Assembly (NCBI GenBank): GCA_031701365.1
Contig: GCA_031701365.1_4118.1
Origin: Escherichia coli
Lineage (GTDB): Bacteria; Pseudomonadota; Gammaproteobacteria; Enterobacterales; Enterobacteriaceae
Strand: one strand, 5' to 3'
Length of the DNA: 64,000 bases
Shown here: one piece after another, positions 1-64,000 of the stretch
How the letters are laid out: each line of letters opens with the position of its first letter
How positions within the stretch are numbered: position 1 is the stretch's first letter
Translations under genes and position numbers: made by a program
Notes under the pieces: generated by a model
Database searches by the model: none
Told to the model about the DNA's origin: nothing
The model's input: only the letters and a program-made list of their open reading frames with translations

Positions 1-88
1 GTATTCCACGCAGTAAGTACGAAAAAAGTAGTTGCCATTGATAGTAAAGTACTGTAATATAGTTTCATTAACTCAAGGAGTCAATACA

Positions 89-673
89 ATGCGTAACTAT
101 ACTAAATTCATCCGTTCACTTCATGCAATGGAAACTAATAAAGAGATCCTTACAGCTTGTCGGTTAGCTGGTCTGGAGATCGTCGGTGCGGGTTCTTCCC
201 GTATTGTATTCGCTTTAAATGATCGGTTAGTGATTAAGGTCGCTAATAGTGATGCTGGCGTAGATCAAAATGAAACTGAATGTAAGGTATGGAATTTTTT
301 AGATTATGACCGTCCGCACCTTAAACAGTACTTTGCAAAGGTGCATATGCATTTATGCGATCCTGATAATCTGTTTATTGTTATGGATCGTTTGAGTATT
401 GCAAGCAAAGGTAGTGCAAAGCACATAACGGCCTGTAATGAATTAAAGTACAATGCTAAACGTAAAACTATTGAACGCCAACACCATTTTGCCGATGCAC
501 TACAACACGTCGATGATACATTATCAACACTAACGATCATTGATATCAGCAAGACGAACATAGGCCAGGATCGCAACGGCTTGATTAAAGTACTTGATTA
601 CGGTTTAACCCGCAATATCTGGAATCAGTACTATAAAAAGCGTGATGTAAAAACCGTAACAATAACACGATAA
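89..673 (+). CDS. putative protein kinase-like protein
   Basis: ORF 32-673; likely start ATG 89 after AAGGAG. Gly-rich loop GAGSSRIVF, VIKV lysine, DISKTNIGQD catalytic-loop-like and DYG (DFG-like) motifs. Confidence 0.45.
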   Translation: MRNYTKFIRSLHAMETNKEILTACRLAGLEIVGAGSSRIVFALNDRLVIKVANSDAGVDQNETECKVWNFLDYDRPHLKQYFAKVHMHLCDPDNLFIVMDRLSIASKGSAKHITACNELKYNAKRKTIERQHHFADALQHVDDTLSTLTIIDISKTNIGQDRNGLIKVLDYGLTRNIWNQYYKKRDVKTVTITR

Positions 674-687
674 AAAAGATTAAAAAA

Positions 688-716
688 GGGATTGACTCAG
701 GTCAGTCCCTTTGCTA
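688..716 (+). terminator. rho-independent terminator-like hairpin
   Basis: GGGATTGAC-tcag-GTCAGTCCC inverted repeat followed by T-rich tract. Confidence 0.5.
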
Positions 717-744
717 TTATATATTCATTGAGAGATAACTCACT

Positions 745-775
745 GACCCATAGGGTGCGGAAGTGTATCTATTAT
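745..775 (+). promoter_or_regulatory. conserved intergenic box, copy 1
   Basis: CCCATAGGGTGCGGAAGTGTATCT; near-identical copy at 2665-2690, each downstream of a hairpin and upstream of a promoter cassette. Confidence 0.4.
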
Positions 776-809
776 ATAAGTATTCAGTACTGAAAACTAT
801 TTTATAAAA

Positions 810-875
810 AGTACTTGCATTGTACTTAGAATCAAGTATAATGTTTTATATCGAGAGGGGGAAATGGTTCTCCCT
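810..875 (+). promoter_or_regulatory. PeSL-like cassette 1: early-type promoter plus 5-prime UTR stem-loop
   Basis: -35 TTGCAT 815-820, 16-bp spacer, -10 TATAAT 837-842; hairpin AGGGGGAA-atgg-TTCTCCCT 855-874 just upstream of RBS. Confidence 0.6.
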
Positions 876-896
876 GGTACATTAAGGAATAAAATC

Positions 897-1118
897 ATGA
901 CTACGATGACTTGCGTTCACGCTTCAAATCTTCTGAATGATGCAGCATTTAAAGCAGGTGAAGAATATCAATGCTATCGGGATGAAAATAAAAAAGTTTT
1001 CGTCGTTGATGCTAACGGTTTCCATATTGAATTACAATCCGGCTTCACTGGTGTTGATGGTAAATCAGTATGGGGCGTACAGGACGATAACGGTACATAT
1101 CATTTTAAACGTAATTAA
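897..1118 (+). CDS. hypothetical small early protein
   Basis: ORF 864-1118, start moved to ATG 897 after AAGGA RBS downstream of cassette 1. Confidence 0.6.
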   Translation: MTTMTCVHASNLLNDAAFKAGEEYQCYRDENKKVFVVDANGFHIELQSGFTGVDGKSVWGVQDDNGTYHFKRN

Positions 1119-1121
1119 GTA

Positions 1122-1180
1122 TTGACAAAGTATATCAGTACTGTATAATAGTTTACATCAAGGGGAGAATAGTTCTCCCC
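1122..1180 (+). promoter_or_regulatory. PeSL-like cassette 2
   Basis: -35 TTGACA 1122-1127, TG-extended -10 TATAAT 1144-1149; hairpin GGGGAGA-atagt-TCTCCCC 1162-1180. Confidence 0.6.
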
Positions 1181-1202
1181 ACCAATAAAAGGAAACAAAA
1201 TT

Positions 1203-1475
1203 ATGTCCAGCTACTCCGCTACTATGATTATTAAAGATATGAACGGTAATCCTACTTCTGCTGGTGGATCATTTGGTAACATTAACTTAGATGGTCGGTT
1301 ATCAATTGAATCAGCCATCAATGCCGCGAAAGAAGTTTTTAAGAATGAATGTACTGTAAGCAAGCTGGATTATATGGGCTTCGCTATCGAGAAAACTAAT
1401 CGTTTTGTGGACTACAAAAAACCACTGATGATCGATACTAACCTGAAAGCTAACGAAGTGGAATACTTATTATGA
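1203..1475 (+). CDS. hypothetical small early protein
   Basis: ORF with AAAGGA RBS; downstream of cassette 2. Confidence 0.65.
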   Translation: MSSYSATMIIKDMNGNPTSAGGSFGNINLDGRLSIESAINAAKEVFKNECTVSKLDYMGFAIEKTNRFVDYKKPLMIDTNLKANEVEYLL

Positions 1476-1663
1476 CAGTAGAAGAAGTTAAAAAAGTACT
1501 GGCAGTACTACGCTATCATAATCATTGTAAGGTGAAGAATGATCCTGATTATCTTGATTCATCGCTGGAAGAGGATACACTACAAGCAATAAGCCATATG
1601 CAAAAAATGCTTAAGCGTATGACCGAAAAGAATAGGCCGGACTATATAGGAAATAAAATTTAA
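1472..1663 (+). CDS. hypothetical small protein
   Basis: ORF whose start overlaps upstream stop (ATGA), translationally coupled. Confidence 0.55.
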   Translation: MTVEEVKKVLAVLRYHNHCKVKNDPDYLDSSLEEDTLQAISHMQKMLKRMTEKNRPDYIGNKI

Positions 1664-1670
1664 AAAGTAC

Positions 1671-1727
1671 TTGCATTGTAAGTAAAACAAAGTATAATGT
1701 TTTGCATAGGGGGAGATATCCTCCCCC
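1671..1727 (+). promoter_or_regulatory. PeSL-like cassette 3
   Basis: -35 TTGCAT 1671-1676, -10 TATAAT 1693-1698; hairpin GGGGGAG-atatc-CTCCCCC 1709-1727. Confidence 0.6.
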
Positions 1728-1746
1728 ACTAATAAGGAGTACTAAA

Positions 1747-1971
1747 ATGGCTAACTTTGATGAACTGATGCGGGAAGTAGCTACCCTGGCAGAAGAGAAG
1801 AAATCATTTGATTCTATCTATAACACCGCTTACAGTGATTCAGTACTGGCATGTACTCAGGATCAAAAAGATGAACTGATCGCCACCTATCATGAAGCAT
1901 GGAAGTATTACCGCCAATGGGAGAAAGAAGAAAGCGAGTCTACCATCAACGGCCTCAATAATCTAATCTAA
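1747..1971 (+). CDS. hypothetical small early protein
   Basis: ORF 1702-1971, start moved to ATG 1747 after AAGGAG RBS. Confidence 0.65.
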   Translation: MANFDELMREVATLAEEKKSFDSIYNTAYSDSVLACTQDQKDELIATYHEAWKYYRQWEKEESESTINGLNNLI

Positions 1972-2046
1972 AGTTTTATTTCAGTACTATTATCATAGCG
2001 TGATAGTACTGTTGTGATAACTTTACTAACTACAAGGGGAAACATA

Positions 2047-2304
2047 ATGGAACAGTTTAAAACGTATCGGGTAAATCCAATCGCCACAGCCTACGTAGAA
2101 GACCATAAAACATTACCAGTACAGACACCAATCAAAGGCCGTATCTATCGTGCTATGCAGTGGAATAACGCCTATAATGGCTATAAAGCGGTATCCGCTG
2201 CAATGTACTTAGGGGATGGCGAATGGTTTGATCCAAATAATCCTGGTGCACTCGATAGTACTGAAAAAATGAAATGGGCCGACTATATCGAAGATATCTC
2301 ATAA
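2047..2304 (+). CDS. hypothetical small protein (MYLGDGE motif)
   Basis: ORF 2014-2304, start at ATG 2047; shares MYLGDGE motif with ORF 21801-22109. Confidence 0.6.
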   Translation: MEQFKTYRVNPIATAYVEDHKTLPVQTPIKGRIYRAMQWNNAYNGYKAVSAAMYLGDGEWFDPNNPGALDSTEKMKWADYIEDIS

Positions 2305-2311
2305 AAACTAT

Positions 2312-2373
2312 TTGACAGTACTACAAGATAATGTATAATGTTTTACATAGAGCGGGGGAATAGTTCTCCCGCA
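2312..2373 (+). promoter_or_regulatory. PeSL-like cassette 4
   Basis: -35 TTGACA 2312-2317, TG-extended -10 TATAAT 2334-2339; imperfect hairpin GCGGGGGA..TCTCCCGC 2352-2373. Confidence 0.6.
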
Positions 2374-2392
2374 CCTTTAGGAGTAAAACATT

Positions 2393-2593
2393 ATGTCAAT
2401 CGCTAACGAATTGGTTGCAGTACTGAATGAAGCAAAAGCCAACTGCATCGATGTACAGATCAAAGAGCTTGGCAATGGCTTGATCGGCTGTACATGTTCA
2501 GTTCAAACGGCTACCGATTATCGGGAAGTGGAATCACTCGAATCACTGGTACGGTATATTAAAATCCTGGTAGAAGATTGGAGAATCATCTAA
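2393..2593 (+). CDS. hypothetical small early protein
   Basis: ORF with TAGGAG RBS downstream of cassette 4. Confidence 0.65.
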   Translation: MSIANELVAVLNEAKANCIDVQIKELGNGLIGCTCSVQTATDYREVESLESLVRYIKILVEDWRII

Positions 2594-2611
2594 CAAAAAA
2601 GAATAAAAAAA

Positions 2612-2640
2612 GGAGTTGACTTCGGTCCGCTCCTTTAGTA
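2612..2640 (+). terminator. terminator-like hairpin
   Basis: GGAGTTGAC-ttcg-GTCCGCTCC followed by TTT. Confidence 0.45.
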
Positions 2641-2664
2641 CTATATACGCATAGACAAAAACTA

Positions 2665-2690
2665 GCCCACAGGGTGCAGAGAAGTATCTG
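2665..2690 (+). promoter_or_regulatory. conserved intergenic box, copy 2
   Basis: CCCACAGGGTGCAGAGAAGTATCT, homologous to 745-775. Confidence 0.4.
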
Positions 2691-2766
2691 TAAGATAGTT
2701 AATAACGGTGAGTAACTATCTGCTGGTGGATGTAATTCCAGTACTCAAAACTATTTCAAAAAAGTA

Positions 2767-2830
2767 TTGACAAAGTATAGCAGTACTGCAATAATGTATC
2801 TCGTAGGGCGGCAATGGTGCGACGGCCCAC
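2767..2830 (+). promoter_or_regulatory. PeSL-like cassette 5
   Basis: -35 TTGACA 2767-2772, -10 AATAAT about 2790-2795; GC-rich imperfect hairpin GGGCGGC..GGCCC 2806-2828. Confidence 0.5.
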
Positions 2831-2848
2831 AAAGTTAGGAGCTTCATC

Positions 2849-3175
2849 ATGAGTACTTCAATCGCTATCGTTAAAGCTTTCATCCGTACCAATTTCGACC
2901 GCATTACTGTTGATGGTAATGATCGGGAAGTAGAATACTCTTTCATTGTTGCACAAACCGCAAACGGTGCACGCTATATCTTAAACGATAGTGAAGCTAA
3001 CCACTACTTCTATAATAAAGGATTACACTACATCCCTAGCGAAGTAGTCTACACTAAGATGAATAAGCTGGTAGACAAGATTAACGCTAAAGGTACTATC
3101 GATTTACAGTACTGGACCGAAACAGATCCAGAATACGGATCACATCGTTACCTGAATCCAGGTATTAAAATGTAA
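2849..3175 (+). CDS. hypothetical small early protein
   Basis: ORF with AGGAG RBS. Confidence 0.65.
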   Translation: MSTSIAIVKAFIRTNFDRITVDGNDREVEYSFIVAQTANGARYILNDSEANHYFYNKGLHYIPSEVVYTKMNKLVDKINAKGTIDLQYWTETDPEYGSHRYLNPGIKM

Positions 3176-3182
3176 AAAGTAC

Positions 3183-3245
3183 TTGCATAGTACTTAGAAT
3201 CAAGTATAATGTTTTACATAGAGAGGGGGAAATGGTTCTCCCTCC
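3183..3245 (+). promoter_or_regulatory. PeSL-like cassette 6, near-identical to cassette 1
   Basis: -35 TTGCAT 3183-3188, -10 TATAAT 3205-3210; hairpin AGGGGGAAATGGTTCTCCCT 3223-3242; about 70 bp nearly identical to 808-875. Confidence 0.6.
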
Positions 3246-3264
3246 TAAATTAAGGAGTTTTATC

Positions 3265-3666
3265 ATGACCTTCTCAATCACTTCCTTCGCTGACGTTTTA
3301 GTACTGGCTCGGACTTTTGGTAAAGATGCACTGGAGTACGCTGTAAGTAATGGCACTCTCCAACCGGAACAATGCCGCATCATTGGAAACTGTAAACGTT
3401 GGGCGGTATCCAATACTATTGCACTAGAAAACTTCAACGATGGTAACAATGAGTATTCAGTTGATGCAGTATTCGAAGCCGTTGATCTTGGCGGTATCTA
3501 TAACACTAACCTAAATGATGTGCGTATCGTTCGCACGGGGTTCGGTGCTTATGATGTATCTATCCGTGAAGCTATGAACACCGGATACATTAGTAAGGAC
3601 TTACTTGCTCACATCATGCAGCTATGGACGGAACGTAACGAAGCACGCACTATCTTAGGACTATAA
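3265..3666 (+). CDS. hypothetical protein
   Basis: ORF 3232-3666, start moved to ATG 3265 after AAGGAG RBS. Confidence 0.65.
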   Translation: MTFSITSFADVLVLARTFGKDALEYAVSNGTLQPEQCRIIGNCKRWAVSNTIALENFNDGNNEYSVDAVFEAVDLGGIYNTNLNDVRIVRTGFGAYDVSIREAMNTGYISKDLLAHIMQLWTERNEARTILGL

Positions 3667-3690
3667 GCATTACACATCACCAAACATCAT

Positions 3691-3710
3691 AGGCCGCTCT
3701 CTAGCGGCCT
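3691..3710 (+). terminator. palindromic hairpin, weak terminator candidate
   Basis: AGGCCGCT-ctct-AGCGGCCT; no clear U-tract. Confidence 0.35.
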
Positions 3711-3734
3711 TAACTATATCAGGAGGGCATACAT

Positions 3735-3944
3735 ATGTTCTATACAGTATACAGCGTTCTAGGTACGATTGCTGGCGTACATGATAACGTCGATGATGCT
3801 ATGCGTACAGTACTAACACAAGTCCCCCTCAAGCCTAAGACTGTTAAGCAGATGACAGCACGACTAACCAGGGCGGGCGATGGCGTGGAAGTATGGCAGG
3901 ACTACGGGGATACACAGATAATCGTTAGCGTAACGAAGGATTAA
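3735..3944 (+). CDS. hypothetical small protein
   Basis: ORF with AGGAGG RBS. Confidence 0.55.
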   Translation: MFYTVYSVLGTIAGVHDNVDDAMRTVLTQVPLKPKTVKQMTARLTRAGDGVEVWQDYGDTQIIVSVTKD

Positions 3945-4135
3945 TGCGTAAAGGGATCTAGTACTGATTCAGAAAAAAGTCAAGGCGTTTTTAAAATTAT
4001 GCGTTAAAAAAATGCATAGGTAATCCCTTGACTTTTTTGAAATAAAAGGGATTGGACTATGGCAAAATGCGTAGGGGGCTAAAGGGCGGGTAACCTTAGC
4101 GACTTCGATAAAGGGGTATTACGAATAAAATGTTA

Positions 4136-4163
4136 TTGACTTTTTATACAATTCATATATTAT
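4136..4163 (+). promoter_or_regulatory. sigma70-like promoter upstream of family A array
   Basis: -35 TTGACT 4136-4141, 16-bp spacer, -10 TATTAT 4158-4163. Confidence 0.45.
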
Positions 4164-4193
4164 ATGATTGATATTATTTTCAAGGGAGTCCCT

Positions 4194-4391
4194 ATGCGTA
4201 TTTTAACTCAAGCAGAACACCACGAAAGACTTATCAATAACATGGCTATGATAATGTATAAGTCACATGAACGTGGTATTGCCTATAAGCGTGAATTAAT
4301 TATGGCACTATTCATTGGAACTAACTTTCAGGAAAGGTATGTCAAGGATTGGATTTGGTATTTAATTGAAGATGTAACGAGTAAACTATGA
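4194..4391 (+). CDS. family A small protein 1
   Basis: C-terminal FIGTNFQERYV..IEDVTSKL; start moved to ATG 4194. Confidence 0.65.
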   Translation: MRILTQAEHHERLINNMAMIMYKSHERGIAYKRELIMALFIGTNFQERYVKDWIWYLIEDVTSKL

Positions 4392-4588
4392 AAATGCGTA
4401 AATTAACCGAAAAAGAATATCAATCACTGTTACGTAAAAACTACGTAAAGATTTACAATACAGACACACACGTAGAACGAATGGAGTTATACCTTTTGAT
4501 TACATTGGGAACTAACTATCAGGATGCATGGGTGATTCAATATATGGATGCATTGAAAAATGAAATATTGTCCACGAGGAAACAATGA
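4388..4588 (+). CDS. family A small protein 2
   Basis: LGTNYQDAWV motif; ATGA overlap with upstream stop. Confidence 0.65.
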   Translation: MKMRKLTEKEYQSLLRKNYVKIYNTDTHVERMELYLLITLGTNYQDAWVIQYMDALKNEILSTRKQ

Positions 4589-4794
4589 AAACTATAACAC
4601 GAACCCAATCATTCGGACTTATCTTGAAATACATGGACTTAATGGTGGATATCAGCAAAGACCTGCCTAAAACTGCAATTGAAGTTGCAAGAGCAGAGAT
4701 CCGCATGTTGGCTGTACTGAACACAAACCATCAGGAAGAGTATGTTGACGATTGGATTCGATTTTTAATAGAAGATATTAAGAGTAAACTATGA
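4585..4794 (+). CDS. family A small protein 3
   Basis: LNTNHQEEYV..IEDIKSKL. Confidence 0.65.
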   Translation: MKTITRTQSFGLILKYMDLMVDISKDLPKTAIEVARAEIRMLAVLNTNHQEEYVDDWIRFLIEDIKSKL

Positions 4795-5003
4795 TTATAT
4801 TAACACCTGAAGAATATAAGAAACGTTTTAAATCTGTCCAGGCTGAAATATTACTTATATACCTTTCAAATGCAGATCTTAACTTATCAAGGGTAATGGA
4901 GAAGGATTTACTTATGGGTGCATTTTTGGATACAGACTTTCAGGAGTATTATGTAGGAGAATACTTTATTGCACTTCAGAACCACATTAAGAGTAAACTA
5001 TGA
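4791..5003 (+). CDS. family A small protein 4
   Basis: LDTDFQEYYV..IKSKL. Confidence 0.65.
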   Translation: MIILTPEEYKKRFKSVQAEILLIYLSNADLNLSRVMEKDLLMGAFLDTDFQEYYVGEYFIALQNHIKSKL

Positions 5004-5215
5004 TTATTCTAGAAAAATCATATCAATATACTGAACGCATCGCTGCCAGACAACTTGAAATCCTCATAATATACGAAGAGACTTCTGATTTAAACTTAGC
5101 CGAGGTATTGGAAAATGAAATACTTTTGGGTGCATTCTTGGGAACAGACTATCAGGAGTATTATGAGGAAAAGTATTTGTCATCTCTTGAGAAATACGTC
5201 AGGAGCAAACTATGA
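5000..5215 (+). CDS. family A small protein 5
   Basis: LGTDYQEYYE..VRSKL. Confidence 0.65.
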   Translation: MIILEKSYQYTERIAARQLEILIIYEETSDLNLAEVLENEILLGAFLGTDYQEYYEEKYLSSLEKYVRSKL

Positions 5216-5439
5216 AACATTTAAGTAATATAGAGAAGAATAAAATTATCATTGCTGTAATAAACAAATATTTTACACTTCCACAAAAAGAATGTTTATC
5301 TATAAGGGAACACAGGATAAACACCACCGAGATTCGCATGTTGGCTGTACTGGGGACTAACTTCCAAGAAGGCTATGTTCATGAGCACATCGTTGCACTC
5401 ACTAATTACATAATGGACAAATGTAATGAACATCATTAA
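5212..5439 (+). CDS. family A small protein 6
   Basis: LGTNFQEGYV. Confidence 0.65.
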   Translation: MKHLSNIEKNKIIIAVINKYFTLPQKECLSIREHRINTTEIRMLAVLGTNFQEGYVHEHIVALTNYIMDKCNEHH

Positions 5440-5650
5440 TAACTTTGAATACGAGGCCCGTGCTAAGAGTGCCAGAAAAAAAGAGAACACCATTTACTTC
5501 ACTATGATGTACTTACAATGGACTGAGATTGAAGAAAAGGTTGCTGAAGTATGGATGTTGGAATTCATGGGGACGCAGTATCAGAATAGGTTTGCGGGTG
5601 AGTATATCAATGTTCTTATGAAACAAATAGAAAGAAAGGAAAAGAACTAA
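5426..5650 (+). CDS. family A small protein 7
   Basis: MGTQYQNRFA. Confidence 0.6.
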   Translation: MNIINNFEYEARAKSARKKENTIYFTMMYLQWTEIEEKVAEVWMLEFMGTQYQNRFAGEYINVLMKQIERKEKN

Positions 5651-5808
5651 TGGTTTTCATTAACATATCTGACCAACTCGATACTAAACTAAAAGTCGAG
5701 AAGAGTGAGGGATGGATGCTGTACTTTCTTGGAACTTCTCATCAGAATTTTTATATCCATGAACACATAGTTGCACTCACAAATCTAATAAGGGATAAAT
5801 GCAAATGA
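5650..5808 (+). CDS. family A small protein 8 (52 aa, not in ORF track)
   Basis: Hand-translated MVFINISDQLDTKLKVEKSEGWMLYFLGTSHQNFYIHEHIVALTNLIRDKCK; below track length cutoff. Confidence 0.55.
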   Translation: MVFINISDQLDTKLKVEKSEGWMLYFLGTSHQNFYIHEHIVALTNLIRDKCK

Positions 5809-6062
5809 AACACTTAACACAAGATGAATATTCACTTAGAATTCGAAAGCTCACCCCAGAAGCAAGAGTAATCTACGATGACGATGCACTTTCATGGAAC
5901 GAGATGAAAGTTAAAGTTCATGAGCTATGGTTGCTGTACTTTGTGGGAACCCAATATCAAGAGAAATATTGTACCGATTATCTTGAACAACTAATGGATC
6001 TTATACAGATAAAACTAAATGAACGAATTGTGGAAAAATATGAAAACTTTATCAAGCACTGA
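5799..6062 (+). CDS. family A small protein 9
   Basis: VGTQYQEKYC; C-terminal extension past usual IK.KL end. Confidence 0.6.
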   Translation: MQMKHLTQDEYSLRIRKLTPEARVIYDDDALSWNEMKVKVHELWLLYFVGTQYQEKYCTDYLEQLMDLIQIKLNERIVEKYENFIKH

Positions 6063-6291
6063 GTATCAAACTGCCCTCTTCTCCCTTCTAAACACTCTCC
6101 GCACGAACAATAAACTTTATAATTCCCGTGAAGCTGATATTGTCAACGGTGAACTTTATCTTATGAAATTCATTGGAACAAACTATCAAGATCTGTTCAT
6201 TCAACGATACCTGGCAGCATTGAGAAACGAAATATCAGATAAAACCCGCCAAGCCAGAAGAGAATGGAAGAAACAATGCGACAAAGACTAA
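6019..6291 (+). CDS. family A small protein 10
   Basis: IGTNYQDLFI; start uncertain (6019 or 6040). Confidence 0.55.
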   Translation: MNELWKNMKTLSSTEYQTALFSLLNTLRTNNKLYNSREADIVNGELYLMKFIGTNYQDLFIQRYLAALRNEISDKTRQARREWKKQCDKD

Positions 6292-6527
6292 ATCACAAAA
6301 TGTATTGTAAACTATTACAGAATCTGGGACAAAAACACTATGATACAGTATCTGAAATATTACCCTATGATATCATGCGTTTAATTCATAGTGAGGCAGA
6401 GATGCTTGTACTGATGACAGGCACTGATAAAACAGCAATTACCAAATCTATAGATATGTTCATCGATGCACACTGCCAACACATTAGAACCGAGATATGG
6501 AGACGTGAGAATGAAAATCCTGACTGA
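6264..6527 (+). CDS. family A-like small protein 11 (divergent)
   Basis: MTGTDKTAI in place of LGTNYQ; start uncertain. Confidence 0.45.
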   Translation: MEETMRQRLNHKMYCKLLQNLGQKHYDTVSEILPYDIMRLIHSEAEMLVLMTGTDKTAITKSIDMFIDAHCQHIRTEIWRRENENPD

Positions 6528-6726
6528 GCATGAGTATTACAATAGGTTAAGAACGATACAAGGAAAAGTCTCGTGGACTTTTTTAGATAATTCTATTGCA
6601 GAAGCGGACCGATGTGTTATAATAGCTGAAATGAAGCTATTACTCTTCATTGGGACAAACTATCAAAGTATCTACATAGACGCATGGTTAAGCAGCTTAC
6701 GTCTGAAGTCGGTGAGTTTAAAATGA
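6511..6726 (+). CDS. family A small protein 12
   Basis: IGTNYQSIYI; start ATG 6511 (MKILTEHEY). Confidence 0.6.
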   Translation: MKILTEHEYYNRLRTIQGKVSWTFLDNSIAEADRCVIIAEMKLLLFIGTNYQSIYIDAWLSSLRLKSVSLK

Positions 6727-6941
6727 GAAAATTAATAGGTTTCGAATATGTTAAGCTTCTACAAACCTGTGGAATCAGAAGGAGAATGATTCAAAAGGAT
6801 AAAAGAATTGCCGAAGAACGAAAGTATATAATGATAACTGAACTTTATGTCTTAACACTCTTAGGCACAAACTATCAACACACTTATGTAGACCTATGGA
6901 TCGATGCACTACAGAAAGAGGTTAAAAGTAAATGCAAATGA
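6723..6941 (+). CDS. family A small protein 13
   Basis: LGTNYQHTYV; ATGA overlap start 6723. Confidence 0.6.
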   Translation: MRKLIGFEYVKLLQTCGIRRRMIQKDKRIAEERKYIMITELYVLTLLGTNYQHTYVDLWIDALQKEVKSKCK

Positions 6942-7150
6942 TTAATTTAAGTAAAGACGAATTTTATGTTATACTGGCGAAAACTTATCCAGCACGTAAG
7001 GCCGTTTATGATAGTCACATTATTGAACCCTCAAAGAAGTTGATTTTAGTAAATGAGATAAAGATGCTTTCAGTCTTAGGAACAAACTATCAAGAGAATG
7101 CGGTACTGATGTTAATTGATGCCCTCCAGCGAGAGGTTAAACGTAAATGA
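6932..7150 (+). CDS. family A small protein 14
   Basis: LGTNYQENAV; N-terminus MQMINLSKDEF. Confidence 0.65.
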   Translation: MQMINLSKDEFYVILAKTYPARKAVYDSHIIEPSKKLILVNEIKMLSVLGTNYQENAVLMLIDALQREVKRK

Positions 7151-7392
7151 AAATGATTAATTTAACTTACCATGAATATCAAAAACGTTTAAATGCATCC
7201 AGAGATATAAGGATTCAAATATTCAATAACAAAAGATTGAAGCCTGATATCAGGAAAATCAAAATCATAGAAGCCGTGTTGTGCAACTTCCTAGGGACTA
7301 ACTATCAGGAAGGTAAGGTAGAAAACTATCTTATAGAACTCATGAATAGTATTGAAAATAAATGCGAGGATAATGATCATGAAAATGATTAA
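7147..7392 (+). CDS. family A small protein 15
   Basis: LGTNYQEGKV; N-terminus MKMINLTYHEY. Confidence 0.65.
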   Translation: MKMINLTYHEYQKRLNASRDIRIQIFNNKRLKPDIRKIKIIEAVLCNFLGTNYQEGKVENYLIELMNSIENKCEDNDHEND

Positions 7393-7642
7393 TTTAAGTA
7401 AAGATGAATATACCGAGCGTATGACAAAAAATACTCTTAAACGTAATACAATCTATCACAACCCAGAAATTCAACACAGTAAGAAAATGATTATGATACG
7501 TGAGTTAAAGATGGGTGTATTCTTAGGAACAAACTATCAAGAGATGGAAGTAAATCGCTTAATCGCGGAGTTACTAATGGAAATCAAAGGTAAGCTGTAC
7601 TTTTATCAAATGACCCGTCCACTAAGGTGTACTGATCGATGA
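7379..7642 (+). CDS. family A small protein 16
   Basis: LGTNYQEMEV; start 7379 (MKMINLSKDEY) by analogy with the junction at 7147. Confidence 0.6.
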   Translation: MKMINLSKDEYTERMTKNTLKRNTIYHNPEIQHSKKMIMIRELKMGVFLGTNYQEMEVNRLIAELLMEIKGKLYFYQMTRPLRCTDR

Positions 7643-7881
7643 ATATTGTGAATAACATCAGATTAGCAGAAAGATTTGATAGAATTGGGGAAGCACTGAG
7701 AAGATACGATAAAGAATATGGTCATTTGAGCTTTTCTATAGAAAAGAGATATGAACTTGAAGCAGAGTTTAAAATGCAGAGTCTCTTAGGCACACAGTAT
7801 CAAAACCAATATATTCAAACTTGGATTGATTGTTTAATCCAGACAATTTACGTAAGGAACATTAAATGCAAAATGAAATGA
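7639..7881 (+). CDS. family A small protein 17
   Basis: LGTQYQNQYI. Confidence 0.6.
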   Translation: MNIVNNIRLAERFDRIGEALRRYDKEYGHLSFSIEKRYELEAEFKMQSLLGTQYQNQYIQTWIDCLIQTIYVRNIKCKMK

Positions 7882-8111
7882 TATACTTAACATATAATGA
7901 ATACGTCGAGAGATTAGTTAGTGCCAAGAGATATACAAATCAACTTCCTCACAACCCAAACCAAACCCCAGAGGAAAAGAATGCGGAAGCTCTATTCCAA
8001 GCACTACCATACCTTCTTGGAACTGATAGGCAGGAGTATCACGTTGAACGTATAATTAAATCTCTTAAAATCACTATTAAGGAAAAGATACATGAAGCAC
8101 TTGACAGATGA
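7866..8111 (+). CDS. family A small protein 18
   Basis: LGTDRQEYHV. Confidence 0.6.
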   Translation: MQNEMIYLTYNEYVERLVSAKRYTNQLPHNPNQTPEEKNAEALFQALPYLLGTDRQEYHVERIIKSLKITIKEKIHEALDR

Positions 8112-8322
8112 TGAACATGGGCTTATAGTAATGGATGTAATCAACATCGAATACAAAAAGTTGATACGCTACCGTTGTTATGAAGATAAGCAACTAGTTC
8201 TAGCAGAACAGAAGTTGTTTCGACTCTTAAACACAAACTACCAAGCACAATACGAAGAATCGTATATGTACCTTTTGGCGAGGAAAGCAAAAAGAGATTA
8301 TGAAAATTTTAAGCAAAGGTGA
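8092..8322 (+). CDS. family A small protein 19
   Basis: LNTNYQAQYE. Confidence 0.6.
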   Translation: MKHLTDDEHGLIVMDVINIEYKKLIRYRCYEDKQLVLAEQKLFRLLNTNYQAQYEESYMYLLARKAKRDYENFKQR

Positions 8323-8521
8323 TTCAGTAATATTACTTATAGAGAGTTCAAGTAAATTCTTAAACATAACACTGTCTGATATAGATGAAGATGATAAAGA
8401 AGTACTGAGAGCAGATTTAAGAGTACTGTTGCATCTCGGAACAAACCTACAAGAAGAATATGTAGAGTACTACATTGATGAACTTAAAGAATCAGTACTG
8501 AGAAGATGCAAATGCGAATGA
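8300..8521 (+). CDS. family A small protein 20
   Basis: LGTNLQEEYV. Confidence 0.6.
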   Translation: MKILSKGDSVILLIESSSKFLNITLSDIDEDDKEVLRADLRVLLHLGTNLQEEYVEYYIDELKESVLRRCKCE

Positions 8522-8733
8522 TTACCGACGAAGAATACCTAACAATTATAAATGGATTGTTTTTGAAGTTGTTTGTTATTAACACATCAGATATACCAGA
8601 TATGGATAAAATTATTAAGAGAAATGAAATCTATGTTCTAGCTACCCTGGGAACTAACTATCAAGAATACGATATTAATGATTATATTAATACACTTAAA
8701 CGAGCGATTGAACTAAAATGCCAAAACCACTAG
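8506..8733 (+). CDS. family A small protein 21
   Basis: LGTNYQEYDI. Confidence 0.6.
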   Translation: MQMRMITDEEYLTIINGLFLKLFVINTSDIPDMDKIIKRNEIYVLATLGTNYQEYDINDYINTLKRAIELKCQNH

Positions 8734-8933
8734 GAACAGCAGAATACATTGAACTCATGGGATTACACTTCTCATCCTTTCAGAAACTTATGCGAGAATC
8801 AAAGAATGATTTAGAATATACCATCAGAGGTTCAGATTTAAGAATGCTTCTCACCCTAGACACAGATTCCCAAGAGCGTTTTGTCAATGAGCACATTAGA
8901 GCACTTTTAATGGAAATTAAAAGTAAACTATGA
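8718..8933 (+). CDS. family A small protein 22
   Basis: LDTDSQERFV..IKSKL. Confidence 0.6.
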   Translation: MPKPLGTAEYIELMGLHFSSFQKLMRESKNDLEYTIRGSDLRMLLTLDTDSQERFVNEHIRALLMEIKSKL

Positions 8934-9145
8934 AGATAATATCAAATCAAGAGTACTTGGCACTATTCAGAAAGAATAATCACAAATTTATGGCACTTGA
9001 TTCAAGAACTGATATAAGTGAACTTGAAAAAAATCTTTTGCGTTCAGAGATGATAGTACTGACACTCTTAGGAACACAGCATCAAGAAAGAACTGTTAAT
9101 TCACACATAGAAATACTTAAGAAGCTTATACAGGAAAAGTTATGA
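8930..9145 (+). CDS. family A small protein 23
   Basis: LGTQHQERTV. Confidence 0.6.
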   Translation: MKIISNQEYLALFRKNNHKFMALDSRTDISELEKNLLRSEMIVLTLLGTQHQERTVNSHIEILKKLIQEKL

Positions 9146-9363
9146 GAATCATAACACAACAAGATATTCTTAAGTTCACAAGGGTTCATGCATCTGAATT
9201 TGATGCTATATTATCAAAAAGTTACAACAACCCTTATACAGAAGATGTACACTACAATGAATTATGGATGTATATACTTTTAGGTACAGATCATCAAGAG
9301 CAAGCCGTACAGAGGTATTTGAGTGCTTTAAGTACTGCTACTGCTAATGGAGTATGTGTTTAA
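9142..9363 (+). CDS. family A small protein 24
   Basis: LGTDHQEQAV. Confidence 0.6.
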   Translation: MRIITQQDILKFTRVHASEFDAILSKSYNNPYTEDVHYNELWMYILLGTDHQEQAVQRYLSALSTATANGVCV

Positions 9364-9364
9364 T

Positions 9365-9607
9365 ATGAAAGTACTGACAGAATTAGAAATGTATCATAGA
9401 TTTAATAAGTACTATCATTTACTTAAACCTATACAGAGGATTAAGTGTCCCTTTGTAGTGAAACAGGTATTAATTTATGAGCATAAGTTATTTGTATCAT
9501 TAGGTACGAATGAACAAGAGTATTATTTGAAGTTGTACTTGATTACATTAATAGATTTAATTCACTATAAAACCAAACAAGCTAATAAAGAGAAATATGA
9601 AAACTAA
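9365..9607 (+). CDS. family A small protein 25
   Basis: LGTNEQEYYL; start ATG 9365 (MKVLTEL). Confidence 0.55.
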   Translation: MKVLTELEMYHRFNKYYHLLKPIQRIKCPFVVKQVLIYEHKLFVSLGTNEQEYYLKLYLITLIDLIHYKTKQANKEKYEN

Positions 9608-9941
9608 TATACAACTCAAGGTATATAAATCATTTGAACATACATATATCAAAAGTAGTCTATGTAGAGATGTAATGGATTACAAGGGTAAGCCATTCAC
9701 AATTACCTATGATTCTTATGTTAGTGATTTATATATATCATTTGTTAATTACGAAAATAAAATATACAAGCACGTTGATATTAAAGATTTAAGTACTTTA
9801 TCACCAGAGGAATACTTTCAGGAATCATTAGTATGGGATTTAGAGTTCCCTATGCCATTAGTACATAAGATGATAGTACTAATGAAAGAATCTAAACAGG
9901 AGCCTAATAGTGGTTATGAAGAACACATTATTGAGTATTAA
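9597..9941 (+). CDS. family B protein 1
   Basis: C-terminal EEYFQESLVWD. Confidence 0.6.
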   Translation: MKTNIQLKVYKSFEHTYIKSSLCRDVMDYKGKPFTITYDSYVSDLYISFVNYENKIYKHVDIKDLSTLSPEEYFQESLVWDLEFPMPLVHKMIVLMKESKQEPNSGYEEHIIEY

Positions 9942-9973
9942 GAGTTCTGATAGTACTGAGAGTACAAATGTTC

Positions 9974-10002
9974 TTGACAGTACTTTTCATTACTGATATA
10001 GT
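9974..10002 (+). promoter_or_regulatory. sigma70-like promoter
   Basis: -35 TTGACA 9974-9979, 17-bp spacer, -10 TATAGT 9997-10002. Confidence 0.45.
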
Positions 10003-10031
10003 GCACCAACGTTAATCATAGGGTACAGATT

Positions 10032-10277
10032 ATGTTAAAATTTTTAAATTTCCTTATCGTCTTGTGTATTGTTCTTGGAATTGCACCGTTTGTATTAGCG
10101 TATCTGGATTCAGATGAAATGCAGAAGATGAATTGCACAAAGACAGGACAGAGTAGAGAAGAGACGGTTATGATGCCTGTAACGGTTATTGTGAATAACA
10201 TACCAATTACGAACATGATTCCTACCCTAACGACAACGTACCAGTACTCTTGTACAGATGGAGAGAGGTGGAGATGA
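10032..10277 (+). CDS. hypothetical small membrane protein
   Basis: Hydrophobic N-terminal segment FLNFLIVLCIVLGIAPFVLAYL; weak RBS. Confidence 0.4.
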   Translation: MLKFLNFLIVLCIVLGIAPFVLAYLDSDEMQKMNCTKTGQSREETVMMPVTVIVNNIPITNMIPTLTTTYQYSCTDGERWR

Positions 10278-10594
10278 AATTTAATATAGCAAAAACATCT
10301 AATATATGTATATTTGGTTATGCCGAAGAGTTGGGTGATATTGACATTCTTTTGTACAAAAAGGATGGTGTTATGCATTTCAAGTACCAGGATGAAGAGG
10401 CAGACAATTATCCTTTACCTAATTTAGTACAAATGCAGGAAGAGGAATTATTCCAGTACAGCTTAGTATATGACATTGATATTTGCACGATGCCAGTACT
10501 AATTAATATTCAAAAAGTGATGCTCGATGTGTTTGATAGGCTAATACAAGGCACACAAGGAAGAACCATATATGTCAATGTACAAGACAATTAA
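10274..10594 (+). CDS. family B protein 2
   Basis: EELFQYSLVYD; start probably ATG 10274 (MKFNIAK). Confidence 0.6.
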   Translation: MKFNIAKTSNICIFGYAEELGDIDILLYKKDGVMHFKYQDEEADNYPLPNLVQMQEEELFQYSLVYDIDICTMPVLINIQKVMLDVFDRLIQGTQGRTIYVNVQDN

Positions 10595-10787
10595 TCAAGA
10601 ATGGAAGACCCAAAAGTACAGGGAATTCAGTACTAGTTTAACAAAAGATGCATTGAATTTAAAAAGAACAGAGTTTGATATGTTTATTTTTCTTGGAACA
10701 CGTTCCCAGGAACAATACATTCATTATTATATAAGTTCATTGCGAACGGAGATCGTATGCAAAACACAGGGTATTATAAAAAAGTAA
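10572..10787 (+). CDS. family A small protein 26 (displaced copy)
   Basis: LGTRSQEQYI. Confidence 0.55.
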   Translation: MSMYKTINQEWKTQKYREFSTSLTKDALNLKRTEFDMFIFLGTRSQEQYIHYYISSLRTEIVCKTQGIIKK

Positions 10788-11023
10788 ACCAATATTTGTA
10801 CGCTACAAAGTACAGGGATTTTTGTTTAAAGGGTGGTGATGAAGATTTTTCTTTGCGATTATCAGAATTTAATCTGTTATTTTATCTTGGTACATCGGAA
10901 CAAGAAGAAATGGCACAGAAATTTATCAAGCACCTTGAACAAAAAATTCATATGCAAATTTTGATGCTTAAGGTACATAATGAGATAAACAAATATGAAC
11001 CCAACAATAGTACAGGATCTTAA
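10757..11023 (+). CDS. family A small protein 27 (displaced copy)
   Basis: LGTSEQEEMA. Confidence 0.5.
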   Translation: MQNTGYYKKVNQYLYATKYRDFCLKGGDEDFSLRLSEFNLLFYLGTSEQEEMAQKFIKHLEQKIHMQILMLKVHNEINKYEPNNSTGS

Positions 11024-11384
11024 ACAAGTAATATTCCTTTTGAATACAAGAAGTGAAATGTATACAGAGTTTAAAGAGATTAATGCATTTTATCAGAATT
11101 TTGTAATTCAAGAGTTCAGTGATTTAATTACAGATGCATTATTTGAATTATCGGAAAAATACAAAGGAACAGAGTTCAGTGTTAAGAATGTATTACGTTC
11201 TTTATCAAAGCGTATAATAAAATTAGATCATTTTACATTTGACAATAAAGATTTATTCAGTCACAATCCAAGTACAGCTTTATATTTTATTCCTGATTCA
11301 GACAAAAATCATCCTATTCATTACGGATGGATTTTGTCGTACATAGTACAAGGAAAGGAGTATCCTATTAAATGGAACGATTAG
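10995..11384 (+). CDS. family B-like protein 3 (divergent)
   Basis: AFYQNFVIQE variant motif; placement in family tentative. Confidence 0.45.
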   Translation: MNPTIVQDLKQVIFLLNTRSEMYTEFKEINAFYQNFVIQEFSDLITDALFELSEKYKGTEFSVKNVLRSLSKRIIKLDHFTFDNKDLFSHNPSTALYFIPDSDKNHPIHYGWILSYIVQGKEYPIKWND

Positions 11385-11741
11385 GGCGATTAGATTATTA
11401 CACAATTAATACAAATTATTTGTTGCGTAATATAAAATCCGATTACAAAATATGGATAAAGAACAGAGATAGTATGTGTTATGAATTTTATTTAGATTAT
11501 GCCATCAAACGCTTTTTAAGAGAAGAACATTAATGCACACACCGCACAAAGAGCACACAGAGCACAAAAATACAAAAACGATAAATGTTTTAAATGATTC
11601 TTTATTGGTGAGTATAAATTTATATTATAAAATTCATTTAAATGGTGGTATTGAAAATTTTAGTTATTATTTGAGTACAATATCGCAAGAGCATTTAATA
11701 TACCAAGATCATTTATTGCACCCGAATCCATAAGGCGAATT

Positions 11742-12287
11742 ATGAATGAGATAGAATTATTAGCACACAAGATTAGTACAATAATGCTTATCCTAAATAA
11801 CAACCATCCTATATCGCAGATAGATGGAATCCTGAGTCAGAGGACAGGTGGTAGTTTATATTTGACATTAACAGAGGTTATCGCAAGGAATTACATTGAT
11901 ATTGAAATCGAGAACAGTGATGCATCAGGAAAGGTTGATGTAGGTGCATTAATCAGTTCAAATCCAGTATCAGCATCCCCATTGACCAAAGGTGTTAGTA
12001 CAGGATTCGAAGGGTATTTGTGGTACAATACCAATGATGATTATTTTATATATCAGCATTCCAATACAAATTATGATGAAGACAAATTTCAGTTCATAGA
12101 CCCTTATGATGAAGCTGAAGTATTTCAAAAATCATTAATCACAAAACCGCATGAGATGATGTATCTAATGTTATTCAGTACAATGCATTTGAATCCATTA
12201 ATTAAAGGTTTAAAATTTTATATTCAATTGAAATTAGTCCATGTAGTTTATGATTTATTAATGCAAGGATATAGTTATGAAGTATAA
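11742..12287 (+). CDS. family B protein 4
   Basis: AEVFQKSLITK. Confidence 0.6.
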   Translation: MNEIELLAHKISTIMLILNNNHPISQIDGILSQRTGGSLYLTLTEVIARNYIDIEIENSDASGKVDVGALISSNPVSASPLTKGVSTGFEGYLWYNTNDDYFIYQHSNTNYDEDKFQFIDPYDEAEVFQKSLITKPHEMMYLMLFSTMHLNPLIKGLKFYIQLKLVHVVYDLLMQGYSYEV

Positions 12288-12588
12288 AATGATGTATACC
12301 CCAGATATGATTTATGTTGAATTAGAAGATGATGACGATGGGTGGAATTTGATTTATTCAAGAAGTTCAGGTTGGTACATGGCACATTTAAATGATTCGA
12401 TAGTTACAGATTATTTTGTAGATTTCAATACATTATCCGATGAAGAATTGTTCCAACAGCAATTAGTAATTGACACGGGTGGTTATGATGTTTTATTATT
12501 AAAAAAGATACAGAAAGCTGTTATTGATTTTAAGCCCAAGATGTTGCAAAGGAAATATTATGACCTCGAAGTACCGTACCAGCAATGA
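12277..12588 (+). CDS. family B protein 5
   Basis: EELFQQQLVID. Confidence 0.6.
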   Translation: MKYKMMYTPDMIYVELEDDDDGWNLIYSRSSGWYMAHLNDSIVTDYFVDFNTLSDEELFQQQLVIDTGGYDVLLLKKIQKAVIDFKPKMLQRKYYDLEVPYQQ

Positions 12589-13126
12589 AATTCAGTACAC
12601 CTACGCTAATGCAATCATTATGGGACAAAAGTTAGCTTGTATTGTTGCAGCCTTATATAATGCCCAGAAATATCACAAGCGTCATTTCCACAAATGTATT
12701 GGTATTATTCCATCGAAGTACAATACATATATTGCGTGCACGAGTCATTTTGATAAACGATTCAATACACCTGATACCCCAAATGCCAGTAGTGTTATTG
12801 GTCTTTTGGATTTCGCACCTGGTGCTGTTATTGGAAAGAATGATTTAGAGTACGCATGGTATAATAAAAATGCACCGTTAGTAATGGTAAAATATGATAC
12901 AGAAACGAACAAAACAATAGAGTACAATACATATAAATCAGAGGAAGAATTTTTCCAAGGTTCATTGCTTGTGCCAGTGCGTTTGTTGTTTTATAATGTC
13001 CTTATTAGTACAGTACACAATAGTCCATTACACAAGAATCACAAAATTAATTTCAATTTTTGTGCTTATGCGATTGATGGTGTGTATGAGTGTTTAATGG
13101 AGGTATTGAGTTATGAAGCTGAATAA
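12560..13126 (+). CDS. family B protein 6
   Basis: EEFFQGSLLVP; start ATG 12560 after AAAGGA. Confidence 0.6.
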   Translation: MTSKYRTSNEIQYTYANAIIMGQKLACIVAALYNAQKYHKRHFHKCIGIIPSKYNTYIACTSHFDKRFNTPDTPNASSVIGLLDFAPGAVIGKNDLEYAWYNKNAPLVMVKYDTETNKTIEYNTYKSEEEFFQGSLLVPVRLLFYNVLISTVHNSPLHKNHKINFNFCAYAIDGVYECLMEVLSYEAE

Positions 13127-13454
13127 TACATTTGATATTAATAAGTTAAGAGAATGGTTTTATAGTATTGAAATTGAAGCCATCCCGTATCATAGATATG
13201 AACAATATAATTTAACCAGTATTGATATCAGTGAGTTGTACGCGTATTATCAAAGTGCATTAGAGATGCATAAGTTATTTTTGAGTACAGATTTTGTTCT
13301 AAATTACAATTTTGAGGAATTTAATAATTATAATTTAGTACAGAAATATGTAGTAGCAAAGTATATGTACCTTCAAGGAATTACAAGTAATTTGGAATTC
13401 AATACAGTCCTTGCTTTAGTTGAGGTAATTTTATGCAGTACATGTATGATTTAG
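13113..13454 (+). CDS. family B-like protein 7 (divergent)
   Basis: YAYYQSALEMH variant. Confidence 0.45.
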   Translation: MKLNNTFDINKLREWFYSIEIEAIPYHRYEQYNLTSIDISELYAYYQSALEMHKLFLSTDFVLNYNFEEFNNYNLVQKYVVAKYMYLQGITSNLEFNTVLALVEVILCSTCMI

Positions 13455-13939
13455 AGTTTAGTTTAGATGCTGCCTTTAAATTTGTTCACAAGATAGAAAC
13501 AATATACAGTACATTATGTGCAATAAAATCAGTAACAGAAGAGCTTGATGTTGGTGAAAAATATCAGGTATGGAATAATACATTTCTAAACAAAGAACGT
13601 TGCTCTACGGGGTTTAATATTTTAACATTTAATCCCAGCAATTGTTACCCAGAGAAGCATGAACGTTATCCGAATGACGACATGTGGTTTGATTACACAA
13701 AAGATGGTGATATGTCATCCCTTGTAGTTCCTGATGATTTTAATGCCGAAGATTTAACGGAAGAGTGGTGGTTTCAACAGAATTTAGTACACGATGATAT
13801 TGATTTATTTTTTTATGTAGTATTTAAAATGCTTTACCACAACAATATATTAAAAGATAGTGTGTTTTTTTCATGTCTATATATTGATGATTTGTACAAT
13901 GAAATCCAAATCAACATACCCAGAACGCCTGTATCGTAA
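13433..13939 (+). CDS. family B protein 8
   Basis: EEWWFQQNLVHD. Confidence 0.6.
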   Translation: MQYMYDLEFSLDAAFKFVHKIETIYSTLCAIKSVTEELDVGEKYQVWNNTFLNKERCSTGFNILTFNPSNCYPEKHERYPNDDMWFDYTKDGDMSSLVVPDDFNAEDLTEEWWFQQNLVHDDIDLFFYVVFKMLYHNNILKDSVFFSCLYIDDLYNEIQINIPRTPVS

Positions 13940-13964
13940 GATATGGGCTTTTTTCGTTTTGGTA

Positions 13965-13993
13965 TTGACAAAGAAGTGCAAAGCTGTTATCAT
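13965..13993 (+). promoter_or_regulatory. sigma70-like promoter
   Basis: -35 TTGACA 13965-13970, 17-bp spacer, -10 TATCAT. Confidence 0.4.
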
Positions 13994-14021
13994 GTGTAAT
14001 CATTTTAAAGGAGAACATATA

Positions 14022-14534
14022 GTGAGTTTCATAATCCCAAGTACATACGAAGATGCATCAAGTGCAGTTCATAAGATTCATTATATTTTTAATTTAATTA
14101 TTAGATCTGCAAAAATTAAAATGTATGCACCTCTTGTGACAAATAATCGAAATGAAGAAATTTTTATTAGCACAGACAAAATTATTTTTCCATATTTCAA
14201 TGAAGATAGATTGTGGTTCATACATTTAGCTGCATTACAAAAATATAAGATGTCAATTCGTAATAATTTGGATATACCGTTATATCATCCTGATATTGGA
14301 GAGGATGAATATTTTCAGTACAGTACAGTACACCGCCATGAAGATATCTTTGTTGCTATGCTTATTGCTAAATTGAATACCGTTGATTTGGAGCAGTACA
14401 AATACAATAATAAATCATGTAAGATCATAATCCCTGCATTCATAGCTCTTTATGATTATGTGGTGCATAACAAAAAAGATGATACATATGCTTTCAATGA
14501 AGAGTATTTGAATTTTTTTAAGGAGAACATATGA
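14022..14534 (+). CDS. family B protein 9 (GTG start)
   Basis: DEYFQYSTVHR; AAAGGAG RBS 8 nt upstream of in-frame GTG 14022; ORF track gives 13860. Confidence 0.55.
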   Translation: MSFIIPSTYEDASSAVHKIHYIFNLIIRSAKIKMYAPLVTNNRNEEIFISTDKIIFPYFNEDRLWFIHLAALQKYKMSIRNNLDIPLYHPDIGEDEYFQYSTVHRHEDIFVAMLIAKLNTVDLEQYKYNNKSCKIIIPAFIALYDYVVHNKKDDTYAFNEEYLNFFKENI

Positions 14535-15058
14535 GCAGTGAAGTGCTGAAATCAATGACATTCAATGAAATTGGTACATTTAAAGATAAGATCATTGATT
14601 GCATTGAATACATGATTTGTAGTAATATCGAAAGTATCGAGATATTTAACAAGACAAATCGCTCTTACCATATGATGTACATTGCAAACAATAATGGTAT
14701 CATTCCATTTATTTCGGATAGTACAATATGGTACGCATGTGATACGAAAAAAACCACAATAGGTTTACATTCATTTGAGACACATTATGATCTAATTATT
14801 CCTGAACATTGTATGCAAGAAGAAGAATATTTTCAAATGCAATGTATACATTCACCATTAGTGTTGTTTAGTTTATATATTATACCTTATATCACCAAAT
14901 GTGTTCATGAGAATAAAGCTCCGTGGAATCATGAATTTGTATCGTTGAAGTTATTGTATAATGTATTAGTAGAATATTATGATTACAGGCACAATGGTAC
15001 AATCAGTGATGTATGGGATTTTGAATCGCTAAGGGTGAAAACATACACAGGTGAATGA
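14531..15058 (+). CDS. family B protein 10
   Basis: EEYFQMQCIHS; AAGGAG RBS. Confidence 0.6.
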   Translation: MSSEVLKSMTFNEIGTFKDKIIDCIEYMICSNIESIEIFNKTNRSYHMMYIANNNGIIPFISDSTIWYACDTKKTTIGLHSFETHYDLIIPEHCMQEEEYFQMQCIHSPLVLFSLYIIPYITKCVHENKAPWNHEFVSLKLLYNVLVEYYDYRHNGTISDVWDFESLRVKTYTGE

Positions 15059-15674
15059 TATGACCAGAATTAAAATGTATGATTTGATGCAGTACAGTAA
15101 AATTGCCATTCCAGTGCTTAATAAAGTGCTGGATGCATTCATTGCCAAATACCCTGAGAATTCAGTGTTATGTATTCCATTTAGTGTTCCAGATAAAGAT
15201 GATATATTCCAAGTGAATGTCAGTACACGTGGTATTACATTGCAGCAGAAATACATGGATACGGAATATTATGGAATAAAGTTGGATTCAGTACAGGGTT
15301 CAAAATCAGCCTATGATTTTTTTGTTCCTAATAACATCGAGTCATGGGAAACAAACATTTCAAAGAAAGATGAAAATGATGTTCCTATTAGTGGTGTGTT
15401 CAACAATAAAGTTTTTTATTATTACGAAACCGACAAATTCCCTGAAGAGTTATATTACAATTCAGAAATGAATGAAGATGTAGATGCATTCATGTTTCAA
15501 TTATCTTTAGTACATGATATCATTGATGTTCAAGAGTTAAGAGCAGAAATCAATTTAGCTAAAGAGTTATCGGACATGCTGCCACCGTTTAGTATGCTTT
15601 TTTGTGAAGGAGGTTATTTTTCAAAAGAAGTGTTTGAACATTTCGTAGATGTTGTAAAAGGGTTGGATATATAG
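15051..15674 (+). CDS. family B protein 11
   Basis: DAFMFQLSLVHD. Confidence 0.6.
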   Translation: MNDMTRIKMYDLMQYSKIAIPVLNKVLDAFIAKYPENSVLCIPFSVPDKDDIFQVNVSTRGITLQQKYMDTEYYGIKLDSVQGSKSAYDFFVPNNIESWETNISKKDENDVPISGVFNNKVFYYYETDKFPEELYYNSEMNEDVDAFMFQLSLVHDIIDVQELRAEINLAKELSDMLPPFSMLFCEGGYFSKEVFEHFVDVVKGLDI

Positions 15675-15675
15675 T

Positions 15676-15870
15676 ATGCTTATAATTGATATTAAACAAA
15701 AATACCGTAAGTTTGATTGGTTCACCGATAGTTTCCAGCTTGAATTATTACATATGAATATCAGTGAAACATTATGTGCAGAAACACAAGATGAATTTGA
15801 TGATAGAGTGATGAACATAGTAATGCTTTCTTGCTTTAAACATTTTGGTTATTTTTTCGGGCAGAATTGA
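15676..15870 (+). CDS. hypothetical small protein (weak family B-like FQLELL)
   Basis: 64-aa ORF; ATGA-type junction. Confidence 0.4.
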   Translation: MLIIDIKQKYRKFDWFTDSFQLELLHMNISETLCAETQDEFDDRVMNIVMLSCFKHFGYFFGQN

Positions 15871-15877
15871 GGTAAAA

Positions 15878-16393
15878 ATGCATCAACACAAGCATCATTC
15901 ATATGATTTTGCAATTAACATTATGAAGTTTATTCGAGCGTTGGAGGATGGGAAGCTTAGTCATAAGTACAGGAAAGAGGGTAACAATTGGTTCAGAAAT
16001 GATTCCGAGTTCAGTTGTCATAAAATCGTGTATAGTAATCAGTACAGTGCCAATTACCTACAAGATGTAGTGATGTGTTTTGAATACGTGTTGCAGTTCA
16101 GGGGTTCAATCCAAGATGAGTTGATGGAGAACATGTACATCCGATACCTTCCAATGCTCAAAGATGAAAATGTATTATTAAATTCAATATATCAACGAGT
16201 TCGTGAAATAGAGTGCAGGGATATATTAGATACAGAAGAATCGTATTTCCAGCAATCCCTGATTTATTCACCTGATTTATTACAGGTACATAATTTGTTT
16301 AATACATTACGTCAGAACATCAGTACAGACATATTTTTGTCATTATCGGATTATGATACATTTGTCAAAGATTTAGAGGAAATAGGTTTATGA
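15878..16393 (+). CDS. family B protein 12
   Basis: ESYFQQSLIYS; start ATG 15878 after GAGG. Confidence 0.6.
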   Translation: MHQHKHHSYDFAINIMKFIRALEDGKLSHKYRKEGNNWFRNDSEFSCHKIVYSNQYSANYLQDVVMCFEYVLQFRGSIQDELMENMYIRYLPMLKDENVLLNSIYQRVREIECRDILDTEESYFQQSLIYSPDLLQVHNLFNTLRQNISTDIFLSLSDYDTFVKDLEEIGL

Positions 16394-16734
16394 GTAGATT
16401 TTCAGTTTATATAGTAAACGTCAGTAAAGATGGTAGTTTAATTGAATTTGATGTAGTTGATAACAATGATAATTCATATGGTATTAAGGTACAGGACAAT
16501 GATGTGCAGTTCAGTACAAGAACAAATTTTGAAAATCCAGTCCAAGTTCCTAATTTCATAGAAGATGAAGCAGCACGTTTCCAATACGAAACGGCATATG
16601 ACAATGTACATATGCATATTATTATGCAAACGAGTTTAGTTCAATTAGTTCCTTTGTTCAGACAAAATATATATGTACATGAAGTGTCGATTAATGGCAT
16701 TCAAAGTTCCGTTTTGTTCGATACAAATATGTAA
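16390..16734 (+). CDS. family B protein 13
   Basis: AARFQYETAYD. Confidence 0.55.
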   Translation: MSRFSVYIVNVSKDGSLIEFDVVDNNDNSYGIKVQDNDVQFSTRTNFENPVQVPNFIEDEAARFQYETAYDNVHMHIIMQTSLVQLVPLFRQNIYVHEVSINGIQSSVLFDTNM

Positions 16735-16744
16735 GGAAAGTACA

Positions 16745-17296
16745 ATGAGTTCAATGAGTTTATTAGATACATTAGAAAAAGACAGAAGTGCAATTAAGCG
16801 TTTAAAAGAGCAAGTACAAAAGATTGTATACAACGTTGATAAGTTTGAGGTTCCCGGAAGATTTGGTGATATTTCCCATACGGAGATCAAATCCCTTAAG
16901 TCAGATTTGTTGATTAAAAATAAAAATGGGTTGATTTTAGTTTTGAGTTCAGATATGATGGGGGCAACACATAGTTATAATGCCGTATCGGTGCGTTCCG
17001 AGTGTGAAGGTATATATCTATCACAGGGTTTCAATAGCGAGACACAGGTTTGTTTTTGTGATGCAGTACATGACCCTATGAAGTTCACGAGAAGTGAAGC
17101 CCAAGCGTTATTAGAGCTATCAGACGAGAGTTTGTTTCAGTACAGTACAATGTATGACAATGATAAGATTCGTTGTATGTACGCTGTAAAGCATTATACA
17201 CAGGAGTTTTCTGGATTTGCATACCTTTTAGTTAGAACCAATACCAGATATATTGATATGTTAGAAGATTACATCGATAAAGTTGTTAATGTATGA
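16745..17296 (+). CDS. family B protein 14
   Basis: ESLFQYSTMYD; start ATG 16745 after AAGGA. Confidence 0.6.
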   Translation: MSSMSLLDTLEKDRSAIKRLKEQVQKIVYNVDKFEVPGRFGDISHTEIKSLKSDLLIKNKNGLILVLSSDMMGATHSYNAVSVRSECEGIYLSQGFNSETQVCFCDAVHDPMKFTRSEAQALLELSDESLFQYSTMYDNDKIRCMYAVKHYTQEFSGFAYLLVRTNTRYIDMLEDYIDKVVNV

Positions 17297-17308
17297 TTTT
17301 GTGATGGG

Positions 17309-17488
17309 ATGATGCTAATGAAAGAGTTATTTGAAGATCAGTTCAATACATATGTGGATAATATTCTTTATTCCAGTCGTGCCAGTCAACGAGGAAATCG
17401 TGCTTACAATATTGATTACCTATTAGTGGTGCTGAGTTCACAGTACACCAATGCGGTACAAAGGGTTTATTATGAAAAGTGCAAGTAA
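17309..17488 (+). CDS. hypothetical small protein (59 aa, not in ORF track)
   Basis: Hand-translated MMLMKELFEDQF...VYYEKCK. Confidence 0.35.
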   Translation: MMLMKELFEDQFNTYVDNILYSSRASQRGNRAYNIDYLLVVLSSQYTNAVQRVYYEKCK

Positions 17489-17681
17489 TAGTGATATTGC
17501 AAAGGAGAAGTTTAAGTGCAGTTTAGATTACGGTTTAAATAATTTTCTTACATGCACAATGTACAGGGATGATGATTATGAACAATCCGTAATTTCGTTG
17601 CACAGATATTTCGAAATAATTTACGCAAGATATCTTAGAAGGTTAGATGGGATAGGGGATTGGAATTATGATTACGTTTGA
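17472..17681 (+). CDS. hypothetical small protein
   Basis: ORF 17451-17681; likely start ATG 17472. Confidence 0.4.
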   Translation: MKSASNSDIAKEKFKCSLDYGLNNFLTCTMYRDDDYEQSVISLHRYFEIIYARYLRRLDGIGDWNYDYV

Positions 17682-17892
17682 AGAGCCGGAAGTGGTATAT
17701 TGCTTTAGTGTGAAAGGTTTTGAATACATGATGGATTCGATTTTGAAGGATACATATTTGGTTCAGATTGCAGTTGCACATAATGCAGATAATGCATTAC
17801 AGCGAGTATTGAATATATACGAGAGGACGAGTCGAAGGCTTTGTGCAATGAAAAGGATTGAAGAAATAAAGGTTTCTAGGCTGAATAAATAG
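17668..17892 (+). CDS. hypothetical small protein
   Basis: ORF only. Confidence 0.4.
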   Translation: MITFEEPEVVYCFSVKGFEYMMDSILKDTYLVQIAVAHNADNALQRVLNIYERTSRRLCAMKRIEEIKVSRLNK

Positions 17893-18090
17893 AGACGTTT
17901 CATTTTGACAGGCCGCTGGAGGGGGTCAAAAAAATTTCCGCTGAAAAACATGCTAAGGTATATGTTTAATATAAAGTTTTATATTGTGTTTTTCAGAGTA
18001 CAGTTCATGTTTCCTTAAACAAAAAATACCCCGCCACCGAACGTGCTCTTTATATTGGAGTTTACCTTATTAATTATAGTAGAGATTGAG

Positions 18091-18468
18091 ATGGAAATAA
18101 AATATAATGAATTTTGTGCAAGGACATGGATGTACACTGGTGAGTTAGTTACGCACTCTAACTTATACAAGGGTGATTTAAACTACGCTAGGGACAAGAT
18201 TTTAAAGTACTGGAATGCTGACTTTTATTTGATGGATTTTAGTACTGGGTTTAGGGGTAAAGCAACCGAGATGTTGGACTATACAGTACTTGATGATGCT
18301 GCACTGTTTCAGGCGGCATTAGTATTTGATAAGAAGTACATCTGTACATTAGAAGAGATGATTGAATTACAGCGTAGAATTAAATGTATTCACAGGGAAT
18401 GTATAGATATCTGGTGCAGTACTGGTGAAGATGATTTTTGTAATCATTTCAATCTAGGGGAAGAGTGA
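18091..18468 (+). CDS. family B protein 15
   Basis: AALFQAALVFDKKYICTLEE; start ATG 18091. Confidence 0.6.
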   Translation: MEIKYNEFCARTWMYTGELVTHSNLYKGDLNYARDKILKYWNADFYLMDFSTGFRGKATEMLDYTVLDDAALFQAALVFDKKYICTLEEMIELQRRIKCIHRECIDIWCSTGEDDFCNHFNLGEE

Positions 18469-18824
18469 TGGAATTTGATTTTTTAATATCAGTACATTCT
18501 TTTAAGCACAGTTTTCAGTACTTTTGTAATTTAAACAAAGGTGATTTAATGCACAGTGCGAATGAGTATATTCATTACACTCAGGGTAAATTTACATTCA
18601 TTGATTACAGTTCATTACAGTATCCACACCAAGATATGCCGGACTATACATTAATGGATACCGCAGAACTATTCCAAGAATCATTAGTATTTGATAAGAA
18701 GTACATATGTACCTTTGAAGAAGTAATTGCTATACAAAATGAAATGAAGAAGTATGCTGCTTTGAATAAACCCAATGCAAGTATTAATCAAGAATACAAA
18801 TTCAATTTAGGAATTCAAGAATGA
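18465..18824 (+). CDS. family B protein 16
   Basis: AELFQESLVFDKKYICTFEE; close paralog of 18091-18468. Confidence 0.65.
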   Translation: MMEFDFLISVHSFKHSFQYFCNLNKGDLMHSANEYIHYTQGKFTFIDYSSLQYPHQDMPDYTLMDTAELFQESLVFDKKYICTFEEVIAIQNEMKKYAALNKPNASINQEYKFNLGIQE

Positions 18825-19180
18825 CATATGATTATTCTATGTACTATTATAAGTTACCTAAAGGATGGGACTTGTGCTGTAATCTTATTAAGGGAGACTC
18901 GGAACATGAGTTGAGTTTATATATGCACTACAAAGATTCTTGTTTTAAATTTATTCATGTATTACATGATGGCTATGACTATGAATCTGAGAGTCTCATA
19001 GATTATACAGTACTGGACGATGGTGAACTATTTCAGGAAGCATTAGTGTTTGATAAGAATAAGTACTCCTGTACATTTGAAGAAATGGTTTCTTTGCAAA
19101 ATGAAATGAAGAGATTTGAAAAAGAAAACGTATTTAATCCATCCCCATCAAGAACGAATAATTATTATTTCAATATATGA
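18821..19180 (+). CDS. family B protein 17
   Basis: GELFQEALVFDKNKYSCTFEE; close paralog. Confidence 0.65.
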   Translation: MTYDYSMYYYKLPKGWDLCCNLIKGDSEHELSLYMHYKDSCFKFIHVLHDGYDYESESLIDYTVLDDGELFQEALVFDKNKYSCTFEEMVSLQNEMKRFEKENVFNPSPSRTNNYYFNI

Positions 19181-19189
19181 GATTATAAA

Positions 19190-19660
19190 ATGACATTACA
19201 GAGTTCATTGGAAAAAGCAAAGAAGATTCATGAGTACATGAATATGGCAAAAGAAGGTTCAGTTTACGGTGTTTTCAAAGACACAAGTACTCAATATTAT
19301 GTACCGGATAACCTCCTTTATAATGACTGCTCAGATACAGAAACGTGCGTACTGGATACCGACCCTAATGATTATGAATGCTTCATTAATATGCATAATG
19401 AGTACATGGTCTATATTAATGATTCAGATACTATCTACAGTACTGACAGCGATTCCAATGACATTATAATTCCGAGTGAAGTACTGGAAGGTCCGTGGGA
19501 TAGTGAAGAGTATTACTTCCAACAAAGTACTGTATACGATAATGAAGTACTTGATGTTATTATAATTATGTGGTACTTTAAAAGTATTGGTTCTGGGAAC
19601 TTCTTTTTCGATTACAAATACGTAAAGAAAACTGTAGATAACGGTATTAACAGGGGTTAA
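19190..19660 (+). CDS. family B protein 18
   Basis: EEYYFQQSTVYD; N-terminus MTLQSSLEKAKKIHEY. Confidence 0.65.
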   Translation: MTLQSSLEKAKKIHEYMNMAKEGSVYGVFKDTSTQYYVPDNLLYNDCSDTETCVLDTDPNDYECFINMHNEYMVYINDSDTIYSTDSDSNDIIIPSEVLEGPWDSEEYYFQQSTVYDNEVLDVIIIMWYFKSIGSGNFFFDYKYVKKTVDNGINRG

Positions 19661-19661
19661 A

Positions 19662-20132
19662 ATGAGTTTAGAAAGAGCATTAGAGATTGCGAAGTTAATT
19701 GATTTATGCAGCAAAGAAATTGTATCAAATTGTCTCAATGGATATCTATTCAAGGAAGGTAAATCATATTGTCGAATGATATACGATGACAGTAGTGAAT
19801 ATATCCATATGTATGAAGAAAACTTAGATGATTCTGACATAGTACTCACAGGATGTGATGTTAATTTGGAAGATAATTACATGTACTTCTGCCGTGATGC
19901 TGATATTTTAATCCAAGATTCATTAATTCAAACAGGTGCACCAGAGGTATATCTTCCGTATTCAGTACTGGATAATAACTGGGGTAGTGAAGATTACTAT
20001 TTCCAGCAGAGTACTATATATAATGAAGATATACTTGACAAACTTGTTATTTCTTGGTACTTTCATAACACGGATTATAGTAGCTTCTACATAGACTTGG
20101 ATCTACTAAGAGTACTTAAAGAGGATATATGA
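19662..20132 (+). CDS. family B protein 19
   Basis: EDYYFQQSTIYN; N-terminus MSLERALEIAK. Confidence 0.65.
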   Translation: MSLERALEIAKLIDLCSKEIVSNCLNGYLFKEGKSYCRMIYDDSSEYIHMYEENLDDSDIVLTGCDVNLEDNYMYFCRDADILIQDSLIQTGAPEVYLPYSVLDNNWGSEDYYFQQSTIYNEDILDKLVISWYFHNTDYSSFYIDLDLLRVLKEDI

Positions 20133-20569
20133 GTTTAGAAAGAGCACTAGAACTAGCCAACAAAATACATCAGTACCATGATAAAATAAAAAGTGGGTTC
20201 TATGCTGATAAAGTACATGCATATGGGAATGAATATTATCTCACAGGAGTAAAGAGATACTCTAATGATATTTTACTTATGGGTCATGATAAAGACTATA
20301 CTATACAGTACTCTTCATGTAGTCAATATACTAGTTTTATGGTATATATTCCTGGTACTAAGATTACTTTTGACACATCAAATACACCTGTTGACTTCGG
20401 GGTACTTGATGGCCCGTGGGGTACTGAAGAGTATTACTTCCAACAGAGTCTCATTTTTAACCAAGAAATGCTTGATTCCTTGGTTGTGTTGTGGTACTTT
20501 AAGGAATTGAATTTTGAACCATTCTTTCTTGACTGGGGTTCATGTGAGTATTTAAGTTCAGGGGAATAA
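20129..20569 (+). CDS. family B protein 20
   Basis: EEYYFQQSLIFN; N-terminus MSLERALELANK. Confidence 0.65.
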   Translation: MSLERALELANKIHQYHDKIKSGFYADKVHAYGNEYYLTGVKRYSNDILLMGHDKDYTIQYSSCSQYTSFMVYIPGTKITFDTSNTPVDFGVLDGPWGTEEYYFQQSLIFNQEMLDSLVVLWYFKELNFEPFFLDWGSCEYLSSGE

Positions 20570-20571
20570 TA

Positions 20572-21060
20572 ATGTCATTACAAAGTGCATTGAAAGAAGC
20601 AAAGAAGATTCATGAGTACATGATTATGGTACAGGAAGGTTCAGTACCAGGTGTATACAAAACATCAGATACGGAATTCTTCGTTAAGGATAGAGATGAT
20701 TATGACGAATCAGAGGTATGTGCAGAAACATTAGTACTGCACACTGATACTGGTGACAGTGATAACTGTGAATATCATATGTACAACCAGTACATTAGTT
20801 ATTGCCGTAATGAAGATATTACCATCTACAACACAGATAGTGATGCTGATGACACTATCATTCCTTATTCAGTACTGGAAGGTCAGTGGGATAGTGAAGA
20901 ATATTACTTCCAGAATAGTACTATCTACAATGAAGAAGAACTGGATGTTATTGTGATTATGTGGTATTTCAAAAGTATTGACTCCAGTAGTTTCTATTTT
21001 GATTATGAATATGTAGAGAATACGATAGGAGAAGGTAATGTCATTACAAAGTGCTCTTGA
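20572..21060 (+). CDS. family B protein 21
   Basis: EEYYFQNSTIYN; N-terminus MSLQSALKEAKK. Confidence 0.65.
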   Translation: MSLQSALKEAKKIHEYMIMVQEGSVPGVYKTSDTEFFVKDRDDYDESEVCAETLVLHTDTGDSDNCEYHMYNQYISYCRNEDITIYNTDSDADDTIIPYSVLEGQWDSEEYYFQNSTIYNEEELDVIVIMWYFKSIDSSSFYFDYEYVENTIGEGNVITKCS

Positions 21061-21490
21061 AAAAGCAAAAGAACTACATGGATACGTTGAAGATATAAAG
21101 GCAGAAAAGTTCAAAGAAGTGTACAAAGCCGAGAACGGTAACTACTACAAAGATGAAATGTATAATAACTCCGTTGGAGTAAGGGTTATTCTTGGGTTGA
21201 ATTCCAATAGCCCAGTGTCGTATTCGGAATACAATAGAGATGCAGAATTCATTAGTTATGTTGAAAATGGTAGCATTCGTTTTATTAATAGACAAAAACC
21301 ATTAACATTGAATTGTGAAGTACTGAATGGTCCGTGGAATAGTGAAGAGTATTACTTCCAAAACAGTACTGTATATGATGATGAAGTACTTGAAGCATTA
21401 GTTATTATGTGGTACTTCAAGAGTGTTAGCTGTCCTCGATTTTATTTGGATTTCGAAGAACTTCGTAAAGATCCAGAAGGTATAGAATGA
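21038..21490 (+). CDS. family B protein 22
   Basis: EEYYFQNSTVYD; N-terminus MSLQSALEKAKE. Confidence 0.65.
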   Translation: MSLQSALEKAKELHGYVEDIKAEKFKEVYKAENGNYYKDEMYNNSVGVRVILGLNSNSPVSYSEYNRDAEFISYVENGSIRFINRQKPLTLNCEVLNGPWNSEEYYFQNSTVYDDEVLEALVIMWYFKSVSCPRFYLDFEELRKDPEGIE

Positions 21491-21801
21491 AAAACTTATT
21501 CAGTGTTCAGTACGTCCCTGGTGAAATTGGTTTATTATATCTATTTGACCATGATAATTCATTATTACTAGTAGTGAAGAAATGCCAAGCTAGTTCGTTT
21601 GTTGAATACATTCACGATAGTGAATACATTCCTGATTTCCTAGAGTGTGATTATCACGATGAACATGAATCATTTATTTTTCAGGAATCACTAGTATGGG
21701 ATAAATCGATCAACTTCTTTACGTTAATTGAATTACAAAAGCAGGTGAAGTATTATTGGGATTACTTAATTACACAGGATTACATTGAGATTGAAACATA
21801 A
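21487..21801 (+). CDS. family B protein 23
   Basis: ESFIFQESLVWD. Confidence 0.6.
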   Translation: MKNLFSVQYVPGEIGLLYLFDHDNSLLLVVKKCQASSFVEYIHDSEYIPDFLECDYHDEHESFIFQESLVWDKSINFFTLIELQKQVKYYWDYLITQDYIEIET

Positions 21802-22109
21802 TGACAAAAAATGAATTTGATTCACTTTGTACGGTTTATAATTCATTGACAGAAATACCTGACTTTATTAATTACATTTCAGCGTTAAATCATATTATGC
21901 ATAGTTTTGAACAATCGTTTGAAGAGAAATATGCAGGTAGAAAAGTTCTATGTCATATGTCAATGTACTTGGGAGATGGTGAGCCTTACACTACCAGTAC
22001 TACATGTGAAATAAAAAAATATAATATATTATTGGGCACAATAGAATTCACAGTATCCAATGGTGGTAGTTATATGTACTTTAGAGATGGAGTGGTTGAA
22101 TTATTATGA
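21801..22109 (+). CDS. hypothetical small protein (MYLGDGE motif)
   Basis: EEKYAGRKVLCHMSMYLGDGE; related to 2047-2304. Confidence 0.55.
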   Translation: MTKNEFDSLCTVYNSLTEIPDFINYISALNHIMHSFEQSFEEKYAGRKVLCHMSMYLGDGEPYTTSTTCEIKKYNILLGTIEFTVSNGGSYMYFRDGVVELL

Positions 22110-22555
22110 GTTACGAAAGTGCAATCAAGAAAGCAAATGATATTCTAAAAGTTGTTCAGTTCTTCAAAGAAAATCCTGAATACCTAGATGATGAAAACCA
22201 TGATCACGATGAGAGATTGAGAAGAAAAATTGTCTCTTTATTTGACACTAATGCGGATAATTATAGTCTAATTGAGTTAGCATACGATTATATTTCATTG
22301 AACCGAAACGGACATTTAGTTAATATAGAAAGACATGCGAGTGAAGAATCTTTTAAAATTTCAGACATTTTATCCCTGAGTACTGAAGAAGGGTACTTCC
22401 AGGGTAGTACTGTTTATGAACAAGGAACACTTGACAATCTATGCACATTCAGTGTAATATATCAGAAATCAGTACTGGATGTATTTTATCTTGACACTGC
22501 TGAACTGGATACACTAATCAATTTTGTTACTACTGAAGAGGCCACATTTGAGTGA
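22106..22555 (+). CDS. family B protein 24
   Basis: EEGYFQGSTVYE. Confidence 0.6.
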   Translation: MSYESAIKKANDILKVVQFFKENPEYLDDENHDHDERLRRKIVSLFDTNADNYSLIELAYDYISLNRNGHLVNIERHASEESFKISDILSLSTEEGYFQGSTVYEQGTLDNLCTFSVIYQKSVLDVFYLDTAELDTLINFVTTEEATFE

Positions 22556-23088
22556 TGAAAGTTAACATCAATGACTTTGATGCATTACAAGATTTATCAA
22601 AAAAGATTCGCATAATCGTACCAGTACTCAAAAAATGCAGTACTGGTTTAATTGATCCTAGTACTGTTGTTAATGAGAAGTACAATTTTCATCGTGTATT
22701 ACAGGGTACAGGTGCATTTCAGAAGTGTGATGTACGTGAGAAACACGTAATTGATACATCATTGTTTTCTATTGGTGCACCTGTGTCGAATAATTCTATT
22801 TTCCTGGATAACGCAGGAAATATTCAACAATTAACATTTAAGAAAAGGAAAAAGAACAATAACATTGGTGTGTACGCGATGAAGTGGGGTCAACCTGATT
22901 TGAAGCGTGAAATTCACATCCCTAAGTACAATTACAATGCATTTGACGAACAGTGTTTTCAACTATCGTGTACTGACCCTGACTATGCAATCATTCAGTT
23001 CTATATGGAATTGCAGATAGCATTTAACAGTAATTTATATATTAACTTGTTGGCAATGAACATCGATGAAGTATTCAAAAACATTTAA
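22552..23088 (+). CDS. family B protein 25
   Basis: DEQCFQLSCTDP. Confidence 0.55.
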   Translation: MMKVNINDFDALQDLSKKIRIIVPVLKKCSTGLIDPSTVVNEKYNFHRVLQGTGAFQKCDVREKHVIDTSLFSIGAPVSNNSIFLDNAGNIQQLTFKKRKKNNNIGVYAMKWGQPDLKREIHIPKYNYNAFDEQCFQLSCTDPDYAIIQFYMELQIAFNSNLYINLLAMNIDEVFKNI

Positions 23089-23284
23089 TCGAATTGAATA
23101 CATGAGAACTGTGAGTGCAGTGTGGGATATATGGTTCACTACTAAACCAAAAATGGATTACCATGACTTTAAGCTCTTGTTCTTCGTTGGCTCTAACAAA
23201 CAGGATGTTGCAATGAAGGGTTATATTCAGCACTTACAGGAACTAATTCAGAAGAGGGTTAATGAAAATAATAGACCAAGATGA
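23066..23284 (+). CDS. family A small protein 28 (displaced copy)
   Basis: VGSNKQDVAM. Confidence 0.5.
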   Translation: MKYSKTFNRIEYMRTVSAVWDIWFTTKPKMDYHDFKLLFFVGSNKQDVAMKGYIQHLQELIQKRVNENNRPR

Positions 23285-23453
23285 TATTGCTAAACTATTC
23301 AATATATATTCTACTAGAATGATGCAAACCGACTCATATGGTACGGAATTCAAAGAGTTGAAAGTACTGATGTACTTGGGAACCCAATATCAGGAACAAG
23401 TTATTTTGGAATATATTAATTCGTTGAAGAAGGATATCCGTTATGTACGATGA
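23262..23453 (+). CDS. family A small protein 29 (displaced copy)
   Basis: LGTQYQEQVI. Confidence 0.55.
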   Translation: MKIIDQDDIAKLFNIYSTRMMQTDSYGTEFKELKVLMYLGTQYQEQVILEYINSLKKDIRYVR

Positions 23454-24003
23454 TTTAGATCTTGCGTTTGAACGTATGGTAATTTTAATGCAATGTGCAG
23501 AAATGCATGAAACAATCCGTCGCACCAAAGGGATTGAATATACAAGTAAACTATTCTCATACGAAAGTCGTCGAGGGATGGATCATTTTTACTGCACTGA
23601 TTGTTCAAAGTTTTCAGTACTGAAATATTATCATCCTACTGTTTCCAATAATAGTTTAATATCCACATATGACGGTGATCTGTTTAGTGTAATGTATGAC
23701 ACATTACATCCATCAATTTCAATCTATAAAGATTGCGATAGTAGTTTATCGTATATAATTGAAGATTACTTATCTCCTAATACTGAAGAGAATATTTTTC
23801 AGAACAGTGTGTTGCATGATGAATTAAGTATAAAATGCATCTATATGTTCAATAAGTTAAAAGAGTACGCCGATAATAATTACTTCATTGATGATTTAGC
23901 GGTATTGTCTGTTTCCGTTTTTAATACAAATGATATTGATATGAAATACTATAATGAGATTTATAAAGTACATCATATGTATAAGGAACTATTATGTCAA
24001 TAA
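23443..24003 (+). CDS. family B protein 26
   Basis: EENIFQNSVLHD. Confidence 0.6.
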   Translation: MYDDLDLAFERMVILMQCAEMHETIRRTKGIEYTSKLFSYESRRGMDHFYCTDCSKFSVLKYYHPTVSNNSLISTYDGDLFSVMYDTLHPSISIYKDCDSSLSYIIEDYLSPNTEENIFQNSVLHDELSIKCIYMFNKLKEYADNNYFIDDLAVLSVSVFNTNDIDMKYYNEIYKVHHMYKELLCQ

Positions 24004-24596
24004 ATGCAAATAAATGTTGTAGTGCAGATGTGCATTTGTTTTTTAAGAAATTGGCAAATGATATTATATATATGCAGGAAATGATTTATCACAAACGAGC
24101 GGATTTAGAAAAAGCATTAGTACAGTTCTCATTTATGCTTGATGGTGATATATTTCTAGAGAGTGATGCATTGCGAATAGTATTAGACAAAAATGCTAAA
24201 AGATTTTTATTTCATGTAGATAATAAATTATGTTCCTCCGTATGTCGTACTTTTTATAATCGTGATTCGGACTTATATCAATTCCTTTATTCTAAAGGTG
24301 CAGTAGAAGCATCATATGGTGATGGTTATGCCCTAGGAAAGAGTATTCCATTTATGAAATCATTTAAAATAGAACACATCAGTACTGATGAAGATGCAAT
24401 GTTCACAAATGATATAACTATGGGACGTGAAGATGCAATGCGATATATTACAAATTCTATGTATACATTCTTTCAACGAACAGAATTTGATAATGTATAT
24501 ATATCAAATGTAAATATTTTCAATGACCTGTGTCAGTACTTGAGAAGTGTTTGTAATTTCGATGAAAGCTATTGTAAGCTATATACTGAGGTATAA
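23994..24596 (+). CDS. family B-like protein 27 (divergent)
   Basis: MYTFFQRTEFD variant. Confidence 0.45.
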   Translation: MSINANKCCSADVHLFFKKLANDIIYMQEMIYHKRADLEKALVQFSFMLDGDIFLESDALRIVLDKNAKRFLFHVDNKLCSSVCRTFYNRDSDLYQFLYSKGAVEASYGDGYALGKSIPFMKSFKIEHISTDEDAMFTNDITMGREDAMRYITNSMYTFFQRTEFDNVYISNVNIFNDLCQYLRSVCNFDESYCKLYTEV

Positions 24597-24601
24597 AACA
24601 A

Positions 24602-24964
24602 ATGAACACATTAAGTATTACATACTATACAACTAAAAAATTAGTTACTTGTTTAATATCTTTGAAGACAAACCATGATGATATGTTTGATATGGCTGCA
24701 TATGAATTAGAATTATCAGAAGATGGCTTCAAGAGCTATGAAGTATATAGCTATGTCCGTGAAGATGTAATTGACACTACACTAATGCAAGAGGATGAGT
24801 TATTCCAAGAAAGTTTAGTATGGGATAATAAGTACGATTGTAACTTTGATTTCTTATGTTTAATCCAGAAAGAAATGAAAAGAATCTTTGATAATTATCC
24901 AATCAAACGTTTCAGTACTGCACCTGAGCAATATAAAAGGATTATATTCACCTATGAAGATTGA
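24602..24964 (+). CDS. family B protein 28
   Basis: DELFQESLVWD. Confidence 0.6.
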   Translation: MNTLSITYYTTKKLVTCLISLKTNHDDMFDMAAYELELSEDGFKSYEVYSYVREDVIDTTLMQEDELFQESLVWDNKYDCNFDFLCLIQKEMKRIFDNYPIKRFSTAPEQYKRIIFTYED

Positions 24965-25331
24965 ATTTGAAGTTATTACATATAGTATAGGTGATGGTAT
25001 CCGTTGCTATGTACAAGCAAGGCATATGGTTCCTGATGATAAACTGTCACCAAAAAGCTTCTGTATCACACAAGATCTCTTAGATATCAACGGAGAGAAC
25101 AAGTACATATATTATCTTACTAAGGGTTATTGTAGTACACGTGGTTTTAATATTGTAGCTGTTTCTAGAGATGAAATTGATGATTTAACTGAGTACGGGG
25201 AAGAAGAGATGTTCCAGTACAGTACTGTTTTTAATGAACTGGATGTGTTTCTGTTACGAAAAATACAACACATTATGCAAGAATGTTTGCATCATAAGAG
25301 AGGTATGGTATGCGACGTGAATCTGAATTAG
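24954..25331 (+). CDS. family B protein 29
   Basis: EEMFQYSTVFN; start ATG 24954. Confidence 0.6.
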   Translation: MKIEFEVITYSIGDGIRCYVQARHMVPDDKLSPKSFCITQDLLDINGENKYIYYLTKGYCSTRGFNIVAVSRDEIDDLTEYGEEEMFQYSTVFNELDVFLLRKIQHIMQECLHHKRGMVCDVNLN

Positions 25332-25651
25332 TTAAAGTAATGTACGCTACTCATATTAAACTACTACTTGTTAAATTTGATTATAATAAAAAACATAATG
25401 ATTTCTATACTTTAATTCGTGATGAAAATACATTCTCCTTGCGATGCAACAATATACCCTTGAAGATAAATGATTTTACTTCACTTGACGAGGGGGAATT
25501 ATTTCAAGAATCATTAGTTTTTAATAGTAATATAAAAATTGATATAGAAGTTATTAAAAAATACCAGATTCTATTGAACAAAATTATGAATTGTTATCCA
25601 TGTGAAATAGGTGGTCATATGCAGTTCAAATCAAAAATGTATGAATTATGA
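25310..25651 (+). CDS. family B protein 30
   Basis: GELFQESLVFN. Confidence 0.6.
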   Translation: MRRESELVKVMYATHIKLLLVKFDYNKKHNDFYTLIRDENTFSLRCNNIPLKINDFTSLDEGELFQESLVFNSNIKIDIEVIKKYQILLNKIMNCYPCEIGGHMQFKSKMYEL

Positions 25652-25658
25652 GGTTTAT

Positions 25659-26195
25659 ATGTTAGATAAAAAAATGAACTCTGGAACCCAATATAATCAT
25701 CTTAAGTTGGATACATTCGAATCAGCTATCAGTACAGCACAAGATATAATTGATATTATCAAGTTCATTAAAGAAGATAAGTTCAAATGTTTGAAAATAC
25801 TAAATCGTTCAATGTACCGTGATAAAAATATTCATGTATCAGTACGTAGACCGAAAGATCAAGAAAGTGGGAGAGATTTCTATAACAACAGTGAGCAGTT
25901 CGAATGTGAATATGATCCAGAATTTAGAGGTGGTTTCATGTGTTACTGTATGAAGGATACCTCACACATTGAGATACGTTCATCGAAAGGTGGCATACGT
26001 ACATTAGAGTTTATTGATATAGTTTTAAATCAGGAATACTACTTTCAACTATCATTATTGTTTCCTGCATACGATTTAGGAGTTCTATTCATGTATAAGT
26101 ACTTTCATGAGCACTGGAATGAAGACTTCTATCTGGACTTAGAAGATTACCACTTAGTTTGGAAAGAAATGGTAAAACTTCGCAACCCATCTTGA
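25659..26195 (+). CDS. family B protein 31
   Basis: QEYYFQLSLLFP; start ATG 25659 after GAGG. Confidence 0.6.
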   Translation: MLDKKMNSGTQYNHLKLDTFESAISTAQDIIDIIKFIKEDKFKCLKILNRSMYRDKNIHVSVRRPKDQESGRDFYNNSEQFECEYDPEFRGGFMCYCMKDTSHIEIRSSKGGIRTLEFIDIVLNQEYYFQLSLLFPAYDLGVLFMYKYFHEHWNEDFYLDLEDYHLVWKEMVKLRNPS

Positions 26196-26254
26196 CACCC
26201 TCCGATTCTTTGTGATATAATCTCTTTATATTAATTGTAAAGGGTTATATCACA

Positions 26255-26731
26255 ATGTCCAAAGACCTATCATTTAGCAATGCACAAAAAATAGCAAAAG
26301 ACATTATCAGGGTTTATAAATTCCTTACAAATGTTACTGAAGATTTTTCCGTAGGCAAACATACAGTCAAAAAACGAAATGGATACCTTTCCTTTATGGA
26401 TGGGTTACTCTATAGTTCAGATGAATCAACTTGTAGTATTAGAGTGCTTGATGAAGTACCAAGTGGTGATTTTATTTCATACCATTTCCCAAGTTCAGAT
26501 AATTTCAAATACTACAATCATCATCTTATAAATGAAGGATTTGATACGGCTGAAATTAACACTGAAGAAGAGTTCTTCCAGTACAGTACTGTGTATCCAG
26601 AGAGGATTGTTTTCAGTTCAGTGATTTACACTGCCCTTAAAAATGAACTAAATTCAGATAGTGATCATTTCTACTTGGACCTGAACAATATCGATTGTAT
26701 TATTGAGTACCTGGAGAAAAATGGTTTATGA
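26255..26731 (+). CDS. family B protein 32
   Basis: EEFFQYSTVYP. Confidence 0.6.
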   Translation: MSKDLSFSNAQKIAKDIIRVYKFLTNVTEDFSVGKHTVKKRNGYLSFMDGLLYSSDESTCSIRVLDEVPSGDFISYHFPSSDNFKYYNHHLINEGFDTAEINTEEEFFQYSTVYPERIVFSSVIYTALKNELNSDSDHFYLDLNNIDCIIEYLEKNGL

Positions 26732-27222
26732 TTACTACAGAATATGATTACGATGGTGTTTTAGAATTTGCAGACAATATCTATCGCATTGCAAAGGAGT
26801 TCAGAAGTCCTGACCCATTTGGTGGTATGTTCGAATACGATGAGTTTAGTTCATCCAAAGGAAGACTTGCGTTTACTAATGTAAGAGGTAATCAAATCTA
26901 TGCCGAGTACTTTGATGACAATGACTTTCATTACAAAGCCGGATACATTTCATATTGCCCTGGGTCTGATTTGAAGATTAATATTGACAATTATAGAGAA
27001 GCAGTATTTGTTAAGTATGATGATTTAGTGTTCATGTCAGAGGAAATGTACTTTCAGGGTTCTTGTATTCATGATGTAAAAGTACTTAATGCTATGTTAT
27101 TTTATGGTGCACTACTTCATCATTACAAATACAAACAACGATTCTTTTTAGATTTAGTAGTATACTATAAATGCGTGGATTATTTGAATGCAAAATACGA
27201 CAACAATTCAGTACATGACTGA
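26728..27222 (+). CDS. family B protein 33
   Basis: EEMYFQGSCIHD. Confidence 0.6.
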   Translation: MITTEYDYDGVLEFADNIYRIAKEFRSPDPFGGMFEYDEFSSSKGRLAFTNVRGNQIYAEYFDDNDFHYKAGYISYCPGSDLKINIDNYREAVFVKYDDLVFMSEEMYFQGSCIHDVKVLNAMLFYGALLHHYKYKQRFFLDLVVYYKCVDYLNAKYDNNSVHD

Positions 27223-27550
27223 TGGTACTGAATACTTTGTTTCAAGATATGTAATCAACCACAACCATTATGTAACCTATATTCCAGAATACAATCAATT
27301 TTATATCCAGATTTATCAATATAATGGAAAGATAAATGATATATATTCAGAAATAAAAATCCCTGATTATAGTACTTTATCAGAAGAGGAATTGTTTCAG
27401 CAGAGCACTATCAGTACTGAAGATGTGTACGAAATAATGGAATACCAGAAGGTACTTAAACATTTTCATGAAGTACAGGATATACAAATAGATATTCTTA
27501 CTGCATGGAGTTATATCACACACGAGGTAAATTATGTTCGAAATGATTAA
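27215..27550 (+). CDS. family B protein 34
   Basis: EELFQQSTIST; start ATG 27215. Confidence 0.55.
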   Translation: MTDGTEYFVSRYVINHNHYVTYIPEYNQFYIQIYQYNGKINDIYSEIKIPDYSTLSEEELFQQSTISTEDVYEIMEYQKVLKHFHEVQDIQIDILTAWSYITHEVNYVRND

Positions 27551-27947
27551 AATTATACAACGATGTGTTGTTGACAAACACGGGATATATGGATATCGTT
27601 TAAGTGCTCCTATTGACAAAAATAAAACAACCTATGTAAGCTATAATGCTGTACAAGGATTTGATATATTCATTAGTACTAAAGTTCAAATCAAACAAGC
27701 TAAAGATGTGTCTATGATGACTCCTGAAGAGATATTTCAATACAGCTTAGTTCTGCCTACATGTATCGATTTACAACGTCTAGGAGCGATACAGAAGGTT
27801 TTACGCGAACATAAAGTACAACCCAATAAAGTTACACACCTTCCAGAAACATTCTTCAAAACAATAGAAGTAGAAACTCCTGATTATATGTTAAGTGATG
27901 ATGAGTACTACGAGAAACACTTCCCTGGTAAAGATTGGAGAGATTGA
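27534..27947 (+). CDS. family B protein 35
   Basis: EEIFQYSLVLP. Confidence 0.6.
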   Translation: MFEMIKIIQRCVVDKHGIYGYRLSAPIDKNKTTYVSYNAVQGFDIFISTKVQIKQAKDVSMMTPEEIFQYSLVLPTCIDLQRLGAIQKVLREHKVQPNKVTHLPETFFKTIEVETPDYMLSDDEYYEKHFPGKDWRD

Positions 27948-28438
27948 TGAACCGAAAGTACAGAGAAACTATGAAGTTTGCTAGGGAGTGTTTAGAAGTG
28001 TTTGAGTTCATCAATGCTCATAAAGATTTACTCCATAGATACATTGCAATCAGTGAGACAGATGACCATAGGTACATATGTTCTCGAATTCAAGATAAGA
28101 TATATAAGATTGTGTTCTCGGAAACATACACAGATACATCTAATTCACTATATGATTTTGCACGTACTGATTACGTTTCATACAAATCTTGGTCTGATAG
28201 TATTAAAATTGTGCACAAGCAAAATACATTTTATTCTTTTCTTACGGACATTTCCGAAGAAAGTTACTTTCAAAACAGTTTAATTTATACAGAAAAAGAA
28301 CTCAAAATGTTATATATTATGTCGTACTTTAAAAAGTACTGCAAATTTAATACATTATCTTTTGAGATTTCTGCAATGAAAGTATTCATTAAAAATGTAA
28401 AAGAATTAAAGAGGGCTTTTAATGTACATAGAAAATGA
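27935..28438 (+). CDS. family B protein 36
   Basis: EESYFQNSLIYT. Confidence 0.6.
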   Translation: MERLMNRKYRETMKFARECLEVFEFINAHKDLLHRYIAISETDDHRYICSRIQDKIYKIVFSETYTDTSNSLYDFARTDYVSYKSWSDSIKIVHKQNTFYSFLTDISEESYFQNSLIYTEKELKMLYIMSYFKKYCKFNTLSFEISAMKVFIKNVKELKRAFNVHRK

Positions 28439-28964
28439 GAATGTAAAATGCATTACTGAAATTTGTATAAAATTAATGAAAATTTTCATTAACCCAAAAT
28501 ACAAAAAACGTTCATTACATCATAATATTGATGAGCATTGTACCATTAATATACTAGGTAGTATTCTTGATGTAAAATATGATGGTAGAATGTTATTTGG
28601 CATAAGAGAAGAGAAAATAGATGATGCATTCTTTTCCTGTAAAGATAAATTTGAACCTTCTGATTATAAAGTAATTATTCGTGATGATAGCATCTACATT
28701 AGTAGTGATTATTCAAATTACTTCGATAAAATATACACTGAAAACGTTGACTACCATTATGAAATGATAGATTTACCAGTAACAGACATTGATATGGAGA
28801 GAATCAAATTTTCATTATCAGATAATGAGTACTTAGGTATACAAACATATTATTCACTACAAGGAAAGATTCCACCTGCTATGTATATAAGGATTGAGAT
28901 TGGTAATGTATTCAATGATAAGGTTATATCTATTGCTGATAAAATATTGAGGGTTGAATTATGA
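28422..28964 (+). CDS. family B-like protein 37 (divergent)
   Basis: Array position and size; motif degenerate (DNEYLGIQTYYS). Confidence 0.45.
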   Translation: MYIENENVKCITEICIKLMKIFINPKYKKRSLHHNIDEHCTINILGSILDVKYDGRMLFGIREEKIDDAFFSCKDKFEPSDYKVIIRDDSIYISSDYSNYFDKIYTENVDYHYEMIDLPVTDIDMERIKFSLSDNEYLGIQTYYSLQGKIPPAMYIRIEIGNVFNDKVISIADKILRVEL

Positions 28965-29524
28965 ATATCAATGATTACCAATTTCATAGGCTTGAATTTC
29001 GTCATTGTGTTGCATTTGCAAAAACATTGATGTGCATCATTGACACTCTTTCATCCAAACAATTTCGTAAGGATAATGATTTATTTCTGAAAAAAGGTCG
29101 TGTAACATCAACCGATATCGGTATTGAACTATTTGTTGATATCAGTGTTGATACCGGAGACAGTACAAGGGTTGGTTGTATAGGTCATATTGGTACACAT
29201 TGCTTCACATGGAATCCAAATACAAGTCAAGTACGAATTGATTATAGAAATTCACGTTGGGTTGATCTTAGTACTGAATCAGATTTAGAATCAGCTATGT
29301 TCCAGCTAAGTTTAATTCACAATCCTAATGAACTTCTTTACATTATTACTTTCAGTTATCTGTTACAAAACTACAATAAACCATCAGGTTTTTTTATAGA
29401 ATCAGATATAGATGAAATTATGGAAGAGATTCCCAGTTTAAAGGATATTCTGGAAGAAAAAGATTTCTATGAAGACTTCATAGATTTATACGACATGCAC
29501 TTGGAGTTATTTAAGAATGGATAA
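28961..29524 (+). CDS. family B protein 38
   Basis: SAMFQLSLIHN. Confidence 0.6.
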   Translation: MNINDYQFHRLEFRHCVAFAKTLMCIIDTLSSKQFRKDNDLFLKKGRVTSTDIGIELFVDISVDTGDSTRVGCIGHIGTHCFTWNPNTSQVRIDYRNSRWVDLSTESDLESAMFQLSLIHNPNELLYIITFSYLLQNYNKPSGFFIESDIDEIMEEIPSLKDILEEKDFYEDFIDLYDMHLELFKNG

Positions 29525-30035
29525 AGATGATATTCTAATTAGACTAATTAATAGTTTAATAAAGTTCTCAAATAATGATGTCGATACATACAAAGTGGGG
29601 GATATTGAATTTAAATCATTTGGTATGTACGGTGAGGATAAAACATATTATGCGTCAATGAAATTTCAAGATTTTCACGAGATGTTAATATCGTTATCAT
29701 ATGAAGATGTTGATCCAAGATGGAGTTCCAGTATTTCACTATCGAGAATGGTAATTCGTAGTAAGCATCGTTATATTTCGTCAAAGAATACTCCTAACTT
29801 GATTAATATTGTGTTGAATGAAAATACAAATCCCCTATCTAAACATGATATCGTACCGTTAACCGATGAAGTTCTTTTTCAATTGAGTACCATTTGTGAT
29901 GAAGATGTGATATCATGTATGAAAATTTATGAGAAGGTTGGGAGTGATATTCCCATGAACTATTACCTAACTATAGATGGAACGTACCTTCGAGATGAGG
30001 TTCTAGCGTACATTGACAGTGTTTTACCAAAATAA
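29517..30035 (+). CDS. family B protein 39
   Basis: EVLFQLSTICD. Confidence 0.6.
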   Translation: MDKDDILIRLINSLIKFSNNDVDTYKVGDIEFKSFGMYGEDKTYYASMKFQDFHEMLISLSYEDVDPRWSSSISLSRMVIRSKHRYISSKNTPNLINIVLNENTNPLSKHDIVPLTDEVLFQLSTICDEDVISCMKIYEKVGSDIPMNYYLTIDGTYLRDEVLAYIDSVLPK

Positions 30036-30058
30036 AGACCCGTATGGGTCTTTTTGTG
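30035..30058 (+). terminator. rho-independent terminator
   Basis: AAGACCC-gtat-GGGTCTT followed by TTTTGTGTTT. Confidence 0.65.
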
Positions 30059-30122
30059 TTTATGGCTTTACAAGAGCATTCAGGTGTGTTATACTTGATT
30101 TTAACTAGAGTTGGAGGAATCT

Positions 30123-30689
30123 ATGAGTACTGAATTAATTAAAGAAGTCACATTACTTCTGAAGCATTGTTTTAAGTTCATTCCTGATACTGGCTCACGC
30201 CAGTACATTAAAGTTAATGAGAAATATAACATCAATATCCTTGTATCTGAAACTGCGAGCAGTTATGCTAACATTGAGTTGGATTCTGAAGAAAAATATA
30301 CAGTATTACAAATCATAGCAGATGTACAACGTAAACAAGATTATCGTTCTTCATTTTACAACGATTATCTGTGTGTTTGCTCAAACTTCAGTGAGAATAA
30401 AATTGTGTATAAGAATTTATACACACATGAAGTGATTGATACATATAATTATAAAATTTCATCTGATGAATACAATGTTCTAATGTTCAACGCAAACCTT
30501 TTGTATGATGCCAGTACTGTACGCTGTTTAGAGTTAGCATATAAAATTCCAAAGATCATGGAAAGAAAAGATTTGATTCACTTTAAAACTATTTTAAAAT
30601 ACAGTACAAAAGAATTAGAGGATTTAGTACAGGCTCTTAAGAATTTCATTAATGAACATGTACCTGTTAAATTCGAGGATGCACAATGA
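30123..30689 (+). CDS. family B-like protein 40 (divergent)
   Basis: GGAGG RBS, start ATG 30123; motif degenerate. Confidence 0.5.
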   Translation: MSTELIKEVTLLLKHCFKFIPDTGSRQYIKVNEKYNINILVSETASSYANIELDSEEKYTVLQIIADVQRKQDYRSSFYNDYLCVCSNFSENKIVYKNLYTHEVIDTYNYKISSDEYNVLMFNANLLYDASTVRCLELAYKIPKIMERKDLIHFKTILKYSTKELEDLVQALKNFINEHVPVKFEDAQ

Positions 30690-31270
30690 ACCATATCAGA
30701 ACTAAAATTTTGAGACTCATGCATGACATTGCAGAACTTTCAGAGATTCATGACATTACGGAAATTGTTGAATTTGATAATTATCGACTGAAAATTGAAA
30801 ACAAATCCAAACATCGTTTTGGTTCAGTTCAGTTGGATGTATATAAAACTTATGAATTTTCTAAAAAAATTAAAAGTTCATGGGATACGATTACTATGTA
30901 CATTCGCACATCCAGAAATCGTGAACGTATTGGTTCTATTTCTTCTAATATGGTATTTGCGAATGCATTACATGAAAAAATGAATAAAATTGTAGAATCT
31001 GATTTCAGTGAAGATGATGGTTTTATTGGGTTGGATGTTCCACCAGAATTAGACCAAAGTGAAGATATTCGAGATGCATTCATTTTCCAGAAATCATTGT
31101 TGGACAATTACAAAGAATTCGAGTACTTAATGCTTTGTTACGATACTGCAAAAATTCTTGATTGTGGTGAACTAGTTATGTACAATGATTTTATCAATTG
31201 CAAGACTGATGTTCTGAATACACTACTTCAAAATATAGAATCTGTTAAGGAAAAATATGAACGCTTATAG
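30686..31270 (+). CDS. family B protein 41
   Basis: DAFIFQKSLLDN. Confidence 0.6.
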   Translation: MNHIRTKILRLMHDIAELSEIHDITEIVEFDNYRLKIENKSKHRFGSVQLDVYKTYEFSKKIKSSWDTITMYIRTSRNRERIGSISSNMVFANALHEKMNKIVESDFSEDDGFIGLDVPPELDQSEDIRDAFIFQKSLLDNYKEFEYLMLCYDTAKILDCGELVMYNDFINCKTDVLNTLLQNIESVKEKYERL

Positions 31271-31838
31271 TTATATGACAGAACGCCATCAGTTATTATA
31301 TGATATCAGTAAAAAAATGCTATCAATTGTTGGTAGTGCGAAAGAAATTGAAAAACAATATCTCATCCGTGATGTATCAATTTCATCTAAATGTTGGTCA
31401 AATGAATATTACGACCACGGTATTCTTACTATTTCTGGGGCCAGAAATATTTGTATTGTAAAAAATAAAAGTAAAAGTAATGAAGAGTGTGAGATTAGAA
31501 CCGATATACAAATTAAGGATGATGGAAGTTTTTCACATCACCCATTCCATATTAGTACTGTTGGTGTTTTATATAATATTAAAGTACTATTCGGTGATGA
31601 AGAGTATGTGTTAAAAGCTATCAATCCAGATTCAAGTACAGTTGAAGAAGAACTGTTCCAGATGAGCACTGTTATACCTGAAGAGGTTCTTAGTACTGTT
31701 GTTTTTTGTAGTTTAATTTATCATGAATACAAAAAGAACCAATTCGATTTCCACATTTTAGGAACGTACATCTTCAATACTTTGAATGTTGATCGTTTAA
31801 AAGCATTAAATGCAGCAATGGATAAGGTGCTACAATGA
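31257..31838 (+). CDS. family B protein 42
   Basis: EELFQMSTVIP. Confidence 0.6.
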   Translation: MNAYSYMTERHQLLYDISKKMLSIVGSAKEIEKQYLIRDVSISSKCWSNEYYDHGILTISGARNICIVKNKSKSNEECEIRTDIQIKDDGSFSHHPFHISTVGVLYNIKVLFGDEEYVLKAINPDSSTVEEELFQMSTVIPEEVLSTVVFCSLIYHEYKKNQFDFHILGTYIFNTLNVDRLKALNAAMDKVLQ

Positions 31839-32263
31839 CAAGAGATGATTGTTTGTACATATGGGATATAATTGAAACTACACTTTCAAATCCAGAAAAT
31901 TATAAAACAAAAAAAAGACAACGACACAAAATATGGATAGATTTGTTCGTTGAGGGCATACACGCAGTGACTATTTGGGATTCACCGAGGGCATCAGCAT
32001 CTACTCTATTGGACAATGAATGCATTGATTGCATTAATTCCACTTTTCATCTCTACGGTACTACATTTTTCGGTACATTTCTGGATATTGAAAGTAAAGA
32101 TGATATTGATTCACTTGCGTTACAATACCAAGTACTGTATAATACTAAATTAATTTACGATTTAGTACTAGCTTCTTATGTGTATAAATTAATGATGAAA
32201 TATAATCATATTTCTGTTTCAGTTTATACTAAGGATATTCTTTCATTAAGAGACAAAACATGA
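31835..32263 (+). CDS. family B-like protein 43 (divergent)
   Basis: DSLALQYQVLYN variant. Confidence 0.45.
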   Translation: MTRDDCLYIWDIIETTLSNPENYKTKKRQRHKIWIDLFVEGIHAVTIWDSPRASASTLLDNECIDCINSTFHLYGTTFFGTFLDIESKDDIDSLALQYQVLYNTKLIYDLVLASYVYKLMMKYNHISVSVYTKDILSLRDKT

Positions 32264-32769
32264 GTTTATTAAATGCACGCGAATTAGTTGAGATGTATGA
32301 GATTTTGTCTTCATATAAAAATTCTCATGGAGATGTGATTCTCGACAAAAAGTTCCATGTCAGTGTTGAACATATATCAAATATAGATATGATTTCTTTG
32401 GTGGAAAGTAATAAGTCAGGTCTTGAACGCGATATCATGCGTTTGATTTATATTCCCAAACCATCATATACTAATGATAGTTCAATTAGTAATGAGACAT
32501 TTATGTATAGTCCTGGTACGGATTCTACTATAGTATCGCTGTCCAATAAATCAATGGGTACTTTCCAATTCATCTATACCAGTACTGATAACATTGAAGA
32601 AATTGAATTTCAAAACAATACATTAAGTCCATGTAGTAGTGTTATAACCTTTATGTCATATCTATGGTCAACTAAAACAAGTGCTGTTGTATATAGTTCA
32701 AATTATACACAAGATAGTATTGTTGAATCATATAAAGTTCTAAAGGAATACTATGAAAATAACAAATGA
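32260..32769 (+). CDS. family B-like protein 44
   Basis: EEIEFQNNTLSP. Confidence 0.5.
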   Translation: MSLLNARELVEMYEILSSYKNSHGDVILDKKFHVSVEHISNIDMISLVESNKSGLERDIMRLIYIPKPSYTNDSSISNETFMYSPGTDSTIVSLSNKSMGTFQFIYTSTDNIEEIEFQNNTLSPCSSVITFMSYLWSTKTSAVVYSSNYTQDSIVESYKVLKEYYENNK

Positions 32770-33334
32770 TTTTATTAAAAGTGTAGTACACCCTATGCTT
32801 AGTATTATGAAAAAAATACAGAATCTACCGGAAGATAACGATTACAAGTTTAATCGTTTTGATTCAGATGTGTTTTGTATTGAAATTGAAATTAATAACA
32901 ATCGCAATTTACATTTAAAATTCAAAGAATCGTCAAGTCCGTACTACAACTTTGATATGAATTTTAAAATAGATACTGACATTGAAGAAAACGTAATATC
33001 AAATCATACTAGCAAAAATGGTTTTATGCATAGAACTACTATGTACAATAATAAAAATAGTATTATATCTAAATGGAATCATCAATTCACTAAAATTTGT
33101 GAAATTGAATATAGTGATTTTGGTGAAGAGAATTACTTTCAGTTAAGTACAATTCATGAACTTCCACCGTATGATTATGTTAAAACATGGTTTGATATTC
33201 ATAATATAATTGATGATGCAATCAAACTTCCATTTGGTGTGTCAATATCATATACTGCTCCTAAAACATTTGTTTTTACTGAAGATATGATTATGAAAAA
33301 GATATGGGCAATTATCCCACTTATGATGGATTAA
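32753..33334 (+). CDS. family B protein 45
   Basis: ENYFQLSTIHE. Confidence 0.6.
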   Translation: MKITNDFIKSVVHPMLSIMKKIQNLPEDNDYKFNRFDSDVFCIEIEINNNRNLHLKFKESSSPYYNFDMNFKIDTDIEENVISNHTSKNGFMHRTTMYNNKNSIISKWNHQFTKICEIEYSDFGEENYFQLSTIHELPPYDYVKTWFDIHNIIDDAIKLPFGVSISYTAPKTFVFTEDMIMKKIWAIIPLMMD

Positions 33335-33339
33335 ATTCG

Positions 33340-33366
33340 TACCAGGGGTTGACTCTGGTATTTTTG
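33340..33366 (+). terminator. rho-independent terminator
   Basis: TACCAG-gggttgact-CTGGTA followed by TTTTT. Confidence 0.6.
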
Positions 33367-33395
33367 TATGATACATTGTCCTAAAGGAGAATTTT

Positions 33396-33947
33396 ATGAA
33401 CTACAATCATGATCTTTTTACATTATGTGCATCCAAATGTGTTGATGGATGGACAGATAAAATCAATACCATAATTCATCGATATCTGGTCTTTAGTTCT
33501 CGTGCTCGAAGTGAGGGGGCTATGGATTTCAAATATACACTATCTATTGATGGTGTAACTATCCATGCAGACGAAGAACGTCTGAGCATTAATTTGTATG
33601 ATTCCTGTGTATTTGCTATTCACCAAAAGATGGGGAAAGGATGGGGTTGTAATAACATTAACTCAAAAGCTATCTTTTGGGTTGGTCACCACCAGACAGT
33701 ACTTGATCCTTCAATCAAATCTAATCTTTTAACCGACAACATCGTTTATGATTTAGCGTACCCTGAAGAACTACATTTCCAGTTGAGTACATTACATAAT
33801 TTGGCACACTACGATGATTGTTATAAAACATTAGAACTATGCCATTCCCTTGATCTTAAAGATAAATTGATACAAGTTTACCCTTCATTCTTTCATGAAG
33901 AAGTACAAAGTACACTAGATCATATTTTATATGGATACGATAAATGA
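33396..33947 (+). CDS. family B protein 46
   Basis: ELHFQLSTLHN; AAAGGAG RBS. Confidence 0.6.
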   Translation: MNYNHDLFTLCASKCVDGWTDKINTIIHRYLVFSSRARSEGAMDFKYTLSIDGVTIHADEERLSINLYDSCVFAIHQKMGKGWGCNNINSKAIFWVGHHQTVLDPSIKSNLLTDNIVYDLAYPEELHFQLSTLHNLAHYDDCYKTLELCHSLDLKDKLIQVYPSFFHEEVQSTLDHILYGYDK

Positions 33948-34546
33948 GAAAAAGTTATCAAGAAGCTATTGACTTAATTCGTGAAGTTATCAAGGTGGCT
34001 CCTGCTGCTATTGAGTTCAAGAAGTCCATATACAAGAAGTATGGTCCAATGTCGAGTATGTGCTTTCAAAAGAAACGTAGTGCATATACTACACAGTACT
34101 GGAATGATTCTATCATCCTGAGCAATGAGACTCAGCGTATTTTATCTCTAGAATCTGAACCTACTGATTACGGGGAAGGGAACATTTGTGTACCTGATTA
34201 TGATGAAATTAACTTCAACTGCGGTGATTTTGAAACAACATTATTACTTCATGAGGGTTATCCAGAAGGTGATGTATTAGCTGAGTACAATCCAAAAACT
34301 AAAATTCTCAAAAGTGGAATCCAGTTCACTATTAATAACAAAGATGATGTTCAAGCAGCACTGATGCAACTGAGTACAAGTGAACCTATCACTATTAGTG
34401 TAGAAGAGTTATGGGGAATTATTTCAGTACTCAATGAGTGCTACAAAGTAAAATCATTGCGTAAACACAGCATTATATTACATACCAATATGGCAAATAT
34501 AAAATGTAAGCACATTCAAGAAATGGTGGTTCCAGATGGACTTTAA
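33944..34546 (+). CDS. family B-like protein 47 (divergent)
   Basis: AALMQLSTSEP variant. Confidence 0.5.
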   Translation: MRKSYQEAIDLIREVIKVAPAAIEFKKSIYKKYGPMSSMCFQKKRSAYTTQYWNDSIILSNETQRILSLESEPTDYGEGNICVPDYDEINFNCGDFETTLLLHEGYPEGDVLAEYNPKTKILKSGIQFTINNKDDVQAALMQLSTSEPITISVEELWGIISVLNECYKVKSLRKHSIILHTNMANIKCKHIQEMVVPDGL

Positions 34547-35120
34547 AGAAATTGAAAGTAAATTAAAGTACTTCAAAGATATCAAACTTCTTTGGAAAAA
34601 GTATAAAGTTGATTACAATTTCAGTGATGATGAGACAATAAAATACATTGAGATTAATATCAAAATCAAGTTCAAGAATAATAATTATGGTGAAGTAACC
34701 TTAAATCATACTGGTATATCACTCAAGGACTATGATGGTACAACACTCGCATATTTTGACTTCACACCAGAACCAGGTGAAACACTACTTAGTGAGATAA
34801 ATTCCTATGACATGGAAGTGTTCGGCGGGAATCCGTTACTGTTCCGACTTTCTGAAGAGTGGAGTGAAGAGTACTACACTTACAAAGATGGTGTAGTACT
34901 TGACATTCATGGAGAAGTTGTGAATGACTTGGAAGAACGTTTGTTCCAAGAATTGTGTGTTTCAAATACTTCATATGCATACAATCATATCCTTGACATG
35001 TTTGATTTATATAGTAAAATAGATGCTGAAATGAAGGCACATGGTATTCATTACCTTACAATTAACGACTATGCTCAACTCGAAACCGCTGTGAAAGCAT
35101 TGACTAAAGTACTGAAATAG
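34536..35120 (+). CDS. family B protein 48
   Basis: ERLFQELCVSN. Confidence 0.55.
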   Translation: MDFKEIESKLKYFKDIKLLWKKYKVDYNFSDDETIKYIEINIKIKFKNNNYGEVTLNHTGISLKDYDGTTLAYFDFTPEPGETLLSEINSYDMEVFGGNPLLFRLSEEWSEEYYTYKDGVVLDIHGEVVNDLEERLFQELCVSNTSYAYNHILDMFDLYSKIDAEMKAHGIHYLTINDYAQLETAVKALTKVLK

Positions 35121-35129
35121 GAATGAAAT

Positions 35130-35543
35130 ATGAAACTGTATCATGCGAGTACTGTAAAAATTGATAACTTTTATATCCCGTATGGTGGTCTTCATATGGG
35201 AGGTAAACACAGTGCTTTGGAAGCTGCATTACGCAAGCTGAGAAGCCCACTGAACGTAGTAGACGCATGTACAGTATACTTGCATACCTTAGAAGTTGAT
35301 GTTGATAACGTGCTTCTGTGTGAAGATTTAGGCAGTGATGATGAGTGGCGTTCACTTATTGAGAATTGCACTGCTCAAGGTTATGATGCTGTTCAGTACA
35401 AAAATGACTACGAGCCTGATAATGTTCCTAGTTATATGATTTGGGATGCATCTAAAGTTCGCATCATTGAAGTTGATGCTATGCATATGGATGAAGCTGA
35501 AATAATTATCGAAGATTTTCTTGATGAATATGAAGGTGTATAA
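35130..35543 (+). CDS. hypothetical protein (not family B)
   Basis: 137-aa ORF MKLYHASTVKID..., acidic C-terminus; no family motif. Confidence 0.55.
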   Translation: MKLYHASTVKIDNFYIPYGGLHMGGKHSALEAALRKLRSPLNVVDACTVYLHTLEVDVDNVLLCEDLGSDDEWRSLIENCTAQGYDAVQYKNDYEPDNVPSYMIWDASKVRIIEVDAMHMDEAEIIIEDFLDEYEGV

Positions 35544-36079
35544 TGACTGACCCGATGGTAGCACTGGCACGTACTAAGTTACTATTAAAGATTGGTGAGA
35601 TTTTTACGGTTCTTCTGTCCAATAATATTGATATTACTGAGCTAGATATTAAGCAACCGTGGGAAGTGACTATGTTCTCGGCGTTCCACCGATTGTCATA
35701 TAAAGGTGAAAGTGTTCTTGATTTTAACCCTAAAGCAAAATTCATAGATTATGCTGCGTTGTACAGAGAGTTGCACCGAAATATTTATTCCGGTTGTATA
35801 ACCAATAACTTCAAAGAAATTAAAGTTCAAACTGCATCACATGAGTTCAATGATTTACTTTATCCAGAATTTAATCTAACTGAAGAATTACTCTTTCAGT
35901 ACTCGTTAATTCTCACAAATCTCGAAACGTTAGAGTACTACAAAGAGTTAGTAGATATTTTTATGAATACACGACTTTCAAAAGATATTGTGATATTCTG
36001 GTATACAGAGCATGTTACGGAGGAATTGCTTACTGAATTTCTTCTAAATATGACAGCTATAAAGGAGAAGTTATGTTAG
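35543..36079 (+). CDS. family B protein 49
   Basis: ELLFQYSLILT. Confidence 0.6.
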   Translation: MTDPMVALARTKLLLKIGEIFTVLLSNNIDITELDIKQPWEVTMFSAFHRLSYKGESVLDFNPKAKFIDYAALYRELHRNIYSGCITNNFKEIKVQTASHEFNDLLYPEFNLTEELLFQYSLILTNLETLEYYKELVDIFMNTRLSKDIVIFWYTEHVTEELLTEFLLNMTAIKEKLC

Positions 36080-36546
36080 ATATTTTAGGAAACATTGATA
36101 CTGCAAATTATTTTATCCAGGACGCACTGTTCAATACAGTTCAACATGGATTAGAAGTTCGTCATAACGTTTACCAAGGTGATGGTTATTTCGTTGATAT
36201 TGTTGAGGCACGAAAGAATACGTTTAATGTTAACATTACAACACTGGGTAGACAGAACATTGCACGAATTTTAGTAAGTAAAGATGAAATTGTATTGAGA
36301 TACAGTGCTAAGTTTATGTTGACTTATAAGAAAAAAACTGATATGTTCAGTACTAATTTATTTGATGAGCCATTTGACCTTGAAGATATTGAAGCTACTT
36401 TCTTTACTCAAAGTACTATGGTAAAATACACTGATGTTCAATTTTCTGCTGATGTAATGTCAGAAACATTACAAATGATCAAGGTATTATTTTATGCATT
36501 TGAGCAATTTAGAGAAGAAAGAAACAAGGTTAACAACCACAGATGA
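36073..36546 (+). CDS. family B-like protein 50
   Basis: EATFFTQSTMVK variant. Confidence 0.5.
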   Translation: MLDILGNIDTANYFIQDALFNTVQHGLEVRHNVYQGDGYFVDIVEARKNTFNVNITTLGRQNIARILVSKDEIVLRYSAKFMLTYKKKTDMFSTNLFDEPFDLEDIEATFFTQSTMVKYTDVQFSADVMSETLQMIKVLFYAFEQFREERNKVNNHR

Positions 36547-36907
36547 ACTAATAGAGGCGATCACTAAGGAGTCAAAATACCACAAAGGGATTCGTCTATA
36601 TTTTATAGATATTGGTTCAATGGAAGGCATATACATTTATGGTTCACAATCTTTATCTTATGATGTAATGCCAAAAAAACATGTAAAAATCTTTTTAGGT
36701 TCAGATAAAAAAACTTTCTTGACAATTAATGATAAAAACGTTATTATGAATTCGTTGGGTCATGATAAGGTGGAAATTGATCTAAACACACTGGAGGATA
36801 TTGATTTTTTTCAATACGAGTGTTTAGGTGTTGACTTACATGGCATTAGTAGCGATATGATAAAATCATTAATCAAATATTTCGAAGGTGTTCATAAATG
36901 TATCTAA
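36494..36907 (+). CDS. family B-like protein 51
   Basis: DIDFFQYECLGVD; start uncertain. Confidence 0.45.
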   Translation: MHLSNLEKKETRLTTTDELIEAITKESKYHKGIRLYFIDIGSMEGIYIYGSQSLSYDVMPKKHVKIFLGSDKKTFLTINDKNVIMNSLGHDKVEIDLNTLEDIDFFQYECLGVDLHGISSDMIKSLIKYFEGVHKCI

Positions 36908-37395
36908 CTAAATCAATGAAAAATTCATTTGATAAAATCAAGAGTTGTCTTGATGGGGAAAATATTACAAGTGTTACACAAACTGCTGACCAAATTCAAA
37001 GCAGTTCAAGTGATTGTACTGTTATTTTAGGTTTACATAGTCTACGTTTATCAATAGTAAATAATATTGACAACACTGCTATTGTAATCACACCATGCAA
37101 TATTCAAAATGAGAATGGTGTATATCTTCATCACATGGGAACAGTATTTCATATTTTCAATACAAACGAAAACATTGTTAAGGAATACAAATCTCTTAAT
37201 ATTGATTCAGGTGAATTATTTCAAATGAGTACTTTGTACTCATGTAATTTCACAGATACTTCATGCATTTTGCCATTTTTCTTGGAAATTATTAAGAAAA
37301 TGGAAAATTTAAAACGTGAATACAATAAAGAAATGGTTCCTGAAGCTATATTAAATATTACTAATGCTATAGAGAAGTATAATGCAGTGACTTAA
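36898..37395 (+). CDS. family B protein 52
   Basis: GELFQMSTLYS. Confidence 0.6.
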   Translation: MYLTKSMKNSFDKIKSCLDGENITSVTQTADQIQSSSSDCTVILGLHSLRLSIVNNIDNTAIVITPCNIQNENGVYLHHMGTVFHIFNTNENIVKEYKSLNIDSGELFQMSTLYSCNFTDTSCILPFFLEIIKKMENLKREYNKEMVPEAILNITNAIEKYNAVT

Positions 37396-37437
37396 TAAAA
37401 ACGCACATGGAGTGCATTAGAAGATCAAGGATAGATC

Positions 37438-37911
37438 ATGGAGATTAAAACTGTTGAAAATGGGAAAATTGATGACATTTTAGAGTTGGACGCATTCAAA
37501 GTTCATGATATAATGTTTAATGTGAAGGACATTATTCAATGTCTATTTTTGTGTAGCAAGACAATGCATGATTTTTTTCACAACCCAAATACTAACGTTT
37601 TTATACTAACAATCAGTACTGAAAACTCGTTTATCATGGGTATGCCTATGAGTACAAATGAACAATATATTGATTGTGTTATTCGTAATAACGATAGTAT
37701 TACGCCACAATCTGAAGTACGTAAAAAGAAAAACACCTACACAATCAAAGATGATAAAATTATGATGTGCTGTAGTAAAGGGTTTATATTAGATAATTTT
37801 ATCGTCAAAGACAGTTATCACGACTTTAAAGTGTCTGAAAATCAATCCAATGTAGTTCTTTATGCGAGTGACATAGAAAGTCTAACAGTTAAAGATCCCA
37901 GTTTGGAGTAA
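37438..37911 (+). CDS. hypothetical protein
   Basis: 157-aa ORF with GGA RBS. Confidence 0.55.
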   Translation: MEIKTVENGKIDDILELDAFKVHDIMFNVKDIIQCLFLCSKTMHDFFHNPNTNVFILTISTENSFIMGMPMSTNEQYIDCVIRNNDSITPQSEVRKKKNTYTIKDDKIMMCCSKGFILDNFIVKDSYHDFKVSENQSNVVLYASDIESLTVKDPSLE

Positions 37912-37913
37912 GT

Positions 37914-38045
37914 ATGGCTAAGAAAGTAAACAATTTCGTACAGAAACACATGAATGAGTTTAACAAGCCTCAGACACATGTGGATCGTAAAAAAGAAATG
38001 AAAAATGGTAAAGTAAAACACAAGTCGAGATTTATTCTCGACTAA
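37914..38045 (+). CDS. hypothetical small basic protein (43 aa, not in ORF track)
   Basis: Hand-translated MAKKVNNFVQKHMNEFNKPQTHVDRKKEMKNGKVKHKSRFILD; GGAG 6 nt upstream. Confidence 0.4.
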   Translation: MAKKVNNFVQKHMNEFNKPQTHVDRKKEMKNGKVKHKSRFILD

Positions 38046-38074
38046 TTTTTTGTCTAAATTTATGAGGATTGTAT

Positions 38075-38923
38075 ATGTTAGATATTTCAGATTTTCTTAA
38101 TTTTAAAAAGTATTCAGTACTTGAACATATCAACGAATTTCTGAATTCTACTACACCATTTGGTATCAGTACATCAGATGCATACGATGGATATACAATC
38201 TTCCCATACAATGACTTTCAAATTTCCGTCAAAAAAGGTTTTACAAAAGAAGTTGCAATTCGTGATGTAGTAATGTATAGCGATTCTTCTATTTCTTACT
38301 GTCATGACGTGAACAAGTTTGAATCTCTTTCAACACCTAATTGTTCATACTACAAATCCCATGACACGATGATGTATAAAGAACAACATATTAATGGTGT
38401 TTCGTTCTATAAAACTAGCAGTGATAAATCATATACATCTAGAGATGATTTTGGAAAATACACATGTACTATGCACACGGATAATGAAAAAACAAATTAC
38501 ACTCATTCATTCGAGTCCAAATTCCAAGAGAGTGAAGTTTCAAATATCACTATACAAGAACAGGTTTCAGAAGGCATTGTATATCGTAGTACTGCATTCT
38601 TTCGCATGAAAGATATTGCCACAGGCAGACCAATGATGTACAATATTGACATATACATGAAAGGTGATATATCCGAAGTAGTGATTAGTACTGGTTATCG
38701 TGAAAAATATACAGTTACAATGGAATCACCAGATGCATCATTAGTTCACCTCTTTAACAATTTATATACATTCCAATTCGAACTTAGTTTCGATCCAAAT
38801 GAATATCAAATATTTGATATATTAAAAAGTAATATTATTAATAAGTTAGAATATTACTACAAGTTAGGTGGTAAGATGTGCATAGTTAATACTATGTTAC
38901 ATAACATAAAAGAAACATTATAA
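38075..38923 (+). CDS. hypothetical protein
   Basis: ORF 38069-38923, start ATG 38075 after GAGG; possible family B-like YTFQFELSFD. Confidence 0.6.
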   Translation: MLDISDFLNFKKYSVLEHINEFLNSTTPFGISTSDAYDGYTIFPYNDFQISVKKGFTKEVAIRDVVMYSDSSISYCHDVNKFESLSTPNCSYYKSHDTMMYKEQHINGVSFYKTSSDKSYTSRDDFGKYTCTMHTDNEKTNYTHSFESKFQESEVSNITIQEQVSEGIVYRSTAFFRMKDIATGRPMMYNIDIYMKGDISEVVISTGYREKYTVTMESPDASLVHLFNNLYTFQFELSFDPNEYQIFDILKSNIINKLEYYYKLGGKMCIVNTMLHNIKETL

Positions 38924-38939
38924 ATCTGGAGGATTTGGT

Positions 38940-39233
38940 ATGGATACTAAATTCAAAATTATTTTTAAAACTAAGCCGTATATTCCACATACAGCAGAAC
39001 GTTTTATACCACATGGTGCTGAGGAAATTATTCACCAAGATGGTACTAAGTTATACCTTGTTCCTTGTTCTTATGAACGTGCAGTAGAAATGTTACTAAT
39101 GAATGCTAGACTATGCAAAAACAAGTACATTAGTTACCTATACAATGAACATATTTTAGATTTCAATGATGAAAATATGTTCATTCTAGCAATTGAGGAT
39201 TTTGATAACTGGTACAATATTATTAAAATCTAA
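38940..39233 (+). CDS. hypothetical protein
   Basis: ORF with GGAGG RBS. Confidence 0.6.
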   Translation: MDTKFKIIFKTKPYIPHTAERFIPHGAEEIIHQDGTKLYLVPCSYERAVEMLLMNARLCKNKYISYLYNEHILDFNDENMFILAIEDFDNWYNIIKI

Positions 39234-39242
39234 TGAAAATAA

Positions 39243-39289
39243 TGTGAACATATTAGATTCTTGTGATATAATGTTCACATCTTTTTTTG
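39243..39289 (+). terminator. hairpin with U-tract; loop contains a TATAAT
   Basis: 9-bp inverted repeat TGTGAACAT / ATGTTCACA, 19-nt loop TTGTGATATAAT, followed by TCTTTTTTT. Confidence 0.45.
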
Positions 39290-39304
39290 ATAACGGAGAT
39301 ATAG

Positions 39305-39691
39305 ATGAATACAAGTTCAGTCCTAAAAGCAATTGGTGGTGTTTTACTCATTGAAGTAAAAGGTGAGCCAAAGCTATGCTGTTTAGAAGATATGAAGAAT
39401 ACAAAACACTTCAGTACTGGTCAGATTTTCAATGCCATTCGTATTCTAAATGACAAATCCATTGCTGATTATGGAAAAGTTTGGCCTGTATATCAAAATG
39501 CTGATGGTGATATCAGTACTGATTGGAAAACAATTGAGGCGGTACGACAAAGTTGTGAGAGTGATTGGGACTTCATTGTTGAAGTTTGTGATCAACTACA
39601 AGAAGATGTTCCAGAAATTGTTGAACGAAAAGAAGTTCTAGCACGACTTGAAAAATTCCGTCACGGAACACTACAGTATGACACAATCTAA
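39305..39691 (+). CDS. hypothetical protein
   Basis: ORF with GGAG RBS. Confidence 0.6.
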   Translation: MNTSSVLKAIGGVLLIEVKGEPKLCCLEDMKNTKHFSTGQIFNAIRILNDKSIADYGKVWPVYQNADGDISTDWKTIEAVRQSCESDWDFIVEVCDQLQEDVPEIVERKEVLARLEKFRHGTLQYDTI

Positions 39692-39740
39692 TCTGCTTAT
39701 TAAAAATATCTAATTAACATTATATAAAAGGAATTTAAAA

Positions 39741-40046
39741 ATGGAAGACAATGGAATGAAATTTGATATGTTTGAAGGTGTACCAGAGTTCGATTTCAAC
39801 AAACTTGAAGAAGGTGAGGAATCAGAACTAGTTAGTGTTACACTTAAAGCAGATTCTAAAAAGAAATATTCATCATCAGTACGTTCACGTTCACAAGAAG
39901 AATACGAAACATTTATTGAAAGTATTCATTATGAAACATTCCATCACGCAGATGGAACTCCATATGAAGTACGTGTAACAGTACTGAAGCCTGAAGTAAA
40001 TCCAATGGAAAATCTACGTCCTGTTTACTGCTGGGCAAGTCACTAA
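39741..40046 (+). CDS. hypothetical protein
   Basis: ORF with AAAGGA RBS. Confidence 0.6.
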   Translation: MEDNGMKFDMFEGVPEFDFNKLEEGEESELVSVTLKADSKKKYSSSVRSRSQEEYETFIESIHYETFHHADGTPYEVRVTVLKPEVNPMENLRPVYCWASH

Positions 40047-40054
40047 TAAACCAA

Positions 40055-40086
40055 AGGACGGGATTTGTTATCTCGTCCTTTTTTTG
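40055..40086 (+). terminator. rho-independent terminator
   Basis: AGGACG-loop-CGTCCT followed by TTTTTTT. Confidence 0.65.
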
Positions 40087-40097
40087 TCTGGAGATGT

Positions 40098-40952
40098 ATG
40101 AAACTTTATCTAATCGTTGACTACAATAAGGATTATGCTGGTAACTTCACCGAAGATTCGGATGGATATTGCACATCGACTAATGTCAATGTACGTAGCA
40201 GTAGTGCTCATGAACATGAATCTTGTAAAAATCTAAAAGATTTTATCGCATACCGAGCATTTGAAAAGAACTTCTGCCGCAGTAGATATTCGAAGTTTGA
40301 GTACCCGTTAATTGATGTTCCTGATGATTTAATGTTCCAGTTAATGCTGACTGGAGTTCAAGATTATGATTACATAGCGTATAATCATATTACTAAGAAA
40401 ATTTATATTGGTACATCATCACATGACACTTCTATGTATGCATCATGCCCAGATGATCGAATGAATGATAGAAAATCATACTATAGTGGGTCAGTTGGTT
40501 TAAATGATTCATTAAATAAAAATTCATTCTTTGAGTATGTTTATGATTACCATCATGAGAAAAAAGAACGTGAAGATTACTGTATAGCAATTGATAGTAC
40601 TAATGGTTATGAAGACGTGAAAGAAGCACTTATGCCGTACATTATTGAAAAGTACTACAAAGATTTTCAGTACTGTAGTAATTTTCTAATCAGAAATTCT
40701 ATTATAATCGGTCGCCAATCTAGTGCATACTCTCAGTACTACAACGATTCACCAGTAGCATCGGCAAATGAAATGTGTGATATTTTACAAATTCCACGTG
40801 AAGATATGACATTTATTTTTACGTCTTTTATTGAAGATGATGAGTTGTATATTAAAAATAAACACCGTTTCATGCCAAGCAAGATTGAGGTTATTCGAAG
40901 TTTTAGTGTTGATATACTAACAAATTTCACAGAAAAAACCGAATATAACTGA
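40098..40952 (+). CDS. hypothetical protein
   Basis: ORF 40065-40952, start ATG 40098 after GGAGA; family B-like DDLMFQLMLTGV. Confidence 0.6.
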   Translation: MKLYLIVDYNKDYAGNFTEDSDGYCTSTNVNVRSSSAHEHESCKNLKDFIAYRAFEKNFCRSRYSKFEYPLIDVPDDLMFQLMLTGVQDYDYIAYNHITKKIYIGTSSHDTSMYASCPDDRMNDRKSYYSGSVGLNDSLNKNSFFEYVYDYHHEKKEREDYCIAIDSTNGYEDVKEALMPYIIEKYYKDFQYCSNFLIRNSIIIGRQSSAYSQYYNDSPVASANEMCDILQIPREDMTFIFTSFIEDDELYIKNKHRFMPSKIEVIRSFSVDILTNFTEKTEYN

Positions 40953-40981
40953 GACAAATGATAAGTTAATGATATAATATA

Positions 40982-41015
40982 AGGTGACAACATAATATGT
41001 TAGTCACCTTTTTTA
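40982..41015 (+). terminator. rho-independent terminator
   Basis: AGGTGAC-loop-GTCACCT followed by TTTTTT. Confidence 0.65.
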
Positions 41016-41629
41016 ATCCTGAAAGGTTCCCATAAGGAAATGATTAAAAGCCTAATCCACTCGAAAATGTAGAGGGTAGATGAGTAGTCCTTTCAGTACG
41101 AACAGCAGATGAAACCCGTTAGATGATGGCATAGTTTGAACCACTCACGGCAATGCGGCTGTATAAAGAACTCCAATAGGATAAAGAGAGTTCCTCGATA
41201 GACATATAAGGATCGCACCTTACCAATTATCTAAGGGAGATTTCATAAGAAATATGCGGTCGGAATTATACAATATAGTTGCGTCCAAATTTTGTGAAAT
41301 CAAATACAAGTACTGGTCATATGGTATTTGTATTATGTGTCGGGATGTTTAAGACCGACGACCGTTGCTACAAGAACCGCGATAGAGAGAAACAGAGCAA
41401 CCCGCTTTCGTCTCGTAAGAGAATTCGTGATATGAACTATGTGAAGGCCACCAGCGTCAAATTTTTTTGTTCTTTCCCCTGCGGGGGGATGAAATATGCT
41501 CAAGCAAACCCCGTCAATATTAATTAAAAGAAAATAGTACTTGTAGAATTAAACATGCGTAGCATGATAATTCTACTGATGTTGATGCAATCAACGTCAC
41601 GTATATTCATTGATGTTTCCATAGGAATA

Positions 41630-42175
41630 ATGATGGCATTTATTAGAAAAGAAAAAACTGTTACTTATAAAACTTTGAATTTTGATGATTGCATTAATCA
41701 ATCACAAGACGAAGATATCTTTACTGGATATGTGGTTATTAAAGAAAAAGGATGCATTTCTTATATAAAGGAATTACAAAATGGAATTGAAGTGACTTCA
41801 GTTAAATTACTTCCTACTCAAAAACCAACAATATCAAAAGCCCAGTATGGTAATTATTTTGAAGAAAGATATAGTAATAATTCAATAAGTGTTAAGGCTC
41901 ATATTATTAAAGGAGAACTAGAAGGAGAATATAGAAAATACAACCCACAAGGAAAATGTGTTTGGGTTAAATACTTCAATTCAGGATATGATGTAACATC
42001 TGAAATTATAGAATTCTTGGGTTTAAAATGTACCCCTGAGACTATTCATGATTACAAGTTCAATACTGAAGAAGAGTTTAATCTGATGATGCGTTACGGT
42101 TCACATTTTAAATTTTTATATGAATATAACATTGACAGTAGTACTTTTGATAAGATAGTACACAACTGTCTCTAA
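41630..42175 (+). CDS. hypothetical protein, possibly MORN-repeat-like
   Basis: ORF 41555-42175, start ATG 41630 after AGGA; repeats such as GEYRKYNPQGKCVWVKYFNSG. Confidence 0.45.
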   Translation: MMAFIRKEKTVTYKTLNFDDCINQSQDEDIFTGYVVIKEKGCISYIKELQNGIEVTSVKLLPTQKPTISKAQYGNYFEERYSNNSISVKAHIIKGELEGEYRKYNPQGKCVWVKYFNSGYDVTSEIIEFLGLKCTPETIHDYKFNTEEEFNLMMRYGSHFKFLYEYNIDSSTFDKIVHNCL

Positions 42176-42191
42176 CAAAAGGAATTATATA

Positions 42192-42713
42192 ATGTCGAAG
42201 AAGGATGCTTCGAAAAAACATTCAGTACATTTCAGTACTGGAAAGGACAACTGGACAACTCCCAAAGATTTCTTTGAAGATTTGGATGAGTTATGGGGAT
42301 TTACACTTGATGCTGCTTGTGTTGATGAGACTGCATTGTGTGATAACTATTTTACACCTGATGATAATTCTCTTGAACAAGACTGGGGAAAAAATATTGT
42401 TTGGTTAAATCCCCCATATAGTGATTTAAAAACTTGGTTAGCCAAGGCAGTAGATGCGTATAATAAAGGTGCTACAGTACTGATTCTAGTACCATCCAGG
42501 ACTGATACAATAGCATTTCAGGAATATGCAGCCAAAATATGTGATTGTATTTGTTTTATCAAAGGTAGATTACGTTTTGGTATTCCAGAAGAACCTGATA
42601 AGAAAACAGATTCAGCACCATTTCCTTCGTGTCTTATAGTCCTTGATAAGTACCTCACTACTGCTAAAATTAATTATCTTAAATCTCTCGGATTGGTGAT
42701 GAAGAATCTATGA
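42192..42713 (+). CDS. phage Dam-type DNA N6-adenine methyltransferase
   Basis: DNWTTP, FTLDAAC and NPPYS motifs typical of the small phage N6-adenine MTase family. Confidence 0.75.
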   Translation: MSKKDASKKHSVHFSTGKDNWTTPKDFFEDLDELWGFTLDAACVDETALCDNYFTPDDNSLEQDWGKNIVWLNPPYSDLKTWLAKAVDAYNKGATVLILVPSRTDTIAFQEYAAKICDCICFIKGRLRFGIPEEPDKKTDSAPFPSCLIVLDKYLTTAKINYLKSLGLVMKNL

Positions 42714-43243
42714 AAGAAACATGTGTATTAACGTTTGGTCGTATTAATCCTGTACATCGTGGACATGGTTTAGTTTTTGAAAAGGCCAAAACATTACAAG
42801 AACAGTACAATGCTGATTTAAAAATATATCTAAGCACCAGTACTGACAATATAAAAAACCCACTCCCACCTGAACTAAAAATGTATTATACAGAGGGATT
42901 CTATCCTTCAGTGCAAGAGAACATCTACACAGAAGACAATCTATTTGATATAATGAGAGAACTGGATGGAAAGTACTTAGATGTTCTTTTCATTTGTGGT
43001 TCTGACCGTATTGATTCTTTTCAAAAAACTCTTGACATGTACAATGGTAAGTTGTATAATTTTTGTAGTATAAAAGCAATTCAGGCAGGTATTGACCGTA
43101 ATGTAAGTCAATATAGCTCAACACAAATGCGTAACTTCGCAAAAAATGAAGATTTTGATAGTTTTCGTGAGTTTTTACCTGGAAATGACGAGGACTTAAA
43201 AATACAATTATTTGAAGACGTTATAAAATACATGAGGAAATAA
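42710..43243 (+). CDS. HxGH-motif nucleotidyltransferase (adenylyl/cytidylyltransferase-like)
   Basis: N-terminal TFGRINPVHRGH (HxGH); about 177 aa. Confidence 0.6.
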   Translation: MKETCVLTFGRINPVHRGHGLVFEKAKTLQEQYNADLKIYLSTSTDNIKNPLPPELKMYYTEGFYPSVQENIYTEDNLFDIMRELDGKYLDVLFICGSDRIDSFQKTLDMYNGKLYNFCSIKAIQAGIDRNVSQYSSTQMRNFAKNEDFDSFREFLPGNDEDLKIQLFEDVIKYMRK

Positions 43244-43245
43244 TT

Positions 43246-43539
43246 ATGTCAGTACTGTTCAAAACCAATCCAGTACTTTGGGATCAAAATGAGCAATCAG
43301 GATTTCGTTCCATCCATGTTGAATACAAAGGTAATACTGTAGTTGCAATTATTGCTAACAAAACTCTAGGAAACTGGACTGCACAGGTTGTTCCTATGGG
43401 ATATTCTTACACATCTGATGAGGTACAATTCTTGGCTGAACTATATCGCCAAGTGCCGTTTATCATTAATGTACTAGAAGGTAATGATACATTATCACAT
43501 GCAGATGTGATTAATTTTCTTGGAAACTTGCATGTGTGA
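43246..43539 (+). CDS. hypothetical protein
   Basis: ORF only. Confidence 0.55.
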   Translation: MSVLFKTNPVLWDQNEQSGFRSIHVEYKGNTVVAIIANKTLGNWTAQVVPMGYSYTSDEVQFLAELYRQVPFIINVLEGNDTLSHADVINFLGNLHV

Positions 43540-43819
43540 TGAAATAAATCTTACAGGATATTTTTTACAAGAATCAATGATTAAATTTAGTGAAAAATTT
43601 TCAGTACTGGATGGTATCGAAATGTGGCATGTCAAACCACTGTTCCACACTTTCAGTAAAGAGCACAAAATGTTATTGACTGAAGCGAGTAAATCAAATA
43701 ACATATGTGAAATCAAAATTGGTGTAAATGTCTATAAAGGGATGGTTATCTTTTTTGACAATAACAGCAACTACTTTTATATTGTTAAGGAGCATTACGT
43801 TGACAAATACAAATACTAA
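43520..43819 (+). CDS. hypothetical protein
   Basis: ORF; start uncertain. Confidence 0.45.
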   Translation: METCMCDEINLTGYFLQESMIKFSEKFSVLDGIEMWHVKPLFHTFSKEHKMLLTEASKSNNICEIKIGVNVYKGMVIFFDNNSNYFYIVKEHYVDKYKY

Positions 43820-44414
43820 TACATACTTCCGTTATCTTCGCTTAGGTCTTTCCCTACGTCCGATCCGTGGAAAGTGCGATTCACTCGCTGATCTTGACTA
43901 TGCATATGCATTACATCATGAAGGTGTACAGTATGTATTGGGTGATTATGGTGAATTTGAAGAAACAAATGACAGTACTGGAATTAATGCTGGTGTAGAA
44001 AATCTTAACAACATTGCTAACAGTTCTCGCCATGACATTGTGTTACAGATTCAAAACTTTATTGAGCAGCACACAGGTAAACGTGTTTGGTGCTATGTCG
44101 GTACTGATGCACAAATGTCAATTTCATTCGGTAACGATGAAGGATATGTTGCACAGCTTATTATGGATTTTGAATCTGAAGAGAAGTTTTTAGAATTCAA
44201 AGAAAAGATTATTCAGTCACTTGTTGATATGGGTATCCCCGAAGATAAAATGCCAGAAGTTCAAAACATTGATGAATTTGTTTTGATTCCATCTGATGAG
44301 AAATATGATGCAATGTTTACTGCCCTTAATATTCCAGGAGTTATTGTGGAGTACTTTGATGATGGTGATGATAGTATCTATATCGATCTAGATGACGATG
44401 ACGACGATGAATAA
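43800..44414 (+). CDS. hypothetical protein with poly-Asp C-terminus
   Basis: ORF 43728-44414; proposed TTG start 43800 after AAGGAG; ends DLDDDDDDE. Confidence 0.5.
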   Translation: MTNTNTNTYFRYLRLGLSLRPIRGKCDSLADLDYAYALHHEGVQYVLGDYGEFEETNDSTGINAGVENLNNIANSSRHDIVLQIQNFIEQHTGKRVWCYVGTDAQMSISFGNDEGYVAQLIMDFESEEKFLEFKEKIIQSLVDMGIPEDKMPEVQNIDEFVLIPSDEKYDAMFTALNIPGVIVEYFDDGDDSIYIDLDDDDDDE

Positions 44415-44420
44415 TGTACA

Positions 44421-44449
44421 TAGCCCGACATAAGTTCGGGCTATTTTTG
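44421..44449 (+). terminator. rho-independent terminator
   Basis: TAGCCCGA-cataagt-TCGGGCTA followed by TTTTTGT. Confidence 0.7.
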
Positions 44450-44460
44450 TAAGGGGATAT

Positions 44461-44736
44461 ATGAATTATAAAGTTCTACAATATACATACAGTGTTTTGT
44501 TTGATTTACATCACAATGGAAGATATCTCAATACAATACGAGAAAACACATTCACTCATACTATCTGGATTAATCACTTAATAATGATACGTGAATATTT
44601 TGTTAATAGTGAGATAATCATTCGTGGTAAAAAACATAAGATAGAACAAGTTAATAGTTTTGGTGGTAAATTAGTACTATCATTTATAGATAGTAATACT
44701 AATGAAAGATATAGTATAGATTTGGTGGACATATGA
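44461..44736 (+). CDS. family C small protein 1
   Basis: N-terminal YKVLQYTYSVLFDL. Confidence 0.6.
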   Translation: MNYKVLQYTYSVLFDLHHNGRYLNTIRENTFTHTIWINHLIMIREYFVNSEIIIRGKKHKIEQVNSFGGKLVLSFIDSNTNERYSIDLVDI

Positions 44737-44999
44737 ATTATAAAGATTTCCTACTAACATACAAGATTATTCGAGATTTAGCACACGACAATGATAGCCC
44801 TAGTCTAGAAGACACATGCACTGAAATGATTCATACGATTCGTGGTAAGATTAAAAAAAAATTCAGTACTGTTATTATTGGTGATGACCATGCAGAATTT
44901 TCTGATATAATCATTAGACGTGATGGTAAAGTTGAGGTTCAGTACTACACTGATTTTGGATTTACCAGTATTCCGTTGGAGATATTCCCTTGGGATTAA
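44733..44999 (+). CDS. family C small protein 2
   Basis: YKDFLLTYKIIRDL. Confidence 0.6.
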   Translation: MNYKDFLLTYKIIRDLAHDNDSPSLEDTCTEMIHTIRGKIKKKFSTVIIGDDHAEFSDIIIRRDGKVEVQYYTDFGFTSIPLEIFPWD

Positions 45000-45301
45000 A
45001 TTTAAATGATATACAATTCACTTATAAGATCCTATATGATTTGTATGATGTATACCTTGTTAGTAACAAAATAGGTTCACATAACCCATACAAAGAACAA
45101 CCATTTATTGATTTATATATTGAGTACTTAGATTCAGTAGGTGAATATATAAAAAAGAATTACAGTACTTTTATCGACGGAAATGATATATTCGAGTTCT
45201 CTGGAGTTAAATCATACAATGGGATTATCCATGTTGAATTTCTTGAAATAACCGATAGGGGATTTATCGAGATTAAAGTTGTGAAGTTGGTGAATTTATA
45301 A
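44990..45301 (+). CDS. family C small protein 3
   Basis: LNDIQFTYKILYDLYD; start uncertain (track implies non-ATG start). Confidence 0.5.
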   Translation: MGLNLNDIQFTYKILYDLYDVYLVSNKIGSHNPYKEQPFIDLYIEYLDSVGEYIKKNYSTFIDGNDIFEFSGVKSYNGIIHVEFLEITDRGFIEIKVVKLVNL

Positions 45302-45311
45302 GAGGTTACAT

Positions 45312-45623
45312 ATGTTATTAAATGATATACAATTCACATACAAATTTTTGTATATCCAATACGCTACGGTTGATGCTGGAGAATATCTCTACGGTGAAAT
45401 CTATCGTTCGGTATGGATAAAGTTTTTGGATGAATTACATGAATATTACCATGATTTGTGTATAGTTCGTGATAATAAAATATACAAATTCCGCGATATT
45501 GTTAGTCATAGCGGTAAGCTACGATTGGAATTAAGTACTGATAGTGATGTTGATTGGATTGGTGTAAATTTACTGGAGTTGGAGAATGAAAAACAACTTA
45601 AAGGAAATACAAGTATTTTATAA
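45312..45623 (+). CDS. family C small protein 4
   Basis: MLLNDIQFTYKFLY. Confidence 0.6.
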   Translation: MLLNDIQFTYKFLYIQYATVDAGEYLYGEIYRSVWIKFLDELHEYYHDLCIVRDNKIYKFRDIVSHSGKLRLELSTDSDVDWIGVNLLELENEKQLKGNTSIL

Positions 45624-45870
45624 ATTCTTATACTTGTCATATGTAAAAGATGAGTACTATGAAAGTGTGTATTATTTTTTATGGCAACATTACCGTACTA
45701 TAGTAAGAGATTTATATATAGGAAAATCTATCATATCCAATGGTGAAAGATGTATATGTACTGATGTTGTTAGTTTTAATGGTTCTTTAACACTGTGTTT
45801 CAGATGCGATAATAATAGTGGGTCATTTTCATTAAACGTATATCAGTTAGAAGGAATAAATTTTGAATAA
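45586..45870 (+). CDS. family C small protein 5
   Basis: LKEIQVFYKFLYLSY. Confidence 0.55.
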   Translation: MKNNLKEIQVFYKFLYLSYVKDEYYESVYYFLWQHYRTIVRDLYIGKSIISNGERCICTDVVSFNGSLTLCFRCDNNSGSFSLNVYQLEGINFE

Positions 45871-46063
45871 ATGTCCATATTGTAACAGTACTCAATTAGC
45901 TCGTTTCCGTTTAGATTCAGACTGGGCGACGGGTGCTGGTGATTTCTTCCCTATCAATGATGATGCAGAATACACCGAAGAACAACACAAAGATTTTGAT
46001 AAATCATGGCGACCTGACATTGAGTGCATTTATTGCCTTAATTGTGAGCGTGTTCATGACTAA
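45863..46063 (+). CDS. small zinc-ribbon protein
   Basis: CPYC...CIYCLNC cysteine pairs. Confidence 0.5.
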   Translation: MNKCPYCNSTQLARFRLDSDWATGAGDFFPINDDAEYTEEQHKDFDKSWRPDIECIYCLNCERVHD

Positions 46064-46319
46064 AGCTGAACTAATAGTTCATACATATAAAATGATATCA
46101 AGTACTGAGTTATCATATAGTGCAGATAATCCAGTACTGGATTATTTTGTTGAATTATTGAAAGAGCATTATATTGGTAAATCACTGATTCTTAATAATA
46201 TTAATTTCACGGTAAAGGATGTAGCACCTGGAAAAAACGTACTAATAGTATGTGTTACTTCATCTGATAACCCAGTATACCCAATATCAATAATTTTTGA
46301 GATATTAGGAGATTTATGA
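46057..46319 (+). CDS. family C-like small protein 6
   Basis: ORF 45933-46319, start ATG 46057 (MTKAELIVHTYKMIS). Confidence 0.45.
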
Positions 46320-46606
46320 ATATCATTTTAATGCAGAAAACATATGCTATATTGGTGAAAGATTATTCCATTACTTTCGATTCACAAGAAAGTGCTCTAC
46401 ATAACCTATACAAAAACGTAACACAAGAATACAGAAATATGTTTTCTGACTTAGTAGTAGGAAGGTATTTCAGTACTAGAAAATACCCAAAACTTCAAAT
46501 AGTTGATGTTTCTTTTTATTTCAATGGTCATATTACTATTCATAGTTTAGACCAAGATTCAACAACGTACTTAAACTTTTCATTTGATGAGGTAACATTT
46601 TTATGA
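46316..46606 (+). CDS. family C-like small protein 7
   Basis: MNIILMQKTYAILVKDY. Confidence 0.5.
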   Translation: MNIILMQKTYAILVKDYSITFDSQESALHNLYKNVTQEYRNMFSDLVVGRYFSTRKYPKLQIVDVSFYFNGHITIHSLDQDSTTYLNFSFDEVTFL

Positions 46607-46785
46607 GAACAGTATTTTTTATCTGGAGTCTTTTTTCATTGGCAGTACTGACAGTTTCAGGTGCTTATTCATTTTTAACAATGAACACATGGTATGTTAA
46701 TTTACTATTCCCAATTGTTGGTGTTGGTTTAGGATTTACTTTACATAGTGTATGTAAGGATTACAATGACAAATACAACAAATGA
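46603..46785 (+). CDS. small membrane protein
   Basis: Two hydrophobic segments (FFIWSLFSLAVLTV, LLFPIVGVGLGFTL). Confidence 0.5.
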   Translation: MRTVFFIWSLFSLAVLTVSGAYSFLTMNTWYVNLLFPIVGVGLGFTLHSVCKDYNDKYNK

Positions 46786-47050
46786 AGTTCTTATTGCTGA
46801 AACAATGAAGATGATTTACTTTATTACTACGGCACAGGATTTGTCTTATCCAGTAAAATCGTTACTTAGGTCAATGTATCTTGATATTGTAAAAGAATAT
46901 TATAAATCTAAACACAGAAGCATTATTAGTGTTTATCGTGATTATGAAAGGATTCGTATTTTATTCTGGAACAAGAATCGAGTACGTTCTGAATGTGATC
47001 TAGTAGATTTTAAATTAGAGAATCTTTATTGCTATAAACAGGGACAATAG
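46766..47050 (+). CDS. family C-like small protein 8
   Basis: ORF 46748-47050, start ATG 46766 after AAGGA. Confidence 0.5.
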   Translation: MTNTTNEVLIAETMKMIYFITTAQDLSYPVKSLLRSMYLDIVKEYYKSKHRSIISVYRDYERIRILFWNKNRVRSECDLVDFKLENLYCYKQGQ

Positions 47051-47108
47051 TCTAATTCATGATATAATAATGGGTAAGGAACAATAATTAACACAAGGAG
47101 TGTGTGAA

Positions 47109-47837
47109 ATGCTTGACCGTATCCGTTTCGCTACAGAGATGGCGAATGAATTAAACATGGCAAATTTCCAAATGTTAACATCAGTAATGGCTGAACATGC
47201 ATGTGCTTATTCTGTAAGTGGTGTGCAGTGTGGTCAGGAGAATATGTTAGCAGATGTTTATAGTGAAGTACAAAGTAAGCAATATAGTGTAAAGACATAT
47301 AAGGATAAGTTTGTTAGTCTTTATATGAACGAAGATATTGCCGAAGACCGCAAATTCACTGATTTTATTATTGAACGCCGAGTATCAGGTGTATCTAATC
47401 CTAATGCATCAAGCGATGAAGTTTTTGCAGAAGTACTGAAAGATATATACGAAAATGAATTAAAAAGTAAGAATCATTACAATGTACGTGAAACTAACAC
47501 AGTGCTCTTGGGATATGATGAAGACGAAGAATACTATTATTTTCGTATGACTGAAGTTCCTTTTGAATACAAATCTCCATATACAACTACAGTGAAAGAA
47601 TTTACTGAAAAAAGTAAAAACTTTATGAAGCATGAAGGAAATCGTTGTAGTATAAATGGTTATGACGAAAATGGCATTCACATTTATGAATGGGTTCACC
47701 CAAATTGTCAGACATACACTCGTTGCTTGAAAAAACGTTATAATTTAGAAGAGCATGAATCATTCTATTTTAAAGTTAAGAAGCAAGGTTATACTCGCCC
47801 CGCCGATTCTGAATTGATGGGTATGATATATTTCTAA
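47109..47837 (+). CDS. hypothetical protein
   Basis: ORF 47100-47837, start ATG 47109 after AAGGAG. Confidence 0.65.
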   Translation: MLDRIRFATEMANELNMANFQMLTSVMAEHACAYSVSGVQCGQENMLADVYSEVQSKQYSVKTYKDKFVSLYMNEDIAEDRKFTDFIIERRVSGVSNPNASSDEVFAEVLKDIYENELKSKNHYNVRETNTVLLGYDEDEEYYYFRMTEVPFEYKSPYTTTVKEFTEKSKNFMKHEGNRCSINGYDENGIHIYEWVHPNCQTYTRCLKKRYNLEEHESFYFKVKKQGYTRPADSELMGMIYF

Positions 47838-47847
47838 GGAAACTGCT

Positions 47848-48129
47848 ATGGATTTTTATCTACACACATGGACATACGAACAATATATTACATTATATCT
47901 TGAAATTATTAACACAGAACCTAGGTGTGGTTGTTGGTTCGCAGATATCATAAAAGAGTATGCGGACGAATTTGAGTTCGTGTATCTTGGTACTGATATA
48001 TTTGTAAAAAGTGTAGGTAAAACCGGACGAATCACTGATATAGATTACGACACTGTTAGTGTGAATTTCTATGTTGATTTTCCTGATGCTGGCGTTGATG
48101 GTGTATATTGTCTTTATGAAATAATTTAA
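47848..48129 (+). CDS. hypothetical protein
   Basis: ORF only. Confidence 0.55.
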   Translation: MDFYLHTWTYEQYITLYLEIINTEPRCGCWFADIIKEYADEFEFVYLGTDIFVKSVGKTGRITDIDYDTVSVNFYVDFPDAGVDGVYCLYEII

Positions 48130-48136
48130 ATTTTTA

Positions 48137-48161
48137 GGCCAGCGTTTGCTGGTCTTTTTTC
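48137..48161 (+). terminator. rho-independent terminator
   Basis: GGCCAGC-gttt-GCTGGTC followed by TTTTTT. Confidence 0.7.
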
Positions 48162-48173
48162 GCAGGTACAAAG

Positions 48174-48476
48174 ATGTTCAGTATAGATTTAATTAACAGT
48201 ACTATCAAAATGTTGGCAGATTTGGTGAGACAATCCAATGGAACTTTATATTCTGCAATGTATAAAATGTTTGACCGATATATCAAGGATTGTAACATAT
48301 CATTATATGGACTTGCTGTTGATATAGACGATTACTATGGAATTAATACTTCATATAAAACAGGAATTTTAATTGGTATTAATATAAAGATGGGGTATTT
48401 CCCTTATTACTGTATAGGATTACCAGATAATACTTTGGTAGAATATCCAGCCAGTACTATAAAAATAAGAGGATAA
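48174..48476 (+). CDS. hypothetical protein
   Basis: ORF only. Confidence 0.55.
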   Translation: MFSIDLINSTIKMLADLVRQSNGTLYSAMYKMFDRYIKDCNISLYGLAVDIDDYYGINTSYKTGILIGINIKMGYFPYYCIGLPDNTLVEYPASTIKIRG

Positions 48477-48483
48477 AACTAAA

Positions 48484-49062
48484 ATGAATGTATTAGAATT
48501 AAGTACTAAGCTGATTACTATGCGTAACGAGTGGTACGATTGGTTTTATAATGGTACTGATATGGATTTTTCAAAATATCCATTTATGGAATCAGGATGT
48601 GATGCAAGATACCGCTGGTTGAGCAAAGATTGTTCTGGTTTACATATTCTAGTTGACGATAGTGGTCAGGGAATTATAAAAGATTTACTTCAAGTTGAAC
48701 AACTCGTCCATGATAATTGGTGTGATAACGATCCATACCTTGGAAATATGATTTATGTAAGTGAAGATGATTGCATATTCGTTATCCAGCGTCATGGTAA
48801 TTCTATGTTTTATGTAGCAGACAGCAGTACTCCAGAAGGTGCAGCAGCCGATGGTCTTATGCCTAAGATTGATATATTGGAATTTGGATTACCTGAGCAC
48901 TTCCAGATTAGTACTTTATACGATATTCCACCACTTGAGTTCTTTGAAGAATTTAAATTGTACTACAATGATCTTCAAAAATTGAGTACTGAGAGTCGCC
49001 TTGAAATAACCGTCAAGTACATGGACGGAACGAAATTAACCGATACGGGGATAGAATTTTGA
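48484..49062 (+). CDS. hypothetical protein with family B-like motif
   Basis: EHFQISTLYD. Confidence 0.6.
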   Translation: MNVLELSTKLITMRNEWYDWFYNGTDMDFSKYPFMESGCDARYRWLSKDCSGLHILVDDSGQGIIKDLLQVEQLVHDNWCDNDPYLGNMIYVSEDDCIFVIQRHGNSMFYVADSSTPEGAAADGLMPKIDILEFGLPEHFQISTLYDIPPLEFFEEFKLYYNDLQKLSTESRLEITVKYMDGTKLTDTGIEF

Positions 49063-49748
49063 TTAAAGATTTAGATAGAATTTTATATGTACTAAGGGGT
49101 GTAATTACATTACATCCACAAATCAATCGAATTGAAAGTACATTTCAGTTGGAGTCAAGAGAAACTCCATATTCACATATATCAAATGTAGTTGGTTCAC
49201 TCAGTACTGAAGACTCGTCTTACGATATTTGTGTATGTGAAGTTCAACCAAGTTCGGATCTTGGATTTGCTATTTTTGATAAAGAACAAAATCTCATTAG
49301 TATGTTTCAGTGCAATAATCCTTTTTGGAAAACATGCCTGTATCCAGAGTGGGCTATGCTTGATCCAACCAAGAGTACCATTAAAGTTTATGACTCTAAA
49401 AATGATGAAGTCGCTATTGATTTGGATGAGTCAATGTCAGAGGAAGAACACTTTCAGCTAATGATGATGCGTGCTATGCCTGAGTACAATGCAATGATTA
49501 ACACTGTGCAATACATTAAGGATACTATGCCATCATTGCGTACACATGAGTTTTGTCATCCTGTATTGTATGAACATTTGGATTTAGATTTCAGTACTAT
49601 TAAATTCAAAGATAGTATTATAAAATATATTCAAGAAAATGTTAAATTTAATTTCATTAGTACTATGAACAATAATCCAAAAACGAATTTTAGGCATCAG
49701 TACAATGAATCTTTTTCTAATGGTCGTGATACCAGTTGGTGGAAATAA
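49059..49748 (+). CDS. hypothetical protein with family B-like motif
   Basis: EEEHFQLMMMRA. Confidence 0.55.
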   Translation: MIKDLDRILYVLRGVITLHPQINRIESTFQLESRETPYSHISNVVGSLSTEDSSYDICVCEVQPSSDLGFAIFDKEQNLISMFQCNNPFWKTCLYPEWAMLDPTKSTIKVYDSKNDEVAIDLDESMSEEEHFQLMMMRAMPEYNAMINTVQYIKDTMPSLRTHEFCHPVLYEHLDLDFSTIKFKDSIIKYIQENVKFNFISTMNNNPKTNFRHQYNESFSNGRDTSWWK

Positions 49749-49749
49749 C

Positions 49750-50013
49750 ATGAATATCCAAGATAGATTACAATTACTGTACACACTTGAACAGGCTGCT
49801 TTTGAACTTGTTCGAAAAATATCAGATGAACTACCTAAAGGAACTAAAGTTCGTGTACGTGAGATGAATTATTTTTCTGGAGTAATTGAAGAACAAGTAC
49901 TAACAGTGAATAAAGTAACATACTATGAATCTGAGTTGTCTATTCAGTGTGAATCGGATGATGGATTAATATCATATTATGGAACTGATGTAGATATAGA
50001 GGTAATAAAATGA
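49750..50013 (+). CDS. family D-like small protein
   Basis: ORF 49705-50013, start ATG 49750; SDELPKGTKVRV. Confidence 0.5.
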   Translation: MNIQDRLQLLYTLEQAAFELVRKISDELPKGTKVRVREMNYFSGVIEEQVLTVNKVTYYESELSIQCESDDGLISYYGTDVDIEVIK

Positions 50014-51152
50014 CCCTTTTACAAATATATGAAGATTTAATGCACTTATGTAATACAAACGATGCATTCTTTTATGTGGATCATAAAAGTCCTGCTGGTG
50101 GCACGTATCGTGTATTCAGTTATCGCCTAGCATCATACACTGATTTCATGCAACCAAATGCGTTGGAAACCCGTGGCTCTATGTGGGAAATTGATGAAGA
50201 AGGTGACATGATACGTTGTGCAGCACGTACAATGAAAAAGTTCTTCAATGCTTACGAGAATCCTGCTACAATGTTCCCTGCTAACACCACATGCGATGAC
50301 ATTGCGGTCGTGATGCCTAAGTTGGATGGTTCGATTATCAGTACTTATCGTGATAATGATGGTGAGATTCGTTGTAAATCACATACTGCATTGTATTCTG
50401 ACCATGCGATTAACAGTACTCGACTTATTAACGAGAACCAGAATTTGTATCAGTACATCGACGAAGCGGAACGTTTAGGTTACACAGTTAATATGGAGTA
50501 TACAAGCCCAGAGTACCGAATTGTATTACCATATCAGGTAGAACAACTGTTTGTACTGAACGTTCGACATCGTGTGAGTGGTGAGTTGCTATGTGGTAAA
50601 GCACTACGTGATAAGTTTCCATGTCTTGCACAGTACAGTACTAATATGACCGGAAAAGATATTCATCACACTTTTCCGGTACGAAATACCTTCCGTGAAA
50701 GCGTGGAGGAAGTTCATAAAATGCTTGATATTGAGGGTTTTGTGTGCATCCTAAATAATGGGACAATGTGTAAAATAAAAACTGACTGGTACAGTTCATT
50801 ACATCTTACAAAAGATAGTATTATTATTGATTCTCATTTATATGAAGCCGTATTAAATGGTTCAAGTGATGATTTAAAACAATTGTTCAGTACTGATGAA
50901 TATGCTATGCAAAAGATATTAAGAATGGAACATTTGGTATTTTCGTGCTATAATGCATTACAAGATGAAGTAGAAAGCTTCGTCAAGGAACACAAGCACT
51001 TGGAGCGAAAGGAATTCGCAATGAAGGTTCAGGAGTGTTTAACTAATGAACTGAATCGTCAGGGCTTGGCCTTTGCAATGTATAACAATAAGAAAGTTGA
51101 TTACAAAGAGACTCTTATAAAATACATGAAAATTGTACTAAAGGATTTTTAG
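50010..51152 (+). CDS. rnlA: RNA ligase 1 (T4 Rnl1 homolog)
   Basis: Recalled alignment to T4 Rnl1 over N-terminal region (FFY..D, GxxYRxFSY, ALExRG, MPKLDGS), including lysine-nucleotidyltransferase KxDG motif. Confidence 0.9.
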   Translation: MTLLQIYEDLMHLCNTNDAFFYVDHKSPAGGTYRVFSYRLASYTDFMQPNALETRGSMWEIDEEGDMIRCAARTMKKFFNAYENPATMFPANTTCDDIAVVMPKLDGSIISTYRDNDGEIRCKSHTALYSDHAINSTRLINENQNLYQYIDEAERLGYTVNMEYTSPEYRIVLPYQVEQLFVLNVRHRVSGELLCGKALRDKFPCLAQYSTNMTGKDIHHTFPVRNTFRESVEEVHKMLDIEGFVCILNNGTMCKIKTDWYSSLHLTKDSIIIDSHLYEAVLNGSSDDLKQLFSTDEYAMQKILRMEHLVFSCYNALQDEVESFVKEHKHLERKEFAMKVQECLTNELNRQGLAFAMYNNKKVDYKETLIKYMKIVLKDF

Positions 51153-51182
51153 TACTATCTAGCCTAAGCACAAGGAGAAGTG

Positions 51183-51437
51183 ATGGCTAAACCTAAGTAT
51201 AAAAATGACGGTTCCCTTTCTCCGACTGAGTTCAGGAAAATACAAGAAGAAATCGATGAATTACAGCACAAACGCTCAATGAAAGGTGTGAAGATAAGTA
51301 AGAAACGAATCGAGAATACCTTCGGATGTAGTAGTACTGAATACAAGAAGAAAAGGAAACCAAAAGGTGTTAAGCCGAGAATACATGATGTAACTCGCTA
51401 TACATCGAAACGTGAAAATAAATTTGATCCACTATAA
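51183..51437 (+). CDS. hypothetical basic protein
   Basis: ORF 51180-51437, ATG 51183 after AAGGAG; Lys/Arg-rich. Confidence 0.55.
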   Translation: MAKPKYKNDGSLSPTEFRKIQEEIDELQHKRSMKGVKISKKRIENTFGCSSTEYKKKRKPKGVKPRIHDVTRYTSKRENKFDPL

Positions 51438-51446
51438 GGAGTTCAT

Positions 51447-51677
51447 ATGAAAGTTGAAGTTCAGCATAGTATTGTTCAGGATATGTCAGTAGTTAAATTT
51501 CTTTCTCTGAAAGATTACTTCAGATGTATCAAGTTCCTAGAAGAATCTCAATTACAGTGGACCCCATTAAAGTACAGTTCATCCAATGATACAGCTAGTA
51601 TTCGTTGTGATGAATCTGTACTTGTGAAAATCTCCAAACGATTTGGAGTAGGAAAAGTTAATGAGCACAGTAAGTGA
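51447..51677 (+). CDS. hypothetical small protein
   Basis: ORF with AAGGAG RBS. Confidence 0.55.
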   Translation: MKVEVQHSIVQDMSVVKFLSLKDYFRCIKFLEESQLQWTPLKYSSSNDTASIRCDESVLVKISKRFGVGKVNEHSK

Positions 51678-51915
51678 CCTAAAATACTACAACAAAACTG
51701 CGGATACGTTTATTACTCATTTATATGAAGAATTTAGTCGTATCCGTAAGGAATATACAGGTAAATGTATTTTATATAGTTCTTATCATAGTGGTGGAAT
51801 TGAAAGTGCTTACATTACTAAAGTGAAGTTTTCTGATGACTATCAATTACTCTTTGAATTAGATGATTGTTTCGTTATTGAAGCTTGTTTGATAGTGGAT
51901 GTTCTAGATAATTGA
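51661..51915 (+). CDS. family D-like small protein
   Basis: RKEYTGKCILY. Confidence 0.5.
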   Translation: MSTVSDLKYYNKTADTFITHLYEEFSRIRKEYTGKCILYSSYHSGGIESAYITKVKFSDDYQLLFELDDCFVIEACLIVDVLDN

Positions 51916-51921
51916 GGACAT

Positions 51922-52236
51922 ATGAATAAAGAACTTGCATTTGAGAGGATCGAAAAGTTAAAGTACATTGAAAAGGAACTAATAGAATCTGTCGAATCAA
52001 TGGTCGAAGATTACGTTTTCGATTTTAAGAAAACATTGATTGGATGTAAAGTTAAATGCTGGGATCATACAATCAGAGAATGGTTCAGTACTATAATTCT
52101 TGATGTTAAAGTATCGCGTACTGCTATTGGTAATTTAGTAAATGGTGAATGCTTTGTATACACTGAATACAATAACGGAACAAGAAACCTTTCAAGAGGA
52201 TGGCACAAACTCGAAGATGTAGAATTCATTGAGTAA
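51922..52236 (+). CDS. family D-like small protein
   Basis: KKTLIGCKVKCW. Confidence 0.5.
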   Translation: MNKELAFERIEKLKYIEKELIESVESMVEDYVFDFKKTLIGCKVKCWDHTIREWFSTIILDVKVSRTAIGNLVNGECFVYTEYNNGTRNLSRGWHKLEDVEFIE

Positions 52237-52248
52237 CAAGGAGTAATA

Positions 52249-53181
52249 ATGCCAACTATTACACTAACAGTTGGATTACCTGGGTGTGGAAAAACCACAT
52301 GGGCAGTTCAAGAAATTAAAAATGCCAAATCGAAGACTATCAACATTAACCGTGATGACATTCGAGAATCAATGGCAGGGTCACATGATGCATACAAATT
52401 CAACGACGCTAATGAGCAGTACGTAACTAAAATGCAGTTCAGTGCAGCAAATTCAGCAGCAGAGAATGGTTGGAACATCATTGTGTCCGATACGAACCTT
52501 AAACAACATTTCCGTGATGAATGGAAACGTTGGGCTAAAGATAATGAATACGACTACAAAGAAAAGAACTTCTACGAAGATTTTGTACCGAATGAAGATC
52601 GTGGTGCAGATGTTCATGTTTTCTTTAAGATTAAAGAGTTCGTAAAACTTTGTAAGAAACGTAACCTCATGCGTGAGCGTTCAGTACAAGATAATATCAT
52701 TGACACTATGGCAGATACGTACTATTATAGTAAGGCCATGCACATTGGTTACTATGGTAATTCACGAGAAGCTGCTATCATCGTTGATATCGATGGAACT
52801 CTTGCTCATAAATGGGGGCGTAACCCGTTCGATGAAAGTACTGTTCTTCAGGATACACCTGATGAAGAAGTTATTTTGTCTATTATCGCTGAAGCAGTTT
52901 TTCATAAACGCAAGATTATCGTCATGAGTGGGCGTACTGAAGGGTGTCGTGCTGATACCGAACAGTGGCTTAAGAATTGGGGTGTTCCTTACGATGCATT
53001 GTTTATGCGAGATATCGATGATAAACGTCCTGATGATGTTGTAAAATTCGACCTGTACATGAAAAATGTGGTTGATCATTACGATGTTAAAAAGGTATAT
53101 GATGACCGAGCACAAGTCGTATTCATGTGGCGTAAGCTACTTGGCTTGAAAGTTTTTCAAGTTGCAGAAGGAAATTTCTAA
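52249..53181 (+). CDS. pseT: polynucleotide 5-prime kinase / 3-prime phosphatase (T4 Pnk homolog)
   Basis: P-loop GLPGCGKTTWA and INRDD kinase motifs; HAD phosphatase DIDGTLA motif; C-terminal WQVAxGxF as in T4 Pnk. Confidence 0.9.
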   Translation: MPTITLTVGLPGCGKTTWAVQEIKNAKSKTININRDDIRESMAGSHDAYKFNDANEQYVTKMQFSAANSAAENGWNIIVSDTNLKQHFRDEWKRWAKDNEYDYKEKNFYEDFVPNEDRGADVHVFFKIKEFVKLCKKRNLMRERSVQDNIIDTMADTYYYSKAMHIGYYGNSREAAIIVDIDGTLAHKWGRNPFDESTVLQDTPDEEVILSIIAEAVFHKRKIIVMSGRTEGCRADTEQWLKNWGVPYDALFMRDIDDKRPDDVVKFDLYMKNVVDHYDVKKVYDDRAQVVFMWRKLLGLKVFQVAEGNF

Positions 53182-53186
53182 TACAA

Positions 53187-53218
53187 AAGGGATCATATGT
53201 TGGTCCCTTTTTCTTTTA
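53187..53218 (+). terminator. rho-independent terminator
   Basis: AAGGGATCA-tatgt-TGGTCCCTT followed by TTTCTTTT. Confidence 0.65.
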
Positions 53219-53406
53219 AGGTATATTATAATGAATGTAAAAACACAGATGTTGTTACAAAAAGAATACTTAGAAAATATAGAAATGTTCTATAGATTGT
53301 CTTTATACGAAAATAAAGATAAAAAATATAACTTTTCTAAACAACTAAACACAAGTACTAATGATTATCTATTTTCATCAATGTTTTATGTGAGAGGTTT
53401 ATTATA

Positions 53407-53667
53407 ATGGATAAATTTCACACAGATATAACACAGATAGGTAATCTTATCAATAGTCTAATTACTGATTTAGAAGAAAAGTATTTAGGTCGAAATGTAT
53501 ACGTAGAAATGTATGAAACATATGGTGTTATTGATATGATTTATTACAGTGCATTGAAGTGTGAAATACGTTTAACAGTATGTTTGTTTGAAAAAAATAC
53601 ATTCAACAGAAGTACTGCAATTCGCCAAGTTGGAGTTGATGATATAGAATTATACGAGGAACAATGA
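53407..53667 (+). CDS. family D-like small protein
   Basis: DLEEKYLGRNVYV. Confidence 0.55.
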   Translation: MDKFHTDITQIGNLINSLITDLEEKYLGRNVYVEMYETYGVIDMIYYSALKCEIRLTVCLFEKNTFNRSTAIRQVGVDDIELYEEQ

Positions 53668-53918
53668 TGTTTGAGCAGGACTTAGAGATATTCAAAAGTC
53701 ATATTGATTACTTGACTATATTAGAAAATGATTTAACTACAAAGTACAAAGGTATTCGTGTTCTGTGCTGGTATGATGATTGGGATTATAAACGTGAACT
53801 CACTATTGATCGAATTTATTTCAGTGACGGTGTACTAAATGTACATGGTGTAAATGATTTTGGTCATTCATATACATATTCTAATAATGCTAAATTTAAA
53901 AGGATCTACAATGAATGA
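53664..53918 (+). CDS. family D-like small protein
   Basis: DLTTKYKGIRVLC. Confidence 0.55.
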   Translation: MMFEQDLEIFKSHIDYLTILENDLTTKYKGIRVLCWYDDWDYKRELTIDRIYFSDGVLNVHGVNDFGHSYTYSNNAKFKRIYNE

Positions 53919-54213
53919 ATATTATCATAATTTATTCGATTACATAAAACTAATAGATGATCTTTCTTTTGAATTTCTCAGTACTGAAAAAGTTCTTGAA
54001 CCTCTCTATTATGATTGTATTAGTTCACTATCTTTAGATGAAAAAGAGATATTATCAAATAATTTACCGTCAACCGTCTGTGTAATCAATGGTTCCAAGG
54101 CTGTGGTGTCTGAGGTTAATTTTCATAAATCACTTAATACAATTGTTTACAAGTTCGATAACACTTGGTTTAATCATGTAACTAGTAATATTAAATCTGT
54201 GAGATTTTTATGA
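53911..54213 (+). CDS. hypothetical small protein
   Basis: ORF 53854-54213, start ATG 53911 after AAGGA. Confidence 0.5.
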   Translation: MNEYYHNLFDYIKLIDDLSFEFLSTEKVLEPLYYDCISSLSLDEKEILSNNLPSTVCVINGSKAVVSEVNFHKSLNTIVYKFDNTWFNHVTSNIKSVRFL

Positions 54214-54506
54214 ATATAAAAAAATTATTTGAACAAGTAAATTTATTGTACTGGTGTTCAGACGGTTCAGATAAGGAATATAGTGAAGTTTATTTAGAAC
54301 TGTTTAGAACTGAAATTCATTATATTCGAAGATACTTAATTGATAACAAAACTAAAGTACAAGTAAGATACCATAATGGTACTTTAAAGGATGGTATAAT
54401 TATTGGATTGATAGTTGCACGATGGTCTAGTAATATTAAAGTTGCAGTAAGATTAATGTCTGATGATGGTGTCTACACAATAGAAGCTAGTGAGATTATA
54501 TATTAA
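54210..54506 (+). CDS. hypothetical small protein
   Basis: ORF; ATGA overlap. Confidence 0.5.
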   Translation: MNIKKLFEQVNLLYWCSDGSDKEYSEVYLELFRTEIHYIRRYLIDNKTKVQVRYHNGTLKDGIIIGLIVARWSSNIKVAVRLMSDDGVYTIEASEIIY

Positions 54507-54812
54507 ATGGATATACAAACATTCAATAAGCTAAAGTACTATGATAATGGTTTTGCATTAATAATTAACGAACTTGATGGGATACCATACGAATATCATA
54601 ATCAATTAATGAAGATAGTAAAATGTATATGTGAAGAATTAAAAAGTATGTTTAAAAATGAATATGTTTATGATTTAGGTAATAGTAGCAAAAAACTATA
54701 CATAAAGAAATTCTGGGGAACGCATTGTGGTTTAATGGTCGATTTAGGTTTAAGTTTAGACGATAATTCTGAATCATGTTCATTATATATAGATGAAATG
54801 CGAATATCATGA
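54507..54812 (+). CDS. hypothetical small protein
   Basis: ORF. Confidence 0.5.
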   Translation: MDIQTFNKLKYYDNGFALIINELDGIPYEYHNQLMKIVKCICEELKSMFKNEYVYDLGNSSKKLYIKKFWGTHCGLMVDLGLSLDDNSESCSLYIDEMRIS

Positions 54813-54869
54813 GACGTATCAGAATTCGGTGATATAATTTGATTACATCACCAATGTGGAGAAGTTGAA

Positions 54870-55196
54870 GTGAATGGTTCGTTTTTAACAATTTTAGAAA
54901 AGACATCCGAGATGCTTTCTAGTTCGTTAATGCACATTTTCAGTACTAATAATTTATACAATACCCAGGTGTTAGATTCAATTAGTAATAACTATGTGGT
55001 AAGTATATCTGATGAAATATGTCCATTTAATGCGTATACGAATTATAGTGTAGAAGAGTTTCATATATCCGAGATTCGATGTGGTTTTGGTGCTTGGTTA
55101 GTTCTAAATGAACGTTCAGGGACGTCTTTATACATCGAAGAAATTGATAAATTTATATACAAAGGAGTAGAATATGTTAACCCCAATCATTCTTAG
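54870..55196 (+). CDS. hypothetical protein
   Basis: ORF; start uncertain. Confidence 0.45.
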   Translation: MNGSFLTILEKTSEMLSSSLMHIFSTNNLYNTQVLDSISNNYVVSISDEICPFNAYTNYSVEEFHISEIRCGFGAWLVLNERSGTSLYIEEIDKFIYKGVEYVNPNHS

Positions 55197-55803
55197 CAGT
55201 GCATATGTAATCGGTATTATTATTTCTGGTATGCTTGCATATAACTATAACAGAAGTGTTATAGGTTATGTAGTACTTGGTACAGTACTAAGTCCAGTGA
55301 TTGCTATTGGTCTTCTTGTTATGCTAGGTGAGAAAAATACAAGCTTCTTTATTACTAAAGAACTTGATAAAATCACCCCAGCACCAGAAACAGTTATTCC
55401 AGAAGTTAAAGAAGAAGTTAAAGAAGTTGAAGTTCAAATGCAAGTTAAAGTGTATAATACACTTGAAGAAACTGACCCTAAAGTTGTAGTGAATGTAGTT
55501 CCAGTCGTTGAAGAGGTGAAACCAAAAGCTCCTAAAGTACAGAAAAATACTAAAACTGCAAAGAAAGCTCGTTACACTAAAGGTAAGAACAAAGGTAAAT
55601 CTAAGGATGAACCACAACTAGGTGTTCATGACCATACTGCACAAATTGCAACGGCAGCGACCGCAGCAGCAATCGTAACATCACCAATCTACAACAATGA
55701 TGATTACAGTGATTATAGCCGTCACAGCAGTTCTTCCTCTGATTCTTGTTCCTATGATAGCTCTAGTTCTGATTCAAGTTCATCTTCTGGAAGTTGTGAT
55801 TAA
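55174..55803 (+). CDS. membrane protein with charged repeat region and Ser/Asp-rich tail
   Basis: Two N-terminal hydrophobic helices, KEEVKEV/KPKAPK charged segment, C-terminal SSSSSDSCSYDSSSSDSSSSSGSCD. Confidence 0.6.
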   Translation: MLTPIILSSAYVIGIIISGMLAYNYNRSVIGYVVLGTVLSPVIAIGLLVMLGEKNTSFFITKELDKITPAPETVIPEVKEEVKEVEVQMQVKVYNTLEETDPKVVVNVVPVVEEVKPKAPKVQKNTKTAKKARYTKGKNKGKSKDEPQLGVHDHTAQIATAATAAAIVTSPIYNNDDYSDYSRHSSSSSDSCSYDSSSSDSSSSSGSCD

Positions 55804-56132
55804 TGTCAATGAAACCACTAATTCAACATAATATTTTTTATAGGTCATTATTCAAAATTCAAGATGATTTTTATCAGACGTTGAGTAATGATCTTATAGG
55901 TAAAACTGTACGATATTCGGAACAATACATCAAACGTATGACAAGTCAGTATATTGACCCTGAATACGAATACGACATTGAACACATTAATCCCAATACT
56001 AGAATGAAAATCATTGAGATATTTAAGAATGGGAGAACTATAGGTGCTGAAATTGAGTACTTGAATTGTGATTGTTACATAGATACAGAGTTGAGTTTGG
56101 ATTATCTTGTTTTAGTGGATGATGAGGAATAA
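55803..56132 (+). CDS. family D-like small protein
   Basis: SNDLIGKTVRY. Confidence 0.5.
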   Translation: MSMKPLIQHNIFYRSLFKIQDDFYQTLSNDLIGKTVRYSEQYIKRMTSQYIDPEYEYDIEHINPNTRMKIIEIFKNGRTIGAEIEYLNCDCYIDTELSLDYLVLVDDEE

Positions 56133-56134
56133 TT

Positions 56135-56350
56135 ATGATAACATTTTTCGCAATATATGGATTTGTAGCATTTGTTACATTTATAACCAACTTTCTAGTA
56201 CTTAATTGGGGTTGTTTTAAAGATGAAATCATGATTATCATGAATCTCCAAACAGCAGCACTGATGGCTATTATTTGGCCTGTAACGTTAGTATATATTT
56301 TTATTTCACTTACCCAAGATATTATTAACAAATATAAGAGAAAGAAATAA
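56135..56350 (+). CDS. small membrane protein
   Basis: Two hydrophobic segments (FFAIYGFVAFVTFITNFLVL, ALMAIIWPVTLVYIFI). Confidence 0.55.
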   Translation: MITFFAIYGFVAFVTFITNFLVLNWGCFKDEIMIIMNLQTAALMAIIWPVTLVYIFISLTQDIINKYKRKK

Positions 56351-56601
56351 TGTTCAACAACGACTTATCACATTTGCGATATCTTATGTCTTTGGCTGAT
56401 GATTTTATAAATGATCTGAAGCCAAAATATATTGGTCAAGAAGTACGATTAATAAACTCCAGAGGGTATGGAAAATATATTATTACTGATATGTATATTA
56501 GTGGTGGTGAATGGCGTTTTAAAATTAATACTTATCTTAAAGATGGTTCTTTTGCTGGAACACAAGTTACTAAACACACTAATATTATATGGTTGGAGTA
56601 A
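56350..56601 (+). CDS. family D-like small protein
   Basis: DLKPKYIGQEVRL. Confidence 0.55.
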   Translation: MFNNDLSHLRYLMSLADDFINDLKPKYIGQEVRLINSRGYGKYIITDMYISGGEWRFKINTYLKDGSFAGTQVTKHTNIIWLE

Positions 56602-56603
56602 TA

Positions 56604-57347
56604 ATGAAACATTTCTTAGAAGTAACCGTACCTGATGATAAAGATTTATACATTGTAGGTGATTTGCATGGTAATGGTAAACTATGGGATGCTACAGTGA
56701 AAGAATTTGGTATTACACACAATGATTATGTTTTCAGTGTAGGTGATATTATCGACCGTGGAGAACAAAATTCAAAGCTCCTTTTTGAATTTTTGTTCGG
56801 AGAAAATCGTTACATGATTGCGGGTAATCATGAGATGATGTGCGTTGATTCGGAAACACTTCGAGATTGGTATCATTGTTGGATAAGTAATGGTGGTGAT
56901 AAATTCCTTGATGAAGTTGGAGGAACAGGCATTCAATTCTTTCGTCAGTACTTAAAAGATCTCCCTATGATTATCCAAATCAATCACCGAGGCTTGAAGA
57001 TTGGGTTAGTTCATGCTGGAGTTCCGTTGGAATATACAACATGGGAACGATTTGTTAATGGGACAAAATCACTTAGTGCTGATATAATTGATAAGTGCTT
57101 GTGGGATAGGAAAACATTCGATTATTGTAGAACGAATAATACCTATTATGCACCTAAGTTAGATGGAGTGCATTGTGTCTTTAGTGGACATACAGCAGTT
57201 ACTGATCCACTCATTTATGGTAATCGCATTTGGATTGATAGTCAATTCTTGACGGGTGACTTAACTCTCGCTACTCCACAAAGTGGTGGGATGAGATACT
57301 TACGTAAAGAAAAAGATGAGTACTCATTCAATCGTTTCAAAAGGTAA
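56604..57347 (+). CDS. Ser/Thr protein phosphatase (PPP/lambda-phosphatase-type metallophosphatase)
   Basis: GDLHG, GDxxDRG and GNHE motifs; ORF 56589 with start ATG 56604 after GGAG. Confidence 0.8.
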   Translation: MKHFLEVTVPDDKDLYIVGDLHGNGKLWDATVKEFGITHNDYVFSVGDIIDRGEQNSKLLFEFLFGENRYMIAGNHEMMCVDSETLRDWYHCWISNGGDKFLDEVGGTGIQFFRQYLKDLPMIIQINHRGLKIGLVHAGVPLEYTTWERFVNGTKSLSADIIDKCLWDRKTFDYCRTNNTYYAPKLDGVHCVFSGHTAVTDPLIYGNRIWIDSQFLTGDLTLATPQSGGMRYLRKEKDEYSFNRFKR

Positions 57348-57352
57348 TAATT

Positions 57353-57622
57353 ATGCATGATGAAGTTAAAAAATATTTGAATGATAGATATATTATGAAA
57401 AAATCTATTAATTCTATCCTAAAAGATCATGCTAATCAAATACGTGAGATTCTATCAAATAAACTTATTGGTTGTTCAGTTGAGTTCAATTACAAAAAGA
57501 ATGTAGTGAAGATTGGAGTTATTAAACGTGTAGTTGCTGTTTATGACCAAAATGTATATGTTGAAATTGAATATGATGGTAAATTATCACAATTAAGTAC
57601 TGAAGATTTAACATTTTTATAA
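57353..57622 (+). CDS. family D-like small protein
   Basis: SNKLIGCSVEF. Confidence 0.5.
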   Translation: MHDEVKKYLNDRYIMKKSINSILKDHANQIREILSNKLIGCSVEFNYKKNVVKIGVIKRVVAVYDQNVYVEIEYDGKLSQLSTEDLTFL

Positions 57623-57632
57623 GGAAATAGAA

Positions 57633-57860
57633 ATGAAAGTAATTCAAGTTATGGTAGAAAAATACCAAACTGAAGATGGTCGTATTTTTGATTCAGCTAA
57701 ACAAGCTGAACACCATGAACGTATTATTTCGGGTGCACGTAAAGTGTGTCCTACATGTAGTGGAACACAACAAGTACCGTCAGAAGATTACCGCAGCTTT
57801 TATGCTTGTCCACACTGTGATGGGAAAGGCTATGTAGAAAAACAAGAGGTATGGAAATGA
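57633..57860 (+). CDS. small zinc-finger protein (DnaJ-type CxxCxGxG-like)
   Basis: CPTCSGTQ and CPHCDGKG motifs. Confidence 0.6.
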   Translation: MKVIQVMVEKYQTEDGRIFDSAKQAEHHERIISGARKVCPTCSGTQQVPSEDYRSFYACPHCDGKGYVEKQEVWK

Positions 57861-58270
57861 AATTGTATTGCTTAACTAATATGTACTGTCAAGGTGTCCA
57901 AGCTGGTATTCAAGCATTCCATGCTGGTGTTAAACTAATTAAAGAATATGAAGGTACTGCTTTCAGTACTATTATTGATGAATGGTACTATGAACACGAA
58001 ACTATTGTAGTACTAAATGCTGGTGGACATGATAAATTAAATTCTTATTATAACAACCTTAGCAAACAGGGGAAAGTTCCGTTTGCCAAATTCAATGAAG
58101 CTGGGTTGAATGATGCTATTACCTGTGTAGCAGTACTGTGTACGTCTGAAATGATTGAAGACATGGCTGTTATGCGTATGAATCTTCCTGCTGGTGATCA
58201 ACTAATGCAAGTAAAATATGGTGCATTGTTTGACACACTAAAAGCAATCAGTACAATGAGGACTATTTGA
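57857..58270 (+). CDS. hypothetical protein
   Basis: ORF 57851-58270; ATGA overlap start 57857. Confidence 0.55.
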   Translation: MKLYCLTNMYCQGVQAGIQAFHAGVKLIKEYEGTAFSTIIDEWYYEHETIVVLNAGGHDKLNSYYNNLSKQGKVPFAKFNEAGLNDAITCVAVLCTSEMIEDMAVMRMNLPAGDQLMQVKYGALFDTLKAISTMRTI

Positions 58271-59469
58271 TGGATTTTCCAGAGAAGTTATTTGTTGCAC
58301 GTTCCTATGTAAACCACAACCAAGTTGATGGTTTTATTATCGATGCAACAAAATCACATACAAAAGCGTTTGAAACAAAGAAAGAGAGAGCAGAGTACTG
58401 GGCAAAGAAGAACAATCTTCCATCGTTATATATTGACAACGTTCCAACTACTGGATTTTGTGTAGTTGATAAATTAACAATTCATGCACGAGAAACATAT
58501 TTCACAATCCGTCACCCAGAAGGATTTGAATTTATGATTAGTGCCAAAAACATGAATGATTTAATTATCAATAACGATATAATCAAAGGTGTTTTTGTAG
58601 ACCCAATGTTTTTCAACAATAACTTAGAATTAATTAATGGTAAAACAAAAACATTTGCTAAGTTAGTTGAAAAAGAAAATAAAAAAGAACAACAAAAAGA
58701 AACTGTAGCAGGTCTTAAAGTTGGTGATGGTTTCACGTATCTCAAAGAAGATTACTATTACTGCGGTAAAGTACATGCAATTTGTATAAAGAAAACTAAA
58801 GAATTTGCATACCCCGACAAAAGTTCTGTTTATCATTTACTTTTTAACAGTACTCGTGGAACTTATGCATTGAATCAACGTTTGGATAATTACAATCTTG
58901 AACCTCGTGCACTCTTGAATAAGAAGACTACGGCAGATGAAGAAATTAAACTTGCTAATGAATTTTGGCAAAGCTATAGAACAAACAGACATAACCCATT
59001 AGGTGAATCTAACATTCCAGTACTGGTACACAATAAATCATTTAAAGCAAAAGACCTAAAAATTAAATATGAAGAAATAAATGTTGATGATCTTATGAAT
59101 AATGGACGTTTCAACGAGAACGTACCATTTATGACTAAAGATAATGAACAATCTTATCGCGTATTTTTTGGTGTAAGTAATAATACAACACGTAGTTATT
59201 ATGGACGTAGCGGGGATTATAATATTCATTATAATGATAAATTTGAACGCTTTAGTGCATACCCAGTTCAAATTGATGATAATGGAATTATGTCAATGGA
59301 TGTTGATATTAATGAGCACACATCATTTAGTACATGGAACGGTTATCGTTCACCATTCTTTCCACCAAATGAACGAAAAACATCAAGTTCTCGTTACTAC
59401 CAAGATAAGCCGTGTCACGTTCAACTATCAATTAGTAATCCACTTTATATTGGAAAGTATTATCTATAA
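58270..59469 (+). CDS. hypothetical protein (399 aa)
   Basis: ORF 58267-59469; ATG 58270 overlapping upstream stop. Confidence 0.65.
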   Translation: MDFPEKLFVARSYVNHNQVDGFIIDATKSHTKAFETKKERAEYWAKKNNLPSLYIDNVPTTGFCVVDKLTIHARETYFTIRHPEGFEFMISAKNMNDLIINNDIIKGVFVDPMFFNNNLELINGKTKTFAKLVEKENKKEQQKETVAGLKVGDGFTYLKEDYYYCGKVHAICIKKTKEFAYPDKSSVYHLLFNSTRGTYALNQRLDNYNLEPRALLNKKTTADEEIKLANEFWQSYRTNRHNPLGESNIPVLVHNKSFKAKDLKIKYEEINVDDLMNNGRFNENVPFMTKDNEQSYRVFFGVSNNTTRSYYGRSGDYNIHYNDKFERFSAYPVQIDDNGIMSMDVDINEHTSFSTWNGYRSPFFPPNERKTSSSRYYQDKPCHVQLSISNPLYIGKYYL

Positions 59470-59480
59470 AGGAATATACA

Positions 59481-60899
59481 ATGAGCATTTTAGCAATTCT
59501 TGAAAGCATTAAAAATACTAGCAGTACTCTAGGCAAAAAAGCTATTCTTGAACAAAATAAAGATAATGTAACTTTGCAAAAAGTACTGAAATATACACTC
59601 GATCCTAGTATTGTAAGTGGGTATAAAAAGCTACCAGACGCTGATAACGTGTATCAACATATGACATTGGATGAAGCTATTGATAAACTAGAATGCATCT
59701 ATAAGCGTGCATTGACGGGACATACAGGGCGTGATTTCATTGCTTCAGTACTAGGTAGTGTGAGTCCAGATGATGCTGAAGTTCTTCGTAAGATGCTTAC
59801 AAAGAACTTAGATTGTGGTATTCAAGAAAAGAACTGCAATGATGTATTTGGTAAAGGATTTATTAAAGATGAACCATATATGCGTTGTTCTTTGCTTGAT
59901 AAAAAGACTGTTAAGAACATCAACTTCAAAGGTCATGGTTATGCTGTCTCCGAGGTCAAGATGGATGGTCAGTACTTAAACCATGTAGTCATTAATGGTG
60001 CTCTTACCTCTTCCTCCCGTAATGGTAAACTATATGACTTCTTAGGTTGTCGTGATGGTGAGATGGCAGGTCTTGCACATCAAATTCAAATGAATGATGA
60101 ACGTTTTAGTAGTGGTGTCGTCTTTATGGGTGAAGGTCTAGTACTTGATAATGACGGTGAAACTATTCTTCCACGAACAACTGGTAATGGTATCATTCAG
60201 AAGGCTGGTAAAGATAGTATTAGTCAGAATGAAGCAATGCGTACTGTATTTGTACTATGGGATGTTGTTCCGTATGATGCATTCTGTGAAGGTACATGGA
60301 ATGTAAAACGTAAAGAACGTCGCGAACTTCTTGAATCTGCCATCAATGTATTGGGTAGTGATTTTGTACGTATGGTGAAATACCGTAAGGTTCAAAACAT
60401 TAAAGAAGCATTTGAGTACAATAACGAACTCATGGTTCAGGGTGAAGAAGGATCAGTACTGAAATGTGAAGATGGTATCTGGAAATCACATACATCTCCT
60501 AAGCAGTTGAAAGTAAAACTAAAAATGCAATTGGATTTGCGTATTGTTGGTTTCAACGAAGGTGAAGGTAAGCGTAAAGGTTCACTTGGTTCTTTACAAC
60601 TTGAAAGTGCATGTGGCACACTGAAGGTAAATGTAGGAACAGGTATTAAAGAGAAAGATGCAGAGTGGACGTTCAAAACCATTTGGGAACGAATGCAAGA
60701 ACTAATTGGTAAAGTCGTTACCGTTGAGTGCAATGAGATTGTAATCGACAAGCGTACAGGTGAACCATCACTATTTTTACCAGTGTTTATTGAATTTAGA
60801 TTTGACAAGAACACATGTGACGATTATACTCGTATTTTAGAAATTCGTGATAGTGCTGTTGAGGTATTCTCGAACAGTATCATTGAAGCACTTAGCTAA
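59481..60899 (+). CDS. ATP-dependent DNA ligase (T4 gp30 homolog)
   Basis: N-terminus aligns with T4 DNA ligase as recalled (GxKAILEQNKDN), adenylation-site KMDGQ (KxDG) and further T4-ligase-like blocks. Confidence 0.9.
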   Translation: MSILAILESIKNTSSTLGKKAILEQNKDNVTLQKVLKYTLDPSIVSGYKKLPDADNVYQHMTLDEAIDKLECIYKRALTGHTGRDFIASVLGSVSPDDAEVLRKMLTKNLDCGIQEKNCNDVFGKGFIKDEPYMRCSLLDKKTVKNINFKGHGYAVSEVKMDGQYLNHVVINGALTSSSRNGKLYDFLGCRDGEMAGLAHQIQMNDERFSSGVVFMGEGLVLDNDGETILPRTTGNGIIQKAGKDSISQNEAMRTVFVLWDVVPYDAFCEGTWNVKRKERRELLESAINVLGSDFVRMVKYRKVQNIKEAFEYNNELMVQGEEGSVLKCEDGIWKSHTSPKQLKVKLKMQLDLRIVGFNEGEGKRKGSLGSLQLESACGTLKVNVGTGIKEKDAEWTFKTIWERMQELIGKVVTVECNEIVIDKRTGEPSLFLPVFIEFRFDKNTCDDYTRILEIRDSAVEVFSNSIIEALS

Positions 60900-60918
60900 T
60901 CATTTATTGGAGGTAATT

Positions 60919-61710
60919 ATGAAATTTGTTGTAACATCTGACGTACACGGTGGAACTGATTACCTCCATAGCGGTGATTACAGTGATGTAGTACTGATCA
61001 TTGCTGGTGACTTTGATGAAGTTAAACGCAGTCGTTATCGTACTGGGATCGAAGAACTGTGTAAGCAGTTCTATAAGGTAGTACTGGTTCCAGGAAATCA
61101 CGAATACTACGGTTCCAATATCCAAAAGACGCATCAAGTACTATCCAATATGCAGGATGAGATTCCTAATTTTATCTTTTTGCAAAACAAATTTGTATGG
61201 CTGGATGGAGTACTGCTTGTTGGTAGTACTCTGTGGACAGACTTCGATAAAGGTAATTCTTTGACGAAGTTTGATGCTCGTCAGAAGATGAACGATTACA
61301 AACATATCCGTCATGGAACAACATCAGAGCCTTGGCGTAAGAAACTGACACCTGATGATACTGAGTTTATGCATCACAAAGATAAACAATTTATCAAAAA
61401 TTCTATTGACACAGTTCGCTTTATGCATGATAATGATTTCAAGGTCATCGTGATTACTCATCACGCACCAAGTTATCAAAGTGTTTCACCAAAATATAAA
61501 AATGATTCACTAAATGGTTGTTACTGTTCCGATATGGATCAGTACATTGAAGATTTGGGTGCTGATGTTTGGATTCATGGTCATGTTCATAGTAGCTTTG
61601 ACTACCACATTGGTAAGACACGTATCATTTGTAATCCACGAGGCTATGAATCGTATAGTGGAGCTTGTGAGAATTTTGATTACAATCCTAAATTTGTATT
61701 TGAAATTTAA
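60919..61710 (+). CDS. metallophosphoesterase (calcineurin-like)
   Basis: SDVHG, GDFDE, GNHEYYG and GHVH motifs; ORF 60847 with start ATG 60919 after GGAGG. Confidence 0.8.
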   Translation: MKFVVTSDVHGGTDYLHSGDYSDVVLIIAGDFDEVKRSRYRTGIEELCKQFYKVVLVPGNHEYYGSNIQKTHQVLSNMQDEIPNFIFLQNKFVWLDGVLLVGSTLWTDFDKGNSLTKFDARQKMNDYKHIRHGTTSEPWRKKLTPDDTEFMHHKDKQFIKNSIDTVRFMHDNDFKVIVITHHAPSYQSVSPKYKNDSLNGCYCSDMDQYIEDLGADVWIHGHVHSSFDYHIGKTRIICNPRGYESYSGACENFDYNPKFVFEI

Positions 61711-61722
61711 TGTGAGGATACA

Positions 61723-62106
61723 GTGTCATTGATTTATTTTGAACTACCAGAATATACCAATTATCCAAGCCGAGTTATTTGCTCAGTTTATAGTAATGCA
61801 TATCATCACTTGTTAGTGAATAGTAATAAAGCTGTGCATTATTATCGAAATAAAGAACCACGTACATTAAAGAATCGTTATGGTTTTGACCCAACTAACA
61901 CTGAAGTTGAACTCTGTGATCTGTTTGGGGAAGTAATGGTGGTGTTGAAACGAGATATTCATCTTTTCCATACATACAAACTTAATCAGTACTTTATGGA
62001 AACACTGTCTATACGTTCCCATGCTCCGATGATTAAAGTTGATTTGAATTTTGTTGATGATAAATTGAAATATGATTTCATAAATTCACTTGTTTATTTG
62101 GAGTAA
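61723..62106 (+). CDS. hypothetical protein
   Basis: ORF with probable GTG start after GAGG. Confidence 0.5.
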   Translation: MSLIYFELPEYTNYPSRVICSVYSNAYHHLLVNSNKAVHYYRNKEPRTLKNRYGFDPTNTEVELCDLFGEVMVVLKRDIHLFHTYKLNQYFMETLSIRSHAPMIKVDLNFVDDKLKYDFINSLVYLE

Positions 62107-62107
62107 T

Positions 62108-62512
62108 ATGAATATACGTTCAGTACGAATATTTTCATTTGTTGATATGAATGAAAAACACTCTTATGTGTTTGAAACTGTCAATAAGTTAAATCCTCAT
62201 ACGGCAAAAATGATTGAAACCATGAAGATCTTGAGTTTGCATATAGAAGTTTACTATCTTCATGACGATTCTGTTTTTGTATATGATGATGGATGGTATG
62301 ACGGTGTGTTTTATGATGACATTAGCACTACTGCTGATTACTACTTTCTAGTGAGTAACCCACTATTCAGTACTAAAACTTTGTTTGACATTACCGATAC
62401 AAGCGTGTATGATACAAGTCATGTTGAGTTACTTAAGTTTGATCCAGTATTATTCAACAAAGAAACGGCGTATTGGATGACTGATTTCTTTTCAAATATT
62501 CCAGTAAAATAG
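62108..62512 (+). CDS. hypothetical protein
   Basis: ORF 62090-62512, start ATG 62108 after GGAG. Confidence 0.55.
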   Translation: MNIRSVRIFSFVDMNEKHSYVFETVNKLNPHTAKMIETMKILSLHIEVYYLHDDSVFVYDDGWYDGVFYDDISTTADYYFLVSNPLFSTKTLFDITDTSVYDTSHVELLKFDPVLFNKETAYWMTDFFSNIPVK

Positions 62513-62513
62513 T

Positions 62514-62542
62514 TTGGACATTTTAAATCTTAGTGATATAAT
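62514..62542 (+). promoter_or_regulatory. sigma70-like promoter upstream of clpP-like gene
   Basis: -35 TTGGAC 62514-62519, 17-bp spacer, -10 TATAAT 62537-62542. Confidence 0.5.
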
Positions 62543-62576
62543 ACTCACTACAACGAAATAATAGAGGAAATTAACA

Positions 62577-63272
62577 ATGGTTGAACAATTCATGTTTGGT
62601 GGTTATGCTAATGGCGAAGTACGTAACATTTCTATTCCTTACGTAGTTGAGAAAGTTAATGGTTCAGAACGTACATATGATCTAGCATCTCGTATGATGC
62701 AAGACCGTATCATTTTCCTTGATACTGATTTCAATGATCAAATGGCACATATCATCAAACAACAATTGGTGTGGTTAGACTCACAAGGTGATTCCCCTAT
62801 TACATTCTACATTAGTTCACCAGGTGGTTCAGTACACGCAGGTTTGGGTATTGCAGACGTTGCTAAGTCTTGTATTTCCCCAATCCGCACTGTAGTTATG
62901 GGTTATGCGGCATCAATGGGTTGCTATACACAATCTGTTATTGGAACTAAAGGTTTCCGTTTAGGTGGTAAACGCTCATACTTCATGTGTCACCAAGTAA
63001 GTTCTGGTACACAAGGTCTAATTACAGACCAGAAGATTTCCCTACAACATTCTGATGCACTGAATACATTGTTGACCAAAGAAATTGCAGAAGCAGTAGG
63101 CGTATCACATGAACAATTACTAAAAGATGCTGACCGCGATTTGTGGTTAAATGCAGAAGAAGCACTTGAATATGGTGAACATGGTTTCATTGATGGTATT
63201 ATTCTTGGACCACGTAACGAAGAAGGCAAGTACTTAGTTAAGCGTCGCGGCGGTGTGGAAGAGTGGGTGTAA
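62577..63272 (+). CDS. clpP: ClpP-like serine protease (peptidase S14)
   Basis: SPGGSV, GYAASMG (catalytic Ser), MCHQ (His) and DADRDLWLNAEEALEYG matching bacterial ClpP blocks. Confidence 0.85.
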   Translation: MVEQFMFGGYANGEVRNISIPYVVEKVNGSERTYDLASRMMQDRIIFLDTDFNDQMAHIIKQQLVWLDSQGDSPITFYISSPGGSVHAGLGIADVAKSCISPIRTVVMGYAASMGCYTQSVIGTKGFRLGGKRSYFMCHQVSSGTQGLITDQKISLQHSDALNTLLTKEIAEAVGVSHEQLLKDADRDLWLNAEEALEYGEHGFIDGIILGPRNEEGKYLVKRRGGVEEWV

Positions 63273-63320
63273 GATAGATTTTGATGCCTCAATATGGGGC
63301 ATCATCTTTGTGGAGATTAT

Positions 63321-63611
63321 ATGAAAGTACTAGTACGTAATAATACGGAAGTAGCAAATGTATTAGAAGATTCCGATTTTATTAATGTTGCGTTCGATCA
63401 AATTAGTGCAGTAGCACTTGAGTTAAAAAATGTGGATGAATCTGAGCGTGTACTAAATGGTTTTGCAATTGTACTTGAATTAATGAAAGAAGTACTAATT
63501 AAAAAGAACATTAATCCAGTTGATGCGGTTCAACATGCAGAAGCTGTGCGTAAAGAACACGGTACATTCTCTGACAAAAAATACATTCAAACTGATGAGG
63601 TAAAAGAATAA
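63321..63611 (+). CDS. hypothetical protein
   Basis: ORF 63294-63611, start ATG 63321 after GGAG. Confidence 0.55.
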   Translation: MKVLVRNNTEVANVLEDSDFINVAFDQISAVALELKNVDESERVLNGFAIVLELMKEVLIKKNINPVDAVQHAEAVRKEHGTFSDKKYIQTDEVKE

Positions 63612-63612
63612 T

Positions 63613-64000
63613 ATGTCCAATGCACAATATAAAGATGGTTATGACGCATACAAAGCAAAAGTAGTTCTAAGTGCTGAACAGCTAAAAATGCAGCATCCAT
63701 TATATCGTCAGGGCTATCGTGCAGCACAAGCAGAAGCAATGAAGAAAAATAATGTAACTTTCCCTACTACGCTATATGATATTCCAAAACGTCCACACAT
63801 TTTTAAAGCTGAATGGACTGATATTATGGCAGCGACAAAGCGTCCACGTTTTGCTAAATTACACACCGATGAAGGTCGCTGGTTGCTAATGGGGATTATG
63901 AAAGCAGTTGAGAATCAATCTCATAAGATTGTTCGTTATAAAGATGTTGTTGCTATGGTTGATAAAGCATTTGACCTTGTACTTCAATATGGTTATGATG
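63613..64000 (+). CDS. hypothetical protein (3-prime partial, runs off window)
   Basis: ATG 63613 after GAGG; open to window end in hand translation. Confidence 0.55.
   Translation, partial: MSNAQYKDGYDAYKAKVVLSAEQLKMQHPLYRQGYRAAQAEAMKKNNVTFPTTLYDIPKRPHIFKAEWTDIMAATKRPRFAKLHTDEGRWLLMGIMKAVENQSHKIVRYKDVVAMVDKAFDLVLQYGYD

Follow-up and report, generated by a model that had tools for sequence, protein, structure and literature searches.

The first 3.3 kb of the DNA analysed here, a 64-kb stretch referred to as the window, carry a family of cassettes in which a predicted promoter is joined to a leader hairpin and to the ribosome-binding site and start codon of one small gene. The window belongs to an Asteriusvirus (121Q/PBECO4-like) jumbo phage, and the cassettes occupy the end of its direct terminal repeat (DTR), which is ~21 kb long. 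In architecture and genomic setting the cassettes are a variant of the PeSLs of T4-type phages and, as judged from genome comparisons, they appear to behave like PeSLs as shuffling modules. Overall, each cassette is probably a self-contained expression module for one gene, with shuffling of the modules by homologous recombination between cassettes and with the hairpin as a protective element of the leader.

To our knowledge, T4-type phages are the only ones in which PeSL-type shuffling has been documented. If 350-kb jumbo phages do have a working analogue in their DTR, it would explain the gain and loss of the dozens of tiny host-takeover genes with which these repeats are filled. The cassettes would also mark likely immediate-early genes, provide a predicted source of promoter and leader parts that are compact and strong, and indicate likely sites of engineered or natural deletions in therapeutic jumbo phages.

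Promoter–hairpin cassettes in the window

A first-pass annotation had placed six promoter–hairpin cassettes in this region, and all six are found where it had placed them (Table 1). Five are clean (cassettes 1–4 and 6), with both promoter boxes, a conserved leader, a purine-to-pyrimidine hairpin of 7–9 bp, a Shine–Dalgarno (SD) sequence and an ATG; their hairpins fold at −11 to −15.9 kcal/mol. The promoter boxes described in the annotation, TTGACA or TTGCAT about 16 bp from TATAAT, hold for these five, each with an N16 spacer, but not for cassette 5, in which the spacer is 17 nt and the −10 box is AATAAT. The hairpins are likewise present, but instead of the GGGGGA..TCCCCC that had been described, their stems follow the type GGGGAGAA/TTCTCCCC, and G.U pairs occur in several of them. 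In cassette 5 the fold is no better than those of shuffled sequences, and a covariance model missed this cassette. Cassettes 1 and 6 are the near-identical pair already recognised by the annotation, with 90% identity across 97 nt (805–901 and 3173–3269). In cassettes 2, 3, 4 and 6 the stop codon of the upstream gene lies in the A-rich stretch directly before the −35 box.

The claim that each small ORF is preceded by a cassette fails, as four ORFs lack one (89–673, 1472–1663, 2047–2304 and 3735–3944). ORF 1472–1663 overlaps its upstream neighbour (ATGA), and ORF 2047–2304 has a different palindromic element upstream (class B).

The promoters in the window are predicted, as matches to consensus. 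For the strict pattern TTGMMW-N16-TATAAT the expected number in the 64-kb window is 0.53; it occurs five times, with all five matches on the + strand inside 815–3210, and a pattern of −10 box, leader and G-run occurs four times against 0.00 expected. A generic promoter scan gave an uninformative 33 matches against 31.6 expected; it is the strict promoter pattern, not the generic scan, that separates signal from noise. When scanned for Rfam families (E up to 1) and for tRNAs, the cassette region gave no match.

Table 1. Coordinates of the cassettes and neighbouring elements in the window.
Feature	Position	Strand	Description
Cassette 1	805–899	+	A-rich stretch, −35 TTGCAT 815–820, −10 TATAAT 837–842
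Cassette 1 hairpin	856–875	+	AGGGGGAA-ATGG-TTCTCCCT, one G.U
Cassette 1 SD and gene	SD about 884–889, ATG 897	+	ORF 897–1118, 73 aa
Cassette 2	1116–1205	+	stop TAA 1116–1118, −35 TTGACA 1122–1127, −10 1144–1149
Cassette 2 hairpin	1162–1180	+	GGGGAGAA-TAG-TTCTCCCC; ATG 1203, 90 aa
Cassette 3	1661–1749	+	stop TAA 1661–1663, −35 TTGCAT 1671–1676, −10 1693–1698
Cassette 3 hairpin	1709–1727	+	GGGGGAG-ATATC-CTCCCCC; ATG 1747, 74 aa
Cassette 4	2302–2395	+	stop TAA 2302–2304, −35 TTGACA 2312–2317, −10 2334–2339
Cassette 4 hairpin	2352–2372	+	GCGGGGGAA-TAG-TTCTCCCGC, one G.U; ATG 2393, 66 aa
Cassette 5 (atypical)	2755–2851	+	−35 TTGACA 2767–2772, 17-nt spacer, TG-extended −10 AATAAT 2790–2795
Cassette 5 closure and gene	2806–2828	+	weak GGGC..GCCC; ATG 2849, 108 aa
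Cassette 6	3173–3267	+	stop TAA 3173–3175, −35 TTGCAT 3183–3188, −10 3205–3210
Cassette 6 hairpin	3223–3244	+	GAGGGGGAA-ATGG-TTCTCCCTC, one G.U
Cassette 6 SD and gene	SD AAGGAG, ATG 3265	+	133 aa
DTR right boundary (inferred)	about 4096	.	homology to position 21525 of vB_Ec-M-J
Class C copy 1	676–800	+	A-run, strong hairpin 685–712 enclosing −35 TTGACT, −10 TATTAT 715–720
Class C copy 1 leader	747–761	+	noncoding; invariant CCCATAGGGTGCGGA
Class C copy 2	2598–2760	+	hairpin 2609–2636 enclosing TTGACT, −10 TACTAT
Class C copy 2 leader	2666–2680	+	invariant CCCACAGGGTGCAGA; about 110 nt noncoding ahead of cassette 5
Class B palindrome	1982–2011	+	CAGTACTATTATCATAGCGTGATAGTACTG; upstream of ORF 2047–2304

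Genomic setting

Up to the inferred boundary at about 4096 the genes are spaced and cassette-driven, and beyond it they are overlapping paralogues. In vB_Ec-M-J (DTR 1–21525) a cassette is found at about 28 of the 53 DTR genes. Cassette matches fall under annotated direct terminal repeats, and their copy number doubles where a record holds both repeats. All 133 matches to the covariance model are on the + strand; those in L005 all lie before position 21525, and in the window the model finds the five clean cassettes and nothing else. About 72 kb of sequence from outside the DTR, together with BLAST copy counts, yielded no further cassette. The cassettes stand between genes of the same strand. 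The cassette genes match no Pfam family and belong to PHROGs of unknown function; they are unrelated to one another, each falling in a different PHROG.

The leader hairpin as an RNA element

Selection acts on the hairpin as an RNA structure, in the sense of the mRNA. This is supported by the wobbles in its stems, of which 14 are G.U (G.T in DNA) and none A.C, and by covariation, with changes on both sides, in seven of the nine pairs of a covariance-model alignment. In this alignment 94.6% of cells are paired and none of 500 shuffles reached the observed values, although the fit was to the structure of the model and common descent links many of the copies. When the promoter alone is taken as the starting point, 105 unique sequences lie downstream of it, of which 80 reach a folding energy of at least −9 kcal/mol in strength, and the mean fold downstream of the promoter is −10.5, compared to −4.5 for shuffles. 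RNAalifold found no cassette hairpin on MAFFT alignments, which is an artefact of aligning stems and loops of variable length; the covariance-model alignment was used in its place, together with a loop-anchored tabulation.

The stem starts 10–15 nt past the −10 box in 65 of 67 cases and so most probably forms part of the transcript that its own promoter drives. Five of the six predicted folds leave the SD unpaired. The hairpin is absent from about a quarter of promoters, and effectively also from cassette 5, and is therefore not obligatory.

Three candidate roles were rejected. The asymmetry between G.T and A.C argues against the hairpin being a DNA cruciform or a site-specific recombination site, and so do both mappable crossovers, which lie in the promoter spacer, outside the stem. 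RNase III sites need stems longer than 7–10 bp, the length found here, and these stems are thus too short. A target for RegB-type cleavage at GGAG was also dismissed, with many stems containing no GGAG.

In a further reading, the hairpin would be recognised by an RNA-binding factor, of the phage or of the host, which would control the whole early gene set at once, for example by shut-off, processing or anti-pausing. The strict polarity of the arms (the 5′ arm is 97% purine), their fixed offset from the −10 box and the conserved A-U, A-U pairs closing the loop are all consistent with such a site. However, the loops vary (TAG, ATGG, ATGA, ACATC and others), the stems in K64-1 are wholly different in sequence while keeping the same offset, and the putative factor has no candidate. 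A factor-binding role is considered unlikely.

Is the hairpin a terminator?

In a canonical PeSL reading, the hairpin would terminate or attenuate transcription coming from upstream, and the cassette would be a terminator–promoter junction. PeSL stem-loops share the polarity of G-run and C-run (PMC2839356), one of them matched rrnB T1 termination in a reporter (PMC4122927), and the location of the cassettes between genes of one strand would suit such a junction. An intrinsic terminator, however, combines a G+C-rich hairpin with an immediate U-tract, and 66 of the 67 hairpins have no U-tract, with at most three T within the 8 nt after the stem. A terminator placed downstream of the cassette's own −10 box would also abort the cassette's own transcripts. 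Because of these two features a terminator role appears unlikely. A terminator scan reported none of the five clean stem-loops; its sole match inside a cassette is a 5-bp pairing in cassette 6, CTCCT/AAGGAG (3242–3257), in which the SD takes part. Moreover, separate terminator-like hairpins, flanked by an A-run and a T-run, are found nearby in the class C elements, and the reading of the cassette as a terminator–promoter junction is judged improbable. A role at the level of the mRNA, offered as an alternative in the first-pass annotation, would fit the asymmetry between G.U and A.C better.

Gene shuffling among relatives

About 14 distinct indels separate the relatives. In at least six of these the junctions share 42–108 nt that lie within cassettes, although cassettes make up only 8–13% of the sequence. 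Single genes thus come, go and change places at cassettes, as in the shuffling known from T4-type phages. Repeats do not mediate about half of the indels, in which the overlap is ≤14 nt. Indel junctions coincide with four of the six cassettes in the window. At cassette 2 (junction 1117–1215) vB_Ec-M-J and A4 hold a 408-nt gene; at cassette 3 (1662–1709) slurp01, JP4, PBECO4, A4, BF17 and vB_Ec-M-J have an additional gene of 264–267 nt; at cassette 5 (2759–2820) 121Q carries an additional gene (315); and BF17 lacks cassette 4 together with its gene (2307–2596). The Sharanji locus adds no new junction, its break at 1662 being an event already counted. Chimeric cassettes were also found, with crossovers mapped to the promoter spacer.

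W70, an rV5-like phage (Vequintavirinae), has cassettes that are nearly identical to these, along with 11 homologous genes whose order is scrambled; the gene of cassette 4 has a homologue there at 73% identity. The occurrence of cassettes and gene modules in this unrelated phage points to exchange of such genes across phage families.

It is highly improbable that the cassettes are alike through constraint on promoter and leader and through tandem gene duplication, with breaks within genes intolerable and recombination not promoted: the indels with little or no junction homology would fit, as would intergenic DNA being the only neutral site for breakpoints, but the six events with long overlaps, the chimeric cassettes, the mutually unrelated flanked genes and the scrambled gene order between W70 and Asteriusvirus all argue against it.

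Proposed mechanism

In the model preferred here, a cassette would be the expression module of one small gene in the early region of the terminal repeat. An A-rich, UP-like stretch holding the stop codon of the previous gene would be followed by a near-consensus sigma70 promoter for the host RNA polymerase, with a predicted transcript start some 7 nt downstream of the −10 box. The leader would be short, its first structured element being the RNA hairpin, which would be followed by a free SD and ATG. The presence of 60–100 nt of nearly the same sequence ahead of many genes would allow homologous recombination to delete, insert or re-order single-gene modules, each surviving gene retaining a full promoter and leader. 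The hairpin, in turn, would protect or insulate the 5′ region of the mRNA, making expression independent of the neighbouring module.

In E. coli leaders of the ompA type, a hairpin of high stability lies close to the mRNA 5′ end and leaves the ribosome-binding site downstream of it free; these stabilisers act only with very few unpaired nucleotides ahead of the stem. In the cassettes, by contrast, 5–8 unpaired nucleotides are predicted, given the start proposed above; in work on E. coli ompA this number is reportedly at or beyond the limit for 5′-end protection.

More tentatively, the cassette may be a portable adaptor common to unrelated coliphage lineages (Rak2-like jumbo phages and rV5-like Vequintavirinae). 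Its homology could move single early genes between families during co-infection in an expression-ready form, and the DTR would then be a marketplace of early genes.

Relation to known systems

PeSLs have been described in the T4-type phages RB49/phi1, T4/PST and KVP40/nt-1 (PMC2839356, PMC4122927) and, like the cassettes, are intergenic repeats of ~100 bp. Both contain an A/T-rich stretch with the upstream stop, sigma70 boxes, a stem-loop of purine-run and pyrimidine-run, an SD and an ATG, and both are clustered ahead of ORFans. In both, indels between close relatives are bounded by repeats and leave chimeric repeats at the junctions; such repeat-bounded indels form the comparative basis of the PeSL shuffling model (PMC2839356). 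The match to PeSLs drawn at first pass thus stands for layout, ORFan setting and indel junctions, but not for the position of the stem-loop or the genomic setting. A PeSL is a composite promoter–terminator motif with a stem-loop mostly within or overlapping the promoter (PMC2839356), whereas in 65 of 67 cassettes the stem is not in, over or just upstream of the promoter, ahead of the transcript start; the closest PeSL class is the rare ‘downstream of the −10’ type. The cassette hairpin also differs in having no U-tract, in being probably transcribed and in its selection in the RNA sense. PeSLs occupy the hyperplastic regions of a T4-type genome, which is circularly permuted, while the cassettes lie in the DTR of a Rak2-like jumbo phage. 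Further features of PeSLs are terminator or attenuator activity and encapsidated mini-circles, which arise when neighbouring repeats recombine; the cassettes are compared with PeSLs by sequence.

Early timing and use of the host polymerase are inferred for the cassettes from PA5oct, a distant relative with a different host, from which timing transfers to the window by analogy only. PA5oct, like the window phage, has a long DTR full of small genes on the same strand. At 5 min the transcription of these genes is high and comes from one strand; the infection is sensitive to rifampicin, and at the transcript starts lie TTGAC/TATAATA promoters (PMC7318152), from which the host RNA polymerase drives strong early transcription. 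Unlike the situation in the window, the PA5oct paper describes no promoter-linked leader hairpin and no cassette-mediated shuffling. The cassettes are also undescribed in the Asteriusvirus, RaK2-like and rV5 literature searched, the scope of which stopped short of subscription journals (for example, the GAP32 paper).

In phage T5 the terminal repeat enters first, and the pre-early genes are small host-takeover genes with very strong sigma70 promoters. T5 has no sequence relationship to the window phage; we know of no repeated promoter–hairpin unit in the T5 pre-early region, nor of two-step DNA transfer in Asteriusvirus.

Class B and class C elements

Two further kinds of element lie among the cassettes, and both have the stem-loop in, over or just upstream of the promoter, as in PeSLs. 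The layout of class C is nearer to that of a canonical PeSL, with a stem-loop over the −35 box and flanks of A-run and T-run. On a MAFFT alignment RNAalifold recovered only the invariant CCC/GGG mini-stem of class C, an alignment artefact as in the cassettes. A weaker possibility is that class C, with its promoter, small hairpin and invariant CCCAYNGGGUGC, constitutes a new family of leaders or small RNAs, perhaps nut/put-like, governing read-through of the array. In relatives, the 5′ arm of class B carries a −35 box TTGACA, with GCATAAT after it; in the window, TTGACA is lost from this element and the stem is retained.

Promoter-hairpin cassettes in the terminal repeat

The window opens with ten small same-strand ORFs within 4.1 kb (ATGs at 89, 897, 1203, 1472, 1747, 2047, 2393, 2849, 3265 and 3735), and six of them are preceded by a cassette comprising a predicted sigma70 promoter, a leader hairpin, a Shine-Dalgarno (SD) sequence and the ATG. 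Five of the six cassettes, numbered by position in the table, are clean. Across the 64 kb, the strict promoter pattern has five matches where 0.53 would be expected, and all five are + strand sites between 815 and 3210; cassettes 1 and 6 share 90% identity over 97 nt. The first-pass annotation, which had described six promoter plus stem-loop units with two near-identical members, is therefore confirmed in this observation. The uniform layout it described holds for the clean units and not for the atypical cassette 5, and its statement that each small ORF follows a cassette fails for four ORFs.

Cassettes and related features in the window
Feature	Position	Description
Clean cassettes 1, 2, 3, 4, 6 (n=5)	-35 starts 815, 1122, 1671, 2312, 3183	-35 TTGACA or TTGCAT; 16-nt spacer; -10 TATAAT; then GTTTTACATAG-like conserved leader, 7-9 bp hairpin (5' arm purine, 3' arm pyrimidine), unpaired SD, ATG
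Cassette 5	-35 start 2767	17-nt spacer; AATAAT, TG-extended; weak GGGC..GCCC closure
Junction, cassette 2	1117-1215	408-nt gene in vB_Ec-M-J and A4
Junction, cassette 3	1662-1709	264-267-nt gene in six relatives
Junction, cassette 5	2759-2820	gene 315 of 121Q
Cassette 4 and its gene	2307-2596	absent from BF17
Class C copies	676-800, 2598-2760	n=2 vs 0.09 expected
Class B palindrome	1982-2011	upstream of ORF 2047-2304; general class form CAGTACTATTGACATAGyTTGATAGTACTG, then GCATAAT; window copy has TTATCA..GTGATA

The window belongs to an Asteriusvirus jumbo phage resembling 121Q, PBECO4 and slurp01, with 96% identity to 121Q across most of positions 1-5217. BLAST with a single cassette finds ~14 copies per ~348-kb genome record, or 28-30 where the record holds both terminal repeats, and the cassette sits under 'direct terminal repeat' (DTR) features in the records that annotate them. 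The repeat of vB_Ec-M-J (1-21525) contains 53 small + strand genes spaced 60-100 bp apart, ~28 of which carry the cassette; none was found beyond the repeat in the ~72 kb of non-DTR sequence examined, vB_Ec-M-J included, together with BLAST copy counts. Past the vB_Ec-M-J repeat the genes overlap. By homology, the repeat is placed as ending at about 4096 in the window. Repeats of ~20-21.5 kb have been confirmed experimentally in fEgEco12 and Sharanji, in papers that mention neither promoters nor hairpins. From ~4096 onward (at least 4164-8000) the layout becomes a tandem family of ~70-aa paralogous ORFs whose stop and start codons overlap (ATGA), with no intervening promoters; dozens of copies are present in relatives.

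PA5oct, a related phage, transcribes the genes of its terminal repeat strongly from one strand at 5 min; infection is rifampicin-sensitive and mapped starts carry TTGAC/TATAATA promoters (PMC7318152). By analogy, it is reasonable to infer that the cassette genes are early and transcribed by the host polymerase.

Conservation of the hairpin

Sites were picked by promoter alone in the window and nine related loci; 154 of the 155 matches are + strand. Folds of <=-9 kcal/mol are predicted for 80 of the 105 unique downstream sequences (mean -10.5, vs -4.5 in shuffles). Stems start 10-15 nt past the -10, most often at 12, and purines make up 97% of the 5' arm. Within stems, the positions that are not Watson-Crick comprise 14 G.T, no A.C and one C.T. 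Read as mRNA, a + sense G.T becomes a G.U pair, whereas the opposite strand would carry an A.C mismatch at that position. This asymmetry points to selection on the hairpin as RNA in the mRNA sense and argues against a DNA cruciform. An intrinsic terminator is argued against by the missing U-tract, 66 of 67 hairpins having <=3 T in the 8 nt after the stem.

Ten gap-free cassette copies were used to build a covariance model, which has 133 matches, every one on the + strand. In an alignment that is fitted to this model, and of copies that are kin by descent, 94.6% of cells pair, vs 84.8% when shuffled and 58-81% with partners slid; both sides change in 7 of 9 pairs, and none of 500 shuffles attains the observed values. 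K64-1 (Alcyoneusvirus) has an identical hairpin offset although its stems are unrelated in sequence, and Erwinia phage Hallingskeid shares the layout. Position and pairing are thus more conserved than sequence.

Gene shuffling at cassettes

When the vB_Ec-M-J repeat and the window are each compared, by chaining alignments, with 121Q, slurp01, JP4, PBECO4, A4 and BF17, ~14 distinct indels emerge. Cassette-flanked events, which may be the insertions that the first-pass annotation suggested seeking in relatives or else deletions, are among them: six have junction overlaps of 42-108 nt inside cassettes on both sides, while cassettes make up only 8-13% of the compared sequence. In a seventh, the overlap of 85 nt falls within a repeated promoter lacking the hairpin, and overlaps in the others are <=14 nt. 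Base-level alignments contain chimeric cassettes, with two crossovers mapping to the promoter spacer.

Cassettes are also shared with the rV5-like phage W70 (Vequintavirinae, 137 kb; locus L012, OP778610.1 67970-84043), where the stem GGGGAGAA/TTCTCCCC is identical and the leader and post-hairpin sequence near-identical to Asteriusvirus. Eleven small W70 genes have homologues, at 37-93% amino-acid identity, among the repeat genes of Asteriusvirus, with the gene order scrambled; a stretch of 516 nt matches vB_Ec-M-J at 85.7% identity. Window ORF 2393-2593 has a homologue among the eleven, and others in Asteriusvirus, rV5-like, Certrevirus and Klebsiella phages. The rV5 paper gives sigma70-like promoters and describes no hairpin linked to them.

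Comparison with PeSLs

The first-pass annotation had matched the cassettes to the promoter-early stem-loops (PeSLs) of T4-type phages. The match extends to layout, G-run/C-run stem polarity (PMC4122927), ORFan association and junctions inside repeats; PeSL-mediated shuffling is itself defined by the same comparative signature of chimeric repeats with crossovers inside (PMC2839356). It does not extend to the stem-loop, which in the cassettes lies downstream of the -10 and lacks terminator features, or to the genomic setting, a terminal repeat. Because four features are shared but three differ, the cassettes are best filed, on sequence comparison, as a variant that is PeSL-like in shuffling rather than as an established PeSL.

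Two other repeat classes of the same region, B and C, have the stem-loop over the -35 and are nearer to canonical PeSLs in architecture than the cassettes are. Class B occurs in 2-4 copies per repeat (loci L001-L007) with the -35 within the 5' arm; the window copy (TTATCA..GTGATA) keeps the stem (-17.3 kcal/mol) and has lost the -35. Class C has a strong hairpin with A-run/T-run flanks enclosing a -35 (TTGACT). Downstream come a -10, a 'CAT' start and, after ~25 nt, an invariant CCCAYNGGGTGC. The terminal repeats of Asteriusvirus, fENko-Kae01, 7t3, K64-1 and Hallingskeid each carry 5-10 copies (L001-L011, both strands), with some copies beyond the repeat on the opposite strand. A short upstream hairpin with a purine-rich loop accompanies 27 of 42 unique copies, in at least 15 different stems. 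No ORF lies between a class C element and the next promoter, and an Rfam search gave no match; class C could be a small RNA or a leader. Non-coding RNAs from the DTR are abundant in PA5oct (PMC7318152).

Other features of the repeat end

The motif AGTACT / CAGTACTG is repeated in or beside many promoter spacers (window 780-3200 and related loci) and at class C element ends; both mapped crossovers lie in or adjoin it.

ORF 89-673 (194 aa) is preceded by TTGCCA-17-TAATAT (32-60), which resembles a promoter but is weaker, and lacks the hairpin. It had no match in a Pfam search and falls in PHROG 4301, where no function is assigned. By size and place, this 585-nt ORF resembles the 585-591 nt ORFs annotated 'protein kinase' ~3-3.5 kb before the repeat or locus end in K64-1 and fENko-Kae01. 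Between ORF 3265-3666 and ORF 3735-3944 lies a G+C-rich hairpin without a promoter, AGGCCGCTCTCTAGCGGCCT (3691-3710), which a terminator scan scored as terminator-like on the minus strand.

What the first reader, a model, noticed from the sequence alone, without database searches (positions are those of the whole stretch)
4164..8300. Core of the family A array is an AGTACT-free island
Despite the dense enrichment elsewhere, I found essentially no AGTACT between about 4.0 and 8.3 kb; sites reappear in the last family A genes from about 8.4 kb. The contrast suggests either recent horizontal acquisition of this block from a genome lacking the motif, or functional exclusion of the site from this operon.
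Basis: seen in the sequence. Interest (0 to 1): 0.55.

Follow-up and report, generated by a model that had tools for sequence, protein, structure and literature searches.

The report
Strand-specific motif-free zones beside terminal repeat
The AGTACT-free stretch is real, but it is one of two mirror-image zones just inside the terminal repeat of a jumbo coliphage in which one DNA strand has lost part of a motif that is about tenfold enriched elsewhere; in the second zone the triplet ACT is completely absent from one strand for 7.5 kb, a conserved feature that seems to be undescribed.

Summary
Observation confirmed. AGTACT occurs 200 times in the window (17 expected), in all reading frames, but never between 3966 and 8400.

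The window is an Asteriusvirus (Rak2-like jumbo coliphage, closest to 121Q). These two gaps are the only long ones in a 352-kb relative and recur in 121Q, G17, ECO103, EJP2 and Klebsiella phage fENko-Kae01.

Island A begins at the inner end of the 21-kb direct terminal repeat (window 4096). It lacks every AGTAC on the + strand but keeps TGTACT. Island B lacks the trinucleotide ACT on the + strand for 7,504 bp (about 139 expected), starting at a conserved promoter, and keeps AGTACA at full density.

The genes inside the zones differ between lineages. The zones are therefore tied to position, specific to one strand, and maintained by selection. Horizontal acquisition is not supported. "Functional exclusion" is supported, but as exclusion of half the motif from one strand.

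Best mechanism (inferred, about 0.35): ACT is the start trinucleotide of the phage's T4-type primase, and AGTACT is its full hexamer footprint. The zones would then be stretches where one strand cannot be primed. The main rival is an RNase-resistant, ACU-free transcript.

I found no published description. Interest is high.

The parts
1..4096 (+). Last 4.1 kb of the ~21-kb direct terminal repeat (DTR). AGTACT is dense here (27 sites, 6-8/kb). Chi sites at 1260 and 2722 are both on the + strand.
   Evidence: The DTR is annotated 1-21525 in vB_Ec-M-J, and its end falls 152 bp after the homologue of gene 3735-3944. The physical end of the G17 record maps to window 4096. The fEgEco12 DTR of 20,993 bp was confirmed by PhageTerm and restriction digests (PMC13070987). 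Chi sites.
3988..4182 (+). Conserved DTR-end junction (...GGGCGGGTAACCT|TAGCGAC...) followed by a sigma-70-like promoter, TTGACT/16/TATTAT, at 4136-4163.
   Evidence: This is the only DNA between the repeat end and the end of island B that is conserved among the window, EJP2 and fENko-Kae01 (blastn). Promoter scan. The same junction and promoter are seen in EJP2 and fENko.
3966..8400 (+). Island A, the reported finding. It has no AGTACT, no AGTAC and no GTACA on the + strand. Of its 11 GTAC, 8 are TGTACT (4713, 5346, 5508, 5720, 5935, 6407, 7596, 7628), which read AGTACA on the - strand. It encodes 13 'family A' paralogues.
   Evidence: PHROG 4148, unknown function.
8101..8129 (+). Near-consensus sigma-70-like promoter (TTGACA/17/TATAGT) at the right edge of island A.
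8401..9992 (+). 'Centre' with normal palindromic sites: 13 AGTACT, including 4 within 94 bp at 8401-8494. It holds three more family A copies.
9974..10002 (+). Extended -10 sigma-70-like promoter, TTGACAGTACTTTTCATTACTGATATAGT. The last ACT before island B (9992) lies in its spacer.
   Evidence: The promoter is identical and identically placed in 121Q, G17 and ECO103.
9993..10632 (+). Promoter-proximal part of island B. It has only three ACT, all inside AGTACT (10243, 10495, 10629).
10633..18135 (+). Island B core. There is no ACT on the + strand for 7,504 bp (139 expected). TCT is at one third of expectation. AGT is normal. There are 42 AGTACA sites across 9990-18205, in all frames, and about 20 genes of unknown function.
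   Evidence: frames.
18080..18522 (+). Right edge of island B. It has a promoter-like site (TAGAGA/17/TATAAT, 18080-18108), the first ACT at 18136, and then five AGTACT in 312 bp (18206-18517). It begins a gene family that is conserved in EJP2.

Best explanation
Shown:
- The window is the left end of a Rak2-like jumbo coliphage (Asteriusvirus).
- AGTACT, in its extended form CAGTACTG, is a DNA-level signal enriched about 8-10-fold on composition across the genome and across the clade.
- Right after the inner end of the 21-kb terminal repeat lie two zones of opposite polarity.
- In zone A (the finding) the + strand has no AGTAC, so the - strand has no GTACT.
- In zone B the + strand has no ACT at all, yet keeps AGTAC as AGTACA, so GTACT survives only on the - strand.
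- The AGTACT-free island is therefore a by-product of removing one strand-specific half of the motif.
- The zones are tied to position, anchored on the repeat end. They hold different genes in different lineages and are maintained by selection.

Inferred:
- A reader that specifies three nucleotides on one strand works on single-stranded nucleic acid. The mirror relation (AGT depleted in A, ACT depleted in B, with both zones transcribed the same way) points to DNA rather than RNA.
- The most likely reader is the phage's T4-type primase. 5'-ACT-3' would be its start trinucleotide, with the 3' T cryptic, as in the GTT/GCT sites of T4 gp61.
- 5'-WGTACT-3' would then be the full six-base footprint of a pentamer primer, pppGUAC(U/A).
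- Palindromic sites would give both strands a strong start site at once.
- The zones would be stretches where the strand displaced by synthesis moving away from the centre (8.1-10 kb) cannot be primed (B) or lacks strong start sites (A). That strand would stay single-stranded, for example for recombination-dependent replication or repeat processing.
- Why this would be useful is not established.
For: **Motif**
- The window has 200 AGTACT against 17 expected.
- Sites fall in all three frames and between genes.
- The flanks are symmetric, C at -1 and G at +6. CAGTACTG occurs 44 times against 0.6 expected.
- Genome-wide counts are 919 against 119 in ECO103 and 928 against 116 in a Rak2-like Klebsiella phage.
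- AGTACT is also the top hexamer in a Yersinia Eneladusvirus.
- No one-mismatch neighbour of AGTACT is strongly depleted (lowest 0.49-0.55, AGTCCT and AGGACT), so a repair-driven origin is unlikely.

**Zones**
- These are the only two long gaps in 352 kb.
- Pentamer counts: A has AGTAC 0 and TGTACT 8. B has GTACT 0 and AGTACA 39, or 5.15/kb, equal to AGTACT plus AGTACA elsewhere.
- ACT is absent from 10633-18135. No other trinucleotide behaves like this anywhere in the genome.
- The same gaps occur in 121Q, G17 and ECO103.
- Thr codons in B are ACT 1, ACA 84, ACC 17 and ACG 14, with Thr frequency unchanged.

**Mirror symmetry**
- In fENko, AGT is the most depleted of the 64 trinucleotides in the A-like zone and ACT in the B-like zone.
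- In ECO103 the genome-wide minima of AGT and ACT per 4 kb fall in A and B.
- EJP2 has the same architecture.

**Position**
- Zone A starts at the repeat end.
- The genes inside the zones are not conserved between lineages. Only the junction and the flanking genes are.

**Primase**
- A zinc-finger plus TOPRIM primase is encoded in ECO103 (PHROG 47, E = 1e-31).
- Rak2-like phages have T4-type replication and recombination genes (PMC5259590).
- T4 gp61 reads a trinucleotide on ssDNA and makes pentamer primers (PMC10359460).
- ACT is exactly the 3' trinucleotide of the enriched hexamer. The chance of that by coincidence is about 2 in 64.
Against: - There is no biochemical evidence that this primase reads ACT.
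- T4 primase uses only a minority of its sites, so the complete loss of about 139 ACT is more typical of resistance to a nuclease.
- Zone B starts within a few bases of a promoter's transcription start in four genomes and ends near the next promoter. That fits an RNA-level constraint at least as well.
- Both flanks (C and G) are kept in the asymmetric sites. This also fits a dimeric protein that binds double-stranded DNA.
- The Rak2-like Klebsiella phage has the motif enrichment but no zone, so the zones are not an obligatory consequence of the primase.
- No conserved origin-like element was found in the centre.
- Site spacing is close to Poisson, with variance/mean of 0.64-1.18.
- In the window's zone A the AGT deficit (0.57) is confounded by a general deficit of GT-containing words in the paralogue array.
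Confidence: 0.35

Rival explanations
1. RNA-level constraint. Zone B would be one early transcription unit whose mRNA is kept free of ACU, and zone A one kept free of AGUAC. The transcripts would then survive a sequence-specific endoribonuclease, phage- or host-encoded, of the MazF/Kid/RegB kind. This is analogous to ACA-less mRNAs that resist MazF.
For: - The ACT-free zone begins at the transcription start of a conserved near-consensus promoter. The last ACT lies in its spacer in four genomes. The zone ends about 20 nt after the next promoter-like site.
- The + strand is the coding strand.
- Complete elimination in all frames and in the intergenic DNA is what nuclease resistance requires.
- Enterobacterial MazF enzymes that cut U^ACU exist (PMC10864209).
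- AGTACT is densest in the earliest genes, as expected for sites that shorten the life of early mRNA.
Against: - Zones A and B are transcribed in the same direction, yet they lack reverse-complementary words (AGT/AGTAC against ACT). In fENko these are the single most depleted trinucleotides of each zone. An RNA reading therefore needs two RNases with complementary specificities.
- Zone A mRNA is rich in ACU.
- The fENko B-like zone does not start at a strong promoter.
- The retention of AGTACA at full density in all frames is left unexplained.
- I know of no ACU-specific RNase.
Confidence: 0.2
2. Avoidance of a harmful site on single-stranded DNA. The purged strands would be the ones that become single-stranded, through resection from the terminase cut, a D-loop or an R-loop. 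ACT, and more weakly TCT, would be the target of an ssDNA-specific nuclease or modifier, in the manner of T4 endonuclease IV (TCA) or DarT. The genome-wide AGTACT signal would be a separate matter.
For: - The exclusion is strand-specific, at trinucleotide level, and mirrored.
- The loss is complete, as expected when a single hit is lethal.
- Specificity is graded: ACT 0, TCT about 0.3, CCT and GCT normal. The same profile appears in two genera.
- The zones are anchored on a known double-strand cut site.
- The one-orientation Chi cluster in the repeat shows that processing of DNA ends matters here.
Against: - The rest of the genome is full of ACT on both strands, and it must also pass through single-stranded states.
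- That the avoided trinucleotide is the terminal triplet of the enriched hexamer would be a coincidence, at about 3%.
- No such enzyme is known for these phages or for E. coli (my own knowledge).
Confidence: 0.15
3. AGTACT (CAGTACTG) would be the binding site of a dimeric protein that reads double-stranded DNA, such as a global regulator or a nucleoid-like protein. Two early operons would be kept free of full sites so as to escape it. AGTACA and TGTACT would be residual near-cognate sites.
For: - The motif is a perfect palindrome with symmetric flanks.
- Both flanks are retained in the 7-of-8 variants.
- Both zones lack the full site and roughly match the intervals between promoters.
Against: - A reader of double-stranded DNA cannot tell ACT from AGT, yet zone B has 0 ACT and 196 AGT.
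- It does not explain the loss of non-palindromic AGTAC[C/G] in A or [C/G/T]GTACT in B.
- It does not explain the deficit of TCT.
- The flanks do not match the one E. coli protein known to have an AGTACT core. That protein is SlmA, whose site is GTGAGTACTCAC. GAGTACTC occurs once against 44 CAGTACTG (PMC3020112).
Confidence: 0.1
4. Recent horizontal acquisition of the block from a genome without the motif.
For: - The genes inside the zones are lineage-specific. They have no homologues in EJP2 or fENko.
- The tetranucleotide signature of A and B differs from that of 18-64 kb.
Against: - The zones are conserved in place in all the relatives that have them, despite different gene content.
- Family A spans the island edge.
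- The motif is present in one-base-variant form at full density in B.
- The motif-rich repeat and centre deviate in signature as much or more.
- No donor would lack ACT on one strand only.
Confidence: 0.03

Closest known systems
Recognition sites of DnaG/T4 gp61/T7 gp4-type primases (T4: 5'-GTT/GCT-3', cryptic 3' base, pentamer primer)
   Same: - Both specify a trinucleotide on one strand of ssDNA.
- The footprint is six bases, matching a hexamer whose 3' triplet is the excluded word.
- ACT differs from the T4 site GCT by one base.
- A homologous primase is encoded in the relative ECO103.
   Different: - To my knowledge, no phage is known to enrich a full primer footprint tenfold.
- No phage is known to keep kilobase zones free of its primase site.
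- The specificity of this primase has not been measured.
ACA-less mRNAs that resist the MazF endoribonuclease, and T4 RegB/GGAG control of early mRNAs
   Same: - A three-base word is completely absent from the sense strand of a transcription unit.
- The zone starts at the transcription start.
   Different: - The neighbouring zone lacks the reverse-complementary word although it is transcribed the same way.
- No RNase that cuts at ACU in any context is known.
- The ACA-less system is engineered, or concerns single genes, not an 8-kb block of about 20 genes.
Polar chromosomal motifs (Chi, KOPS) and the one-orientation EcoP15I sites of T7
   Same: A short oligomer is confined to one strand, and the polarity flips at a defined point. 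Genuine Chi sites are also clustered in one orientation in the adjacent repeat.
   Different: - Elsewhere in the genome the motif is palindromic and so has no polarity.
- The exclusion goes down to three bases.
- It covers only 4-8 kb next to the repeat.
Restriction-site-free first-step-transfer DNA of phage T5 (my own knowledge, not tested here)
   Same: Both are phages with a long terminal repeat in which a hexamer is missing from a defined stretch near the left end.
   Different: Here the repeat itself is the most site-rich DNA, the site is enriched rather than avoided genome-wide, and the loss is strand-specific.
Strand-displacement replication with restricted priming (mitochondrial OL, ColE1 primosome assembly site, single-strand origins of rolling-circle plasmids)
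   Same: The concept is shared: a displaced strand that can be primed only at designated sites. Zone B keeps just 2-3 AGTACT, within about 500-650 nt of its promoter.
   Different: This is an analogy only. No origin has been mapped, and no conserved element was found in the centre.

Membership tests
Restriction-site avoidance (evasion of restriction-modification) | The palindromic site is under-represented genome-wide relative to expectation. | tested here: not met
   AGTACT is 8- to 12-fold over-represented (200 against 17; 919 against 119).
Restriction-site avoidance (evasion of restriction-modification) | Loss of the site is symmetric and arises from any mutation, mostly synonymous ones. 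| tested here: not met
   Only one base is changed: T6 to A in B (39 of 41) and A1 to T in A. The change occurs in all frames.
Horizontally acquired island | Composition is atypical relative to the flanks, and the island is absent from relatives. | tested here: not met
   The island is present in 121Q, G17, ECO103, EJP2 and fENko. The flanking repeat and centre deviate as much in signature. Family A spans the edge.
T4 gp61-type primase start sites | A cognate primase with a zinc-binding domain and a TOPRIM domain is encoded. | tested here: met
   ECO103 ORF 90712-91767 has a CxxC...CxxC motif and EGxxD...DxD, and matches PHROG 47 'DNA primase' at E = 1e-31. Pfam and PDB sequence searches found nothing. 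The gene lies outside this window.
T4 gp61-type primase start sites | Trinucleotide specificity on one strand, located at the 3' end of a six-base primer footprint. | tested here: inconclusive
   The strand-specific exclusion of ACT and the enrichment of AGTACT fit this, but the evidence is statistical only.
T4 gp61-type primase start sites | Primers demonstrably start at the site. | not testable with these tools
   This needs primase assays or mapping of RNA-DNA junctions.
Toxin-RNase-resistant (ACA-less type) transcript | The cleavage word is absent from the sense strand from the transcription start to the end of the unit. | tested here: met
   Zone B runs from the last ACT at -16 of promoter 9974 to the first ACT at about +21 of promoter 18080.
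Toxin-RNase-resistant (ACA-less type) transcript | A single RNA-level specificity explains every purged unit. | tested here: not met
   Zone A, transcribed in the same direction, is depleted in AGT/AGTAC and is rich in ACT.
Polar motifs of the Chi/KOPS type | The strand bias of the oligomer extends over whole replichores or the whole genome. | tested here: not met
   The ACT/AGT skew is about 0 everywhere except in the two zones. The motif is palindromic elsewhere.
SlmA-binding sites (GTGAGTACTCAC) | Flanks of GTG...CAC around the AGTACT core. | tested here: not met
   In the window only 1 of 200 sites has 2 or fewer mismatches in the six flanking positions. GAGTACTC occurs once against 44 CAGTACTG.
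Sequence-specific DNA modification at the motif | Restriction enzymes whose sites contain the modified word are blocked. | tested here: inconclusive
   The literature reports that SpeI (ACTAGT) and nine other enzymes cut fEgEco12 DNA as predicted (PMC13070987). ScaI (AGTACT) was not tested, and I found no methylome data.

The most novel reading that the evidence does not exclude
The genomes of the Rak2-like jumbo phages would be formatted for their own primase. A full primer footprint (AGTACT) would be selected about tenfold on both strands throughout the genome. Next to the terminal repeat, two mirror-image zones would be blind to the primase, one of them with not a single ACT in 7.5 kb. These zones would programme long stretches of persistent single-stranded DNA that drive recombination-dependent replication or regeneration of the terminal repeat. 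That would be a new kind of cis-acting genome architecture, readable directly from sequence.
Probability: 0.3. Interest if true: 0.85.

Novelty: categorically new. Interest (0 to 1): 0.8.

Why it matters
**What is unusual**
- I know of no other phage or cell that keeps a trinucleotide completely off one strand for 7.5-8.2 kb.
- Here that happens across about 20 genes that differ between lineages.
- A mirror-image partner zone lies alongside, and both are anchored on the terminase cut site.
- Selection this strong and this exact points to an enzyme that reads three bases on a single strand, at a place where a single event matters.

**What it would reveal, whichever reader is responsible**
- It gives the specificity of an uncharacterised enzyme straight from sequence: ACT strongly, TCT weakly, CCT and GCT not at all.
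- It identifies a processing or replication intermediate at the terminal repeat of a group of jumbo phages now being developed for therapy.
- It gives a rationale for the clade-wide enrichment of AGTACT (roughly 6- to 12-fold, depending on genome and null model). I found no published mention of this enrichment.

**Practical consequence**
Engineering these phages in the zones would have to respect the constraint.

Tried and rejected
1. **Sequencing or base-calling artefact at a modified motif.** I suspected this when the variants turned out to be the same single-base change on opposite strands. I rejected it because three independently sequenced relatives show the same pattern.
2. **Dipeptide or codon effect.** Rejected. 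The sites fall in all three frames and between genes.
3. **Repair-driven (VSP-like) enrichment.** Rejected. No one-mismatch neighbour of AGTACT is strongly depleted (lowest 0.49-0.55).
4. **SlmA or another host protein with an AGTACT core.** The flanks do not match.
5. **A matching island at the outer boundary of the repeat.** None exists there, only a mild excess of ACT over AGT.
6. **A conserved origin-like element in the centre.** None was found by blastn or tblastn across three lineages.
7. **Regular spacing of sites.** The dispersion is near Poisson.
8. **Function of the island proteins.** PHROG families of unknown function only, and no Pfam match.
9. **RNA families and tRNAs in the window.** None.
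10. **Zones in the Rak2-like Klebsiella phage.** Absent, although the motif is enriched there.
11. **Literature.** Searches for AGTACT or CAGTACTG in phages, and reading of the Asteriusvirus papers, found no description of the motif or the zones.
UACG is not depleted in zone B.

Full report
**1. What the window is**

Megablast places the window in the Asteriusvirus group of Rak2-like jumbo coliphages. The closest record is 121Q, at 96% identity over 3-12 kb and 99% over 30-50 kb. A crude ORF call gives 149 genes, 147 of them on the + strand. The window holds no tRNA gene and no Rfam family.

**2. The observation**

AGTACT occurs 200 times, against 17.2 +/- 4.2 in dinucleotide-preserving shuffles. 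No site lies between 3960 and 8401, exactly as reported.

At the density seen outside the gaps, that gap has P = 4e-8. At the shuffle background it has P = 0.30. So for the hexamer alone, the island has lost an enrichment. It does not show avoidance.

The next longest gap in the window is 1,117 bp.

**3. The motif is a DNA-level signal**

- Sites fall in all three frames (74/37/62 in frames 0/1/2) and between genes (26).
- In the relative ECO103 the frame counts are 376/135/232.
- The flanks are symmetric: C at -1 in 90 of 200 sites and G at +6 in 90 of 200.
- CAGTACTG occurs 44 times against 0.6 expected.
- No one-mismatch neighbour of AGTACT is strongly depleted (lowest 0.49-0.55). This argues against a repair-driven origin of the VSP type.

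The enrichment extends across genomes and across the clade.

| Phage | AGTACT observed | Expected |
|---|---|---|
| ECO103 4-12-1 (352 kb) | 919 | 119 |
| fENko-Kae01, Klebsiella (30 kb) | 94 | 10 |
| Rak2-like Klebsiella phage (342.5 kb) | 928 | 116 |
| fHe-Yen9-04, Yersinia Eneladusvirus (25 kb) | 51 | 8.4 |

Literature searches and the Asteriusvirus and CBB genome papers do not mention the motif.

**4. The islands are strand-specific**

| Word on the + strand | Island A (3966-8400) | Island B (10635-18205) | Rest of window |
|---|---|---|---|
| AGTAC | 0 | 5.4/kb | 5.7/kb |
| GTACT | 9 | 0 | 5.1/kb |
| TGTACT | 8 | 0 | 0.56/kb |
| AGTACA | 0 | 39 (5.15/kb) | 1.27/kb |

The AGTACA density in B equals AGTACT plus AGTACA elsewhere.

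The variants keep the 8-mer context. They read CTGTACTG in A and CAGTACAG in B, and these are reverse complements of each other. The B sites fall in all frames (17/10/9, plus 3 between genes).

I first suspected a base-calling artefact at a modified motif. The same pattern is present in 121Q and G17, which were sequenced independently. In ECO103 these are the only two long gaps in 352 kb: 8,286 and 4,999 bp, with the next at 2,103 bp.

**5. Island B lacks a trinucleotide**

An unbiased k-mer comparison showed that ACT itself is missing from the + strand.
- There is no ACT from 10633 to 18135, a run of 7,504 bp in which about 139 are expected.
- Between 9993 and 10632 there are only three ACT, all inside AGTACT (10243, 10495, 10629).
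- AGT on the same strand is normal: 196 observed against 163 expected.
- No other trinucleotide has a comparable gap anywhere in the window or in the 352-kb relative. The normalised gap size is 129-159 for ACT (seen as AGT in the inverted ECO103 record), against at most 25 for any other.
- The run is 7,511 bp in 121Q, 7,649 bp in G17 and 8,213 bp in ECO103.
- TCT is at one third of expectation, while CCT and GCT are normal. The same profile appears in ECO103 and in fENko.
- Thr codons in B are ACT 1, ACA 84, ACC 17 and ACG 14. Elsewhere ACT accounts for 327 of 784 Thr codons. Thr frequency is unchanged.

The constraint therefore acts on nucleotides, against normal codon usage.

**6. Anchoring on the terminal repeat**

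- In vB_Ec-M-J the direct terminal repeat is annotated 1-21525. It ends 152 bp after the homologue of window gene 3735-3944.
- The physical end of the G17 record maps to the same point, window 4096.
- A repeat of about 21 kb was confirmed experimentally for fEgEco12 (PMC13070987).

Island A therefore starts at the inner end of the left repeat. A sigma-70-like promoter follows at 4136-4163. The layout is:

1. Repeat (AGTACT at 6-8/kb), ending at 4096.
2. Zone A, 4097 to about 8135.
3. Promoter at 8101.
4. Centre with palindromic sites.
5. Promoter at 9974.
6. Zone B, 9993-18135.
7. Promoter-like site at 18080.
8. A cluster of five AGTACT at 18206-18517.

The last ACT before zone B lies in the spacer of the 9974 promoter. 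That promoter and this arrangement are identical in four genomes, and so is the right edge.

**7. The zones follow position, not genes**

fENko-Kae01 belongs to another genus, and its repeat end is known. It has the same order of zones on a smaller scale.
- AGTAC is absent, and AGT strongly depleted, from 0 to 2.2 kb after the repeat end.
- Only 2 ACT remain between 3.9 and 6.3 kb after the repeat end.

EJP2 has the same architecture.

The genes inside A, the centre and B have no homologues among the three lineages. Only the last repeat genes, the junction with its promoter (window 3988-4182), and the gene family that starts where ACT returns are conserved.

Family A has 13 copies inside island A and 3 in the motif-rich centre.

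I compared tetranucleotide signatures after removing words that contain the motif. Zones A and B differ from the 18-64 kb region. The motif-rich repeat and centre differ as much or more.

Horizontal acquisition therefore does not explain the island.

**8. DNA or RNA?**

Both zones are transcribed rightward, yet they lack reverse-complementary words.
- In fENko, AGT is the single most depleted trinucleotide of the A-like zone (15 against 45 expected).
- In fENko, ACT is the single most depleted trinucleotide of the B-like zone (2 against 51 expected).
- In ECO103 the genome-wide minimum of AGT per 4 kb falls in zone A, and the minimum of ACT falls in zone B.

This mirror relation favours a single reader acting on opposite DNA strands over two RNases with complementary specificities.

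Two caveats apply. In the window's own zone A, the AGT deficit (0.57) is confounded by a general deficit of GT-containing words in the paralogue array. And the tight match between zone B and a transcription unit keeps the RNA reading alive.

**9. Most likely reader (inference)**

Enzymes known to specify three bases on a single strand include primases, MazF-type RNases, a few ssDNA nucleases and DarT. This list rests on my own knowledge.

Rak2-like phages have T4-type replication and recombination genes (PMC5259590). ECO103 encodes a primase with a zinc finger and a TOPRIM domain (PHROG 47, E = 1e-31).

T4 gp61 reads 5'-GTT or 5'-GCT on ssDNA and makes pentamer primers (PMC10359460). That the 3' base of the site is not copied can be read from the template and primer in that paper's assay. 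Its footprint is therefore six bases.

Read the same way, 5'-AGTACT-3' is a cryptic T plus the template for pppGUACU, and ACT is its 3' trinucleotide. This is exactly the excluded word, and it differs from GCT by one base.

On this reading:
- Palindromic sites supply both strands with a strong start site at once.
- Zone B has strong sites only on the - strand and none of any kind on the + strand.
- Zone A lacks strong sites on the - strand.
- Synthesis moving away from the centre would leave the displaced strand unprimed.

I cannot say what that achieves. Candidates are:
- a persistent 3' tail for recombination-dependent synthesis from the end left by the terminase cut;
- initiation from an R-loop at the 9974 promoter, with retrograde priming limited to the 2-3 AGTACT sites retained near it.

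The same-orientation Chi cluster in the repeat shows that end processing matters here. It is seen in the window at 1260 and 2722, at nine sites in ECO103, five in fENko and three in EJP2.

**10. Weaknesses**

- There is no biochemistry.
- Complete elimination looks more like resistance to a nuclease.
- The Rak2-like Klebsiella phage has the motif but no zone.
- The centre has no conserved element.
- Site spacing is near Poisson.
- Both flanks of the 8-mer are retained in the asymmetric sites, which also fits a dimeric protein reading double-stranded DNA.
- Modification of ACT is unlikely, because SpeI (ACTAGT) cuts fEgEco12 DNA as predicted.

**11. Verdict**

The horizontal-transfer reading is not supported. 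The exclusion reading is right in spirit, but the real feature is larger and stranger than reported: two strand-specific, mirror-image, position-bound zones next to the terminal repeat.

I put the statement that the feature is strand-specific, tied to position and maintained by selection at about 0.85. I put the primase mechanism at about 0.35.

Noticed in passing
window 1260 and 2722; ECO103 repeat (9 sites); L014 835-4355 (5 sites); L022 1295-3554 (3 sites): E. coli Chi sites (GCTGGTGG) are clustered in the terminal repeat, nearly all in the same orientation. That orientation is the one recognised by RecBCD entering from the inner end of the repeat, which is the right end of the virion DNA. 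Chi is rare elsewhere in these genomes.
   Followed up: partly
window 3988-4182: The repeat-end junction (…AAAGGGCGGGTAACCT|TAGCGACTTCG…) and the promoter after it are the only DNA in this region conserved across three lineages. It is probably the terminase recognition and cut site.
   Followed up: partly
window 1122-1149 and 2312-2339: Two perfect 12-of-12 sigma-70 consensus promoters (TTGACA/16/TATAAT) lie inside the repeat. Several 11-of-12 matches occur at 2767, 8101, 9974, 12470 and 13965.
   Followed up: no
window 14317-14331, also 13007 and 17139: Head-to-tail runs of the pentamer, (AGTAC)2-3, occur inside island B.
   Followed up: no
window 1-4096 compared with the rest: GATC is about three times denser in the repeat part (5.1/kb) than elsewhere (0.45-1.6/kb). 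The phage encodes a Dam-like methyltransferase, annotated in relatives within the 30-50 kb stretch.
   Followed up: no
window 10633-18135; ECO103 and fENko B-like zones: Besides ACT, TCT is reduced to about one third, while CCT and GCT are normal. This gives a graded specificity profile for the unknown reader.
   Followed up: yes
ECO103 (re-oriented), the 5 kb before the outer repeat boundary: ACT exceeds AGT on the + strand (30-38 against 11-20 per kb). AGTACT is as dense here as in the repeat. There is no motif-free island.
   Followed up: partly
window 8401-8494 and 18206-18517: Tight clusters of AGTACT (4 in 94 bp, 5 in 312 bp) sit at or just beyond the right edge of each island.
   Followed up: no
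ECO103 genome-wide: AGGACT and its complement AGTCCT occur at about half the expected frequency. They are the only clearly depleted one-mismatch neighbours of AGTACT.
   Followed up: no
L015 (OU509535 55000-100000), the first 45-kb stretch fetched of the Rak2-like Klebsiella phage: On the + strand the asymmetric CAGTACAG is as frequent as the palindrome CAGTACTG (19 each). Genome-wide the counts are 45 against 244. This phage has no trinucleotide-free zone.
   Followed up: partly
fEgEco12 (literature, PMC13070987): The phage carries two tRNA-Ser and two tRNA-Thr genes. AGT (Ser) followed by ACT (Thr) is the commonest reading frame of the motif.
   Followed up: no
window 11.7-35 kb: There are long tandem arrays of paralogous genes of 120-215 aa with unknown function. 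The arrays continue across the right edge of island B.
   Followed up: no

Follow-up and report, generated by a model that had tools for sequence, protein, structure and literature searches.

Gene content of the locus

The window, which is the whole 64,000-nucleotide stretch of DNA analyzed here, belongs to a giant (jumbo) E. coli phage and encodes one helical protein of about 70 residues, so far uncharacterised, in some 29 diverged copies (Table 1). In the ORF listing, 25 consecutive plus-strand ORFs run unbroken from 4164/4194 to 9607, and four displaced copies lie on the same strand at 10572–10787, 10757–11023, 23066–23284, and 23262–23453. An L-G-T-[NDQ]-x-Q motif runs through the alignment (n = 29): the T and the Q are found in 28 of the 29 copies, and the G in 25.

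Similarity among the copies is far above chance. Single-linkage clustering by BLASTP (E < 1e-4) joined 27 of the 29 copies with zero false members, leaving out A11 (6264–6527) and A19 (8092–8322). Nine of the 29 copies were scanned against PHROGs v4. Eight of them (four within 4388–7150, two at 8506–9145, and those at 10572–10787 and 23262–23453) matched phrog_4148 with E values of 4e-9 to 5e-24, mostly over profile positions 1–70 of 74, and the ninth, A11, gave no match to this profile. A11 reads M-T-G-T-D-K at the motif, has a 6-residue insertion, and has lost the Y-Q; it aligned colinearly with the other 28 copies in hhalign, and since this profile-profile comparison was the sole means of detection, it is regarded as a probable divergent member. 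The original prediction, namely about 29 paralogs of a roughly 70-aa protein, 25 in an array at 4194–9607 and four displaced, was thus borne out by the ORF listing and the alignment, and BLASTP, PHROGs, and hhalign all show the similarity. The family has been named before as phrog_4148 ("unknown function") and as Asteriusvirus "hypothetical protein" genes, e.g., 121Q gp319–341 and phAPEC6 gp470c. These are of the same family as the genes in the window over the full length, and the database record is a sequence cluster only. In the literature searched, neither the array as such nor its structure or evolution is described.

Table 1. Features at the array locus. E values without a profile name are from a leave-one-out (LOO) HMM search given per copy, which missed A11
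Feature	Position	Strand	Length (aa)	LOO E	Remarks
Distal end of left direct terminal repeat (DTR)	1..4096	+			boundary ~4096, aligned from vB_Ec-M-J
Non-coding leader across DTR boundary	3945..4193	+			96% mean column identity, four phages
Predicted sigma70-like promoter TTGACT-16-TATTAT	4136..4163	+			10/12 matches
A01	4194..4391	+	65	8.6e-12
A02	4388..4588	+	66	2.7e-14	phrog_4148 E 5.8e-18
A03	4585..4794	+	69	3e-16
A04	4791..5003	+	70	9.6e-17
A05	5000..5215	+	71	1.4e-13	with A04, closest paralog pair (49% identity)
A06	5212..5439	+	75	6.1e-18
A07	5426..5650	+	74	7.8e-16
A08	5650..5808	+	52	1.4e-14	shortest; without most of helices 1–2
A09	5799..6062	+	87	3.3e-20	phrog_4148 E 4.5e-24
A10	6040..6291	+	83	1.2e-13	alternative start 6019
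A11	6264..6527	+	87		probable divergent member; hhalign 68%, E 4.7e-5
A12	6511..6726	+	71	5.5e-16	alternative start 6466
A13	6723..6941	+	72	1.7e-18	ATGA overlap with A12
A14	6932..7150	+	72	3.2e-16
A15	7147..7392	+	81	8e-18
A16	7379..7642	+	87	1.4e-20	alternative TTG start 7352
A17	7639..7881	+	80	5.5e-11
A18	7878..8111	+	77	5.7e-9	alternative start 7866
A19	8092..8322	+	76	1.8e-6	weakest firm member; outside BLASTP cluster
A20	8300..8521	+	73	2.6e-17
A21	8506..8733	+	75	3.4e-19	copy modelled; AF2 pLDDT 96.9
A22	8718..8933	+	71	7.1e-13
A23	8930..9145	+	71	3.4e-19
A24	9142..9363	+	73	2.4e-14
A25	9365..9607	+	80	8.3e-12	alternative start 9347; final main-array gene
A26	10572..10787	+	71	1.1e-13	displaced; Y-K N-terminus sub-type
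A27	10757..11023	+	88	5.5e-8	displaced
A28	23066..23284	+	72	1.4e-7	displaced, within another paralog array
A29	23262..23453	+	63	3.9e-12	displaced; phrog_4148 E 1.2e-16

The 24 junctions of the main array were scored with motif-consistent starts: 11 are 4-nt ATGA overlaps, 12 are overlaps of 1–28 nt, and at the remaining junction the genes are separated by 1 nt. The coding fraction of the array is 99.98%, and Shine-Dalgarno pairing reaches −4.2 kcal/mol before the array starts versus −2.0 at other ATGs (p = 3e-5). The tight packing with ATGA junctions that had been claimed is therefore confirmed. A single translationally coupled operon had also been claimed; this is not secure, because promoter-like sites also occur within the array (5814–5842, 10/12; 8101–8129, 11/12).

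A predicted sigma70-like promoter does lie directly 5′ of the array, as had been noted, within a conserved leader that also contains repeated ATGCGTA and AAGGGAT motifs and a Shine-Dalgarno sequence, AAGGGAG (4182–4188). The −35 hexamer of this site is invariant in four phages. Perfect 12/12 sigma70 promoter matches are found close upstream, at 1122 and 2312; in this AT-rich DNA, promoter-like matches are not in excess (47 observed versus 54.8 expected from shuffled sequence). In vB_Ec-M-J, the annotated DTR spans 1–21525 and the first family gene begins at 21624. The boundary obtained from the DTR of fEgEco12 with the match offset falls on the same position as the vB_Ec-M-J mapping (~4096), and the fEgEco12 DTR, 20,993 bp long, is backed by both PhageTerm and restriction digests (PMC13070987). 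The first array gene lies about 100 bp past this boundary. In the related phage PA5oct, RNA-seq found the DTR genes to be early and host RNA polymerase-dependent (PMC7318152), and in phage CBB, RpoD-type promoters are concentrated in the small-ORF region running into the terminal repeat (PMC5259590). From the conserved sigma70-like site and by analogy with these phages, we infer that the array is an early unit transcribed by the host RNA polymerase.

Predicted fold, conserved residues, and database searches

The AF2 model of A21 has four helices (pLDDT 96.9), an N-terminal strand paired with the G-T loop, and a buried core, and that of A11 is all-helical with low confidence (pLDDT 68). Family members in BFVD, whose models were predicted independently, overlay with TM scores of 0.77–0.97 even at about 31% identity. 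These models show the protein as one domain made of four helices. The earlier view of a variable N-terminus joined to a conserved C-terminal module is not supported: besides the single domain, the N-terminal part has a conserved motif of its own in the alignment (M-[KR]-x-[LI]-[TSN]-x-x-E-Y), and dN/dS is the same in the N-terminal (0.33–0.41) and C-terminal (0.32–0.39) halves. The conserved columns are mainly hydrophobic at helical spacing, together with the G-T-N-x-Q turn. Near-invariant polar residues, namely the T, the Q, and two E, are located around the helix 3/4 turn, and the E upstream of the motif is conserved in 24 of the 29 copies. These four residues could mark one shared ligand instead of many targets. 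Across the copies, the pI ranges from 4.4 to 9.8 and the net charge from −7 to +7, about half of the copies being basic (pI 8–9.8), and no transmembrane segment was found among them. The modelled copies thus appear to share a single fold, conserved in the core and variable on the surface.

Searches against known families gave little. With all 29 copies, the best Pfam-A match had an E value of 0.006; all matches were below the cut-off, and each family was matched by one member only. PADLOC returned five different models, with one member each (best E 6e-4) and none recurring. The single match in the PDB sequence-profile search, L-aspartate oxidase (E 0.56), was taken as chance, and no homology or fold match to a known inhibitor, anti-defence, or immunity protein was obtained in these searches or in the PDB fold search. 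The virion proteome of phAPEC6, a phage whose family member is gp470c, lists 62 proteins, of which zero are gp4xx proteins; this covers a single relative, and mass spectrometry can miss small proteins. We propose that the array products are not structural and are not packaged in the virion, which also speaks against ejected internal proteins like those of the T4 internal-protein locus.

Variation among related phages

Within the genome, the paralogs share 29% identity on average and 49% at maximum, and they are judged from their sequences to be old. Recent amplification (a "genomic accordion") was ruled out by these values, which leave no near-identical tandem copies. The orthologue dN/dS is 0.35–0.37, slightly above that of the flanking genes (0.23–0.32). 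The description of the family as rapidly diversifying is not upheld, since this ratio is near the flanking values and the paralogs are old. No positive selection was seen by dN/dS in the orthologue comparisons, and therefore a residue-level arms race is not evident; the array genes are under purifying selection.

The variation is seen at the level of whole genes. The copy number of the main array is 23–29 among close relatives, and entire gene cassettes occur in some phages and are missing from others among phages sharing 85–94% DNA identity. Among five phages, 35 gene types were distinguished, of which 19 are common to all five in a fixed order; this retention fits a conserved multi-part function and a variable repertoire equally well. 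Per slot, identity to a given relative is as low as 37% and as high as 100%, with dS lying between 0 and values > 1. For instance, A14 is absent from 121Q, and its G17 and PBECO4 versions are 100% identical; the vB_Ec-M-J allele of A17 is 100% identical, and the best 121Q and G17 matches reach only 46–47%. The A18 type has two copies in each of four relatives, and a copy of A28 in the same context is also present in a related contig. The array of the window is a recombination mosaic composed of blocks of 121Q-like, G17-like, and vB_Ec-M-J-like tracts; since the mosaic extends beyond the array, it may be a genome-wide property.

No reading frame is broken in the window or in three well-sequenced relatives, 121Q, G17, and vB_Ec-M-J, whose annotated genes tile the array, and colinear copies were found by HMM in PBECO4. 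In 36 phage records, this array is found at the corresponding position. Klebsiella phage K64-1 has only four copies, compared with which the family in the window is about 7-fold expanded, and 1.84 billion representative proteins include only 98 clusters of the family at 50% identity. The array is best explained as an old expansion, specific to the lineage, of a single small and soluble protein with four helices.

Possible roles and comparison with known systems

An accessory, conflict-type role for the array is plausible in view of the variable copy number, the gain or loss of cassettes, the mosaic structure, and the 7-fold expansion. Our preferred reading, which we regard as having about an even chance of being correct, is that the array encodes binder proteins which are expressed early and directed at the host. 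Its transcription by the host RNA polymerase would begin soon after DNA entry, at the promoter that comes first in the unique region, about 40 bp beyond the left terminal repeat; ribosomes would move from gene to gene via the overlapping stop and start codons, and the products would remain in the infected cell, unpackaged. Each paralog would present a different surface on the common conserved core, so that together they would act as a battery of single-domain binders or inhibitors directed against polymorphic host proteins, either host-takeover targets or defence/toxin effectors. Tuning of the repertoire would come from whole-gene gain and loss and from block exchange when relatives co-infect, and not from rapid point mutation. 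That the array proteins bind host targets, or counter defences in any way, we only infer.

The conserved turn allows another reading, in which all paralogs dock on one shared partner via the invariant E...L-G-T-N-x-Q-E tip. The partner would be a host hub (RNA polymerase, ribosome, or protease) or a phage protein, with the variable faces serving to recruit or modulate different clients, or to adjust the partner in different hosts. The retention of the T, Q, G, and upstream E despite an overall identity of 24–29%, the modelled clustering of the conserved polar residues at the helix 3/4 turn, and the 19 types kept in a fixed order by all five phages speak for such an adaptor. However, G-T-x-x-Q also fits a purely structural role, bridging to the N-terminal strand; in helix capping, a glycine serves as the C-cap (here of helix 3), and threonine and glutamine as the N-cap box (here of helix 4). 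We consider the adaptor reading rather unlikely. Clearly less likely is a self-assembling set, in which the coupled paralogs would form hetero-oligomeric helical bundles that serve a single joint task early in infection, for example as a scaffold or compartment component or in protecting DNA ends. The copies would then be parts of one machine, not a repertoire. The tight translational coupling, the near-equal gene lengths, the colinear conserved backbone of 19 types, the purifying selection on every slot, and the position of the array adjoining the genome end agree with it, but whole-gene presence or absence at 85–94% DNA identity and the swapping of alleles within one slot, down to 46% identity, sit badly with a fixed stoichiometric complex. 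In addition, the monomer model is confident alone, with a buried core, and no member turned up in the phAPEC6 virion proteome.

The basic pI of about half of the copies, and the combination of an N-terminal strand, helices, and the G-T-N turn, would suit nucleic-acid-binding regulators, with helix-G-T-N-helix as a DNA- or RNA-binding element like the G-x-S/T/N turn of ribbon-helix-helix proteins and the array as many small transcription or translation modulators. A zinc-ribbon expansion of about 35 copies in phage G has likewise been read as possible transcription factors (PMC7824862). We think the regulator reading very unlikely. Finally, the array could be evolutionary debris, a functionless relic of past duplications tolerated in a large genome; many small ORFs in such genomes are uncharacterised (83% unknown in phAPEC6), and the family has no known function. 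This reading is disfavoured and highly improbable: dN/dS is well under 1 in every comparison, the frames are intact or the copies colinear in the phages named above, the starts, Shine-Dalgarno sites, and overlaps are conserved, and all five phages retain the 19 types.

The array resembles several known systems. The host-takeover module of Bacillus phage SPO1 and the pre-early region of phage T5 consist of small early genes in or beside the terminal repeat with strong host-type promoters. Like the array, they have many small one-strand genes at the terminal repeat and sigma70-type promoters; however, as far as is known, their genes are mostly unrelated to each other, whereas here one family occurs about 29 times and early expression is proposed. 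Anti-CRISPR and anti-defence phage operons, which are early, share the small soluble proteins, the tight packing, and the variation between close relatives, but they usually join unrelated genes with an HTH regulator, whereas the array consists of one family and has no HTH gene. Tandem "polyimmunity" arrays of paralogous immunity proteins, reportedly described by Zhang et al. in 2012 in bacterial polymorphic toxin loci, are similar in their head-to-tail small diverged paralogs, conserved scaffold, and whole-gene turnover. They are, however, bacterial and toxin-linked, whereas the present array lies in a phage early-type region and has no Pfam immunity match. The MGF110/360/505 families of African swine fever virus and the terminal host-range genes of poxviruses, which have host-range or immune-evasion roles, are also tandem paralogs near genome ends with isolate-variable copy numbers; the proteins and hosts are unrelated, and the copies in the window are old, not products of recent accordion amplification. 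The last case is Bacillus jumbo phage G, in which about 35 small zinc-ribbon proteins, proposed to be DNA-binding, form a lineage-specific expansion (Iyer et al. 2021, PMC7824862). Although a zinc ribbon differs from a metal-free four-helix protein and the two families have no sequence relation, in both cases a jumbo phage carries a very small protein as tens of paralogs.

Membership and fold of the family

The original prediction described a tandem array of about 25 small paralogous genes (family A) with four displaced copies, and the ORF list contains both: 25 plus-strand ORFs encoding 52-96 aa run unbroken over 4164-9607, and the displaced copies are present at the positions in the table. 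In the multiple alignment (MAFFT), the pattern E-x-x-[ML]-L-x-x-L-G-T-[NDQ]-x-Q-E-x-[YF]-[VI]-x-x-[YWH]-I-x-x-L-x-x-x-I-x-x-K is seen in all copies. The HMM built from the 29 copies matched those 29 among 937 six-frame ORFs, and no further ORF of this set was matched even at E<10. A leave-one-out HMM search, which is not circular, recovered 28 of the 29 copies (E 1.8e-6 to 1.4e-20), and BLASTP single linkage at E<1e-4 joined 27 of them. The independent PHROGs profile phrog_4148 also matches all eight copies scanned (E 4e-9 to 5e-24). The sole outlier is the gene at 6264-6527, which reads M-T-G-T-D-K, carries a six-residue insertion and has lost Y-Q. In hhalign, the profile of its orthologues and that of the remaining 28 copies are colinear (probability 68%, E 4.7e-5); its AlphaFold2 model is all-helical, with a confidence too low to decide on membership (pLDDT 68). 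This gene is a probable divergent member. The tally is 24 firm members and one probable member in the array and four displaced members, and the family accounts for about 5% of the phage gene count (about 29 of roughly 550-600 genes).

Each protein had been thought to consist of a variable N-terminal part and a conserved C-terminal module. This division is not seen in the AlphaFold2 monomer model, obtained for one array copy (8506-8733) with the 29 paralogs as the alignment (pLDDT 96.9, pTM 0.82): the protein is one domain with four helices (residues 8-16, 19-26, 32-46 and 53-73). Because in this model residue 4 (the L of M-K-x-L-T) is bridged to residue 50 (the T of L-G-T), the N- and C-terminal motifs are conserved jointly. 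Most conserved columns are hydrophobic and are spaced as in a helix. No 19-residue window of the family proteins exceeds a Kyte-Doolittle value of 1.5, and the proteins are therefore predicted to be soluble. BLASTP clustering over 9597-28438 and 44461-45870 found other paralog families, whose PHROG matches, where tested, were only of unknown function.

Features of the window, including the blocks of nearest parentage
Feature	Coordinates	Strand	Remark
Displaced family-A copies	10572-10787, 10757-11023, 23066-23284, 23262-23453		
Paralog family, 8 members	19190-28438		146-167 aa
Paralog family, 6 members	9597-9941, 18043-19180, 24602-25651		113-141 aa
Paralog family, 5 tandem members	44461-45870		88-103 aa
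Two paralog pairs	11742/12524 and 27188/31257		
Perfect sigma70 promoter, TTGACA-16-TATAAT	1122-1149	+	12/12, intergenic gap inside terminal repeat
Perfect sigma70 promoter, TTGACA-16-TATAAT	2312-2339	+	12/12, intergenic gap inside terminal repeat
Repeated ATGCGTA in or at the leader	3945, 4067, 4194		Variant ATGCGTT at 3999; 4194 lies at the array's first codons
Nearest-parent block	3900-5300		121Q-like
Nearest-parent block	5300-6100		G17/PBECO4-like
Nearest-parent block	6300-6900		121Q-like
Nearest-parent block	6900-7300		G17-like
Nearest-parent block	7500-7900		vB_Ec-M-J-like; 121Q-like again after

Gene packing and position at the terminal repeat

With the start codons picked to agree with the conserved N-terminal motif, a choice on which the junction counts rest, the predicted ATGA-type overlaps of 4 nt occur at 11 of the 24 junctions, overlaps of 1-28 nt at 12, and a 1-nt gap at one. 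The coding fraction of the array is 99.98%, and a single gene measures roughly 210 bp. The predicted anti-Shine-Dalgarno pairing is stronger upstream of the array starts (-4.2 kcal/mol) than at the other 141 ATGs of the region (-2.0 kcal/mol; Mann-Whitney p = 3e-5). It was also found that AAGAGTAAACTATGA encodes the recurring C-terminal K-S-K-L-stop and also provides both an SD-like AAGAG and the start of the downstream, overlapping gene; because of this double use, the 'IK-x-KL' consensus may in part reflect a constraint at the nucleotide level.

The predicted sigma70-like promoter was found upstream of the array: TTGACT-16-TATTAT at 4136-4163 is followed by AAGGGAG and then by the ATG at 4194. 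Promoter-like matches are not enriched overall (47 vs 54.8 in the shuffled sequence), and this site gains weight only because it is placed in the sole non-coding gap and is conserved. Perfect sites, of which about 0.03 per 12 kb are expected by chance at such a composition (a rough estimate), occur twice inside the terminal repeat, and 11/12 sites are also located at 2767 and 9974. The single operon that had been proposed is plausible, but it is not established, given the inner promoter-like sites at 5814 (10/12) and 8101 (11/12). A scan for plus-strand terminator-like sites inside the array gave none beyond a weak one at 9190; searches gave no tRNA gene for the window and no Rfam family for its first 24 kb (1-24000). 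The window is AT-rich (GC 0.30-0.41), and its gene-like ORFs are on the plus strand. The site at 9974 (TTGACA-17-TATAGT with a TG extension) precedes an 81-aa ORF with a hydrophobic N-terminus (10032-10277), which may encode a small membrane or secreted protein; the minus-strand 120-aa ORF overlapping it (10016-10378) is probably spurious.

The location of the array relative to the direct terminal repeat (DTR) can be seen in two related phages. In vB_Ec-M-J, the annotated DTR covers 1-21525, and the family begins with a gene at 21624. In fEgEco12, a DTR of 20,993 bp was confirmed by PhageTerm and restriction digests (PMC13070987), and the array match starts at 20898. Both place the boundary at about position 4096 of the window, with the -35 hexamer some 40 bp further downstream; therefore, the unique region beside the left repeat has the array as its first transcription unit. 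The non-coding leader spanning this boundary (3945-4193, 250 bp) is 96% identical in four phages, which exceeds the identity of the neighbouring genes. It also holds repeated AAGGGAT/ATCCCTT motifs and may contain sites for packaging, end recognition or regulator binding. In PA5oct, a relative in the same phage group, RNA-seq showed that the DTR genes are early and that transcription depends on the host RNA polymerase (PMC7318152). In CBB, another such relative, RpoD-type promoters cluster in a small-ORF region running into the terminal repeat, which its authors suspected to be the early region (PMC5259590). By analogy with these two phages, the array would be expressed early.

Evolution and distribution of the array

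The main array holds 25 copies in the window, 23 in 121Q, 26 in vB_Ec-M-J, 29 in G17 and 29 in PBECO4. When the 141 copies of these five phages were clustered at >=60% identity, 35 types were obtained: 19 are common to all five phages and 16 occur in one to four, their order is essentially colinear, and a single type has more than one copy in the same genome. Inside the window, the pairwise identity of the paralogs is 29% on average and 49% at maximum. Judged from this divergence, the window paralogs are old, and recent amplification was rejected on account of the maximum. For single slots, the identity with any one relative lies between 37% and 100%, and dS runs from 0 to >1. A 200-bp sliding comparison with the relatives revealed that 3900-11100 consists of alternating blocks of 400-1500 bp with alleles near-identical to 121Q, G17/PBECO4 or vB_Ec-M-J. 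Thus, recombination among relatives reshuffles blocks of two to seven genes. This mosaic continues past the array and thus may not be a feature of the array alone. Owing to the conserved motif, 20-40-nt DNA repeats recur every 212-215 bp, which could be a substrate for unequal or homeologous exchange.

The array had also been seen as consistent with a rapidly diversifying repertoire. Against each of the four relatives, the pooled orthologues give a dN/dS of 0.35-0.37, with no sign of pervasive positive selection, and the two ends of the protein do not differ (0.33-0.41 for profile positions 1-38 vs 0.32-0.39 for positions 39-74). N-terminal hypervariability or positive selection was accordingly rejected, dN/dS being equal in both halves (about 0.36). 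The flanking non-family genes (n=8) give 0.23-0.32. The array genes are under purifying selection, which is perhaps slightly relaxed.

Megablast of 4000-10000 matched 36 phage records (32 Escherichia and 4 Salmonella; identity 84-94%). The retrieved records belong to the genus Asteriusvirus, with genomes of 310-386 kb (121Q, PBECO4, G17, Sharanji, phAPEC6 and others), and every gene under the match is annotated as 'hypothetical protein'. Of 1.84 billion representative proteins, searched exhaustively with HMMER, only 98 clusters (defined at 50% identity in public data) matched at E<1e-3, with lengths of 52-122 aa save for one 269-aa fusion. By tblastn with the family consensus, 11-20 copies are detectable in each Asteriusvirus genome, against 1-3 in those of the Klebsiella Alcyoneusvirus phages (RaK2, K64-1, Muenster); by HMM, K64-1 has four (gp482-484 in tandem and gp494). 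On these counts, the family is narrow and was expanded about seven-fold in the Asteriusvirus lineage.

Several observations concern individual matches. No more distant lineage of the family emerged: the metagenomic outlier P0197 had no match in the phage collection or IMG/VR, and P0103 was rejected as a distant lineage, being a displaced copy of another Asteriusvirus-like contig. The 269-aa protein (P0191), found in phages EC.P1 (338002-338808) and UB, joins an N-terminal family-A domain to a domain of ~180 aa, which is a separate gene conserved in the Klebsiella phages RaK2 and K64-1; the match region is annotated as two genes, and it could be a true fusion, a frameshift or a gene-calling artefact. 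In K64-1 (4855-6371 of the fetched locus), an annotated YafQ-like ribonuclease toxin gene and an annotated protein kinase gene share one small-ORF region with the three family-A homologues arranged in tandem and lie ~3-4 kb upstream of them. For many members, the database entry is an 'Escherichia coli' protein encoded on a contig of 345-360 kb (e.g. P0049, P0053, P0057, P0059); by their look, these contigs are complete Asteriusvirus genomes that entered bacterial assemblies as contamination or because of a carrier state. In CMSTMSU (UNVERIFIED_ORG), the array is split into many short HMM fragments, with only 19 genes annotated in the stretch fetched; this looks like the result of frameshift sequencing errors, not biology.

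Function of the array

The results support the view that the family proteins are real, translated, non-structural, soluble and single-domain, that the array lies at the site at which unique phage DNA would first be reached by the host polymerase, and that it is kept as a diverse set whose membership differs among close relatives. We propose that the array serves as a battery of binders or inhibitors sharing one scaffold, the targets of which would be polymorphic host proteins of takeover or defence; this is the most likely explanation, held with belief and doubt about balanced. That it is a library of single-domain binders on a new four-helix scaffold, each acting against a different host defence or toxin effector, is possible but tentative.

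Other explanations were also considered. The T4 internal-protein locus is marked by conserved N-terminal targeting sequences; a comparable role as virion internal proteins was rejected, as the virion proteome of one relative, phAPEC6, contains no member (0 of 62 proteins from the array region, where the family member is gp470c). The polar cluster E, G, T, N, Q, E is located at the helix 3/4 turn. There, G and T-x-x-Q fit a structural motif of C-cap and N-cap, and they could equally be a candidate shared binding tip; the model of adaptors for a common partner, which rests on this invariant tip, is unlikely. A hetero-oligomeric early machine is quite unlikely; a shared partner or mutual assembly would mean a new early-infection machine of RaK2-like phages. 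The pI (4.4-9.8) and net charge (-7 to +7) vary so widely that they speak against a uniform DNA mimic and a uniform DNA binder. Small nucleic-acid-binding regulators are very unlikely. Non-functional debris is scarcely credible, since it is contradicted by the selection and the intact frames.

GenBank already lists the genes as 'hypothetical protein', PHROGs has them as a cluster of unknown function, and our literature search found no published description of the family, its scale, structure or dynamics. Jumbo phages consist mostly of genes without known function (83% of the genes in phAPEC6). The family can now be handled as one unit with a confident model, a defined position and natural presence/absence variation, and this variation among sequenced relatives could be correlated with host range. 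If the members are inhibitors of host factors or defences, they would supply a set of small binders ready for use and would point to new immunity or takeover targets in E. coli. If the binder library is real, no larger counter-defence gene family would be known from any phage, and its 98 clusters would offer a natural supply of about 100 different inhibitor specificities. The expansion of many small paralogs in a jumbo phage is known in principle from phage G, which has ~35 zinc ribbons (PMC7824862). The proposed battery on a common scaffold would resemble polyimmunity arrays and the terminal multigene families of large DNA viruses.
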